Assembly: GCA_003427395.1 (NCBI GenBank)
Contig: BFEA01000035.1
Coordinates: 3,078,330 to 3,142,329, forward strand
Source: Chara braunii
Lineage: Eukaryota > Plantae > Charophyceae
Direction of reading: 5' to 3'
DNA length: 64,000 bases
A program made the position numbers and the translations under genes. Below the pieces are notes generated by a model, which searched no databases, was not told where the DNA came from, and worked only from the letters and a program-made list of their open reading frames with translations. Positions 1-64,000 of this stretch are shown piece after piece. Positions within the stretch are counted from its first letter, which is position 1, and each line of letters begins with the position of its first letter.

Positions 1-233
1 GTCTAACCCCCATCTCCTTCGTCTGTGTATGGTTGGGGCTGGCGCAGTCTTCCTGTGTGAAGCGCCAGACCCCTTCACACCATGGAATGATGATGATGAT
101 GTATGTTTGGGGCTGCATTGCAATATTGATTGTTCAGATCATTGGTATCTAAGTCTTCCGCTGTGCTATCTTATACTTTGTATTGAAAGGTCGGTTCTTG
201 TTCTGGTCTGCACCTATACGGTATGCAACACCA

Positions 234-432
234 TATCAATCAATCAATCAATGAATCAAGATAGGCCAGATCAATCAGTCAATCAAGATAGGCCAAATGA
301 ATGAATGAATGAATGAATCAATCAATCAATCAATCAAGCAATCAATCAGCCAATCGATCTACCAATCAATCAAGATCGACCGATAGATTGATTGGCTGAT
401 TGGTTGGTTGGTTGATTGATTGATTGATTGAG
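234..432. repeat. TCAA/TGAA tetranucleotide arrays followed by a complementary TTGA array (imperfect palindrome)
   Basis: (ATCA)n at 317-372 is mirrored by (TTGA/TTGG)n at 386-431. Confidence 0.85.
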
Positions 433-1195
433 AAAATAAAAGAGAGGGAAGCGAAACAAAAGAAAAATGAAAGAAATCAACAAGAGTGGGCGCTTACACA
501 TGGGATGAACACCCTGTATAGCTGAAATCAGCCTAAAACTTCCTTTTTTAGGCTGATTTCAGGAACTTCGTTTTTCAGTCTGATTTCAGGTATTTGGGGT
601 GTGTGGACACTAACAAACACCCTGCCGCCCCCCCTCCCCACACAAAAAAAGGTGCGGCACCCCAAGTTAAAGTACCGTACGACTTCAAATATGGACGGCT
701 GTATGTGTATCGGGGGGCTGTACGAGAAACAACGCAGCTGCGTTTAAGAAAGTGAAGTTGTGTTAGCCCTTTTCATGTATTCCCAGAAATCATAACCTTT
801 TTATGTTAAGGTGCTTCCAGCAGCACTGTCATTCTAACAGGCCCTAGGAAACTCTTGAATCACAACACACCCTCATTTTGGCTGTACCTCACCGGAAATA
901 TAGCTTGTATGCATTCATTATCAGGGTGCATTATGTTCGGGGGAACACAGTATCAGCCTCCAGGGAAGCTTAGGAACCCCAGGAGAACCTCATCGGCCTG
1001 GTGCCAGCGAGTAGAGAACTGCACTCAGGTTGACCCTCAGTTTTCTTCCCCATGTTCACTGTGCTTGTTTGATTTGAAGACCATGAGGATGGCACTTGCG
1101 CTGATTCTCAATCTCGCATGCAGTGTGAATGGAGCTTGACTAGCCTGTCTGAGAAAAGAGTGGTTGCCGTGTTGGATGGCTATGTTTGCGTGCAG

Positions 1196-1547
1196 TGGGA
1201 TGCGGGCCAGCAGCTTGATGCTTTGGCACTCCAGCTTCTGTGTTTAGCCATTTGGAGAGAAGCTCTATCTGTCTGCCATAAGTGGGCTGCTTCAACCAGT
1301 GATGGAGAAAACTTTCCTTTCTTGTGTGATGGGTGCTACTTCAGCGGGGGTAGTGCTGCCATGAGCACAAGTCCTGCTAGCCACAACTCACGGTCAGTAC
1401 ATCAGGGTGGTGGAGGCCAAATGTGCAGTGGTGATGACGAGTCTGTCGGATCTGCAGTGGTCGCAGCAGCCTGTTCGGCAGTTGAGAAAGATTTCCTTGC
1501 AGCAGTTGAAAAAGCCGAGGAATTTGCGCAGCACCTTGAAGTCGATG
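1196..1547 (+). CDS. ATG1: ATG1 autophagy kinase, C-terminal (MIT/EAT) region, first recognisable exon in the window; upstream exons not identified
   Basis: WDAGQQLDALALQLLCLAIWREALSVCHKWAAS...CSAVEKDFLAAVEKAEEFAQHL resembles plant ATG1 'LEAFSIQLVILAIWKQALHICH...IEREFL.EV..AEELA'. Acceptor tgcAG ends 1195; donor G|GTAAGT at 1548 (phase 1). Confidence 0.9.
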
Positions 1548-2144
1548 GTAAGTTCCTTATGGCCAAATTCCAAATTGTGCACAACTAGAACTAGTGATCA
1601 CAGGTTAGGAGTTTTCTTCAATGGTGAAGCGCATTTACTGGAATATACGAAGGAAGAAGAAATTCCCTGCAGAGTTGCCGTCGAGTACTGTTACTGAGCA
1701 CGCTCAGCAGCTCTGTGTACATGCCAGTGCTTATGCCTGTATATGTTGGACTTCTGTGGGATCCTCGTTGGGCTGCATCCTCTAATTACCTTGTAAGTTC
1801 ATAAACATTACTCGAATGAAATGAATACTACCGGTCGAGGCACAAATCAAGTGGCACAGACTCCCCACCCAGTCTGTTGTGACATATAAATGAGTCCCGT
1901 TGCTGTCCATAGAGTAAATCAAGCAAGTTGCCTTGGTTTCATCCCTACGGCTGCTTTTTCTGCCTTGAGTACATTACAGAAGATTGCTTTGGTTTTGAGA
2001 GATTGGTCATCAAAAGCTCCGTAAACAAAAAAAACTCGAGAAAAAAAGAATTCATAATGGGTCAACTCCACTACAGCAGTTTGCGGCTATTATTATTACA
2101 TAATAACCTGTTCGAAGTTCTATCAGCGTGTTCCCATTCTCTAA

Positions 2145-3448
2145 TGTGTCCCGCACTTCCATAATCCATCTTGATACCTCAGTGCATTCAACCTTCAAAA
2201 ATAGAACAGGTGCAATGAACCCAGATCGTGAAGACAGTCGTCGACAATGCAAGTCGGGATGAATGTCAACCAGCTGATGATTACCAATAGTCAAAGTTGT
2301 ATCCAGACAGAATGAGATGAGATAATCATACACAGACGAAGAGAGAGGAGGGAGATTAGACAAAGGAGAGGAAATGAATACAAGGCCCACTCCTGCTTCG
2401 GGCTCCCTCCTCTATCACCACCTCAATAATCAATAGTCTGAACGAGTATCTGAAATAACCTCAATGTGCCACGCGGCACGTCTAATCAGTCCCTCATCAG
2501 CGCTGGAGAAATGTCGACAGGAAGACCATCAGGTACGTATCCACGATCTCTCCACAGTCCCGATCTCCTCCCGAATGACGATTATCAGAACAGCAATACA
2601 AGTCCCGTAGCCTCGCCTCGTCAGCCACAGTAGAACAGTGGCAGCAGCCACGTCATCCAATAATACACGTGGCAGCGGCCACATCAGCGACAGCGCATGG
2701 CAGCTGCCACGTCAGCATGCCAAGAAGACAGGTGCAAGCCAGCCACCATGCCGGACCAGCAGCACCTCGCCGAATCACAAATGCCAGCGTCGCAGCGTCA
2801 AGCCAGCGTCGCAGCGTCAAGCCAGCGTTGAAGTCAACGCGTGAAAACAGCATCAACGCAAGACAGAATGAATGTCAAAGCCAGGAAAGTCAGCGCTTAT
2901 GTAGCGTTGACTCGGGGTCTGGACCCCGGATGCTACCACCATCAGCCGTCCAGACCTTGATGCAAGTAAGGCCCGGATTGGTCTGAAACCGATTTCCCTC
3001 CGGCCCGGATGCTTGTCTGGGTATCTGCGCACAACAAGTGAGTGTATCCAACCAAGGGCCTGGGTGCGGTACCTTTGACTCTACAGTTGACTTTGACCTT
3101 TGAATTTCCTGTGTGCAGCGTTTGATCACACAGCCGACGTGACAGACTCAGGCCAGGGCGTGTCTTGGTCACACAGCCCAGCGCAGACCAACTCAGGTCT
3201 GCGTTGCCTGGGGCTGAGTTCTGGGGCCCAGGCTACTTCTGAACAGGGTTACTGCATTCCTGCCGGGCCATTTTCGAGGTCCACCGCAGAAATATTTAAG
3301 ACTTTAACCCTCGTTCATAAGCAGCGACAATATCAGGAGCAGTTTCAATTAGTTCTCGTTTACTAAACCATCTGTCCTCAGATGGTGCCTGAGACTTAAA
3401 ACGTACCTTGAACTGCTTCTGATGTCGTCCACGTCCTCCCGTAGAGAA
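2145..3448 (-). mobile_element. 3' remnant of a Ty3/gypsy chromovirus (chromodomain plus probable 3' LTR), antisense within the ATG1 intron
   Basis: Minus strand 3448-3296 reads FSTGGRGRHQKQFKVRFKSQAPSEDRWFSKRELIETAPDIVAAYERGLKS* (chromodomain pattern). The downstream non-coding segment ends ...GCGGGACACA at 2145, resembling the ...CCGGCACA LTR end at 19431. LTR limits are uncertain. Confidence 0.65.
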
Positions 3449-3457
3449 TTAACCATG

Positions 3458-6230
3458 CTCTTCTTCTTCTTCTTCTTCTTCTTCTTCGGCTTCTTCTTCT
3501 TCGGCTTCTTCTTCTTCTTCTTCTTCTTCTTCTTCTTCTTCTTCGGCGGCGGCGGCTTCTTCTTCTTCTTCTTCTTCGGCTTCTTCTTCGACTTCTTCTT
3601 CTTCTTCGACTTCTTCTTCTTCGGCTTCTTCTTCGACGTCTTTGACTTCTTCTTCTTCTTCGGCGGCTTCTTCGGCTTCTTCTTCTTTTTCGGCTTCTTC
3701 TTCTTCTGCTTCTTCTTCTTCTTCTTCTTCTTCTTCTTCTTCTTCTTCTTCATCTTCTTCTTCGTCATCGTCGTCGTCGTCGTCGTCGGCTGCTTCTTCG
3801 TCGACTTCTTCTTCGTCGGTTTTTCTTCTTCTTCTTCTTCGGCTTCTTCTTCGTCGGTTTCTTCTTCTTCTTCTTCTTTGCCGGCGTTGGCTTCTTCGTC
3901 GGCTTCTTCTTCTTCGTCGGCTTCTTCTTCTTCGCCGGCTTCGGCGTCTTCGGCGGAGGCATCCACTCGTCGGTGTCGGCGCCGGCGGCGGCTTCTTCGG
4001 CTTCGTCGGCGGCGGCGTCAACTTCGGCGGTGTCGGCGTCTTCGTCGGTGTCGTCGGCTTCGTCGTCGGTGGGTTCTTCGTCGTCGTCGGCGGCTTCTTC
4101 GACGTCGTCGTCGGCTTCTTCGTCGGCGTCATCGTCGGCTTCTTTGTCGGCGGCTTCGGCTTCTTCACCGACGTCGTCGGCGTCCGCGTCGGCGTCGTCA
4201 GCATCTTCGGCGGCGGCGTCGGCGCCGTCATCGTCGGCGGCGGCTTCTTCGTCGTCGGTGGCGGCGTCGTGTGCATCGTCATCGTCGTGTGCGTCGTCAT
4301 CGTCGTTGGCGTTGTCGCCATCCACGTCGTCGTCTGCGTCTTCTTCGTTGGCGTCCACGTCGGCGGCGGCGTCGTGTGGGTCGTCATCGTCGTCGTCGTT
4401 GCCGCGGTCCGCGTCGTCGTCCGCTTCTACTTCGTCGTCATCCACTTCTTCGTCGTCGACCGGCGGCGTCGGCTTCTTCGCCGGCGTCGTCGGCGTCAGC
4501 GTCGTCAGCGTTGTCAGCGTCGGCGTCGGCGTCGACGTCAGCGGCGCTGTCGTCGGCGGCGGCGTCGTTTGCGTCGGCGGCGGCGGCGTCGTGTGTGTCG
4601 TCATCATCGTCGTCGTTGTTGCCGTCCGCGTCGTCGTCCCCGTCTTCTTCGTCGCCGTCGTTGGCGTCCACCTTGTCGTCGGCGTCGTGTGCGTCGTTAT
4701 CGTCGTCGCTGCCGTCCACATCGTCGTCCGCGTCGTCATCGTCGTCGTCATCCGCTTCTTCTTCTTCGGCGTCCACTTCTTTGTCGTCGTCCGCTTCTTC
4801 GTCGTCGTCCGCTTCGTCGTCGTCCGCTTCGCCATCGTCCGCTTCGCCATCGTCCGCTTCGTCGTCGTCCGCTTCGTCGTCGTCCGCTTCGTCGTCGTCC
4901 GCTTCGTCGTCGTTGGCTTCCTCTTCCTCCTCGTCGACGTTGGCTTCCTCTTCCTCCTCGTCGACGTTGGCTTCCTCTTCTTCTTCCTCGTCGCCGTTGG
5001 CTTTCTCTTCGTCTTCGCCGGCTTCCTCTTCCTCGTCGTTGTCGGCTTCCTCTTCCTCTTCCTTGTCGTCGTCGGCGGCTTCCTCTTCTTCTTCGTCGTC
5101 GCCGTCCTCTTCTTCATTGCCGTTCCTCCTCTTCCCCGTCGTCCTCGTCGTCGTCCGCTTCTTTGTCCTCCGCTTGTTCATCGTCCACTTCTTCGTCGTC
5201 CGCTTCTTCTTCTTCTTCGTTGTCCGCTTCTTAGTCGTCGTCGGCGGCCCTCTTCCTCTTCCTCGTCATCGTCGCCTTCCTCTTCCTCCTCCTCGTCATC
5301 GTCGTCTTCCTCTTCCTCGTTGTCCCTCCTCCTCTTCCTCGTCCTCGTTTTTGTCGTCCTCGTCGTCCTCGTCGTCCTCGTCGTCCTCGTCGTCCTCGTT
5401 ATCCTCGCCGTCCTCGGCGTCCTCGGCGTCCTCCTCGTTGTCGTCATCCTCGTCGTCGTCGTCCTCGTCGTCGTCGTCCTCGTCGTCGTCGTCCGCTTCT
5501 TCGTCGTCGGCTTCTTCTTCTTTGTTGGCCGCTTCTTCTTCGTCGTCCGCTTCTTCTTCTTCGTCGGCTTCCTCTTCCTCTTCCTTCTCGTCGCCGTCGT
5601 CGTCTTCTTCGTCTTCTTCCTCTTCGTCGTCATCTTCCTCTTCCTCGTCGTCCCTCCTCCTCTTCCTCATCCTTGTCCTCGTTGTCATCGTCCTCCTCCT
5701 CATCCTCACCGTCCTCGTCGTCGTCCTCGTCGTCGTCGTCGTCGTCTTCCTTGTCGTCGTCTTCCTCCTCGTCGTCGTCGTCGTCGTCTTCCTCTTCCTC
5801 CTCGTCGTCGTCGTCGTCCTCCTCCTCTTCCTCCTCGTCCTCGTCGTCGTCGTCGTCATCGTCGTCTTCCTCTTCCTTTTCTTCCCTCCTCCTCCTCTTC
5901 TTCTTCCTCTTCCTCGTCGTCGTCGTCGTCTTCTTCTTCTTCGTCGTCGTCATCGTCGTCTTCCTCTTCCTTTTCTTCCCTCCTCCTCCTCCTCTTCTTC
6001 TTCCTCTTCCTCATCGTCGTCGTCGTCTTTCTCTTCGTCGTCGTCGTCGTGTCCTCTTCCTCTTCTTCTTCGTCGTCGTCCTCTTCCTCTTCGTTGTCGT
6101 CGTCGTCGTCGTCGTCGTCGTCGTCTTCCTCGTCGTCTTCCTCGTCGTCATCGTCTTCCTCTTCTTCCCTCCTCCTCGTCCTCATCTTCCTCTTCCTGCT
6201 CTTCCTCTTCCTCTTCCTCTTCCTTCTTTT
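3458..6230. repeat. Compound pyrimidine-rich trinucleotide repeat (TTC/TCG/GGC/TCC)
   Basis: Directly visible; it generates the low-complexity poly-S/F/R/E/D ORFs. Confidence 0.97.
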
Positions 6231-6239
6231 CTGGTGGTG

Positions 6240-7764
6240 GTTGGGGGGGGGTGTCCGGTTCGGGGGGAGGGGGAGGTTGGATGGGTTATTGTCGAGGAAG
6301 GAGAAAGTGAAGACAAATCCGATGAAGACTATGGCTGCCTATGGGACAGATGGAGGCAGAAGAAGGAACTAAAACGAAGTCCATGGATGCCTTCAAGAAG
6401 AACTAGGAAAAAAAAGGGGGGGAGGAGGAGGAGGAGGAGGACGGAGGAAGAGGACGGGAAGAAGGAAGAGGAGGAGGAGGGAGGAGGAGGAGGAGAAAAA
6501 AAAGGAACAGGAGGAGGGAGGAGGAGGAGAAGAAAAAGGAAGGAGGAGCAGAGGAAAAAGGAAGAGGAGGAGGAGGCGGGAGGAGGAGGAAGAGGAAGAG
6601 GGGGAGGTTGGATGGGTTATTGTCGAGGAAGGAGGAAGAGGAAGAGGGGGAGGTTGGGGGGGGGGGTCCGGTTCGGGGGGAGGGGGAGGTTGGATGGGTT
6701 ATTGTCGAGGAAGGAGAAGGTGAAGACAAATCTGATGAAGACTATGGCTGCCTATGGGACAGATGGGGGCAGAAGAAGGAACTAAAACGAAGTCCATGGC
6801 TGCCTTCAAGAAGAACTAGGAAAAAAAAAGGGGGCGGATGAGGAGGAGGAGGACGGACGAAGAGGACGGGAAGAAGGAAGAGGAGGAGGAGGGAGGAGGA
6901 GGAGGAGAAGAAAAAGGAAGAGGAGGAGGAGCAGAGGAAGAAGGAAGAGGAGGAGGGAGGAGGAGGAAGAGGAAGAGGAGGGGGAAGAAGAAGAAAAAGA
7001 ATAAGGAAGAGGAGGAAGAAAGAGGAGGAGGAGGAGGAAGAAAGAGGAGGGAGGAAGAGGAAGAAGAAGAAGAAGAAGGAAGAGGAGGAGGAGGGAGGAA
7101 GAGGAAGAAGAAGAAGAAGAAGAAGAAGAAGAAGAAGAAGAAGGAAGACGAGGGAGGAAGAGGAAGAAAAGGAGAAGAAGGAAGAGTAGTAGTTCAAGCA
7201 AGCTAACTTAGGCAGGGGTGAGGGGCGGCACATATTTCCCTAGGGATTTAATCAATGGCGTCCACTCGGGCCTCTCAAACCATAATGCCGTCCACGCGAG
7301 CCTCTCAAACCATAATGGGGAGGAGTGTGCATGTCCTTAAGGTCTTCATTATTGACTTGCCGAGGAAGAGCAACCGGAGGAAGAAAGAGGAGGAGGAGGA
7401 AGAAAGAGGCGGAGGGAGGAAGAGGAAGAAGAAGAAGAAGAAGGAAGAGGAGGAGGGAGGAAGAGGAAGAAGAAGAAGAAGAAGAAGAAGAAGAAGAAGA
7501 AGAAGAAGAAGAAGAAGAAGGAAGAGGAGGAGGAGGGAGGAAGAGGAAGAAGAAGAAGGAGAAGAAGGAAGAGTAGTAGTTCAAGCAAGCTAACTTAGGC
7601 AGGGGTGAGGGGCGGCACATCTTTCCCTAGGGAAGTAATCAGTGCCGTCCCTCGGGCCTCTCAAACCATAATGCCGTCCACTCGAGCCTCTCAAACCATA
7701 ATGGGGAGGAGTGTGCGTGTCCTTAAGGTCTTCATTATTGACTTGCTGGGGAAGAGCAACCGGA
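6240..7764. repeat. Purine-rich GAG/GAA repeat containing two duplicated unique cassettes (6240-6420 ~ 6653-6834; 7171-7378 ~ 7558-7764)
   Basis: Near-identical copies, e.g. 'gatgaagactatggctgcctatgggacagatgg' twice and 'gtagtagttcaagcaagctaac...gaagagcaaccgga' twice. Confidence 0.92.
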
Positions 7765-8342
7765 CTGTCATTCACCAGAATGGTAGGAGCCAGAACCGAG
7801 AGGTTCTGTTTTTTTTTTTTTTTTTTTTTTTTTTCGAGGACAGGTGTCGGACGGGTTTCATGTTCTCACTGCCAGATGTCAAGAACGATGGCGGTGCTCT
7901 GACAACTATATGCAAGAGCTAACGTCTTCACCCGGTAGAACGCCAGGTCATTATTGCTGTACCTAGACTGGAAGTTGCCCCAAATACAGCCAGAATGACC
8001 GGGTGTTGTAGTATTCGGGTGAAGGCGGTAGACCGGGTGCAAATTGAAAGAGACTGTTAACATGGAAGGTCATATGCCACATACAAACTCTTGATGGGGA
8101 GTTGTTGAAGAGTTAGAGTGACCATAGCTGGACATGAAGATTGTCAAAAGTCAGTCAAGCACTTGTCTTGCTCAAAGTGGGAGATAAGAGATATGCCTGT
8201 CCCAGCTTGTTGTAATTGCGCCGTCTTGGTGTCTCCTTGAGCATGCGTGGTGATGACGAGTGTGTTATGCATTTGAGAACTCCCTTGTTAGCCTCTAACA
8301 GATTTATAAATGTCCCTGATACTTGGATTCTCTTTTGTGTAG

Positions 8343-8413
8343 GGGATACAGAGATGCCTGATGCAATAGAGCTGGTGTTCCAGTCAGCACTTGCTATCGG
8401 AAGGGCTGGTGCG
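8343..8413 (+). CDS. ATG1: ATG1 penultimate coding exon
   Basis: Acceptor tgtgtAG ends 8342. The phase-1 join gives G-DTEMPDAIELVFQSALAIGRAGA (plant ATG1 'EMPDAMEIIFQSALALGR.G'). Donor GTATGT at 8414. Confidence 0.92.
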
Positions 8414-8798
8414 GTATGTATGAAACTTGTGATCTGTGCATCGGCTGACATGAATCTGGTCTTGTGTGCCTGGACTGCAGCATTCAAACAGGGTCACATT
8501 CACACTCTGGTACAGACACCACCTCTCGCTGCATTTCGGAAGTCCAACCTACAACCATACAATGGAACCTGTGGACATCCTCAATCACCATGCTCTTTCG
8601 AACCAACTGTTATGATCCTACCCACCTTCGTAATGCCGAAAAGTGAAAATGCAAGACTTGCTGAAACTCGAGACAAGAAGTGGAGAGAGAGAGAGAGAGG
8701 AAAGAGCGGAAGAAGAAGAATAACACTGGTGTGAATAAACGTCTTCTCCCAGAATCTCCCTCACTTCTTCCTTCTCTCGTCTTTTTCTCTCTTACTCA

Positions 8799-8830
<32 letters not shown>

Positions 8831-9498
8831 GAGCGGAAGAAGAAGAATTACACTAGTGTGAATCAATGTTTCTCCCTCACTTCTTCCTTCTCTCATCTTT
8901 TTCTCTCTTTTCACCTCCACTTGTAATCAATTAAATACAACTGAATGAATGAACAGGAACCATGTCCAAATAATCCCCTTATTGCCAGGACTCAAGCAGC
9001 CCTCCTTTCGGCCATAACCTTACTTTGTGGATGTTGAAAGTGCAATACCTCTACTATCCTCTCCCATCTCTTTGCACCATAGCCATATTCTGGAACCTGG
9101 ACAGCGGTTCGTCTGGATGCAGAACCAACCAAGGAAGGGAAGATGAAGGTTAACACTAGCCATAGGCGAATCTCTCATGTCGGTTCCTCTCTCACTGCCC
9201 TTGCTCAACCTCTTCACCCCTCTCTCACCCTTCTCCATAGCCTGGATGGGGCTTTTTTGGTTGGGGATCATGCGAATCGTTTGTCCTCCGTGTTCTTTCT
9301 TTGCGTCTGAGATCATCCCAATGATCTTTTTACAGTTGAACTTCTGACTGGTGTTGCCGAGGAGCAGGGTGCCAATCGGCCTAAGATGATCACTTCAAAT
9401 TTTTTGTCATGTATCAGTGATTCACAAATTGTACTATTTTTGCATTGTAACATCAGTTTTTGCGTATGTTGTTCCCCACTGCGTTTATCCCATGGCAG

Positions 9499-9756
9499 GT
9501 GGAAGAGCTGATGGGCTTTGTGAGTAATGCGGCCGTTGCCTACGCAAAAGCAGCTGCTCTTTTCTACTTTATCCTTGTAGAGGCTCCGGCGCTGTCGCTA
9601 AATCCACCTCTTGTACTTACTAAAATGGACAGGCAACGCCTGCGCCGGTATTCCGAAGCAGTGAACATGCGGCAGAGTCTATGTAGCTCTGAAAGACTTG
9701 GGCAACAGCGATCGCAGAGAGGATTCAGTGCCATGTGGGCACATGTGCAGCTGTGA
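9499..9756 (+). CDS. ATG1: ATG1 last coding exon
   Basis: Acceptor ggcAG ends 9498. VEELMG...AYAKAAALFYFILVEAPALSLNPPLVLTKMDRQRLRRY matches the ATG1 end 'YSKA..LL.FL.VEAPSL.LNPP.SLT.SDR.RLR.Y'. Stop TGA at 9754-9756. Confidence 0.92.
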   Translation: MEELMGFVSNAAVAYAKAAALFYFILVEAPALSLNPPLVLTKMDRQRLRRYSEAVNMRQSLCSSERLGQQRSQRGFSAMWAHVQL

Positions 9757-12681
9757 GTGGACATAGGGCCAGGGCACGGGGAAAAAAGGCCTGATGGTTG
9801 GTTTATGCCTGCAGTCTTCTCAACTTTCTTGTGCACTGATATATAAGCGCTTGGAGGATTGACAATTGCAGGAGGTATATCTGTGGGCTCAGGTTTACTG
9901 TGGCTTTCCATCTTGAGGGAGGCATAGAACATGCGCAGTCTCAGAAAGACTCGAACGAAAAGAAACCTGGGTAACATAATGGATATATCGTGTCGCAAGG
10001 GCATTGTACATACTTTTCACGCTTCCTTTCGGACACTTCATGGTAAATCAGGGATGTATTTTTTTCCAGCACACAGGGAGGACGACTGAACGAGGAGTGG
10101 TTCAAGGTCCTTAATACTACGACTCCATGTACGGGCTTCCTTCTGTTTGCGTTCCGCAGGATAATTTGCGTTGTGTCATGCACCACAAGCTTTAACTAGC
10201 AGTCGATCTAGATCGTTCCCCGATGTTCGAGGTGCTAGTCAGCTATTGATGTCAGATGCTGCGGCAGAGTGCGCAGTTGGTGGTTGTAGAGAGTGGCCGC
10301 CGATGCTGTAGTCACTGCAAGGCTTAGAGGTCCAGGGCTGCTCTGTGCAGCTGGTGCCTCTATGTGGTGTGGAGCATGGGCGAATACTGCCCAAGTCGAG
10401 ACGCTACCAGGCAATTGAATGTCAATGAGCATCGCACAGCCTCTCATCATAGGTGTCACAAATGTGAAGCCACAATGTAAAAAGTGAGGCTTATGCGTGC
10501 TGTGACTTCGTGTGAATGCCAGTGTTCTAAGCGAGGGTGCAGCAAAGTGGCTAGTACCTGCCGGCAATGCCGCAAGTGTGTGTCTCTAATGCATGTTGTT
10601 CAAGTGGGGTGCTAGATTGATTGACAGTGCTTCAAGGATTACCACGAGAATAAAGAAAGCTCGCATGTCCTCAACTTGACTGCTATAAGCGCAGGTGAAA
10701 GGCAATAGAATAACGTCGCTTCTTCAAGCAGTACCATGGACATGATAAGGGCTTGCATGTCCTCGACCAACGCACTCTTAAGGGCTTGCATGTCCTCGAC
10801 CAACGCACTCTTAAGGGTAGTTGAATTGCAATACAGTGACTCTTCCATTACTGGAAAAGCATTGTGATCCAGTACGGCTCGGCGTTCAAAACTCGGTGGA
10901 CGCTTTGCAATCGGCACAAGTGAGGCACATGCAGTCTCAGAAGAAGCTTGGCAGGAACATGCATTTTCAGAAAAAACGTGGCAACCTAGAGGATCATCTT
11001 CATAACTCTGACGTGCACGGCACTGTATTGTATCAAGCAGGAGAAGAGCGCATCTTCGTTAATAACCCCTCTTGGCGCAAGACCAGTAGTAGTGAAGATT
11101 CTTGGTTCTGTGGGAGCTGATGGTGGCGCAATAAGGTAGGCAGGTCGCTGTCAGCTGTATTTGGAAGCATACGAGGACCTCTTGTGCACTGGGTGTGATG
11201 AAGAGCGGCCATGGCACTCTGGCAGGAGTCTGATGGGGCAGTTGACGGCATTCCCTCATTAAGTTCCAATTGCAATTTTGTTGGGACTCCTGTCTCTCTG
11301 TTGTGAAGCATTGGGACAGTCATCCAACCGAACTGCCGGCACTTCCATGCACCAATTTATCGACATGAAGGAAGAATGGCAGTAGCAGGGAAGAGCAATT
11401 GTTTGCGGGGGAAAAAAAACTTTAGCGGTGGACGAGAAGCAAGGCCGTCAACTGATGATCAGCTCAAGTTCAGGCCTTACTTATGGGACGTTAGTCAATA
11501 GCACAAACTGGACCGGTTCCTAGTGCAAAGGAGCAGCAATTGGCAGCAGCAGCCATGGGCAGCATGCGTATGGAGTAGCAAATCACCAGGACAGAGTTGC
11601 GTGCAAGCACACAGAATAGCCTGCTGCTGGATGGAGGCTGGCAGCAACGGAGGTAAAATGGACAGCATGACAGATCAGTTACAGAGTTTACAGAGCAGTC
11701 ATTGGAGGGTGACATAGCGGGCGGCAGCAGCGTATGGTGCTTTGCCCTGGATACGCCTGCTCTCTTCCCACTGGTGAGAGTGCACAGATTGAATGATGCT
11801 AGATGCATGCTGTTAAGTGTACATCATGTTTGCGGCTGCTGACCGCTTGCAGAAAACAGTCCTTGCTGCAAGACCACCTACCAGTGACTGCTGTTTGAAG
11901 TCGTCATCATTGTTATCCATGATGGGCAGCCGGCGGCACGGCATGGCATGGCTGGGGGAGTAGTGGTTCCTTGCGACAAATGCTTTCGGATCACCTGGTT
12001 GGATGTGCATACGCGGCAAACGTGGCTAGAGGAACCTTGTAGCAAGAACATCTCGGATGCAAACAGCACCGGGTAGGACATGCTGGTGAAAGGGCATATA
12101 CTTAGAGAGAGACTTGAAGGTGGAGATGAACACATCTTCTTTCACTTTGCCTATTCTAGGATCCCCTGTAACATGCTCAGGGGAGCACAAGCTGCTGAGC
12201 ATCATCGCTGAAGTGGATATCGGCAATGCAATGGGTAAGGCCATTGTGCTTGTTGCTGTGGATGCTTCAGTTGGGAGAGGGAGGAGGAGCTGGGAAGAAA
12301 ATGAAGAGGGAGAGCTCCTGTGTGTGATGGGTCTCTTACTTGCTAACATGTACATAAAACAAGATGAATAATCGATAAAAAATGCTCGGATGGACAGAAT
12401 ACCGGATATGCTGTTATCCTGAAATTAATCCACTTCTTTGCTGGAAATAGGAATTTCTAAGCATGCAGGCATGTTGTTGTATTGGTGGGGGGCGATTGGG
12501 CTGCGTGGGTGCCAGCAGCTTCTCTCCTGTAGCCTTCAATCTCAACAAGTTCACAGCACGATCGTGTGGTAACAGTTTTGCTGACACATTAGTGAAGCAG
12601 ATCAGTGTGTGTGCTGCTTTTATCCAGTTGCTCAGAGCTTCAGTTGTGTGGTAGGAAATTTGGGGGGGGGGGGGGGGGGGA

Positions 12682-12730
<49 letters not shown>

Positions 12731-15700
12731 ATACACGGGGCCCGAGGAGCAGGGTCGGGGTCGGGGTCAGACTGCCAGCCTTTCCGAACTGTTGTAGTTT
12801 CCGTCACTAGTGTGAAACTCCTTTGAAGTCCGCATTTCATTCCTTACATTCAGATTGCTTTCCTATATTTAAACAGCTCTTTCGAAAGGATATGCATACT
12901 GCGCATTTGTCTTTGCTTACCGTCGTTTCAATTCTACTCTATGCTTGCCGTCGTTTCAATTTTATTCGAGCTCGCCAGTGATCTCTCTGTGAAAGCAAAA
13001 GCACCAAGGGGCGGATTGGGAATTCCGTGCAGTTCTAGGTCTGCTGCGTGGTGGCGTCAGGAGAGAGAAGGGGGAATGGCAGCAGGCATGGAAATATATA
13101 GTCCAAACTTTTTCAACTCTTTAAGTTTGAACGCAGAATAGTTCTGGAAGTCGATAATCGGAAGTTTGATGAAGCTTAGGAGGAGGTCAGAGTATTTGTT
13201 GATTCGTGAAGAAGCGTAGGCGTTGAAACTTGCAAGGTCGTATGGCAGGAAGGCTACATTCACATTCACTGGCTTTCATTCGAATTCGTACACCTCAGTG
13301 CTCGTTATCGCCGTGTAGTCTGTAGTTGAGTTTCAGCCGCCGATCAAGGTGCCGTCTTCTTCACTTTCCTTGGAGGAGGGAGTTTCAGCTGCCGATCAAG
13401 GTGCCGTCTTCTTCACTTTCCCTGGAGGAGGAGATGAAAGGGTTGGAGGGAACCCTTTGTACCGCAAGATGGGAGAATGTAGAGTGCAATATACAAATGT
13501 GAAGTGGATAGGGTGAAAGGCAGTGAAGGTGTTGGAGGACTTATTCACTGATTTTAATGAATACTTTGAACTTTGAAGCCTTCTTTCTGGCAAGGCTTGG
13601 TATTGGTGAGATGGGCTGGCCTGTGCCGTTGTAAATTGGTGAGTCGTGAGGACAACATGGTTATGGGCAAAGCTTTTGCTTCGGTGGACAATAGTACAGT
13701 AAGTATCACAAAGTTCTATGTAGTCATGCCCTGTAAGCACCCACCCCTGTACCCCTGCCATCTCTGTACACTACTCTCTCTCCCTCTTCCTTTTTTTTTC
13801 TCTTTTTTTTTTCTCTTCTCCTCTCAACCCTTCTCTCTCTCCTCTCCTTTCTTCCCCCCTCTTTGCGTCTATTCCGCACTAGTGTGCACCCTTTTCTGCA
13901 ATACTTTCTTCCCTTCTGTACTCAATTCATTGCATTATCTGAACAGAAATTCAGCGTGTAGAACATGTGCACAGTCTGCAGATTTTTTTTGTTAATCTAA
14001 GAAGAACACTTCTTCCCAAATTCTGTATTCTGTGGAACCTCACCACCTTCTCCTTCCTTCCTTCCTTTCTTCCTTCCTCACCACCTTCTCCTTCCTTCCT
14101 TCCTTCCTTCCTTTCAAGTCTGTGCAACACTAGGTCTACTATGTTGTTATCTTTTCTCTGTTCTAAAGGGCAGAACCACAATAGAGATACGTCTTTGAGG
14201 TGCAGAAATATTCCTCCGACAGAGGATGGTGTATGCCCATTTCCCTTCTTTTCCCCTTTTCTTGTTTTGTTCGAGGACTCTTCTCTCGTGAAATTGCCTT
14301 TCGTTGCTTTCAAACTTTTTGATCCATCAATCAGCATTGCAAACAACGGTAAAGCTCTCGGTCCTCCGATTTCTAATATTTTTGTTGCTGCGGCCTAGTG
14401 TGTTGTCAAAACATGCAGATCTTGCGTTGTTGCAAAGAAAGTGTCCAAGCTTTCCCAAGCATCTGAGTCTCCTTCCTGCTTCAATCCATGGAGGCCTTGA
14501 ACTGGGCCATTCCACGGCGCGCGCAAACCATCATTTTGTTCTCCAATCCACACTGTCATGGCCCTCATCACAAGTGCAGTGTTCTCTTCTAAATTGTGAG
14601 GCAGGGCTCCTCATCAAGGAGTGTGTTGGCAGAATTCTTCCAAAGATAGCAAGTACATGGGGTAAGTTCACTCGTCAGTGAGCCCTGGACCCCCTTGTCC
14701 CCCCCCCCCCCCATCCACTCTCCCTCTTTCCTCCTCCTCCTGCCCTACGATGCATGCACAATCATGCATTCCTACTCTCTAAGTTATACATCACGTAGGC
14801 AGAAGCCTTGCTAAGATTGCAAGTGGACACTAACTTGGATCTTCTGCCTGTGTTTGCTCCTTTCCCTCCCCACACACCCCTGCATAGAGTCCCCCAGTAG
14901 GGTCAGTAGTCATAACGTTCGCGAAGCGAAGCGTACACCTGTTGAGTAGCTGACTGTGGCTCGAAAGCAAGGGGAGAATCACTGTGTGTGGGTACTCTGT
15001 GTCCGAGAACGAAGTAGAACCGGGATCTTGTACTTTGTGTGGGTGTGGACGTTACATTCACTTGTCTGCGTGCATGGGACAAGTGAACGGTTTGGGCGAT
15101 AGCATGCATAGACCAAGGAACGTTAGAGAGACAAATTAGGAAAAGCTCACGTCCAGCCTGTGGGACTTGTCAAGATTGACAAATGAAATGTTCAAGACGT
15201 TTCGAAGAATGTGTTTAGAAGAATATGAAGTGTTTTTGTTTCGCTTGTTTCTTAAATACTATAGGCAAGTCTTATGTAGGAATCTAGGCTACCAGAGTCA
15301 CCTGGCCGGGCGACCCATGGTACTGGAAAATAGGGCCAAAGATCAGGAACGTAATCGGTTCGAGCGCGAGTCATGAGCTCGTGCTGATTGCATTCCTGGC
15401 AGGGACATAGGAGTGACGCGTGGCACGTCTAAAGGGTAGAGATGTAAACAGCACGAGTGTGACGACTCGCTCTTACAAGGCATTCCTCGTTCAAGCCTTA
15501 TGAGGAATGCCTAGCAAGCATCAATTATTTTGCTTGTGCCGAATGAGCAACCCGTAGTAAGTGTGCATCATCACGCTGAGCTGATTCAAGCCCCTCTCGT
15601 TTGTACACATTGAATTCCTCGTCACGCTTACGAGGCATTATGAGGTAATCCTTGTTCACGCTTGGCAGGGACGTGATCAGCATGAGCCGATGAACTCATG

Positions 15701-16099
15701 CTTACTTGGCATTACTCAAACTCAGCCTTCGGCCGCCTGTCGCTTGGCCCACTCGTTCGTTCAAGATCGGTAATCACATCCATCCCCATCCAAGAAGATG
15801 AAGGTTTGAAGAAGAAAATGGAGGAGGAGCGGGAGGAGAAAAAAAACAACTATTTGCAGGAGGAGGAGGAGGAGGAGGAGGGGAAGAAAAAGAAGATAAT
15901 TAGCTTACCTGGCGGTGCAGAGGGCATGGATGGCCAGGGAGGGGTGTTCACTGTTCATGGCTGTCTCGAGCGGCCACTCGGTGAAAGTTGCGAATTCAAA
16001 TTTGAATGCCCAGTGTATCTATCCTGGGTGGGCTTGAAGCTCCTCAGGCCACACATGAGGTCTTGGCCGTGGATCATCGGCGATCTCATGTTTGTTAAT

Positions 16100-17150
16100 G
16101 GCCAATTCAGGCTGACCCTAATGGGCGAAAACGGGCGTTTTTGAATTTCCACTGGCCTGTCTTGCTGACCCGGGGACTGGATCTAGAATTTGGCTTCCAA
16201 ATCCAAGGCTGCTCTACCGGAGGCCCTCAAGTCCTTCTGACTTACTGAAAATGGGGTCTGTATATAAGTTATCGGGTAGCCTAATAATTGCAACTTGTTC
16301 TGGTCTGACATGGATAAGCCAGGGGCAGAGGTTTAGTCTTTCCCAAACTCCGTAGAGCTTGGAGAGGGATCTCTACCATTGTGACTGACCTAGCCTCACA
16401 AACTCTACAACAACTTTCTTGGCTCTCTCTTACCTCTCCTCCAGACCCTTAATGTGTGGTCCAATCCTATCCTCACAAACTCTACAACAACTTTCTTGGC
16501 TCTCTCTTACCTCTCCTCCGGACCCTTAATATGTGGTCCAATCCTGTTGTAAACAGCCCAGTCGGCCAGCTGTTTTCGGGCCTTACTGGCCTCAGAAGTA
16601 GCCCAGTGAAGTGCAGGTCTTCCCAAACGGGCCACAGTGGACTGCACCTTGGTAACCTCTGGGCAAGTGAGTTCCTTGAGGTACCATCGCATAGAGGCAG
16701 TCCAATTTGCGACATCCACTGTGGGGTTATTCTCAGTGAATGTGCCAGGTCGGACTGTCTTTGGACGCCTTGGATTCTGCTGGCCTAGACTGCAGTCACT
16801 TTAGCCCCAGAAGTCATAGGGTGCTCTGCCATAAGCTGCAGAGACTGCACCTTTGGAGGCGTAGCTGGTTTGCTCTTAGGGCTACCGGCTTGGGATGATG
16901 CAACAGTAGAGGATCTTGGATTGGAATCGGGTGTAGCAGGAGGAGTAAGAGTAGGAATAGTGGGAGTAGGAAAAGGGAAGAAACATAGATTACTAGCTGC
17001 CACAAAACGGTCAAAGGAACTTGCAAAGGAGGAAAGTTTAGTCGATGATGGACAATTTGTTCGCCATCGAAGTCAAACTTTCATCCTAGGAGGTTTGTTC
17101 TTTCTCGACTTCCTTCTGCTTCTCCATCTTCTCCAGCCGTAACTAGGCTG
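16100..17150 (-). mobile_element. Degenerate Ty3/gypsy gag fragment
   Basis: Minus-strand DVANWTASMRWYLKELTCPEVTKVQSTVARLGRPALHW fits the retrotransposon-gag W..M..YL...KV....L.G.AL.W pattern; AALDLEAK follows downstream; stops and frameshifts present. Confidence 0.65.
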
Positions 17151-17158
17151 CCTCTGTA

Positions 17159-18957
17159 GTGACAGGCAACCTGCAATTCCCTGCACCGACTGAACTCCCT
17201 TCCCCCATTCCGGAAGGTTCAAACAACAAGATAAACACGGAAGTTGTCAGAGGCTTGAGATCATTTACTATACTAGTCTACTCAGATATGGAATGTGGTG
17301 CTGACTCCAAACCCAAATAGAGTAACAGACTTGCACGGGCTGTTTTCCGACTGACTTGCGGGAATGGCACCGACCAACAAGACTGACCAACAGGGTCGTA
17401 CATCCAATGGCATCCGTGATAAATCTGTCAACTCCTATTAGTCGGTTCACGCACCAATTCCCAACTCGGTGTAGGACAGTTTTCAGTAGGTGGAGGGACT
17501 GACAACAATGACGGACACCTAACCGCACATGAACACAAGTCACACAACCTTGACCAGGGAATATCTTTTCTCAAAATTTTATTTATTTGTTGGTAGAAAA
17601 CAAATGAAAAATGAGAACTTGATTCAAATTACCGTTCACATGCAGAACACAAATAACAAGAATTAGACTGCGCTGTTTGTATACAAACTGCAAAGGTTAG
17701 AGGAGTTAAACAGGCTGGGTAATACTAGGGAAGGTGGTGCCTAATAATATATATTCGCCTAATGATCACAGGGAGAGGTGCACCTTAATACAAGGGCTGG
17801 ACCAGCTCATACCATTGGTGTCGCCATGTGTGATAGGAGGCGACTGGAATGCCACATTGGACGCTATAATGGACTGTATATTGTGCTCGGGCCAATCAGG
17901 ACAAGTAGCAACTCGTATCTGTCATCTTACTCTTGAGCATTGTAACGATTTGAACATCCACTATGTAACGATTTGAACATCCACTATAATAAAAAAAGTA
18001 TGTTTCTCCATAAATTCGAAAAAATATTCATAATTTGTTCATCATTCAATACAGACCATGCAGCCTTATGAATCGGATAGCCTTCAATGTTACATAAATG
18101 CATTATGAATTAGATTCAATACTGGCATTTTTAAGATCCTTTTCGCACTCGGTGTCCAACCACAAAAGCATTCACACTCGTCAAGAAGAACAACGCCCAC
18201 CAGGGTTGTCAGGCGGGGAACCCCGGGGGCGGAGCCGGAGTGGGTGCATGACCCTCGGATCCTCGACGTGNNNNNNNNNNNNNNNNNNNNNNNNNNNNNN
18301 NNNNNNNNNNNNNNNNNNNNNNNNNNNNNNNNNNNNNNNNNNNNNNNNNNNNNNNNNNNNNNNNNNNNNNNNNNNNNNNNNNNCCCGCCCCCGCCCCTTC
18401 ACCGCTACCAAATTTTCGCCCCTCAGTCAACCATCTCTCGAATGCGCTGATGCACAACCTGCATCAGGGAAGTGCTAGTCCTCTCTGCTCCTATGATGTC
18501 TTGTCTATTTGTCGTTTTTTCTGGGTCATCGTTATGCATCTTATCGTACTTGCAAAATCAAATAACATCAAGAACGTCGTGCAAACAAAACACAGTATTG
18601 CTTATATTCAATCAACTTTAAGTAACACTTGGTTGCTAGACAACGGTACTCCACTTGTTATTGCAGAGAGGCGAGTTTTGCTGGCTTCGTTTTTTTTAAG
18701 CTAGTTGAAGCCATTTAACATTTCTTAGCGATTCCTTGCTGATGTTCAGGTGTTTCATCCATATGGCTTCCACCGGGTCGCGCACATTAACTTTAGATCG
18801 GAGCAGTCTGTATGTTGATTTAACTGTTATATTGCGTAATGATCTGGCATACCTTGCCCCTACCGGATGTGCTTGTCCACAACCATTCGGCCAGGTTCAG
18901 GGGCAGCTGGTATATCATAGTATTTGGGAGAAACATTACCCTGTAGCTTTTTTCCAG
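17159..18957 (+). mobile_element. Degenerate L1-type LINE fragment (APE endonuclease motifs), copy 1 of a tandem duplication; contains an N gap
   Basis: NCKG at ~17685 and NIYSPND...VIGGDWNATLD at 17743-17862. Homologous to 18958-19120 plus 29750-31030. Confidence 0.7.
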
Positions 18958-19120
18958 TGACAGACAACTTGCAATTCTCTACGCTGAATGAAAGTCCTTC
19001 CCCATTTCGGGAGGTTCTTTTCAAACAAGAGGATAAACGTGGAAGTCGTCAGAGTCTTAAAATCATTTGTTGTACTAATCTACTCAGATATGGAATGTGG
19101 TGCTGACTCCCAACCCAAAC

Positions 19121-19431
19121 TGCAGCGGGCCTCTATCTGCCATGACCTATAGTCAGGGCCTACTCGGCTATTCGCCAATTCGGCCTGTGGGACCAGGTCG
19201 TGGCCTAACCCCACAGGCCGTGGTTTGTCCAGTCCAGTTCAGTTCAGTCCAGTCCAGTTAGTCCACTGGGGTTATACCCCAGCTGCAGTCTGTATTTCCT
19301 TATTCTCCACTTTTGCACATCTTGGAGTACGTGCATCGGAGTTGCATTGTGCCTTCCAACTCCATCTCTACCTCCTCCTTCGTCAACCCTCCTCCATCCT
19401 TACGGACCGCCATCCCGGCGGGTCCGGCACA
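19121..19431 (+). repeat. 5' LTR
   Basis: TGCAGCGGGCCTCTATCTGC...GGTCCGGCACA, repeated at 29386. Confidence 0.93.
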
Positions 19432-19432
19432 C

Positions 19433-19447
19433 TGGTATCAGAACAGG
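19433..19447 (+). promoter_or_regulatory. Primer binding site (initiator tRNA-Met)
   Basis: TGGTATCAGAACAGG directly after the LTR; canonical form is TGGTATCAGAGC. Confidence 0.9.
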
Positions 19448-21119
19448 TGTTTCTCCCTGATCCCCTCCCTCACCCACCCCCTTCATCATTTCACACACAG
19501 CTTGAGCAAAAAAGTTCGCCACTTCATTTTTATCATGGCACCGGTGCATTATTACTCGTAACTTCTGCATCGGTGTCCAAATTTTTTAATCATATCTTGT
19601 TGGAAATCTCTCGACAGGACGCTTCCAGCGAGTCATAGATTGTCAAATTATGTGCGCTAGTTTTGGAGCTACGATTGTTCAAAGATCAAGATTTATTTTT
19701 TTTCACAACTTCAAAATCGTGCGCGCTCGGTTTTTTGACGAGGGCTATTTTTTCAGGCCGCGGCTGAAGTCGCGCTATATCTTGTTGGAAGTGTTTTTGA
19801 AAAAGTTTTCCAGCAAGTCCTTTTTTGCCAAATTATGTCCAGCGGATCAGAAGTTGTTGGCAAAAAACGGATTTTCCCTCTATCTCTTTTCTTCCTCCTG
19901 GTGACCATTAGAATGCTACGTGACAACAGTAAAAAAAAAACCTGGCTAGGGGGCTGCTCTACATTGAAGACTATTATCATTTGTTTTCGGCAGATATGAT
20001 CCTCTCTGATCAGATCCAATTGCTTCAACAGCAGTTGTGCAGAAAATCGAGAACCCCCTAGATAGGGGGCTGCACTACATGTGGAGAGAGTGAGTTTGGG
20101 AGAATAAGATCTTTCCCAAACCCTTTACTTCGCAGATGTGATCAATCTGATCAGATTTTTCTGCCGTGCTGCCAGCTTTGCAATAGTTTGAAGACCCCTT
20201 CTTCCAAAGGGTAGCTTGAAGGCCAAGATCCACTGGATCTTGGTGCTTTTTCTGCTCTTGTCTACCCAAAAACTTGGTATCGTCTTTCCTTCACTAATCT
20301 ACTCTCTCACCCCTTTTGCTTTCTCTCTTTTCCATCCTCTATCTTTTTCTAACTGTATCACTAATCCTTCATCATTTTTCACTCTCCTCTCCTTTTTTCT
20401 TCACTTTTCTCCCCACTTTCCCACTGATCTCCCTTATCCCTCACTCTTCACTCGTCTTCCATAACCTTTATCTCTCCTCTCCTCCCCAGTCACCATCTTC
20501 TACTAATCTCATCTACTCCTCTCCGCCTTTTCCATATCCTTCTCTCTCATTCTACCACCACCCTTTCTCTCTTTCCCCCCAACTACAACCCCATCATCTT
20601 CCCCATCTCCCATTTCACTCTTTCTCTCTCTCTCACCTATTTCTCTCTTTCTTCATCACTCTTCCATCCCCCTCCCCCCCTAACTTCGAATTTTTTATTT
20701 ATTTATTTTTTTGTCTTTCTCTTTCATTTAAATCTCTTTTTTTTTTCCAAAAATTCAAATTATTTTATTCCCCACCTTTTTTTTATTTATTTTTTTTTAT
20801 TTATTCTGAAAAGTTTATTTTTTTTGCGGCACCCTCAAATCTGATTAGGACTTAGTCATTCTTGCTTTCGGCACACATTTTGTTCGGCACGCATTTTGAC
20901 CCCGTGGGGGTAACGAAGTGTTGCCAAAATTTTTTGTTTTTTTTAATATTCTTTTCAGCACATTTTGATCCCTTGGGGGTAGCAAAATCTTCTCATTTTA
21001 GTTAGCCTCTTTTCTTGATGGCATACTTCGACCCCATAAGGGTAACAAAATGTTGCCGAAAGTGTTGAAAAATCCGACACTTCAGTTTCTCATCACCTCC
21101 TCATCTACTCATGTATTTA

Positions 21120-21150
<31 letters not shown>

Positions 21151-21316
21151 TGTTTTGAAAATTATAATTTGCGGCATGGTGAAACTTAGTGTGCTTCTCT
21201 TAGTCTCTCCTTCCTCTTTGCACCTTTGTGAACTCATTGGGGTAGGAAAATGCTGCCAAAAATTCAGAAACAATAAGTATTTTTGTTCTTATCACCTTTT
21301 GCTGCTTTTTTTTTTA

Positions 21317-21699
21317 GGGATAATTTGCAAAATACCCCCTTAAGTTGAGATATATGCCAAAATGCCCCTAAAAGAAGTGGGTAGAGCGGAATGCCCCTCT
21401 GACAATTTATTTTTTTTGTGAAATACCCCTAGCGTTGGTTGGACCCCCACCTTTGCAATATACCCCTACCGGGTACCGTCGAACTTTGCAAAATGCCCCA
21501 GTACTTGTCAACTTTTCCTAGGCGCTATTGCAAAAGGCCAAGGTCCAAATGGGGACGTCCAGATTGCGAAGTTGCACACCTGTCTGACAGAGGCACCACA
21601 CAAAGATTTCGGCCCAAAAGGGCATTCCGCTGTACCCACATCTTTCAGGCGTATTTGAACATATATTTCAATTGATGGGGATGTTTTGTAAATTACATT
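21317..21699. mobile_element. Mutator-like MITE nested in the gypsy leader
   Basis: ~80-bp imperfect terminal inverted repeats (GGGATAATTTGCAAAATACCCC...GCGGAATGCCC vs GGGCATTCCGC...GGGGATGTTTTGTAAATT), flanked by TTTTTTTA on both sides. Confidence 0.75.
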
Positions 21700-22916
21700 T
21701 TTTTTTAATTATTTGTGTTTTTAATTTTTGTTTTGCAATTTTATTATTTATTTTATTTTCTCTCCTCCTTCTTTCCAAGGTTACTCTCTTCTTTTCTTGA
21801 TTAAGTCGCTGCTACCCTACCCTAACCACCCAAACCTCGGTTAGGGTTTTTTTAGGGTTCAGGGTTCTCCTACCCCCCCTCCTCTCCCGCTTCTTTCCGT
21901 TGGGCACCTTCGACCCAAATGGCTCCTCTCCCTTCGAGCGGATTCGCGGCACCATCTCACGCGCAACCCGCTAATCAGGGAGTGAGCTGACTCACGATTA
22001 CCCACTCCGCTCCCGCGGTCCCTCTCTCTCACCGATGGTCCTCTATTCCCACTCCATAACCCATCTCCTTCCCCACCTTTTTCTCCATCTCCCGCCATGT
22101 CTACCCCCATGCGTCCACTATTCACGGATGGGGCTACAGCTAAGGAGATCGTCGCGACGCCCTCTGTCTCTCAGGCGCCCACACACCCGACGATCCAAGG
22201 TCAGCACTCTGTGGAACCCACGGACCTTCGCGCTATTCTGGCGTTCCTCCTTGCACCTCTGTAATGCGCGCCTTGATGCGCTTGCACTCTTGGAGAGACA
22301 AGTAAATGTGCTCGCCCTTCGCTTCTTGAAGGGTTCTCCTCGTCGCTCTCCCCATCGCTCTCAGACCTTCTCCCCTAAGTCCATCTCTCCACGACTCCAA
22401 AGACGGAGACGTGGTGGTTCGTCCTCTTTCGCAGGGCAGACGCAGCACTACCCATCCGCAGTGGTGAGTGTTGTTGTCTCTCAGGTCATACCGTCTGTTG
22501 CGGCACATCCATTGGCCCCCGCCGCTTCGGCCACTGCCGCATGTGCTGTCGCCCAGATACTGGTACAGGCAATTTCATCTACCCACCTAGGTGCTGCTTC
22601 CGAGCTTCGGTTGCTATACTACGGCCCGAAGTTCTTCCTCCTCCCGCTAGGATACTCTCTCCACCTCCACCTCCGACCTCGCGCACCCAGCAGGTGGCTA
22701 CCCTATAGGCCACCATGGCGCAACTCCAGGCGGAAATTCTCTCCTTGAGATAGGTCGTTGCCTCCACGTTTGCTGGACCTTCCACCAACGGCCCCGGCTC
22801 TCATCTTGCCACCACTTCTACTTTTGCACCTGCCCCGACATTTGCCGCTGTAGTGCAGGCCCATCAACCTCTCTCCCCTCAATGTCTGGCCCATCAACCT
22901 CTCTCCCCTCATTGTC

Positions 22917-25900
22917 AGCGTGCGTCTGTCGAACGTACACGACTATGATGGCACCATGCGCGTGTCGCACTGGTTGCAGGCTGCTACACATGTGCTGACT
23001 CTGACCAACACTGGTCAGGAGTTGTGGTGCTCGTTCGCAACTAAATTGCAAGGCGGCGCGTTCTCCGCATGGGAGAACTATTATTTCCATCGTACTCGTG
23101 CAGGTGAGGCTCCTACTCGAGCAAATTTCACCGCGTTCCTCCATGACCACTATGACACTCTCCACGATGCGACAGACGCCTTAGATCAGGTCACCCAGAC
23201 GCAATGGTGCGGGTCCTCCGCACCAATCGATCTTGAGCGTCACATCAAATTGTTTTAGGACGCCTGCCTCATTTGTGATGAGGCACTCCTACCTAAGGTC
23301 CTTTTAACCGATAGGTTCATTGTTAGTTTTTCGACTGACTATCGCATCGAGCTCTGACAACAAAGCTTCGCCTCCTCAGAGCATGCCTACGAGGCTGCTC
23401 GACAGTACCTGAAGATGAGGAGTCGCTTTCCTTCGACACCCCATCTTTGCGATCCACCACCGCCGCCACCCAGTCACGCGGTGCTACTCACGGTCGATCG
23501 TCTTTCGCCGGCCGCTTTCGCCGACCAGCTCGACCTGGAGTGTCATTCTCTCGGCGCTACAACTCTTTGAAGTACGGCGAGGATGCCTCGGCTGAGCTTG
23601 TCCCTACCCTTGGGGGCGCCCCCGAGGACATCGAGCTCCGAGACGTCATCCAGTTGACGCTGTCCCGGTAGCCGAGCGCCTGCAGATGGCCATGTCCGCC
23701 ATGGGTCGTGCGTGCAGTCAAGTTGCACAGGCTGGCGCCCGCACGTTCACGGTTCCTCGGATAGACCACTCGCAGGGTTTTGTCCCTTGTCGTGGAGCTT
23801 TATCCCTTGAGGAGCCCTTGAGGAGCATGCCGCCCTCGAGGCCCATTGCGGTTGCCTTCGTTGTCGCCAGAATGGACACACCTCCGCGCGGTGTACATAC
23901 CATGGCGCCCTTGATTGACACTATGCTGACATCTCTCGTCAGCGCCGATCTCAGTCCCTCCCCGTCCTTGCCCAGCCAGCCCCACCCAGCTAGCCACGGT
24001 GCAGTGTACCACCGAGGTCTCGCACGTAGCCGACTTCCCAACTACTGAGTCGCGGTTTGCCCCTTTGGCTACCCCACCAGAGGATCCTCAGGACACGACA
24101 GACGTGGTTTCCTCTGCCCCGCCGTCTGTCATGGTAGCGTCTGCCCCACAGCAGACCGCCACATCTAGTCCTCCCCCTCCGAGACGTTCGACGTGTCGCG
24201 CCATTCGCACAGCTCGTTGTAGCTCTCAGCTGGCGATTCGTGATAATGTTGTGTCATCTCTCCTGGATTTGAGCATTCTTCAGGCTCGTCAGGAGTGACT
24301 CACGAAACAGACCAACGTCCTACGCCGTCTTCTCACTCTGCTCTCTGACCCTGATCGCACCCTCCCCATCATTCTTATCCGCTTGGGGACATCTATGAGG
24401 TTGTACCGCGCTTTATGGGACTCAGGCTCGTAGGGAGACTTCGTTCACCCTCACGTGGTGGAGGAAGTTCGCATAGCTACCTCCGGGTCTCGCTTTCCCA
24501 TCTCCCTCGGAGATAACAAAAATGCAGCGCTTCTTCGATCAGACGGTCTCGACCTCCACTTTTTCTTCACCCTCCAGCGATCGGATAGTACCCAGGCGCC
24601 TCGGCACTACGATTCCTCCGCATACTTCGACGTGTTGAAGACTAGGTATGACTTTATCTTTGGCACTCCCTGGTCTCGCCGGTTTCGTGGTACAGAGGCC
24701 GAATCGGTGACCGAGACACTCGTCCTCAAAACGAAGTGTGGTCAGTCCCATCGAGTCCCCTTCATTGGAACCACAGGCGATACCCCTCCCGACCTACCTC
24801 CCCCTCGTTCCTCTGGGTCGCACCTAGACATCGCCTTCACTTCTCGTCAGTTTGCTCACTTCATAGGACAGGAGGACGTCACGTTCTACTCGGTGAATGT
24901 CATGGTTTTTCGCTACGATCCACTCTGTCCCAAGGTTTAGCTCATCTCATTGAAGCCCGATCCCCCCGACCTTCCTCCATCTCCGCGGCTACGATCTCTA
25001 CATCCACCCCTCAGCCTGCGGATGACCTGTCGACATCCCAGGTTCCTACGCAAGTGGCGAGTCCACCCATATGTTTGGTGCTGATGCAGACATTGAGGAA
25101 CTCACGCGGTTCACAACCGACTTAGAGTCCGTCGTTCGCGATTTGAGTCGAGAGTACCGCGGCTTTTTTTTTTCCCTCGTATTACTCATAGAGTGAGATT
25201 CCTCTCATGCGCAATGTTGAACATTCTATCCAACTTTTGTCTGACTATCATGTCCACCATCAGGCACCATACCGACTCTCGATTCCAGAGGTGACGGAAC
25301 TCAAGCGTTAGGTTAGGAGCTCTTTCGACTGGGTTTCATTAAACCCGGTAACTCCTCTTGGGTTGCACCGGTCCTCTTTGCTCGCAAAGCGCACAAAACT
25401 CTTCACCTCTGCATTGACTACCGCGATCTTAACTGTTATACGGTTAAGAACAGTTATCTCATGCTTAACGCGAATGAGCTATTTGACCGTTTGGCAGGCA
25501 AATGCTTCTTTACGAAAATCGATCTTTATAGCGGTTACCACCAGATCCACGTAGCAACAGAGGATCAGCCAAAGACCGCCTTTCGGTCGCGCTTCGGCCA
25601 CTATGAGTTCACGGTGATCACGGTGATCCCATTCGGCCTCACCAATGCACCCGCCACCTTCCAGATGGTGATGAACGACATCTTCAGGAACATCCTTGAA
25701 GAATACGTTCTCGTATACTTGGACGACTTAGAAGATCATCTCAGACACCTCTGCGATGTCCTATAGCGCTGCCAAGCTTAGTAAGTGTCGCTTTGCCCAG
25801 AGCAAAATGAACTTCCCAGGACACCATGTGTCCGATCAAAGTCTCCACATGAACGATGTGAAGATCGTTGCTATTGTAGAGTGGCCTATTCCTACATCTG

Positions 25901-28250
25901 TCAAGCAGCTTCGCAGTTTCCTAGGCCTCACAATTTACTATAGTAATTTCATCGAGGGATATGCAAGGTATTCCTACGTCCTTACTTCCACCCTCCTCCG
26001 AAAGAACCCGTTGTGGTTTTGGACACCCCTGTGCGAGGACGTCTTTCGCGCCATCAAGAAGGTGGTGACTTGTGCGCCGGTTTTTCACCTCCCCAATTTT
26101 GATTGACCCTTTATCGTCATCACCGATGCGTCAGATTTTGTAGGAGGAGCTGTACTTTCTCAAGTGTTTCCCTCTCTTCCGGATTCACCTTATCCCCATG
26201 TTCCTCCTCTGCCCCCCCCACCCTTCCTGCTGACACTGCTTCTCTACTAACGCTTATCCTCCCACCACTTCCTTCCACTAAAAGTCCTCCCGTTACTTAC
26301 TCCCCGACCATCTGGGAGGATGGGACTGTCGAGGCTCGTTTTGGGGATTGCCCGATCGCTTTCTATTCCCGTCAGCTACTGTCTGCCGAGATAAGCTACA
26401 TTGTCGATGAACGTGAGGTCTCGCAGTAGTTTATGCTATTCGGCATTGGCGTCATTATCTGCACGAGGCGCCCTTCACAGTGCGCACAGGCAACTCAGTT
26501 GTCCAGACTTTCCTCACGAAGTCCAAACTTTCCCTCGACAAGCGCGTTGGTGGCGTGACTTATCCGAATTCAGTTTCATTACTCGGCCTATGAAGGGTGA
26601 AACGAACTGCGTCATCGATGCCTTGTCCCGCCGTCCTACTCACAATCAGGAACCCATCCATCTTGCTGTCATTTCCATCACCACTCTTGATCAGTCGGTG
26701 ATCGACGCAAATCGCACTCGGTACCGCCACTACCCAGATTATTGCGTCATCCATGCGGCACTGAGGAGTGGCAAGACCGTTCCCTTATACTTGCTCGGTG
26801 AGAACGGTCTCGTGTACTGACGCGGCAGATCTGGTCAGCTAGAACCACGTATCTGCGTTTCCTCCACTGGATAGCTCCGTGTCCAGACTATAACAGAGTT
26901 CTATGACCAGACAATTGTCGACCATATGGGCTTCCACAAGAAGTTGGCTCGTGTTTGCTGCCTGTAAGTCTGGCCGAAGTCCAAGGACTTTGTCAAAGCC
27001 TACATCCAGGAGTGTACTACGTGCCAGAAGGTGAACAATGTCAACCACCTTCCGTATGGGTTACTTCAGCCCCTACCCATACCTGAGGGTCGTTGGCAGG
27101 TCATCTCGATGGATTTCATTGGCCCCCTTCTTCCACCCACTGAGCGCGGTCATGATGTTATATTGGTCGTCGTCGATCGCTTCACGAAGCGTGCACGCTT
27201 TATCTCGTGTCGCTATCGCATTAGCGCTCGTGAGGTCGCCGACATCGTTTTCGACCGAGTCGTGAGAGATCACGGCTTACTTCAAAGCATCATCTCCGAC
27301 CGCGACCCGCGCTTTACCAGCACATTCTGGCGATGCTACACAACGTGTACGGATCCCAACTCTGCTTCTCATCGTCTTACCACCCTCAGACGGATGGTTA
27401 GACTGAGATCATAATAAAACTCTCGGTAATATCCTTCGAAAGTTTATTAGTGATGACCAGCAATGGGACTTACACTTAGCCCACGCGGAGATTGCATACA
27501 ACCACACTGTTTCGCCAGCCACGGGGATTTCATCATTCTATTGCGGCGTCGGCTATCACCCTCGCGTACCCGCGGATTTCTTACGACTGTTGCGGTTGCA
27601 CCTAGACACTCGTTGTCCTGCACTTGACGAGTGGATCGCCCACATGGCGATGATTATGAAACGCGCATACGAGAGTCTTAGACACTCGTTGTCCTGCACT
27701 TGACGAGTGGATCGCCCACATGGCGATGATTATGAAGCGCGCATACGAGAGTCTAACCGATTCTCATATTTGCATGACGGCTTGAGCGAACCGATCACGA
27801 ATGGATCATCCATTCAAAGTCGGTAAAGATGTGTTCGTCAATGCACTCCACTTGCAGCTCGAAGCGGATACGCTTCACAAGTTCAGGCGTCGCTTCTTCG
27901 ATGTATGCCGCATCCTTCAGGCCATCGGTTCTGATATTGTTGGTAGTCCGGTCAGCTTTCGTGTGAAGCAACCTGATTATTTTCGACAGACTCGCGTACA
28001 CGATGTTTAACATGTCTCCTTGCTGCGTCCTCATCGCAGACCATCCGATCGCTTCGTCGGACGCCCTTATGAGCGTCGTCCACCTATCACGGTGGACGGT
28101 CACGAAGAGTCGTCGTTTTCGACATCGTATCTCGCCGAGTTAGCGACGATACCCCTCCACGCATCGAGTACCTTGTGCGCTGGAAGGGCTATCCCGATGA
28201 GGAGGATACTTGGGAGCCCATCGAGCACTTGGAGTACGCTCGGATGTTGA
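22917..28250 (+). pseudogene. gag-pol of the chromovirus (disrupted)
   Basis: gag: YDGT..VSHWL...KLQGGAFSAW. Knuckle: CLRCRQNGHTSARC (23853-23894). Protease: ALWDSGS. RT: KIDLYSGYHQI, PFGLTNAPATFQ, VYLDD. RNase H: VITDASDF. Integrase: LLQPLPIP..WQVISMDFI, SDRDPRFTS. Chromodomain: YLVRWKGYPDEEDTWEPIEHL. Confidence 0.95.
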
Positions 28251-29385
28251 TTTGTGCACACCATTGTGCTCATCGTGCTGAGACATCTGCTCCTACTCAG
28301 CCGACCGACTATCTTCCTCCTCCTCCGGCTGAGGAGATTGCTGAGGACGAACCCGCTCCCTCTGAGGCCGTTTTCAGCAGCAGATGGACGCCTCTGCGCG
28401 TCCACAACGCACTCGTCGACGCCCTCGACGTCTCGACGATTAACACTCTGATCATCTACGATCTCCTTACTTACTCACACCATCAAAGTACTCCATCATC
28501 AACCTCTTCAGGATGTCAACTTTTTGCGGCTCTGCTTCGACATCTACTCGACTCCTGCTTCATCGACGTTATCGACCACCTCGACGACTTCAGTCACCTT
28601 CTTGACTTCAGCCATCTTATCAGCTTCAGCTACTTTTGACGTGACTACTTCACGCCACCACCCTACCCTGTACATCCCCTTGCATCTGTCGCATGATGAT
28701 TCTTACTTAGCTGGGTCACTTTGAGTTGGGTCTCCCTTGGTATCTCATAGGCATTGGGTCCGTAGCTTTATCTTGGTTTCTCTGCTCCCAAATCTAGCCC
28801 CTTCCTCCCCCAATCGATGAGTTGTGTGCATGTTTCCCTCACCCACTGCCCTCATCACCCTAGTGCCGACACTTGCATACCTTCAGTTAGGCATATCTCC
28901 ACCATATTTTAGGTTTCCCTTCTCATGGTCGACCCTGCATGGTGTCACCCTTTCTGTTGAGCATTACCCGCCTTGATGGTCTATCTGTTAGGGTCATTGG
29001 TTTTGTTTCCCTACCAGAGTCTGATGAGTTATCCCACATTCGTGTGTGACTGCCCTTAGGAGTTTCGATTCTTAGGCTGCATTCAACCCTTCTGAGACCA
29101 TCCCACTTTTAGTGGTTCAGGGACATGACATTACTTGTGACATATTGTTTTTTTTCGTTTCAGCACTAAGGTCATTGCCTCTAGGATTTAAGGGTTGTAT
29201 CATGCTACATTTCATTTTCTGATGATAGTTAGGATGTGTATACCAAACATTTGCTTTTTAGTTGACATTCGCATGAACTCCGCATGGAGTTCCGCATCCT
29301 AGATTTCTCGACTTTCTTTATTGTAGAGTTTTGCTGCTTTTACGGATAGCGTGTTTATGGCTCTTCATTACAGGTATGAGGATCG

Positions 29386-29749
29386 TGCAGCGGGCCTCTA
29401 TCTGCCCTGGCCTACAGCCAGGGCCTATTCGGCTATTTGCCAGTCCGACCTATGGGACTAGATCGTGGCCCGACCCCACAGGCCGTGTACTGTTTCAGTC
29501 CAGTCCAATCCTGTCTGGTATCACTGTCGGTACCAAGCCAGTCCAGTCCAGTCCAGTCCAGTCAGTCCGCTAGGGGTATACCGCAGCTGCAGTCTGTATT
29601 TCCTCAATTCTTCATTTTTGCACATCTTGGAGTACGTGGGTGTTGAGTCTGCGTCGGAGTTGCGTTGTGCCTTACAACTCCATCTCTACCTCCTCCTTCG
29701 TCAACCTTCCTCCATCCTGACGGACCGCCATCCCGGCGGTTCCAACACA
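29386..29749 (+). repeat. 3' LTR
   Basis: Diverged copy of 19121-19431 with two internal insertions, preceded by an eroded purine tract (AGGTATGAGGA). Confidence 0.93.
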
Positions 29750-31030
29750 ACATAGTAACAGACTTGCACGGGTTGTTTTCTGACTGACTTGCGGGAATGA
29801 CATTGACCAACAAGACTAACCAACGGGGTCGTACATCCAATGACATCCGCGTCTAATCTGTCGACTCCTATTAGTCGATTCACTCGCCAATTCCCAACTC
29901 GATGTAGGACCATTTTCAGTAGGTGGAGGGATTGACAATAGTAACGGATACCTAACCGCACATAAACATAAGTCATACAACCTTGACCAACGATTTTTTT
30001 TTCCAAAATTTATTTATTGGTTGGTAGAAAACAAATAAAAATTAAAAAAATAAAAACTTAATTCAAATTACCGTTCAAACGCAGAACATAAATTATAAGA
30101 ATTAGACTGCGTTGTTTGTATACAAACTCCAAAAGTGAGAGGAGGAAAAAAGAAATGTTTAGATTTTAGTTAATATATATTTGTCTAACGAATACAAGAA
30201 GAGGTGCACCTTCATATAAGGGTTGGACCAACTGATACCAAGGGTGTCGCCGCGTGTGATAGGAGGTGACTGGAATGCCACAATGGACTCTATAATGGAC
30301 TATATGTTGTGCTGAAGTACCGGCCAATCAGGACAAGAAGCCACTCGTATCTGTCATCTTACTCTTGACCACAGTTTTGTAGATCCTTTTCACCCTCTTT
30401 ATCCAACCACAAGAGTATTCACACTCATCAAGAAGAATAAATCACCAGGGTTGTCAAGCGGGGAACCGCGGGGGCCGGGTGGGGCCTTGCTCCCCAAATC
30501 CCCGACACGAGGATCCCTAACCCCCACCCCCGCCCATTAACCCTTGCCCATCCACCCGCCCCCCTGCCCCAACCTGTTACTCCCTCGTCCCTTCACCCCG
30601 CTACCCTCACACCCTTTCATCCCCCCTCCCCCCCCTCGCCCCTTCACCTCTGCCGAATTTTTGGCTCTGAGTGAACCATCTTTCGAATACGTTGACGCAC
30701 AACATGCATTAAGGAAGTGTTTGGCCTTTCTGCTTCTGTAATGTCTTGTCTATCAGTAAATCATTGGTTGCTAGACGGAGGTACTCCACTTATCATTGTA
30801 CAGAGGCGAGTTTTGCAGGTTTTTTTTAGCCTTTAAAACCATTTAATATTTCTTCGCGACTCCTTGTTGATATTAAGGTGTTAGATTAATTTTAGGTCGT
30901 AGCGTTGATTTAACTGGTATATTGTGTAATGATCTATGGCATACCCGGCTCCTACCGGATGTGCTTGTCCACAACCATTCGGCCAAGTTCAGGGGCAGCT
31001 GGTATATCGACGTATTTGTGAGAAACACTA
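29750..31030 (+). mobile_element. Remainder of LINE duplication copy 2
   Basis: Resumes at 'agtaacagacttgcacggg', as at 17321; GGDWNATMD...FVDPFHPLYP..RVFT endonuclease motifs. Confidence 0.75.
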
Positions 31031-31319
31031 GCCTTTTGTCGTCATCCTGCCATCCTGAAAACCTTGATTCCTTACAATTCTTCTTTTTGGCTCTGGTGAG
31101 GTTTTTTGTAGGGAGTTGTCAATACCTACTGTAAATAGATCTACGACTATTGTCCCATTCGGGTTGTAGCATACCACATTGCCTACCTCTCCTTGGCGGA
31201 CTTGGATTGCCATTCAGACAGATTCTTGCAGGGAGGGTTCCTTTCGGAGATTTTCCACTAGCTCAGGGGAGAGAAGGTGAACAACAGTCGTATTTTTCAT
31301 CACCACTGCAGGACACCCT

Positions 31320-31670
31320 TCACCACTTCAGCCTTCCTAAACTGGTGGATTTCAGGGTCTTCGGACCTTTCACCACTTCAGGACCATTCAGGTCTGAAAA
31401 TCCTGAATGGTCCTGAAGTGGTAAAAACTCCGAAGACCCTGAAAACCACCTGTTTAGGCAAGTTGCATCCTCAAATGGTGAAGGGTGGTTTTCATGGTCT
31501 TCAGACATTTCACCACTTCAGGACCATTTAGGATTTTCAGACTTCCCAAAACTCTCACTTGACCACTTTAGGATACAGCTTGCCTAAACAGGTGTTTTTC
31601 AGGGTCTTCGGACATTTCACCACTTCAGGACTATTCATGATTTTCAGACTGCCAAAAACTCTCACTTCAG
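31320..31670. repeat. Foldback-like element built from CACCACTTCAGGACCATT units
   Basis: ~60-bp inverted arms around ~31396, plus direct copies at 31511 and 31618. Confidence 0.85.
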
Positions 31671-31794
31671 AATATTCATTCCTGAATTTTCACCTACCCG
31701 ATAACCGCTTGTGGCTCAGGGGAATTCGCTCTACTATACTCTCAAGTGCTTCGTTGGGTTTATGGAGGTATCATAACTTTTCCTTAAGCTAGTT

Positions 31795-33330
31795 TCAGTC
31801 GATCCAATCCTGCCTGTCTGGATCCCAAATGTCCCTTATTCTGAGTACACCCCTTCTACTTCGACCTTGCCAGGGGGAGTCCGTGCAGCGAAGGACTTGG
31901 CCCCTACCAGAAGGGATCGTTGCACAGATCTTCCCTTGCCTCTTGCCTTGGTGAGTTGGGTGAAATATTCTCTTGTTGAGTTCAGTCTCTTGGTATTGGT
32001 CATTCTCTCTTCTCCAGTTATGTGAGTGGGTTGACATTAGCCGATGTTTCAAGAACTAGTCTAGATATTTCTTCCAAGGCGAGGCCCTTCCATGGTATAC
32101 GACACCGCCTAGCAGCTTTAGGTTTTTGTGACAAATCAGGGAACCCTAAACCCAACTTCTTTTATTGTCAAGATCCGCAGAGAAACTCTGTGTCACGTAT
32201 CTCCGGACTTCTCCGCGGTCTCGCCAATTACTATATAATAGACTCGAAGCGGCAATGCATAGTTAGATTATCATATATACTTCGTCATTCTTTGGCTATG
32301 GTATATGCTGTTAAATTCAAGCTTCGCTCGTGGGCTAAGGTCTTTGCTATAGCAGGTAAAGATCTAAAGAAACCACGCAATGACTGTTACTCAGGTTTCG
32401 AAATCCAGACTCCCAGCTGGCTCTTTCGAGCCACATTTCTTCGTAGAGGTTCGCTCGAGCAGAGTTAAAGAGCAGACGTTTGAGCCATTGTATGGTCAGT
32501 GCCTTGGTTTGTATTGCTGGGTCGATTACGCCCGGTCCCCCTTTCATTTTGGGTTGGATTATGGATTGGCATGCGCCCCTATTGATCACATTGTGTTTTT
32601 CGTGGTCCTCTCGCCATAAAAATCAACTATTTGTCTTTGGAAAGGAGGATGGTGGCCTTATCCAATCCCCAAATATCCGACCTATACCAAACAGAGTGGG
32701 CTAGCGCATTGTTGATTGCAAGGGACTGTCTCATTGGTAAGGTATGTCCGTCCTTCCATAGTGCTAGCTTTTCTAAGGGCGGTTTTGATATCCATTCATT
32801 ATTTACTGTTGGTCTGCCATTTGTTGATAAGGAGACCACCAACACTCGGATGAGGGTCTCCAGATCCTTGGCTGCTTCGGGGGCCTCACTCCTTGGTGAC
32901 GGATCTACCAGTCAAGGGTCTTATAAGGTTATTGGCAAACAGCAAGCAAATGACTTCCTTGGTTATCAAGGTAATTTGTATCCTCTTGATGTCCTTATGC
33001 GCCCTCATGTTCGCTGCTAGTGCCTTCATAATTATGACAAAAAGAAGCGGTTTTGTCGGGTTCCCTTGTTTGACAAATCTTTGGAGAGTGATGGGCGGTG
33101 CAAGGTTGTCATTGACCATGACCCTTGTCGTTGCATTATTGTGCAAAATTTTTAGCTAGCGCCTAAAGCTTGATCCAAAGTTCAACTTTTCCAAACATTT
33201 GTCCTAGAACGTCCAATCTACGTAGTCATAGATATTCTTAAAGTCGATGAAGATTATTGTTGCATTACATTTTACGGACTTTCTTCTTATGAATCCTGCC
33301 GCAAACATTAAACCTTGGGTTAAAGCCCTG
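31795..33330 (-). mobile_element. Degenerate L1/Tx1 LINE ORF2 (RT and downstream region), interrupted at ~32093-32377
   Basis: IIFIDFKNIYDYVDW, RFVKQGNPTKPLLFVIIMKALA, LLFANN (LFADD-like), PKMKGGPGVID...KALTIQWL, GVLRIRDIW. Confidence 0.88.
32093..32377 (+). pseudogene. Group II intron maturase domain X fragment, probably an organellar DNA insertion
   Basis: RLAALGFCDKSGNPKPNF...SVSRISGLLRGLANYY...RLSYILRHSLAMVYAVKFKLRSWAKVFAIAGKDL matches domain X motifs (RG..NYY; YIL..S.A...A.KFKL.S..KVF...GKDL). Confidence 0.85.
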
Positions 33331-33470
33331 ATAACATCATGTTCGATCTCGTCAATCACCCTTTCACCGCGTGTGCTGAGATAAGCATCGTAGAGAGGTG
33401 AACAATAATTTAGTCAAAACGAACATTTTTTATTTTATTTTATTTTTAACAAAATTGACACCGACTAATT

Positions 33471-33712
33471 TGACCCGAATCCACCCGAGCCAGGTTGAAA
33501 TCGTGACGAAATTGAGGGTCTGGCATTCTTAAAATGTCGTACCCCTTAAACTCCAGCTAAGTCCAAATACATCCAGGGAGTCCGACGTTCTTAAAATATT
33601 GCACCCCTTAGATTCCATATAAGTCCAGCTATATCCAGGGGGTCTGGCATTTTAAGAACGCCAGACCCTAAAGAGCTAAAAATTTTAACCTGAATCGGGC
33701 AGAGTTGGGTCA
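33471..33712. mobile_element. MITE-like hairpin element
   Basis: TGACCCGAATCCACCCGAGCCAGGTTGAAAT pairs with ATTTTAACCTGAATCGGGCAGAGTTGGGTCA; an inner ~30-bp inverted pair AGGGTCTGGCATTCTTAAAATG is also present. Confidence 0.75.
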
Positions 33713-35810
33713 CTTTAGGTACTTCTTATTTCGTTTCAAAAAATAAAAAAATGTTTTGTTGTTGGTGATTAGCTCCAACAAACAGAAGGTAGAAGGTTCA
33801 CATCTGGTTGGGGAAAGCCGGCCCTGACCACTATATCCCGATTCGCTACATAAACCGATCTGTGACTTAAACACATCAGAATGTAGACACACTCAGACCC
33901 ATGTTGCAGCTTATCCCATTGATCGGAAGTATCCTTAGTCAGAACTTCACATAACACCTTCAGCATGCAATATCCCCCTTAAGACATGCTAGTAGAACAA
34001 TTAGCACGTGGATTTGATCGAGGAGTATGCATACAGTCGCATGAGCATTAGACTTTAACCATCTGATCCTGTCCACGACATTATGCAACGATCTGAGGCT
34101 ACCCGCCGGTCAATTTTCGTTCACTTGGGGATCTTCAAAAGTTGACGAATTATGACGCATATTGTTGGAGTGTTTGTCTTTCAACCGTGACGATTCGTCG
34201 GTGTGGGCCGACCTCTCCTCCTCCGGTTGATCAACATTGTTATGGAGATCAAGCCTGGCGAGTTCCCATGCATCAAGCTCTTCGCGAAAGTACTGCACTT
34301 TCTTCTGCTTGCACAATTCCTGCACGACAGTGTTGTGCAATGAGACAAACTCCTAACGCATCTTTATGTACGCAGCCAAACCATGGAAGGATCACGATTC
34401 TCGTCAAGCAAAACATTTCGTAGACTACCTTTTGGGGTTTTAATTGTGGATTTGGATTCTTGCCAATTAAACTACCAGTATTTTCGAGACACTTTCCTCT
34501 GATGCTGGAAACACGGTGCTTTAAAAAAAAAAAAAACTAGCGTGAATTTCTTTGGGTAGGCGGGGCCAACTATTTTGGTTAGGTACCGCAACCCCGAAAA
34601 TCGAGCAAGTATACAATAAGGGTCCACAACCAATGTACGTGTCAAGTACTGGGGGTTTCGTGAAATAACCATTAGTATGCAATCAACTCAAGGCAATTAG
34701 AGCATTCCATCACATACAAGTTTAGGGAGTGAGTGACATGCTTGCCTTTGTCAAAGGTACTGAGAATACCTTTGACAATATGTGCGTGTGTGGCTTTTGT
34801 ATGTATTCCGCAAGTTCAATGGGCTATAGTGGAATGTTAGAGCATCAGGAGCCTTGAGGGAAGCTAGGCATCTTAACTTCCTAAAATTTTCTCCCCCCCC
34901 ACTGCCCTAGTACACACACTACCTCTTCCTCATTTGTGGTCAAGAGCACCACTAGAAAATGTGCCCTAAAGGTATGACCCTATGAAAGGAGTGTTGTGCC
35001 TGCCAAGGACTAGCACCTGGAAGACCTCAGGGGTCCCACATTACTAACTGCTTGCAAGGACTAGCCCCCAAGTTAATTCGTGCACTTATATATACATCCG
35101 AAAATTGATTAACTAAACTCCCTATGAGTTGGACTCGGACTTTTATATCTCTGGCATTACTGCAAATAGACATTAAAGTCACTATTTTTTCTTGTTTTTC
35201 CAAGGTTCGACTAACTTCGACTTTGACATAAGCGAATCATAAAGTATATGCCCTGGGACAAGCCTGAACTTTGTCTGCAAGCGTAAGCCTGAAGGCCCTG
35301 AACTTAGGCTGCAGGAATAAAATTTCACTCAAGAGTTAGTGCTAACACTGGTGCAGGTTGTTGTTTCGTCCCCAAACCCTCTACGTCAGACTTTGGTTTC
35401 CTGAAGGCTTGAACATTGTTGCACAATGAAGCAGGACTACCGGTTTGACAGGTCTTGCTACCGTGAAGATTAAGGGTGAAGAGGAAGGTGAAGATGGGGG
35501 TGGAGGAAGAAGATTGACAAACATGGAGGCAACAACAAGTAATACACACCAAGCACTCACACGACGTATTCTGAAAACTCACAATGAACAATGAATGAGA
35601 TAACAGGTCACACTCTAAGGTACCCTTAACAATTTTTTTGGAGTAAGTCTGTGCTGACTTCGATCATTGACGGAATAGTAAACAACACGTGACCTTGTCC
35701 CACAAGCCAAACAAACACAGTGTGAAATAACCCTAATTGTAGGTTGAGAAAAATACACTAAAGTTGTCAAGTGCATCGATTCCGTCGTTCAGAAGGAGCC
35801 GAAAGATGGA

Positions 35811-36620
35811 GCCCTCCTGACTACGGTAGATAAGAAGTTTAGAACTTAGAATAACGGGTTCCTCGCCATTCGATATGGAGGATGGGGCTCATTTGCTCTA
35901 GCCGGATGTGCCAACCATACCTCTCATGGTCTCCTACGATAAAACAAGGTTGTCAGACACATAGATTTCTTTCCTAAGAACTTGTCATCACTCGTAGGGG
36001 TGTAACTCTGTCGAGCTAATGCACGTACGTAAGTCTGTACACGCAATTGCAAGGTAGATCAACTGAAGGTGTTTGCTCGTTCACTGTAATATAAAATGCT
36101 GATCGAACGTGAGCGTCGTTTGTTCCTTATGACGCTAATCGCCTAAGTACAAAGAGAACGACGGTTGAATAAAACTATTCGAACCAAGAGTAGAGCCAGC
36201 AATGATCCTAGGTGCCCTCCCGACTATGTTAGATAGAAGTTAAGAACTTGGGATAACGGGTTCCCCGCCATTCGATATGGAGGATGGGGCTCAGTTGCTC
36301 TATCCAGATATGCTAGTCGTACCTTTGACGGTTTCCTACAATAAAACAAGGTCGTCAGATACATTTGTATTTTTCCTAAGAAGTTGTCACCACTCATAGG
36401 GGTGTAACTCTACCGAGTTAATGCACGTACGCAAGTTTGTACATGCAATTGTAAAGGTATATCAAACTGAAGGTGTTTGCTCGTTCGCCGTAATATAAAA
36501 TACTGATCAAACCCGGGCGTCGTTTGTTCCCTATTACGCTAGTTGCCTAAGTACAAAACAAACAATGGTCGAATAAAACTATTCCAACCAAAAGTGGAGC
36601 CAGTAATGATCCTAGTCCCT
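35811..36620. repeat. Diverged tandem duplication, ~403-bp unit
   Basis: 35811-36213 aligns to 36214-36620. Confidence 0.93.
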
Positions 36621-36882
36621 TAAACCACTAGTACCTTATGAGGCACTCCTCCAAACCTTCTTTTACCAGATACTAGGTCCCCCCCCCCCCCCCCCTTTTT
36701 TTATGCCATGAGTAAGGTCATTCCCAAAAACGTGTAAAAAAAGGAAGGAAAGAAAAGAAAAAAAAAGGAACAAAAAGTTGGTCGTGATCATCGTCAGATA
36801 CATTCGGGAAAGTACTAATGTGAGTATGCCGGCAGTGAGGGCGTCTATTACAACTTGCGTTGCTGGCAGAGCCCGAAAAAAA

Positions 36883-37060
36883 NTACTCCGTGGCAGTCAT
36901 CAAAATCAAACCCCTTGATTTCTCTCTAGACCCTGGATGATAAAGCTGGTCTCCTATGCGATAAGAGACGATTGCCACACATGTATGAACCTGTGTACCC
37001 CCCACTCTCCGTAGGGTGCAGAAGAGGGTGTGGTCTGTCTCTTATACACATCTAGATGTG
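36883..37060. other. Assembly artefact: Nextera mate-pair junction adapter with a chimeric read fragment
   Basis: A single N, then ~150 bp matching 58167-58318, then CTGTCTCTTATACACATCT-AGATGTG (37035-37060). Confidence 0.93.
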
Positions 37061-37116
37061 GTCGTGATCAACGTCAGATACATTCGGGAAAGTACTAATG
37101 TGAGTATGCCGGCAGT

Positions 37117-37155
37117 GAGGGCGTCTATTACAACTTGCGTTGCTGGCAGAGCCCG

Positions 37156-37205
<50 letters not shown>

Positions 37206-37404
37206 GCTATGATAGTGCTCATGTATAGTCTGGATAACACTGTGTCAGCATGCCCTCAGTCAAGATTCTCTGAGGGCGTCTATTACAACTTGCGTTGCTG
37301 GCAGAGCCCGGAAAAAAAAAAAAAAAAAAAAGATTTGGCTATGATAGTGCTAATGTATAGTCTGGATAACACTGTGTCAACATGCCCTCAGTCAAGATTC
37401 TCTG
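37117..37404. repeat. Tandem duplication with an internal poly(A) run
   Basis: gagggcgtctattacaac...(A)n...caagattctctga occurs twice. Confidence 0.85.
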
Positions 37405-38073
37405 ATATCTGTTCATAAGTAGTTTGTTGGAGGAAGACGACAAACCAAGAGAAAAAAAATAAAGCAAAAATGTGGTTGTAGATGCAGTCAAATACGTTCG
37501 GGAAAGTACTAGTCAGTGACGACCTTCCCTGGGAATGTGGAAGACGCCTTGCCTTGCTGGCAGGGCACTCTAAGACAAACCAATTTTTTTTAATTTTATT
37601 TATTTATTTATTTATTTTTTTTTGCTGCTGTGCTCAGTGGTCGTTCGTTTTTGTTTTGAAACGCACATGCGCCAAGGCTGCACTTAGCTGCCTCCGGGCC
37701 TGCCAAAGTCTTTCATGAATTTAGAAAGACGATTTTTTTTGCGTGGGCGGGGTTGTTTGTAACTCATTAACATACATTCTCAGAAGAATCTTCTAAAAAA
37801 TTATACATTCATTTAATGATTTAACCACACCGGATCGTATTCACAATATCAAGACCTTCAAGAGGCTTGAGTCAAACTTATAAGTGTTCGATTTCGAAAA
37901 GTTGAGCTCATACCGATGAATAGTAAAAAACAGGTTTGCCTTGATGAGACCTCTCATATTTATTTATTCCAACTCTTACGTAGATTAAAGATATTTAATA
38001 TCATATGCCTTTATTGTTTTTAGGCGGGCAAGTCTGAGTAATATATGCATCATTGTCTTAATAAAAAATTTTG

Positions 38074-38669
38074 TCGTCCCACGAGAGGTGGAAGTATAAA
38101 AAGTTCAAGGGAGATGAAACGTCCGAAGTGTGATATGAGTTATAGAAGATTATATTAACGAATGTTGAAACTTATCGTCATAGCAAAAAGTTATAAGCGG
38201 GGTTAGCCCTCAAAAGGTCGTTGAGCTCAGGCGAATTTATGGCTCCGTGTTGCCAACTCCTTGGTGGAATGAAATTTCAGGATTCATCGTCATTAGACCA
38301 ATGAGGATTATATAGGTCGTTCTTTTTCTTATAAGTGTCTATCTGACTCATAACTCGTCAACTTCCAATCTATACATTTCATCGTCCCACGAGAGGTGGA
38401 AGTATACAAAGTTTAAGGTAGATCAAACATCCGAAGTGCGATGTGAGTTATAGAAGACGATATTAACGGATGTTGAAACTTCCGTCATACGAAGAAGTTT
38501 AAAGCGGGGTTAGCCCATAGAAGGTCGTTGAGCTAAGTCTAAATTATAACTCCATGTTGCCAACTCGTTGGTGGAATGAAATTTCAGGATTCGTCGTCAC
38601 TGGACCACTGAGGATTATATAGGTTGTTCTTTTTCTTCTGAGTGTCTATCTAACTCACAACTCATCAAC
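38074..38669. repeat. Diverged tandem duplication, ~308-bp unit
   Basis: tcgtcccacgagaggtggaagtata at 38074 and 38382. Confidence 0.93.
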
Positions 38670-40760
38670 AAAGCATAATAGTCCAATCATAGGGGTAATG
38701 CAAATATTATCTATTTCGCAGTCCGAGCAATTAGACCTATAAATGTGATAGTGATTAGCCATTATAAGTCCGACGCATCGTGCGGGTGCATATCTGTAGG
38801 AGGTCGAAGCGTATGATGAGAAGGTCGTTAATAGTCAACGATGACGTATGCTATCACCACCAATATAAGGACTTTCAGTGTACAAGTGCTCAGTCAAATA
38901 TTGAGCTTCTCTTATTATAACAACGCGGGTTAAGGCTCTCCGAGTCTCCTGAAGTGGTGTTCCAGATCCAAATAAACACCATCTGCGCTTCGGAAGTTCG
39001 ACCAACCTTTGGCGATATCTCGCGTTTGAAACCCAATGGAAGTAGAGCGTATCACTGTGAAGCTACTGAGAGCACCTCGAAACATTCAGACAATTTTTTG
39101 TCCTAGATTCAAAAGAAAATGACGCCCGCCTCTGACTATCCCAATGTAGCCAAGCCACTCGGTTGGCGTGCCATCGAAAACCATAGACAACCTTTTTGCC
39201 CAGATGATCCAGTTCACCTTCATAGTGTCCTTGGCAAGACGATATCTCGGAATGGTGAGATCGCGTTGCACGCCATCCATCTGTCCACAAAACAAGCATA
39301 TGAGTCATTGACGAGTTTCATAAGCTCACATTCGTCGAGTCGAAAAATCGACATATGAAAGTTTTTAGTTGCTAAGGGTTTGGTACGGAAAAATTAATTG
39401 ACTCGTTCCAACCCGATGTTGAGATATTGTGGCTTTGCCATTCACATAATGGCGGCTACCCTGGTTGGAAACAGGATGATAATCATGAGCCGAACCATCA
39501 TCTGAGAGAAAGAGCATAGAGTAAGGAAGATCAATTATTAGTCGAACAAGCAAATCGAATTACATTTACTGGCCTACGTAAAAAAATTAACCCATCAACA
39601 TCCGTTCAAGTATAGCTTGGTCCTGCTAATAGAAAGAGGACTTGTAAAACTCGTACATGAATGTATAAGTAACTCGCCGCCTGTACAGTGAGCTTAAATG
39701 TAGAAACAGTTGGACTATCAGTGTTAAAATTAAAAAAAAAAAAAATCTAGATTTTATCCTCGTCAAGCTTAGATATATCATATATCCATAAAAATAGAAA
39801 AGGTGAGACAAAATGTATCTACCTTATTAAGGAAAGAATAAACAAAATGCGTTGCCATTGGCGTAAATTGTGACTGACTGACGGCCTGATGGACGGTGGT
39901 CCTCGTAAGGTAAAACTTGTCACAAGCGTAAACTATAGTCCCGACTCTACCCCTTGCTATGATGTTGTCCTTTTCACTACGGTGCATGACTTACTGAACT
40001 GAACAAAACAGAAAGATTCATCCTCACCATCATTGTTAGAGTAGAAGCATGAGAGATGAAAAGGACTAACAAAAATAAGTCGACACATTAACCTAGCTGA
40101 AACCTTCCAATCCAAACATTGATATGAAGTTTTTAAGTCTCTAACAATCAGAGTCAAACAAGGTTTGAGAGCAAGAAAAGTCATCGTTATACCAAGATAC
40201 CAATATTTTTCACGATTGCCTTTCCCTTTTCACACACAAGTTTTTTTTTCTCAGAATCTGCATACAAAATCAAACCAAACAAACAAAAAAAAATCACAGC
40301 CCCACGATCAAGTCAAACATTCAGTTCACACTGAACACACAAATGAACATTCAATGAAAGACAGAGTCAAGCAAGTGTAGGTTCACACGGGCGCGAAGGG
40401 ATGCGAGTGCCTGAACTGGAACGGTGGTCCAAGGGTGAGTCTGGTCACCATCGAATGGACTCTTGGTGGAACGGACCACTTCGTGTTTGCAACTCTTTTT
40501 GACGAGTTATTATTGACCTTTAAGTGAATAAGTGAAGTGTCGATGTGCCTCCCTAAGAAATGACCAAGTAGTCATCGGAGGTAGGTAACTCAGTGTAGAA
40601 AGGAGATGCCGTCGATGCAGGAATCTCAACTGTCTGGTCAGCAACCCATCTGAAAACGCCGGTACCCAGCAGCACCTACCACGTTGCGTGAAAGCGGCAA
40701 AACCCTAGCAGGAGGTCCAGAAATACAGCTGGCTGCAGGATATCTAAAGCTGATAGGAGT

Positions 40761-40808
40761 GGACCCGGTTTCCAGCAGGCGCTGCTCCCCACCAATAGAT
40801 GGAGCTTG

Positions 40809-40854
<46 letters not shown>
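40761..40854 (+). mobile_element. Minimal non-LTR retroposon insertion (structured tail plus poly(A))
   Basis: TSD GATAGGAGT at 40752-40760 and 40855-40863. Confidence 0.85.
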
Positions 40855-40856
<2 letters not shown>

Positions 40857-42152
40857 TAGGAGTCCCTTGCTAGGTGCCATTCAGATATCCGAGGTCAAGT
40901 AGGCCCATCCCCGCTATTATCAGGGACAGACATATCATATCTAGCCTGGATGAGTTGGAATTTACTGCCCCATACATGAATTACTAACAAGAGCCTTGGG
41001 CACTGGGCCCTGATTTCCAACAAAAAAAAAACATAAAAAAAAAAGTAATAATAAAAATAAAAATAAAAATAAAAATAACGAGAGCACAACCAGACCCCAC
41101 CTATTTGGACCCCGAACGCATGTAACTGTCCGTTGCAAATCACAGACGCTCGTTTTCTTCACCATCCAGACAGGCACAGGATTTCTTCCATCCCAACAGG
41201 CCTGGTCTTACAGGTCCTGGCCCACGTGTCCAGGCTGGATGCATGTGCCCGCACATGCAGAATAAAAGTGAGACCTCCACATCCGACCCAGCCTTGTAGA
41301 CCTTATCAAGAAGATTGCACCCCCTCAAAACTTCATGAAAGTCCCAGTTTCCAGCCGGCGATAATCCCCACCACTAGATGGAATGGTCCGAAAAATTGTC
41401 TTCCTAGGGAGGGCTGCTCCTATCACCCTTCCTACGGCAGTAGGACAACGAACGGCCTTTTTGTATTTTTGGAGGAAAAAAAAAAAAAAAACGAGCCCGG
41501 GGCAAAATGGCGGCATGTCTGTCCCGTTTGCACAATCTCTGTGCCATGCCTCACTCTCTTACGTTTCGCTGAGCTATCATGTCGAATCCAAACTCTGCCC
41601 TCTCCTTGCCCACTACACAATGCACGTCCTGTCTGTCTGCGCTTATTGCTCTTCTACTATGGCTGTTTTGTGGCTGTGCCATGTTTGCACACAGCAATCT
41701 TCTTCTGTTCCCTGTTGGCCTTCTTTTCTTTTTTTTTTCTTTTTTCTTTTTTTTTTTTTCTTTTTTTTTGGCCTACTTACTAATCCCTGCTTCATATGGG
41801 TGTTATGTCTGTCTTTGCAGTTGCCCACTTTGCTTTGTGTATGCCCACATGGAATGGATGCAAGGGCATGAGTCAGCCATGGTTCTTATCACTTTCTTGC
41901 TCACTTCGCACGAAGATGGGAACTAGAACAACAAATGGCCAAAAAAAAANNNNNNNNNNNNNNNNNNNNNNNNNNNNNNNNNNNNNNNNNNNNNNNNNNN
42001 NNNNNNNNNNNNNNNNNNNNNNNNNNNNNNNNNNNNNNNNNNNNNNNNNNNNNNNNNNNNNNNNNNNNNNNNNNNNNNNNNNNNNNNNNNNNNNNNNNNN
42101 NNNNNNNNNNNNNNNNNNNNNNNNAAAAAAAAAAACGGAACTGTGAGGCCCG

Positions 42153-42346
42153 CTGACAGGAATCTTCTATTCTTTTGTTCTCTGCTTGTACTATCTGTAT
42201 AAGGGACGCTGGACCCGGTTTCCAGCAGGTGTTGCTCCCCACCAATAGACGGAGCCTCTTCCTATGTGGTAGTGGTGTCTGCTCCTATCAGCACCACTAA
42301 CATTGAAGGAGAGTTGTTTCAAAAAAAAAAAAAAAAAAAAAAAAAA
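42153..42346 (+). mobile_element. Same retroposon family, 5'-truncated copy with poly(A)
   Basis: Core at 42203-42255; TSD AGGCCCG. Confidence 0.8.
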
Positions 42347-42736
42347 GGCCCGGCCCTGGAGCTGTCTTCAGCCAAGAGCCATGAAAGCAGAGATAGAGTA
42401 AATACAATTAATTACTACCATAAATTATATTTAATTATTTGAATAGGATTGTGTGTGAATAAGGGCTCAATCTTATTACATTCTCTTTTATTGTGTCTAA
42501 TGAAATTCATTCTATTAAGATGGATGGATAAGTGGGAGGTACAGGCTGTCTGCCCCAGTCGCCCCTTGGGTGCAGAACCAACCAGCCTCCCTGCCCCCTT
42601 TTCGCATCAGGTCGGTCCACCTAAGAGACTGCTGGGAAGACTGGTACTCAGGTCCTGGTCACTAAATCGAAGGACTATCTGCAGCATAAAAGGGAGACTT
42701 AGCTACTCATGGTTTGCCAGGCGTCCTGCGCCGTCC

Positions 42737-43112
42737 GTCAATCCTCTGGGCTTCCAGGGTAATCAATGCTGGCAGGCAACTGCAAGAGTTCAATACGGAT
42801 GTGAGTTTGTAAAAGGGACGGTGGACCCGATTTCCAGCAGGTGCTGCACCCCACCAATAGATGGAGTGCCCCCCCCCCCCTCGTGATGCTAGAGGTGACT
42901 GCTCGTATCAGCACCCCTACCACCCAGACGGGTGTTATTATTTGTAACATAGGACATGCCTCAATTTGTTCTGCATATGTTTCTCCATATGTTCTCGAAT
43001 GGGACGCTGGGCCCGGCTCCCAGCACGTGCTGCTCCCCACCCACGAATAGATTTGGAGCATTGGAGCATTCCTCCCCCCCCCCCCCCCCAAAAAAAAAAA
43101 AGAAAAAAAAAA
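42737..43112 (+). mobile_element. Two further adjacent copies of the retroposon tail (cores 42815-42869 and 43001-43059)
   Basis: Shared core; the second copy has an A-tail and an imperfect TSD AGGAC(A/C)TG. Confidence 0.75.
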
Positions 43113-44557
43113 AGGACCTGTTTCCACCTCTCACCAAATCAATGTGCAAAACGAGAATGAATCCTCCGCAAGATTATGGAAAGATATGCTGCCATAATGT
43201 GTTTGCCTGTTGTGCATGTGGTGAGTGGTGAGTGGTGCAGCGAGGCCCATAGACGGATCCAGTGCAGGCAGTGAAAGTCGTAGCTTACAGTTCTGCGGAT
43301 GTTTTCCTCGATGCGGGGCCGGCCTTTGCAGTTCCATGTCCCACGCGTCCAACAACCCACAAGAAATGGGAGAACGACGTTCAAAAAATTGGGAAAAAAG
43401 TTTAAAAACAGGTGTGATTGGTCCATCAGTTCTTGACACGCTGCCATAAGGACACATTAGTGGGGTCTGCCGTGTGGTCCTCCTGTTGTCCATCCTCTCA
43501 GCCAATCCGTGTCAGAAACTGCCATCGTGATCTGGCAAAGGTGCACATTTGTCCAGCCTATAGAGGGCTGGTAGGCCTTCTCGGAGACCCCCCTCCGCCC
43601 CCCCCCCCCCCCCCCCTCCTCCCCCCCCCCTTCAGAACTGCCCTACAACAGCAGCGTTGGCTTCATAGGTCGGCGGGTCTGCCGTGTGGTCCTGCTGTTG
43701 TCGATCCTCCTCAGCCAATCGGCGCTGGCAATGCCATCATGACCTGGTGGCATGCACATTCGTCCAGCCTATTAAGTGCTACAAGTACTCAACAACCCTG
43801 CCGCCCGCCCAAATAGAAAGGGGCACGTGTGTGTGTGCGCTAAAGAAAAGGAAAAAAGGAAAAGAAACTGCCCTACATAAGCAGTGTTGGCTGTGTAAGA
43901 TCCGAGTATGCCCACCTATGTGACAGCCAAGCCCCACTACCGGTAGGGCTCCCCCCTTCAGTGTTTAGAAAATGCGAGGGCGTGTAAGGGTCCCACTTCA
44001 TCTACGGTCATGGAAACAATGAGGACTACCATCCCCTCTGCAGCACTGACGCACGTCCAAAACCCATCCACACATCCACACACGTCGTTCCCGGCTCTGC
44101 ACCTTGCCCACTAACAACCATGGGGACCTTAGGCCCAGCGTTCCCTCCAATTTCTCCACATCTTCTTAGGCCCTTAGGCCCCAATTTTCCTGAGTGTAGG
44201 CCCCAATTTTCCTGAGGGTCGGAAAGCTGGTCACCCTCAGTAAATGTCCACTGTCAGCATGTGATAAATGTTACATAACGAATAAATAAGTTAATAGCCA
44301 TGAGATTTCAAATTTCTGTTTCGAGCCCTAGAGCACTAATGTTTACCCGGGACTGAGACGGACCCATACTTGCATCCGACACATAACTGAACCTGGCCCA
44401 TGCTCGCGTCAGATACATGACTGCTCCTGATTCCACCATATTTGTATTGGATACGTAAGTGAACCTGAACCATATCTGTGACAGCTATGTCACCGTCCTC
44501 TATTTCATATATTTATGGTATGGATATATTTCACATGCTTCTTTTCTCACCTGCTCA

Positions 44558-44683
44558 GTCAATCCCCTGGGTGCAGGGTAATCAATGCTGGCAAGGATGC
44601 AGATGTATTCAGATGTTTAATTGTGCATTGGGACACTGTGCCCATTTTCCAGCAGGTGTTGCTCCCGACCAACAGATCGGAGT
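44558..44683 (+). mobile_element. Older copy of the retroposon tail
   Basis: CAGGGTAATCAATGCTGGCA plus a diverged core TTCCAGCAGGTGTTGCTCCC. Confidence 0.65.
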
Positions 44684-44812
44684 AACCAGGCAGTCTGCTA
44701 GGAGGGGGTGCTTTTTTTTTTTTTTTTTTTTTTTTAAGCTATGGTCTTCTCTCAATTTCACCTCACACTACCTACCTACCACTTATAATTGTAGGCACAC
44801 GAGGAACCCCGG

Positions 44813-47800
44813 TGTCGAGCGCATCGGTCCCCCTCGCAGGGTGGGACCCTCCCGACTGCGTCACGCAGGAGTTGGTCGACCTCGTCGCGAAATACACATG
44901 GAGCTTCCGCAAGCCGCTCCGGCCGAGAGTGCCAGCCATACCTCTCGCGAGCCCTACGACAGGGTAGGGCCTACGCGAGGCACGACTTTACCTCCACATG
45001 CGGGAGCTGTCACCTCCCTTCGGTGGGCGTATCCCCGCCGAGCTACCAGTCCACACTACGAAAGCTAATCAGTTGCAATCGCAGAGGTAGACCAATCGAG
45101 GGCATTTCTAGTTCGCTGTAGCACAAGGGGTACACACGGTTTTACGCCTCTATCGAACCCTCACGCAAATCGACGCACTGGGGGGTTGAAGTCCCAAGCA
45201 CGATTCGTCGTCGATCGACTATGACACATCCCACATACCACACGTTACACCACAATACTCACATCCACGGAACGACATCAAACAAACAACACAACAACGC
45301 TCCTAGCCCCTTTAATAATCATCCCATAACCTTCCGACGCGGAAATCGGATAGGCGACGCGCGCAAGGCTTAATATAAAACCGCGCGGACGCAGAGTCTT
45401 TCCATATCGACTAGCAGTGTAGGAATACGCAAGCAGTTGCAATGATGGCGTACTATGTAGTGCCCATAATCAAGCGGTCCCTCGTGGATCTGAGTACCGT
45501 TTATGACACTCAAGTGTCAATCTTGAAGTATCGTGAGGGTCGAGCCCTTCACGATATTGCATGTTGAAGGAACAGTCGTTTGGCCTCCGCGGCACCTTCG
45601 ACCCTTGGGCTGAGTGTCCTGGTGGACAGGGCAAATAGGCTTTGCGCGGGGGGTGATTCCTTATGCGCAGAGTCTCAGCCCTGAGATGTCCTGGATAAGA
45701 ACCTCGGATCCAGGTCAAAAACCAACGTCCGATTTTTTTTATTTTTATTTTTTTTAAACAACACTCCCTGTAGTGTTAGTGTTGTTGCTAAAAGCAGGCA
45801 CCACTAGGACCCGGGGAAAGGCTCCATCTATTTGTGGGGAGCGTCACCTGTTGGAAAACGGGTCCAACGTCTCTTACACACAGAAAAGCAGGAAAGTATC
45901 AGAAGGTACCACTGAGTAAGACACCTGCCAGCATTGATTACTCTGTTCTCCAGACGATTGACTGCGGAGGTTGCTAGTGAGAGAATCATTTTCATCCCAA
46001 CCCCAATAATCATTCCTTCCGCTCCATTCCATAGCGGTTGGCTTAAACTGAGAAAGATTGAGAAAGACATCTGCTAGCAAAAATTGCTCTGACTGTGGAG
46101 GTTGTTGGGAGCAAGAAAAACCTCTTCGCCCAACATCGGGCGCCAGATACCTACTTCAGAGAAACTAGCTCTCGCTCTCCCAAAAGACGTTTCCACCTCG
46201 CTCCCCGTAGACGTCGGCTTATGCTGTTCCATACCAATGCATGTCCATCATTTGAAGCAACATCCGACTAAGAACTTCAAGACGCAAAACGGTAAAATAA
46301 GGGGGGTTCCTTTCCTCTCTCAATCTTAACCCCAATTAAACTCTTAAGCGCGGAATCTTTAGATCACGCGAACATACAAACATAAGTATGTTTTTATATA
46401 TAAAGGGTTATAAATACATGACGATCATTTCTCACAATCAAAGTGAGACTCCGTATGTGTTCGCAGACAGTCACAGACAGTCAAATTCAAAGTCCGAACC
46501 ACAAACATATTTGCAATCATATCAAAGATTCAACCAAAAGTTCACGCACTACACAGGGTCAACTTCAACCATTCTCTGCGCTCACACCCCTCACTTTAGC
46601 CACACAAACCTCCACCTTAGCGTAGCCTTCCAACAATAAAGTACTTAACACCTTTGTTAAATGACCATTGAATAAAGTCTGGGTAAAAACACAATGAAAC
46701 AATTCAGACCACATGGCTAAAGTCTTTAGGTTGAGTGGCGAGAGTGAAGTGGAGTTGAGTCGTAAACCGACGAATCGGCAACCGACTTGTTATCAGTAAT
46801 AGCAGAAGATGATCCTCGTAGGATCAAGCTGAATTTAGCCCAAATACTTAATCAAACGATCAAGAGGACCTGTAACATAAAACAGACCAATCCCTAAGTT
46901 AGATCTCTATAAGTCAAATGGAGAATAGTCTCCATATCACATCTCACTCAAAGTCGTCATAATTAACTAAGTCTGAATCTACCCCTAAGCAAGTGTAAAA
47001 GGAAGGGTAGACCTTGACAGAATCTCCTCTATACAGAGTGGATTGCCAGAATCGCCACCTGTCAAAATGTAATCAATCTCCTCTACACTAAGAAAATTTC
47101 GACAGCGCTTCCCGTAGCAAAAGTGTCTTCTCAGAATTTATACAAGTTCAAATATGAAAACAAAAATAATCTTTAACACTAGAAAGTCAAATTTTATTCA
47201 ACTCCCTGAATTAGTAAAAATTTACTTATTTTAGAAAGCGGACTTCCCAGATTTATACTAAGTTAGATACGAATTCAAAAACAAAACTTGAGTTTAATTA
47301 AGTCAAAATTTGACTAACTCCTCGGATTTGCAAAAATTTCGGCAACGCTTTCTGTAGAGAAAGTAACTTACTAAGATTCATACAAAGCTAAGTACAAAAC
47401 ACAATGATCCGAGAAAATGAAAAAATTAATCTACGTACCAAAAGTCAGCTAAAAAAATGGAAGAATTGAACAAGCTCCTATCGCTCTAGCACATGACGGG
47501 CAACTAAAGCAACTACCTGTCAAACAGAAACTCCGACTAAGTAATAATATCACTTAACCAAATGCAAGACCAACCCACAAAAAGGCTCTCACTAACCCAA
47601 AGTTAACCTTGTCAAACAATAATTTGTAGTCTTTCAATGATTTATCCCTTATACCCAGCTTACATAAGGCATAAAACTAAACCATCCAATCTTATGGAAA
47701 CCTGTCTAGCTCAACCATTGAATATACACAACACATGACACTACAATTTTTCTCTTCCTTAGGCATACGACTGGGATGTGCAACATAACCGCACTGAATT

Positions 47801-49040
47801 GTTTAAGTATCCAAGTTATATATAATTGTTTGCTCGTAGTCTTTTAAGGTACCATATGAATAAACCGATCATTTTAGATCAAGGTTCAGCCTGCCCCCTT
47901 CTTACCATAAGTTTATTCTTAATTCCATACTCTCTTTAGTTGGTGATAAGCTATAGTCAGACCATCCAATCTTATGGAAAAATGTCTGATTAGCCTGTTC
48001 ATAAAATAAAAATAGTATAAAATATAAACAAAATTTAACCTTCATAAAATAAAAATAGTATAAAATATAAACAAAATTTAACCTTTTGGTTTCAGCATGT
48101 GCGTGGATCCAGACCGGACCTCCCAATCTTATGGGAACCTGTTCAGTCCTTCGCCAAATCCTCCCACAAAACAAAAAAAAATAAATTAATAAACATCAGA
48201 AAACTCAAATAAAATAAGACAACCAAGCCAGCTAATCTTATGGAAAAATGCTTGGTCCCTGAAAGTTAAACACAGATAGCCCTCGCAAGTCAAAGCAACC
48301 AGACCACCCAATCTTATAGGAACCCGTCTGGTCCTCCGGGCAATCGAAAATAAACCTAGCACTGGGTCCTCCAATCTTATGGAAACTCTCTCATCCTTTG
48401 CTTGACCCAGTCAAAAGCAAGCAATGCCACCTTCCTTCCACCTTCCCCCCCCCCAGATGCAAATCTTTCCACAATCTTCTTTCAATCAAACAATAAAAAC
48501 TGAAACTTAGCTTGTGCATGCCTTCCTTTACTTAAATTTGAGTTATGTTCTGAAAGTTAAACTAAGAAACAATAATGGGATGCATGCAATACACTCAGTT
48601 AAACTGTAGAAAAATACAAAGATAGGGGTTTATAACTAGATTTATAGAAGGAAGGTGAAATTCTACGTCAAATTCCCAACCTCCAGAACATCTCCTGAGT
48701 TTCGGCAGAGCTCCCTCAATCAGTGGGCAGACTCCCCATTAAGTCTTGCTACGGTCCTACGTGTGGCAATCCCGCCTGCCACGTTCCTCTCTGAACAGGA
48801 TTAGACTGAGATTAAGAAGGGCAAAAGGAGGAACTTCAGACACTCAGATCCAAGAAGGGTGCACTCTGACTCGCATGAGAGGGCCTTGAATCCTTGACAC
48901 GTCTGAAGACCCCACAATGATGCTCAGAACACAGCAGCATCTTCGTCACTATTAAGTCAAACCGCCGGCTTTTGATTCTCTGGCGACTTTCCAATTTGCA
49001 GTAATAACTCATTGTGAAAAGTTTGGCCACTCCTTCAAGC
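44813..49040. repeat. Left arm of a large diverged inverted repeat (unclassified repeat element)
   Basis: Collinear with the reverse complement of 55170-59121; starts TGTCGAGCGCATCGGT. Confidence 0.9.
45733..46257 (-). mobile_element. 525-bp copy of the retroposon inserted in the left inverted-repeat arm
   Basis: A-rich tail, core at 45821-45873, TSD CAAC(G/A)TCCGA at 45723 and 46258. The right arm has a single site. Confidence 0.85.
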
Positions 49041-51667
49041 CGATTTCAATCCCTCTTGTCAAAACGCTACTACACTGTCGTACTCAACTTACACCGCGCT
49101 TGCCCAGCCTAAAACAGTTGTCGAGGTAAGCACCCTGTCTAAATCTATGTGGTTTAGTCTTTTGAGATGGGCAATAAGATTACTGGTCGGATCAACCAGG
49201 CACAACGGTGTATTAGGTGGCCTTGAGGAGGAATAACGAAGTGGCACATAGGCATATCACGCTGACTAGCTTGTTAAAAGATATTGAGCGGTTGAGGGGC
49301 ATGAGGTGGGCTATTGAAATACAGCAAGACCTGGATCTTTGGGCTGCAGACGAACCTCATTTTCCGATGCTAGTTTCAACGACAACATGTAAGTTGTCCA
49401 CAAAGCCCAACACAGTCTGCTGTCCTCACTCACTTGACTTTCCGTGGACAACACCTACCTGCTCCTTGATGTCAAATTGCGAGATCACCACGCTCCCACC
49501 GTTCGCATGCAGGCAAAACCTGCACTGTCTCCCTTTACCCACGAAATATGTAGACTGATGATGGTTTTTCCGCTACAAGGGGAAAGGCACACCGGCTCTC
49601 TGTCGCACTCCTTTACTTGGCCGGCTCTGCACCGCGCAGACTCTCGTTCGTTAAAATGATCAAAAATTCGGACTGAATCTATCGCTAAAACTCAGGGAAG
49701 GTACATGCGCCAGGTAAGCACTCCTCAACTTTCTCTCCTTCTCTTCCTCACTCTCTCTAGTGAGCGCATGTGTGTTGCTCTTAGCCCAGGCCGAGTATGA
49801 CATGCATCGATTGTAGCATTTAAATATAGCGAGCGGCACAAATCTTTGGTTAAAGACTATCCACGACAGCCAACTCGACTGCGACGACTACCATGGCAAC
49901 CATAATTGTCAGCGATAAGAATAACGACTCAAAAAACAAACGACAAAACGGAACTCAGCGGAACGTCGCGTTGTCGGCAGAAGGTGCGCTACAGCGGCTC
50001 ACTCCGCTGCTCAGCAATTACGCAATAGAGAGGCTGCATCTTCCGTTAGAACAAGGTGCCCTGCTATCTAGCCCTTGCGCACAGAGAGAATGAGAGAAGT
50101 TGCTCCGCCCGTAAGATAAGGAAATTCGAAATGAATTTACCGCCTGAACATGGCTAGATATATGGGCACTTTGTTATCCTCCTAAGGCGTAACTTTTATT
50201 CTTCGCAGTGCCAAGTCCACTCCTTCATCGGGGAAATTGGCCATATCATCGAGGTCACAATATTTGATAACCCCCATTCTGTTTTTTAGTTTGCTCGACT
50301 CCATGCGGGATCAAGTAAGTTCTCCGTTCTCCAAATCCAGCCATATCTGCTTCCCGACGCCTTTGCGCAGTTCATTTTCTTACTAACCTCTAATCTACTA
50401 ACCTATGGCCAAAACTAACACTACCATTGGATTCGCCACCCTTCGAAACGTCCAAAACGACTCCTCCCTCGCTCATTTTCATAAGGAAACGAGCGAGATC
50501 TTCGTTTTTCCACACCGCCATATCTGCTTTCACGAAACTCCCGCGCACGATATTTTCTTAATAACTTCGTCAGAGTTCTTCTATACTAATCCATCACTCA
50601 AACTAATGACAAATTCGGATTCAACCGCCTCCAGAAGGACCAAAACCATAGAAACGCCTCGCTCCCTGCCTGATTCCATTCACGATCAGCTATGCCATGC
50701 ATTCACCTCCTTTCTTTCCTCCCGCTTCCTCTATAGCTCCGTGCAAACTCTTCCTTTTGTGCCCACTAACCTGCTCTATCATCCCCAAAACTAACTCCGT
50801 AATCGAACTTGCCCATGCCAAGAACCCCGACTCATCATCCTTCCACGCCCGTTTTCGTCTAGTGATGGGCAACCCGACGTTTCCTGTCTGCCTCTTCTTT
50901 CCCCTTACCATCTTTGCCTGCACCCCGACGCAATTCTCGATCGGATTCCTTCCTCTTTCCCTGCCCCTCTTTTCTTAGTCCTAACGCCTTCGGTCTCCTC
51001 TCGCTTCTTTTACTGCCAGTTCACGAGCGCCTTAGCGCAGCGGCCTCCTCCGCTGCTCCGGCCAGCCGCGGGGGATCTCCGGGAAGAGCCGGCATTAGGA
51101 CGATTCAATTAGTCTTCCCCTGTACGCAAATTCAGCAGACGACCGTAGCAATAGAAGTTGCTGCTCTCTGGCACAGTGTCGCGGACCCCTGTCGGGGACT
51201 AATGCACAACCTGCTGCGCGGGCCCAGGCAGAACGGGTCTTGATGTAAATCTTGATGGTAGTACCAAGGATTCAAATGAAAACTTTGATGTCCGACGTGG
51301 AGAAGGGTTCTACATGTGGGCTGCTGCAGCAGCCTTCCCACAGTGCCCCGGACCACTCCTTCCAGGCACTGCTCACCCCTCTCTCGGGTCCCGACGGGCA
51401 TGCACATACTCAAACTTCCATGGTCGATTCACGGCTGGCGGCCGGTACACCTGCAAAGGCCCGCACCACCCATGTTTATTTTTCGCCTCGTGGGTTGTTC
51501 TCTCTTTGGCTCGTATGCACGTTGAACTCCTCGATCAATGTTTCAAGACGGCGGAATACGTGAATTTTGCCAGCATCCCGAACATGCAGAAACCCGTAGG
51601 TCAACGAAAAAGAGGCCCGTGCTCAAGGCCCTTGACCGTCATTACGACCTCCAAATCCAGCGCCACG

Positions 51668-52357
51668 CTGTCGGTGTAAATACCCTTAGAAGGGTATCCG
51701 CCCTGGTTTTTGCAGGCAACAAAAAATAAGTTTGATTAAAAGTTTGAATATACCGCGCAAGTCGCGGCGATGTCCGTGATTTACGTTGGATGGGTGGCAG
51801 ACTAGTTTCAAGAGTGTCTGGGCGCGCGGACTTAAGGCACGCGTTATCTTTTTATTTTGTTGATGATCGAAGAGCCAGCGTGATCGCCGACCCAAATTTT
51901 ATCTCTAGTTAAACTAGGAAAAAAAAAAAATTTGTTTCTTGAGTGCCTATGACCTATGCGTACGTGCAGAGGACGGCGTCGACAACAATGTGATTTTGAA
52001 AACGTTTCGGTAAATCTGCGCGTCGTGCAATATTAGTTTATTTAGGTGTCCGTCAAAGCTAGACCCAGCTTTGGGCCTAGCACTAGCGGTTATAGCGTCG
52101 GACTTTCATCAAAGAGATTTAGGGATTAAGGTTGAGCGGCGACGACGCGGGGATATCAGAGTAGCGCGAAGGGACCGAGGGGTTAGGAACCCGGCAGGCC
52201 TATCCCCTGGGGTTTTGTTGTCGGCGGCGTCAGAACGGTGCCAGCGTTTTTTTTTTCCTCATTCGTCATATTTTGACGATTAAAAAGTTCTAATTTTTTT
52301 TTTTTTTTCTATTGTTGTATTATTATTATTTTGCTTTGACGTTCCCTGACCCAGACG
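51668..52357. repeat. Block whose inverted homologue lies at 59124-59812
   Basis: tcgacaacaatgtgattttgaaa and tttcttcattcgtcatatt-like runs are shared in reverse complement. Confidence 0.88.
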
Positions 52358-55169
52358 CGACGCTGGATCTAGAGGCCGTAATGGCGGTCAAGGACCTTGA
52401 GCGCGCACCTCCCTTAGTTGACCTCTGGGTTCGTGTGTATTCAGGATGGTGGCAAGAATTCCTCCATCCTACCTGTCTTGAAACGCGGACTGAGTAAGTT
52501 AATGTGCAGGAGAGTCGGTGGGCTGTGCTAAGGGGCGGGGGACGAGCGCACCAGGGCAGAGGGGGCCGCGGGTCATAGTAGGGGTCCTACTGAACCCCTT
52601 TTGTATTGCCTGGTCTCCAAAAGCCCCAAGGGAATATCTGCTACTCCCACCAAGATCTGCATCGGGGCCCGCCTCACCAGGGCCCACGTTGCAGGCGAGC
52701 GATGGTCCGCACCCTCCACACTGGTCGCTGCTATGAGAGGTGTGTGAGCAGGCCCGCTAGGGACCCAAAAAAGGGGGGGTTCAATTCTGCTTGAGCAGAA
52801 GTGAGGAGGAGGGGAACTCTTTGTAGAGATCAATAGCGGTACTGCTGAAAATCGATCGTAGGGGGTATAGGGAGGGGGAAAGACTAATAGAACAGACTAG
52901 TAACTGGTCCCCTATGAAGTTTCTCTCAGACTGCCGGGGACAGCCTTGACCGAGGGAGTAAGGCGGGCAGTCTCGAAAGCAAGGCGAGCGCAGGAAGGAG
53001 GGTGGAGTGACTGGGACTGACGGGCGGTAGGACTAGGTCACTATGACAACGGGCGACGGGTGCTTAGACTGTGAGGCAAGGTAGAGAGCGACGGGCCGCA
53101 GCGGAGAAGGTCGGAGGAGGAATTGATAGAGGAGCTATGGAGAAACGGGGGAGCGCAGCAGGGGGAGCTTAGCACGCTCGATTCTTACCGGAATCGAGCG
53201 TGGGAAGAAACGAAGTAGGGGTTTTTGGGAAGGGCGTATATAGTGGAATGGTTAGTTTTGGTGTTAGCGTAAGAGAGTAGGAGTTAGAAGGTAAAGTGGT
53301 TGTGCGGAGGTAGAGTGAAGGACAGGATATGGCAGAACAGGAAAGGAGGTTTCTCCTCCGACATTGAATGAAAACAGGCAGGGGTGGATCCAAATCAGGG
53401 GGTTTTGGGGCGGGCGGCCCCGAATCTGAGGTTAGATTAGCGGGAGAATTAGTGTAGGAAACGCTTAGTGAGAAAAAAATGTGCGCGGGAAGCCTGGGCT
53501 ATGGAAGAAGAAAAGGGCAAAAGGAGTCGTACGTCCCCGTTCCTTAACGAATTCCAGCAAGGTAAGAGTCGAACCCAATGTTTTGGAGGGGTGCGAGATA
53601 GATTATGGAGCTAGTTTTCAACGTTAGGGGGTAGGTTTTGGGATCTGACAGATAAGGGTTGCGCCCGAGGAGGAGTGAGTTCGAGACTTCATGTATTTGG
53701 CTGTTTTCCAGTCACGGATTCATTTTGCTTTTTCGTTTGCCTATACTAACGTCGAAAGTAGCCTCTCGGAGTGTTTTGTCGGATTCTAACGGGAGGTTCG
53801 ATATCACTCTGCGCAGCCGGTGTTACAGGATTATAGTAGGGCGTGTGTGTCACTGCTCCATTGAGAGGACATGGGAAAGTGGCGATACAGTCGAGGAGAA
53901 GGCATCAACAGAGTGAAAGAGTGAGGAAGGGCCTAAGAGCAAGATCGGAGTGACACTTACCATGGAGTTGAATGTGGCTATATTCTAGCCTATTATTTTT
54001 TTGCGTATTGGCAAACTACTCAGTTGATGCTTGGTTGAAGCTGCCGATTTGCATACGTAAGTTTGAATCCGACAGAACTACAATAAAATAATTCTGATTT
54101 ATGAAGTATCCGATGACCCTCATGATATCGATAGCTCTAACTGGGCACTCAGTGAGCTGCACTCAGATAAGAGAGAGAGAGGAAATGAAAGAAGAGAGCG
54201 ATACATACCTAGCCCGGGTGGTGGCCTACGTGGTTGGCATCAAAATGTTCGGGGTGCCAGCGGAGTTCCTTTATCCTGCCCGTTTTTGAAGCATGCAACG
54301 AGGAGCTCAACGTGCATGTGAGCTAGCCCATGAGGCGGACGAAACTTGGGTGATGGGAATCTGCCAACCACAGGCTCCTGTGAGAGTTTGAGTGAGTGAG
54401 GCGAGAGAGAACTCAGATAGGAACATACAATCAGATGGGCGTGCAAGTCATTCATAGAACTCAGATGTAGGGGCAAAAGGTTATTAGCACTAAGTTTGGT
54501 TGAGGCGGTCTGTTTATTGCCAGACAACATAGGAGTCAGGGGCAACCTTAATGGGAGTTGAGGTTTTGTGAGGAGTAGAAGGACGAAGCTTGTTTGACTT
54601 GACTTCAAGTTCGAATACAAAATGTGTGGGCAGGTCTGATCGTCTGCCCAGCAAGTGCGTCTGAATCTGATCTCCACTACTCAAACAGATTGTGGGCTTC
54701 CGTGTTGTTGGCATTGCTATGCGAGCTTACTGTTGAAGCATCGCTATGTCACTGTATGTTTGGTTTTAGGTGTTTTGGCATGCTTTGTTAGGCAAGTCAT
54801 ATAAGCTAAGTACTTTTTATGTGTCTTGTGGCACAAAAATTCCAAAGATGTGTTGAAGGTTTTTCGTTGCTTGGTTTACTGAGCAAAACCGTGGCATATT
54901 GTGCTCATGTTGTGCGTTACCGTGGTACCTACTGCTACGCTGCTCTGCGTGCAACATTCTATGAGGATCTTGCTGCATCTTGCTCCCCTTTGCTTGCCTT
55001 TGTGATGCGTGCTATTACGGTGTTTGATTGTTGTGCACGGTTACCTTACATATTTTCGTTTACCGTGTACTACTGTGAGGCGTATAGTTGTGCACAGTGG
55101 CTGAGGCGCTGCGCTTTGCTACATAATGTTGCATTTTATCTACGTTCTATTAGAGCACACGGGGTGTGT

Positions 55170-58100
55170 CCTATTTGGATGTGGTCTTCTAAGGCAAGGA
55201 GGTCATTGCTGTGAATTAGAGGATGTCAGGGAGTCAGCGGTTGAAGGGTGATTCAAGTTCACCGGACTATTGAGCACTTTGGCTGCCATTGTGGGTTCCT
55301 CAGGCAATGGAAGATAACAAGATCCTCTCCTGGGAGTTGAGTCAGTCCCTCTCCTGTGTCTCAAGAGTCTCAAACGCCTCCTTCTGCCCTTCTTAATCTA
55401 AGTTTAATCCTGTTCCGAGAGGAAGGCGGCAGACGAGATTGCAACCCGTAGGACCGCAGCAAGACTCTGTGGGGAGTCAGCCCACTGATTGTGGGAGCTC
55501 TGCCGGAACTCATGAGGAATTATGGAGGCAGAGAACTGAGAGGTAACTGTTGCTTTTCATATATAAACCCAGTATAACCCATATTTGTATCCCTTGTTAT
55601 GTTTGACTAAGCATACTGTGTGTACCCTTACTTTGACTTTGAGTTTGACTTTCAGAATTTAAACCAGACTTAAATAAAGGAAGGCATGCGCAATGCCAGT
55701 TTCAGTTTTGCTGTTTGATTGAAAGCAGATTGTGGGATTGCATCTGGGGGAAGGATGGGAGGAAGGCAGGATTACTTGCCTGACTAGGTCAAACAAAGAC
55801 TGGGCAAGTCTCCATAAGCTTGGGGAGACCCAATGCTATGTTTATTTTCAGATTGTTCGGAGAACCAGACATGTTTCATAAGTTTGGGTGGTTTGTTTGC
55901 TCTGACTTGCGAGGGTTGGTTGTGATTGATATTTTAGGAACCAGACACTTTCCCATAAGTTTGGGTGGCTTGATTGCCTGGTTGATTTTGGGTTTTCTCA
56001 GTTTATTTTAGTTATGAACGAGGGGGTCTGAGCATGTTCCATAAGTTTGAGTAACTCAATCCCTTCTTGTTTTATTTAAAGGGAACGGATCAGGCAGAGA
56101 GTCAGACATGTTCCATAAGTTTGGGTGGTCTTGGTCCAATGCCACATACATGCTGGAACCAGAAGGTTATAACTTGACTATATTTTATTACTATCCTACT
56201 TATGAACATGCTAGTCAGACAAGGTTTCGTAAGTTTGGGTGGTCTGACTATAGCTTATCACAAACTGAAGAGGGTATGAACTAAGAATAAACTTGTGGTA
56301 CGAAGGGGCAGACTGAACCTCGAGCTAAAAATGATCGGTTCAGTTATATGCTACCTCAAAAGACTAAGTGCAGATAATTATATAAAACTTGGATACTTGA
56401 ACAGTTCCGGGTGACTAGGGTGGCCTAGTCATTTGCCCAAGGAAGAGAAAAGTTGTTGTGCCCTTTGTTTGTGTATATTCAATGGTTGAGCTAGACATGT
56501 TCCATAAGTTTGGGTGGTCTAGCTTTATGCCTTATGTAAGCTGGGTATAAAGGGATAAATCATTGAAAGACTTTATTTTTTTATTTGATAAGTTAACTTT
56601 GGGTTGGTGAGAGTACTTACCTTTGTGGTTTGACCTTGCATGTGACTGAGTGAGATTACTACTTGGTCTGATTTTCAGTTGTCTGGTAGTTGCTTTAGAT
56701 GCTCGCCACATGCTAGAGCCATAAGAGTTAGTTTCAATTACTGCATTTTTTTGGCTAAGTTTATTTTTACTAAGGTCGATTTCTGCATTTTTTTGGATTA
56801 TTTATTATACTTGGTCTTGTACAAATCCTGGTAAGTCACTTTCTCTACGGGAAGCGCTGCCAAAATTTTTACAAAACCAAGGAGTTAGTCAGATTTTGTC
56901 TTTTTAAAGTTGACTTGTATATATGGCTTAGTAAAAATCTGTAAAGTGTCATTTTTTAAGGGGAGTGTTGCCCAATTTTTTGCTAATTCAGAGAGTTAGA
57001 CAAAATTGGACCTTGAGAAGTCAAAGTCACTCTAGATTAGCACTTTCCTGAAGGGAGTGCTGCCGAAATTTGTGCAAATCTAAGGAGTTAGTTAAATTAT
57101 GTCTTAGTTGAACTCAGGTTGTGCTCTGGTTTCATATTTGACTTAGTAAAAATCTGGAAAGTCTTCTTTTCTAAAGGGAGTGCTGCCCAAATTTTTACTA
57201 TTTCAGAGAGTTAGACAAAATTTGACTTTCCAGAATTAGAGATTGTTTTTGTTTTCATATTTGAGTTATTATAGATTCTAATAAGGCACTTTTCCTACGG
57301 GAAGCGGTGCCGAAATTTTCTTAGTTTAAAAGAGTTAGATTATATTTTGACAGGTGACGATTCTGGCAATCCACTTTGTATAGAGGAGATTCCGCCTAGG
57401 GTCTGCCCTTTCTTTGGGCACTAGCTTAGAGGTAGTCTTAGACTTAGTTTGTAGGAGAACCTTGAGTAAGATTGTGACATGAAGATTATTCTCCATGGAC
57501 TTGTAGATTTAGCTTCGGGATTGACCTGTCTTGTATTACAGGTCCTCTTGATCGTCTGATTCAAGATTTGGACTAGATTCAGCTTGATCCCATAAGGATC
57601 ATCTTCTGTTATCACTGATAACAGGTCGGTTGTCGATTCATCGGTCTACTACTCAACTCCAATTCACTCTTGTCACTCAACCTAAAGACTTTAGCCCTGT
57701 AGTTTGAATTGTTTCGTTGTGTTTTCGCCCGGGCTTTATTTGAATGACCATTTAAGAAAAGTACTTAGTATTTTATGTTGAGGAGTTTCACAAGAGTGAG
57801 GCTTGCATGACTAAAGCGAGGGGTGTGAGTGCAGGGAATGGTTGAAGTTGACCCCGTGTCGTGCACGAACTTTTGGTTGAATCTTTGATGTGATTGAAGG
57901 TATGTTTGGTAGTTCGGACTTTGGATTTGACTGCCTGCGATCATAGACATATATATGGTTGAAAAGAGTCCCACTGTGATTGTGAGAAGTGATCGTCACA
58001 TAATTATAACCCTATATATATATATATATATGTAAATACATATGTCTTAAGTGTTTCGCGCGACCTACTGTGACCAAGCGTAAGGGTTAAACAAATTATG

Positions 58101-59121
58101 TTCTTGAGAGAAAAGGGAGATCCTCTTTTATCCTTTGTTTTTTGGAGTTTTTATAGTTGAACGTTGTACTCCGTGGCAGTCATCAAAATCAAACCCCTTG
58201 ATTTCTCTCTAGACCCTGGATGATAAAGCTGGTCTCCTATGCGATAAGAGACGATTGCCACCACATGTATGAACCTGTGTACCACCCACTCTCCGTAGGG
58301 TGCAGAAGAGGGTGTGGTTCTCAACCGCACTTGGCGGTTGTCCAACGTCGAGAGATCAATCCCTCAAGGTGCGTATCAGCCGACACTTGAGTGTCGAATG
58401 CGACCCTTGACTAATGAGGACCGCATGAGTATGGGCACTACATAGTACGCCATCATTACGATTGCTTGCGTATGCTTGCATTGTGAGTCAATATGAGCTA
58501 GCTCCGCGTCTGCGCGGTTTTATACAAAGTCTCGCGCACGTCGTCTATCCAATTGCCGCATCGGAAAGTTATGAGATTGCTATTAAGGGACTAGGGGTGT
58601 TGTCGCGTTGTTTGTTCTGTATCGTTCTGTATATGTACGTGCGGGTGCGTGTTTTAATTTTTATGTCTTTAGAGTGGTGTACGCATGGTGTGTGGGATAC
58701 GTCCTAGTCGACCGACGACGAGTCGCGCTTGGGACCTCATCCCCCCAAGACGTCGGTTTGGGTGCGGTTCCGATAGAGGCGTAAAACCGCGTGTACCCCC
58801 TATGCTACAGCGAACGAGAAACACCCTCGGCTGGTCCACCTCTACGATTGCAACTGATTAGCTTTCGTACTGTAGACGGGTAGCTCGACGAGGATACGCC
58901 CACCGAAGGGAGGTAACGACTCCCGTAAGGTGGAGGTAAGTCGTGCCTCGCGTTGGCCTTATCCTGTTGTAGGGGCTCGCGAGAGGTATGACTGGCGCAC
59001 TCGGCCTGAGGCTTGCGGAAGCTCTATGTGTATTAGCGAGGAGGATCGGACCTACTCGTGCGTGACGCGGTCGGGAGGGTCCCGCCCCATTTTGTGCGGT
59101 GCTATACCGATGCGCTCGACA
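55170..59121. repeat. Right arm of the inverted repeat
   Basis: Ends ACCGATGCGCTCGACA; contains CCATAAGTTTGGGTGG and GGGAGTGCTGCC arrays. Confidence 0.9.
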
Positions 59122-62100
59122 ACGCCTAAGTCAAGGAGCACCAGAGCAAAATAATAAATATAACACAATAAATAATAAAAATAATTAGAAATTTTGAATT
59201 GTTAGAATATGACGAATGAAGAAAAAAAAAACGTTAGCACCGTTTTAACGGCCCCGATGACGAAACCAAAGGGGATTGCCCCGCCTGACCCTCAACCCCT
59301 CGGTCTCTCCGCGCCGTTCCGATACTCTTGTGCTGCTGCCACTGCCCTCGATCTTTCAATCTCCCTGTTGAAAGTTGGACACTGTAACCAATAGCGCTAG
59401 GCGGAAGACTGGGTCTAGTGTTGACGGACACCAAAATAAAACGGATACTACTCGACACGCAGATCTACCGAAACGTTTCAAAATCACATTGTTGTCGATG
59501 TCGTCTTCCACACGTACGCACAAGTCACAGGCAGGCGCACCAATCAAGAGACAATTTTTTTTAATCCTAGCTTAATAAAAACTAAAAATTTGGTTGGCAA
59601 TCGCGCGGCTCTTCAATCATTAACAAGAAAAAATCATGCACACCTTATGTCTGCGCATCCACACATTCTCTACTCCAGTCAACTGTCCAGTCAACGCAAA
59701 CCACGAACGCAACTACACCTCGCACGGTATACTTAATCTTTTAACCAAACTTATTTTTCTATCGCTTGCAAAAAACAGGGCGGATACTCTTGTAAGGGTA
59801 TTCGCACCGACAACTTACATGACCATATTAAGCGATGTCCCCGTCGCTTCGCAGAATAAAAAAATTATTAGTCCATCCATGATCCAAATTGTTGACGGGA
59901 AAGGAACCAATCCGATTCGCCAACAGACTCCGGTTCAAGGTCTTCATCAATCCATGTCAAAGGCAACTATATGTTGTCAGGATTCTAAACTTGGTCTCCA
60001 TTGTTCTGACACTAGGATGGCGGTGTACTAGACATACGTACTACAACATAACTTCCAACAACCTTCTCAACCGTCTTCTCCCCATTGTCCTCGATAAACG
60101 TCGACTTCTCGTTAAGTGTCTCATTTAGTCTCTACCCTACAAGCAGGGCTATAACTAGAGACGCGGGTCCTAACCGAGACCTTTAAAGACACTCTTGCCT
60201 CCCTCCAATAATTCTCACAATCAAGTATATATATATTATATATATATATATATATCTTATCTAAGACTCTTCCCGCAGTTTAATACAGGAATGTCAAGTC
60301 TCCATCTTGGTCCACCATAGTCTAGGTGATCGAGTCAGATTTACTGTCGTCCACGTTGTTATTTTAGCGGTAGTGCCCTCGCAGGTTAAGCCACAATAGG
60401 CTTTCTCCTGATAAACATTCAATCAGGACTCTTTAAAAAAACTCAATTGAATCGACTCCTATCCCAACGCCCTCCTGTAGGAGTAAAACCCTCTCGGACA
60501 GCTACACCCTTTAAGTCTTTACTCCGTTGGTAAGACGCAGGCCCGCTGTTCAGGTTACGCCGATCAGCAGCCAACACTAGGGGTTGCGCCCTAGTGATGT
60601 TAAACTTTACCGTTAGTTTAGTCTTTCCTGCGAATGTCCTAAGATTAACACAAGTGGTTGGACGGTGTGTCGCAACGATACATGTGTATTTGCGGGACTA
60701 CGCAAAGGTCTGCCACACATAAAGGCATTTACCAGTCTTCAATGGGACAACACGAAGAACACAACATCCTCTCCACATTTGACAAAACAAAATCACGGTC
60801 AGATTCACAAGGCCATGACCTCCTAATTTGATCAGAGTAAGAGGGTCACACAAATTAATGACATCTTCCAAAGAAATCACTCTTGCGACCTCGAAAATTT
60901 CACCAATGATCAAACAAAAACTTGGTTCTTCTTGTCAGACTTTATCTTTCAAATCAGTTTTCCATAACATTGAATCTGTTAACCACCTTTCAAGGAGGTC
61001 TCACTCATTAGGTCTCCCAGTCATTCCTATCTCTTTAGGATGAACTTTTACACGACCTTTTTAAAAGACCTCTACTGAAGATGAGTCTCCAAATGAAAAA
61101 ATAACCACCTTCCTTCTTGGAGGTGTCTGAACCATAAAACCACTTAGCACGTGAGAGACCAACTTATCGGTTCAGGTCACAACACAACAATAAACATTCG
61201 GCATGGTAAGCGTTCAAGTCTCAAAGAGTCATAAATCTCTTAGGGTTCTGACATCCTTCACGAAAACAAACTGCATTTCCTCCCCTTATACCTGGTCTTA
61301 TCATCTGTCGATGGGCAGGTCGCACGAGTATACCGAAAAGTAGGCAGTTCATACCCATTCGCATTCACAAAATACACAATATACGAGATGTTTCTCATAC
61401 ATCTCTCACACAAAGCCATCATACATCAGGATAAAACCACACATGTGAGAGTGATTGTGACCGCCATATATAAGTAGTCTGAGGTAAAATCTCAATTCAA
61501 TATACACTTAGGGGTATAATCACACAAAACCATGGTCTCCTTGACTAGAGCTAAGCTAAAACCACTCTAATCAAGGTGTAATTGCATCCCTCAAATCGGA
61601 GGAATCCAAGTAACTCAAGACATATCCAAATATCCAAAAGTAACACAAAACCCACCATGCCTCGATCGATCAAAAGTTGACAGCGGTCTTGAGTCAGAAT
61701 GTTGTGCATATTTTTCTCTCACATCTCAACATAACTCACAAGAGAAGAGATCTAGCAGATCAACCCTCGAGGTTATAGAATCCTGAAAACGTAAACTTAA
61801 AGCCCATAAAAACTCAATATATCTTATATATATTTATAGGCGTATAGGCAGGTACACCCTCCCAACTCAGGTTGATATGGCTTAGAAAAAAACTCAATCC
61901 TCAAGTACAATCACCTTATCTCAAATCTTAGGGTGATATTCCGAGAGGAAAGTACGTGTCTAAAGGGACATGCATCATAGTCAAAGTCACACGAGTGTTC
62001 TTAACAAGATAATATTCTTACGTCTCTCAGTATAATCAAACTTATGTTACAAGTCATATCCTCGACCATCTCTTATCCTCATCATGCTGTAAATGCGTGA

Positions 62101-62499
62101 GGCTCACTTTCATGTTTTGATCATGCTCTAATCATTCTTCCCTTTAGCAGACACAAGAATTTATGAGGCGCTTACTCAATCTAATATGAGACTCTTTCTG
62201 ATTCAACATATACACTCAACACACTAAAAGCATGTATGTACATCTTCTAACTCACGTGGTATACAATCAGGATCTTACCGATTAAACACGGAGTTGGGAT
62301 CACACATAGCCTACTACCCTAACTCCTCTGTCCACATATATACAACCGGACTTATTAAAAAACGTCCTAAGCAATCTAAGGTCAACCTCTGGCTGAAACC
62401 TTCCCAAGCCTAAGGGTTAATCACCTCCTCACACTACGGTACTTTCTTTTAACCCTGACCCTTTTATCATTTTCCACATCCTTCAGTCATCTTATCCAC

Positions 62500-63620
62500 C
62501 TTTCTCGTACCTTTGGCTGCTTTACCTATCCTGACTACCATCAGAACTGCCGTTCATCGTACCTTTTTCTTCCTTGCATTCCACTTATGGTTTTGTTTGT
62601 GTCCATCACGCCCTCTAGTACCTCCTCTGCTGCCATCATGTCCTATATTGTTGCGTTTGCCATCCCCGCGGCCCCTTCCAACCTCCTGTCTTTGGCCTCC
62701 TCCACCGGCCACGCTGCCTTGGGACATTAGTTTTGTCGACGACTGCAACGGTCTGATAGGCTGAGTTGGTTGAGTTTGGGCTGCTGGAGGCCTAAGCGGC
62801 ATCATGCTCACCTATGAATCCAAATAACTGCCTTGTGCCCATGACATATATGGACTATACATCGGCCACAGACTCATTTGATGGCATGGCGCCCGCTGCC
62901 CATATAATACCCGCTCAGTCGACAGAGGTTCTTTTCACGTTGCTTTATCTCCCAATTCTTGCGAGCTGGTCGTTACTTGCCACGAACATTGCCCCTTTCC
63001 GGTACCTTGACCTCCCTGGACTAGGTTCCTCGCTTTTCGCCGAGCCTTCGTTAACTTGGGAGGTTTACGTTCGTCCTTTACCTCAATCACCATTTTACTT
63101 TCAACTTTCCCCTAAGCACTAGTCCGTCTTCTCGGGGTTCCCCTAAGGAGGAGTAACTATATGTCATCACCCTTTGCTCCTCCTTCATCCTAACCAGCCG
63201 GCTCATTTGAGGCACCCTCTAAAACCTTCCGTTTGCCCTTCCTAACGTCTTCCAGTCGCGTCAACCTTTCTTCCAATATTCCCACTTGTCTTTGTATACC
63301 ACTCAACTCTCTTTGTGTTGACGCAACTCTAGCTGGTTGCACAAGACTCCTACGATGTGGACTCTCTATTCCAACTTATGAAAACCTTAGCCTGAAAGAA
63401 GCGTCCATCTCACCCCAAGTTTGCGACTTGAATATGAGAGTATATACCTCCTCACTCAATTCTATGCAGACGAACAATGACAACATGCTCCACATCGCCT
63501 TTTCGTCCCACATCTTCACGAGACTGAAGCCATGATAGTCGCGTAGGAAGGCAGACAAGTTCCTTCTTTCAAATATCAGGGTTCAAAGGTCTGGGATCAT
63601 TGAGCCGTGTACCGACTCGC
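62500..63620 (-). mobile_element. Probable degenerate gypsy-type gag region
   Basis: FERRNLSAFLRDY...W...LFV..EL..EV..L.....W......LRF, followed by a Gly/Arg-rich segment; stops present. Confidence 0.5.
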
Positions 63621-64000
63621 GCAACAACACTTTGGTGAAACATGTACTTCTCCAGAAGAGGATTTTAGCGAAACCACTTCCTTTAGTCATGATGTCGAGG
63701 TCAACCTGGCAAGCATGATAAACAATGGATGACCAAGTTGTAACACAAGAAAGCTCAAAACAAATAAGGGCTAGTAAAACTGCTAATATTCAAACCACAC
63801 TAATTATTTTCTCGTCCACACAACGAGACCTTAATTTTAGTTACCCTTACTCTAACTTTAAGGGTACTATAAACAATATACACCCCACATAGACAGAGCT
63901 TTCAAAGCCAGCCATAGGGAGTCAGTAACCGCAGCCACAAAAATCGATGACCCTTGCACTCGTACTACATAGTAAGGTGGTCGAAGACAAATTTGTGAGA

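Follow-up and report, generated by a model that had tools for sequence, protein, structure and literature searches.

A conserved 3'-terminal RNA module in poly(A)-tailed, probably L1-type LINEs of Chara braunii as a candidate recognition handle for reverse transcriptase

Why does one short, apparently folded sequence recur beside poly(A) tracts in a few kilobases of the Chara braunii genome, behind otherwise unrelated sequence? In the window analysed here, a stretch of 64 kb, a 53-nt core occurs in seven copies, all between 40.76 and 45.87 kb, and the rest of the 64 kb holds no further core match. A preliminary description had reported six copies of a ~52-nt core. All six are recovered in place, with E-values of 1e-13 to 1e-20 in nhmmer and 48-84 bits in cmsearch, and an 18-nt sub-motif of the core is found five times against 0.03 expected. 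A seventh, diverged copy (c1b) had been overlooked, and the module as a whole is longer than described; in five copies an additional long hairpin, its loop conserved, precedes poly(A). The explanation that fits our data best, and which we consider probable, is that the motif is a conserved 3'-terminal RNA module of poly(A)-tailed L1-type LINEs, serving as a handle for recognition by the reverse transcriptase (RT). The features are as follows (S1 and S2, hairpin stems; PK, pseudoknot; TSD, target site duplication).

c1, 40752-40863, + strand: short-tail type, element truncated inside hairpin S1
c1 TSD, 40752-40760 and 40855-40863, + strand: GATAGGAGT, 9 bp, clean
c1 core remnant, 40761-40805, + strand
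c1 UUGUUCU, 40806-40812, + strand: followed by poly(A), 40813-40854
c1b, 41342-41491, + strand: diverged core (41342-41388) without the 5' arm of S1
c1b long hairpin, + strand: stem TAGGGAGGG/CCCTTCCTA, conserved loop CTGCTCCTATCA
c1b poly(A), 41476-41491, + strand
Assembly gap, 41950-42124, no strand: between A-runs 41941-41949 and 42125-42135
c2, 42146-42352, + strand: copy nearest to the consensus; element 42153-42320, truncated in the upstream block
c2 TSD, 42146-42152 and 42346-42352, + strand: AGGCCCG, 7 bp, clean
c2 poly(A), 42321-42346, + strand
c2 53-nt core, 42203-42255, + strand: begins with GGGAC, 42203-42207
c2 S1, arms 42208-42213 and 42221-42226, + strand: loop 42214-42220
c2 S2, GGTG 42228-42231 and CACC 42240-42243, + strand
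c2 PK arms, GCTCC 42234-42238 and GGAGC 42251-42255, + strand: A-rich loop AATAGAC, 42244-42250
c2 long third hairpin, 42256-42320, + strand: stem TAGTGGTG 42270-42277 and CACCACTA 42292-42299
c2 third hairpin, conserved loop 42278-42291, + strand: outer stem CUCUUC/GAAGGAGAG
c2 GTTTC, 42316-42320, + strand: can pair with GGGAC (candidate closing helix P0)
c3, 42523-42951, + strand: family-specific 3' UTR from about 42523; upstream conserved block about 42740-42778
c3 core, 42815-42867, + strand: after a variable spacer; private mismatches 42821 G and 42848 A; long hairpin present
c4, 42952-43121, + strand: short-tail type, inserted at the end of c3
c4 TSD, AGGACATG 42952-42959 and AGGACCTG 43114-43121, + strand: imperfect
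c4 core, 43001-43059, + strand: GCTGGG/CCCAGC, CGTG/CACG subfamily; 4-nt insertion
c4 C-run, then poly(A), 43090-43114, + strand
c5, 44563-44711, + strand: upstream block about 44563-44600, spacer, decayed core 44630-44683
c6, 45733-45966, - strand: upstream block about 45924-45966, spacer, core 45821-45873, long hairpin
c6 S1, GTTGGA/TCCAAC, - strand: A-rich tail 45733-45755

These copies carry the marks of retroposition, as had been proposed, in the form expected of the L1 type: A-tails, TSDs and 5' truncation. A-tails are present in five of the seven (c1, c1b, c2, c4, c6) and absent from c3, at the end of which c4 sits, and c5 is interrupted within its third hairpin by a T-run (44712-44735). 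The copies are graded in length from 48 to about 430 nt, with the ragged 5' ends of a truncation pattern. Four copies had been credited with both A-tails and TSDs of 7-10 bp; the tails hold, in five copies, but clean TSDs are confined to c1 and c2, and the search found none for c6 or c1b. An 8-mer that follows the c6 tail and matches the start of its own core was judged coincidental as a TSD, because upstream block, spacer and core are contiguous there as in the other copies.

The source of the copies becomes apparent from relatives outside the window. A metagenome scan for the core gave 11 hits, of which two are real (L005 and L010, BFBZ01 contigs of NCBI GCA_003427375.1) and nine are chance matches in GC-rich prokaryote-like DNA; scans of viral and prokaryote genomes for the core returned nothing. 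In L010, the module closes a roughly 650-nt 3' UTR downstream of an ORF2 C-terminus with a zf-RVT domain (PF13966, 29.1 bits against a cutoff of 27.5), and the upstream block and spacer plan of the window copies recurs in this 3' UTR. L005 has a weak ORF2 C-terminal match upstream of its module, and its 3' UTR is unalignable apart from the core, which matches at 85-92%. The earlier claim that one tail is common to unrelated upstream sequences is supported, and L010 and L005 share the core only; the "different RNAs" that it spoke of, however, are not distinct passenger RNAs or SINEs, lacking a Pol III head, a tRNA or an Rfam match. Rather, the window copies probably derive, as 5'-truncated 3' ends or UTRs, from several different families of L1-type LINEs, in which a hypervariable spacer leads up to the core. 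The assignment to the L1 type, resting on zf-RVT, poly(A) and TSDs, is probable for an element known from C-terminal ORF2 pieces; what was recovered of ORF2 upstream of the tail is the C-terminal zf-RVT only, not a full-length element with endonuclease and RT. A word search with the L010 zf-RVT piece yielded no relatives, and one with the core profile read in one open frame yielded a single protein, leading to L012.

Conservation is concentrated in the core to a degree that is typical of stringent-type tails, in which the 3' end is conserved far above the rest across diverged lineages. Mean pairwise identity is 0.81 in the core and 0.51 and 0.43 in the flanks, compared with a shuffled level of 0.48, and the edges are sharp: conservation begins with GGGAC and stops with GGAGC, beyond which identity is at random level. 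The loose ends of read-derived contigs likewise disagree before 42203 and after about 42255 (agreement 0.36-0.47), and contig depth, too, has sharp edges. Spacers between upstream block and core vary in sequence and measure 18-39 nt. Summed contig depth over the c2 core reaches 7.8e5 and 1.3e6, compared with 4.7 and 15.8 in single-copy DNA (>20,000 contigs per run), which corresponds to 0.8-1.7e5 genome copies from the c2 core alone and up to 2.7e5 when c2, c3 and c4 are summed; the core is present about 1e5 times per genome.

Whether the core also folds was assessed on an alignment of 11 copies, in which the covariation counts are weak statistics because so few copies were aligned and they share common ancestry. 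With the proposed fold, 82% of cells are paired in these copies compared with 25-52% in slid controls, three pairs are changed on both sides against 0.9 in shuffles, and the covariation score of 0.125 (shuffles, 0.088) is exceeded by 0 of 500 shuffles. Stem S1 shows two independent compensatory changes, A-U to G-C and C-G to U-A, in different copies; the variants GCTGGA/TCCAGC, GCTGGG/CCCAGC and GTTGGA/TCCAAC and the covariation noted at the outset thus stand. The pair-breaking letters of c3 are a minority in the family (42821 G is C in 93% of the depth and 42848 A is T in 99%), and the read consensus brings back pairs that individual copies have lost. In S2, the equally genuine CGUG/CACG variant of c4 forms one subfamily that compensates the closing pair, so that a stem-loop with compensatory changes, the other property of stringent-type tails, is seen in both S1 and S2. 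In the third hairpin the stems differ between copies and the loop is constant; a separate fourth hairpin was dropped, being the outer stem of this long one. The pseudoknot proposed earlier has conserved arms and a sterically possible geometry (L1 2 nt, S2' 5 bp, L2 1 nt, A-rich L3 7 nt), but covariation does not establish it and it stays a candidate. Its 5-bp loop-to-downstream stem is perfect in six of the 11 copies. The only compensatory change falls in a decayed copy and there is otherwise no variation, apart from two G-U cells in the aligned register and another three produced by misaligned 3' arms. The candidate closing helix P0, in which GGGAC would pair with the bases immediately preceding poly(A), can form in all five informative copies (chance 2-4e-4). 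Thermodynamics alone gives the fold no support: the nested folding energy of the core is no better than that of shuffles (z +0.36), and for the full module L010 alone stands out (z -3.5).

For the mechanism, we propose that S1, a 6-bp stem with loop CCCNNUU, would be followed after one base by helix S2 (GGUG/CACC), whose loop GCUCC could pair with the downstream GGAGC over an A-rich loop as an H-type pseudoknot. Many lineages would add the long hairpin with its conserved loop, and a helix of GGGAC with the final pyrimidine-rich bases ahead of poly(A) may close the domain. By binding this domain, the ORF2 protein, as RT, would pick out the element's own RNA and bring the neighbouring poly(A) into its active site, combining "stringent" template recognition with a poly(A) tail. 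New copies would start at poly(A) via target-primed reverse transcription (TPRT) and usually be cut short at the 5' side, which would fill the genome with short module-bearing tails. Recognition of the module by RT, the role suggested at the outset, remains the best reading and is most likely by analogy to stringent LINE tails and the R2 3' UTR (PMC3472496, PMC4176376, PMC12503042).

A function in the transcript itself is the strongest competitor, although we regard it as rather unlikely: each LINE lineage might keep the module as a signal for 3'-end formation, polyadenylation, stability or export. The module always lies 12-85 nt from poly(A), a conserved UUGUYY precedes the tail, and a conserved AAUAGA stands 14-20 nt before the A-tail in the short-tail copies c1 and L012; in long-tail copies, however, AAUAGA is about 70 nt away. 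Oligo-dT RNA reads over the core show a 4:1 strand bias, which can also arise from oligo-dT capture of genomic A-tails, and its share of the RNA reads, about 0.05%, does not exceed the genomic one. An ENE-type clamp, a triple helix holding poly(A), is excluded because a U-rich internal loop is absent; no predicted module helix contains paired U-tracts.

Still less probable is that only the primary sequence matters or that there is no selection at all, a young master lineage or template switching having spread one tail in which helices beyond S1 are accidental. Such a history would agree with the scant variation of S2 and the pseudoknot stem, with unremarkable folding z-scores and with loops conserved as much as stems, and recombination would fit the modular build with its variable spacers. 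Simple youth is nevertheless at odds with random-level flanks beside a core of 81-94% identity, ORF2 C-termini that share the tail (L005 and L010) are only 35% identical as proteins, and compensatory changes occur in all three of S1, S2 and the third hairpin. Least credible to us is the original proposal that the window copies are a separate non-autonomous, SINE-like retroposon family with a borrowed LINE tail. The copies are indeed short and non-coding, and an upstream block, CAG(G/A)GTAATCAATGCTGGCA, is common to three of them, but L010, which bears ORF2, has this block and spacer arrangement in its own 3' UTR. The Pol III-type head (tRNA, 5S or 7SL) and defined 5' end of a SINE are lacking, and the depth falls stepwise upstream of the core, as expected of LINE 3' UTR families. 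ARAGORN found no tRNA in the window. The comparison with Rfam suggested earlier gave no match at gathering score in the whole 64 kb and none to the core at E<=10 within 40.7-46.0 kb, self-cleaving ribozymes included.

Template choice by L1-type enzymes remains a matter of debate; mammalian L1 relies mainly on poly(A), and most other LINEs read a folded tail. An "undescribed system", for which the preliminary description saw a candidate here, is too strong a term for the LINE module that we favour, since structured LINE 3' tails are known, including those of plant and algal L1 and the R2 pseudoknot (PMC3472496, PMC12503042). The kind of signal is known, its form here apparently undescribed, and our literature search found no description of LINE tails in Chara braunii. 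The closest parallels are the stringent-type L1-clade tails of green plants, namely monocot LINE1-1_ZM with ZmSINE2/3 and Chlamydomonas L1-1_CR with SINEX-3_CR (Ohshima, 2012; PMC3472496), to which the Chara tail is likened by its described features. Common to both are the L1 clade (probable for Chara), the poly(A) end, a conserved 3' end of ~45-80 nt with the rest diverging, and a hairpin whose loop is conserved and whose stem shows compensatory changes; in both, tail sequence and poly(A) are proposed to be needed together. The Chara tail differs in joining its hairpin to a candidate pseudoknot, an optional third hairpin and perhaps a closing helix, and has ~1e5 core copies across many LINE families with no SINE partner in the window. 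The candidate closing helix and the third long hairpin with its conserved loop are new here.

Other clades offer looser parallels. In the L2-clade tails of eel UnaL2/UnaSINE1 and zebrafish ZfL2, each element's ORF2 protein recognises a conserved 3' hairpin that non-autonomous partners also carry; these tails consist of a single hairpin and end in short repeats instead of poly(A) (PMC4176376; Kajikawa and Okada, 2002, cited in PMC3472496). The R2 protein binds R2 3' UTR RNA, which is pseudoknotted in the A-clade R2 of vertebrates and forms a stem-loop in other R2 elements (PMC12503042); there, as proposed for Chara, a folded, sometimes pseudoknotted 3' UTR domain is gripped by RT to start TPRT. 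R2 differs in its rDNA site specificity, restriction-like endonuclease and low copy number, and no R2 sequence, model or Rfam hit matches the Chara core. Human L1 and Alu share with Chara an L1-clade enzyme (a probable one in Chara), a poly(A) template and a stem-loop before poly(A) that might assist in placing the tail (PMC5135761; ORF2p structure summarised in PMC12503042), but they are relaxed and poorly conserved in sequence, whereas Chara holds 53 nt nearly fixed across families.

One could go further and suppose, tentatively, that closing helix, hairpin, pseudoknot and optional long hairpin form one closed multi-helix 3' domain, obligatory for a whole superfamily of poly(A)-tailed L1s. 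If true, this would be the first L1-clade tail with a functional pseudoknot and would directly support an ancestral green-plant L1 that read a specific folded tail plus poly(A), a dual reading later lost in flowering plants and mammals. Chara is a streptophyte alga and a close relative of land plants, and its ~1e5 copies from unrelated L1 lineages, with one 53-nt module beside poly(A), make it a test case for Ohshima's "stringent plus poly(A)" ancestor. Being short and sharply bounded with natural stem variants, the module is suited to retrotransposition, binding and probing experiments, and it is useful as a marker in annotation of the non-LTR fraction, which is very large in the Chara genome.

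The assembly gap falls in the A-tail of a different, core-less insert, outside any module copy. It touches no copy, the nearest feature being the c2 TSD at 42146, and only the "5.5 kb" given for the spacing depends on continuity across it. No read-derived contig from X1 or X3 spans 41734-42105, where X1 has a depth of 0 and X3 one close to 0, with 3.3 in a single bin. The insert itself (about 41495-42135), which adjoins c2, is single-copy and poly(A)-tailed and hints that RNAs without the module may also be copied.

The module repeated in this stretch is a LINE tail. Reading the sequence between 40.5 and 46.5 kb, together with a motif profile search and a covariance model run with filters off, yielded seven copies of one 53-nt core, which comprises GGGAC, a hairpin (S1), a helix (S2, GGUG/CACC) and the putative pseudoknot arms GCUCC and GGAGC. 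All six copies of the preliminary description were recovered, and c1b, which was absent from its list, has to be added.

Core copies in the window (each a profile/covariance-model match), with target-site duplications (TSDs)
40761-40805, + strand: c1 core; clean TSD of 9 bp, GATAGGAGT
41342-41388, + strand: c1b core
42203-42255, + strand: c2 core; clean TSD of 7 bp, AGGCCCG
42815-42867, + strand: c3 core
43001-43059, + strand: c4 core; imperfect TSD of 8 bp with 1 mismatch
44630-44683, + strand: c5 core
45821-45873, - strand: c6 core

Five occurrences of an 18-nt segment of the motif compare with 0.03 expected, and neither profile nor covariance-model searches gave a further core match above the E = 0.1 level in the whole 64 kb. 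At 40993-41023 an S1-like sequence, CACTGGGCCCTGATTTCCAAC, is directly followed by an A-rich tract; its profile match is weak (E 1.6), and it could be either a decayed tail or a variant one.

The cluster consists of retroposed tails, 5'-truncated and nested, that have piled up on one another, as seen from A-tails (five of the seven copies), TSDs, truncation and the mutual position of the copies. TSDs had been claimed for four copies: those of c1 and c2 are clean and that of c4 imperfect, and a search at c6 and c1b found none. Copy c1 has only ~50 nt of element sequence followed by 42 A and starts within hairpin 1, and c2 and c4 retain 44-50 nt of element sequence ahead of the core. The insertion point of c4 is the exact end of c3, c2 begins 17 nt past the original flank of the c1b tail, and the third hairpin of c5 is interrupted by a T-run. 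As previously noted, three copies (c3, c5, c6) carry a conserved upstream block, CAG(G/A)GTAATCAATGCTGGCA, separated from the core by a ~40-50-nt spacer whose sequence differs from copy to copy. An assembly gap (41950-42124) is bordered by an A-run on each side and does not reach any copy; because 41734-42105 is covered by no contig of DNA run X1 and at near-zero depth in DNA run X3 (3.3 in one bin), it is unbridged, and continuity therefore affects only the stated spacing of the copies.

A scan of metagenome contigs with a 20-base core pattern had two true matches, L005 and L010, and L012 was reached through a protein word search; each of them is a BFBZ01 contig of NCBI assembly GCA_003427375.1. 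In L010 the module terminates a ~650-nt 3' UTR downstream of a decayed C-terminal part of ORF2 that includes the zinc-binding domain PF13966 (29.1 bits vs a cutoff of 27.5), which is typical for plant L1-type reverse transcriptases, and the upstream block and spacer plan ahead of the core are those of the window copies. L005 contains two core copies (L005a, L005b), one of them ~300 nt past an ORF2 C-terminal remnant. The ORF2 C-termini of L005 and L010 are 35% identical as protein, and at DNA level the two elements have nothing in common but the core (85-92%) and a 63-nt piece of ORF2 (76%). Diverged LINE lineages thus have this tail in common. The S1 part of the module is matched a second time, weakly (15.8 bits, E 0.006), at 282-348 on the minus strand of L010, in this 3' UTR, with the true core ~200 nt further downstream. 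The short-tail copy at 560-760 of L012 sits between the arms of a ~27-bp inverted repeat (…AGCCGAAGTCGGGTAATGGCCCCG / CGGGGCCATTACCTGACTTCGGCT…), within palindromic host sequence and flanked by no direct TSDs.

To assess the fold, 11 copies were segmented and their pairs counted against slid partners and 500 shuffles. Pairing was found in 82% of cells (25-52% with partners slid), changes on both sides in 3 pairs (0.9 in shuffles, 6/500 reaching 3), and the covariation score was 0.125 (0.088 in the control, 0/500 reaching 0.125). In S1, A-U is replaced by G-C in the c4/L012 subfamily and C-G by U-A in c6, with a U-G wobble in L005b, so that the fold of S1, whose covariation had been proposed before, is supported by the comparison. 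Two pair-breaking letters of c3 are private to this copy, since the family letter is C in 93% of depth at 42821 and T in 99% at 42848. S2 has zero double changes among the 11 copies; in the c4-type subfamily C stands at 43026 in 96% of DNA depth with the partner CACG, which originates from a 4-nt insertion (~75% of depth) or the canonical register (~25%). CGUG/CACG is thus a compensated closing pair, in agreement with the variation described earlier, and the S2 helix appears fairly supported. The suggested pseudoknot stem GCUCC/GGAGC is perfect in 6/11 copies, with G-U wobbles occurring in c3 and c5, and loop lengths of 2, 1 and 7 nt, with the 7-nt loop A-rich, fit an H-type; the single G-C to A-U change occurs in the decayed c1b, and the stem is plausible but unproven. 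RNAfold predicts one of the two, S2 or the pseudoknot stem, as a simple hairpin, and the folding energy of the core is not better than that of shuffles.

Downstream of the core two tail types are found. Short tails (c1, c4, L012) lead from GGAGC to poly(A) in 7-30 nt (7 in c1, 11 in L012, 30 in c4), whereas long tails (c1b, c2, c3, c6, L010) contain an extra hairpin with the conserved loop CUGCUCNUAUCA. The stems of this hairpin differ (UAGUGGUG/CACCACUA vs UAGGGAGGG/CCCUUCCUA) with four pairs compensated, and its apex resembles S2, with the stem GGUG/CACC and a loop containing UGCUCC. The corresponding place in L005a is taken by a long hairpin that is unrelated. In 5/5 informative copies, the conserved GGGAC ahead of S1 has a possible 4-5-bp pairing partner in the bases that immediately precede poly(A) (GUUUC, GUCCU, GUUCC, UCCC, GUUU). 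This candidate closing helix is present in the minimum-energy folds of c2, L005a, L010 and L012, and its chance probability is 2-4e-4 in composition-preserving shuffles, although the copies are not independent. If real, it would join the module into a single domain and place poly(A) next to the core, with or without the third hairpin.

DNA contigs (X1, X3) and raw oligo-dT RNA reads (X5, X6) from this organism, two runs each, were mapped onto 41300-43130 at 80% likeness, with >20,000 contigs per run touching this stretch. Summed depth at the c2 core was 7.8e5 and 1.3e6, compared to 4.7 and 15.8 in adjoining single-copy DNA, which gives ~0.8-2.7e5 copies (c3 and c4 included) and is consistent with the seven copies in 64 kb, given a genome of ~2 Gb. 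Likeness at c2 sets in sharply at 42203 and ends near 42255, and the loose ends on both sides agree only at 0.36-0.47. Across nine copies the core has a mean pairwise identity of 0.81, while the 45-nt flanks, with 0.51 and 0.43, resemble shuffled sequence (0.48). Upstream of c3, depth steps down from ~2.9e5 (core) to ~2.7e3 (block) and 70-435 (family-specific UTR), and contigs joining block and core have 18-39 unlike letters in between. Another high-copy repeat, between c2 and c3 (42391-42522), is matched by one contig with 10 differences at a depth of ~4,900 (X1) or 3,000 (X3).

Core-covering reads make up ~0.05% of the oligo-dT runs, with a strand bias of 4:1 that could be explained by capture of genomic A-tails. 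Since 95% of them continue into unlike sequence, they stem from numerous copies elsewhere and from a small number of abundant transcripts. The core is therefore present in poly(A)-selected RNA, which does not imply autonomous expression. At 42192-42255 a few core-carrying transcripts dominate the reads of X5 and X6; their loose ends agree at 0.98, e.g. …CTCACTTGTAATCAT before 42192, and an RNA variant with a different loop 3 keeps GGAGT (GGAGU in RNA).

The best reading of these data is that the module would serve as a cis-acting 3' domain of L1-type LINEs: it adjoins the priming site and would tag the RNA for the element's own reverse transcriptase. We infer this recognition role from known systems. 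L1-clade elements of monocots and Chlamydomonas have conserved hairpin-forming 3' ends, and an ancestral green-plant L1 was proposed to have required a specific tail plus poly(A) (Ohshima 2012; PMC3472496). Tails of the L2 clade are recognised by the ORF2 protein of the element itself (PMC4176376), the R2 protein binds a folded 3' UTR, which in the vertebrate A clade of R2 contains a pseudoknot, and human ORF2p positions a stem-loop near poly(A) (PMC12503042). Rival explanations are a function in 3'-end formation or RNA stability, sequence conservation alone or spread through tail swapping, and a separate SINE-like family. The last is unlikely: the window copies are truncated 3' ends of the diverged LINEs, and Rfam and tRNA searches of the window found neither a tRNA nor another small-RNA head. 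An ENE-type clamp was excluded because a U-rich internal loop is absent.

Returning to the proposed recognition domain, the module matched no Rfam family and no description of LINE tails of Chara braunii was found in the literature searched. The kind of signal is known, but this form appears to be new, namely a hairpin, candidate pseudoknot and closing helix in ~1e5 copies, in poly(A)-tailed L1 elements of a streptophyte alga. Between the c1b tail and c2 lies a core-less, single-copy insert (41495-42135; depth 4.7, 15.8; one contig with 0 differences over 41300-41707), flanked by AAAACG on both sides and ending in the A-run that holds the assembly gap. It could be a retroposon of another type or a processed pseudogene. 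Core-less RNAs would then be copied as well, hinting that recognition is perhaps not absolute.

Elsewhere in the window, two copies of a ~1.6-kb repeat (17300-18900 and 29300-31100, minus strand) with G-rich tracts and no core weakly resemble the C-terminal part of L010 ORF2 (E 1e-5 to 1e-3 in tblastn), one of them abutting a gap at 18271-18383. By eye, 24400-28700 (+) holds frameshifted remains of a Ty3/gypsy-type LTR retrotransposon with RT, integrase-like and chromodomain-like motifs. An ORF at 32022-32468 (+) matches the type II intron maturase PF01348 (E 1.5e-12) and may be organelle-derived. The region 3400-7600 is GC-rich, strongly skewed and of low complexity, with overlapping ORFs of up to 962 aa on both strands that translate to S/L/P/F or E/K/R/G runs.
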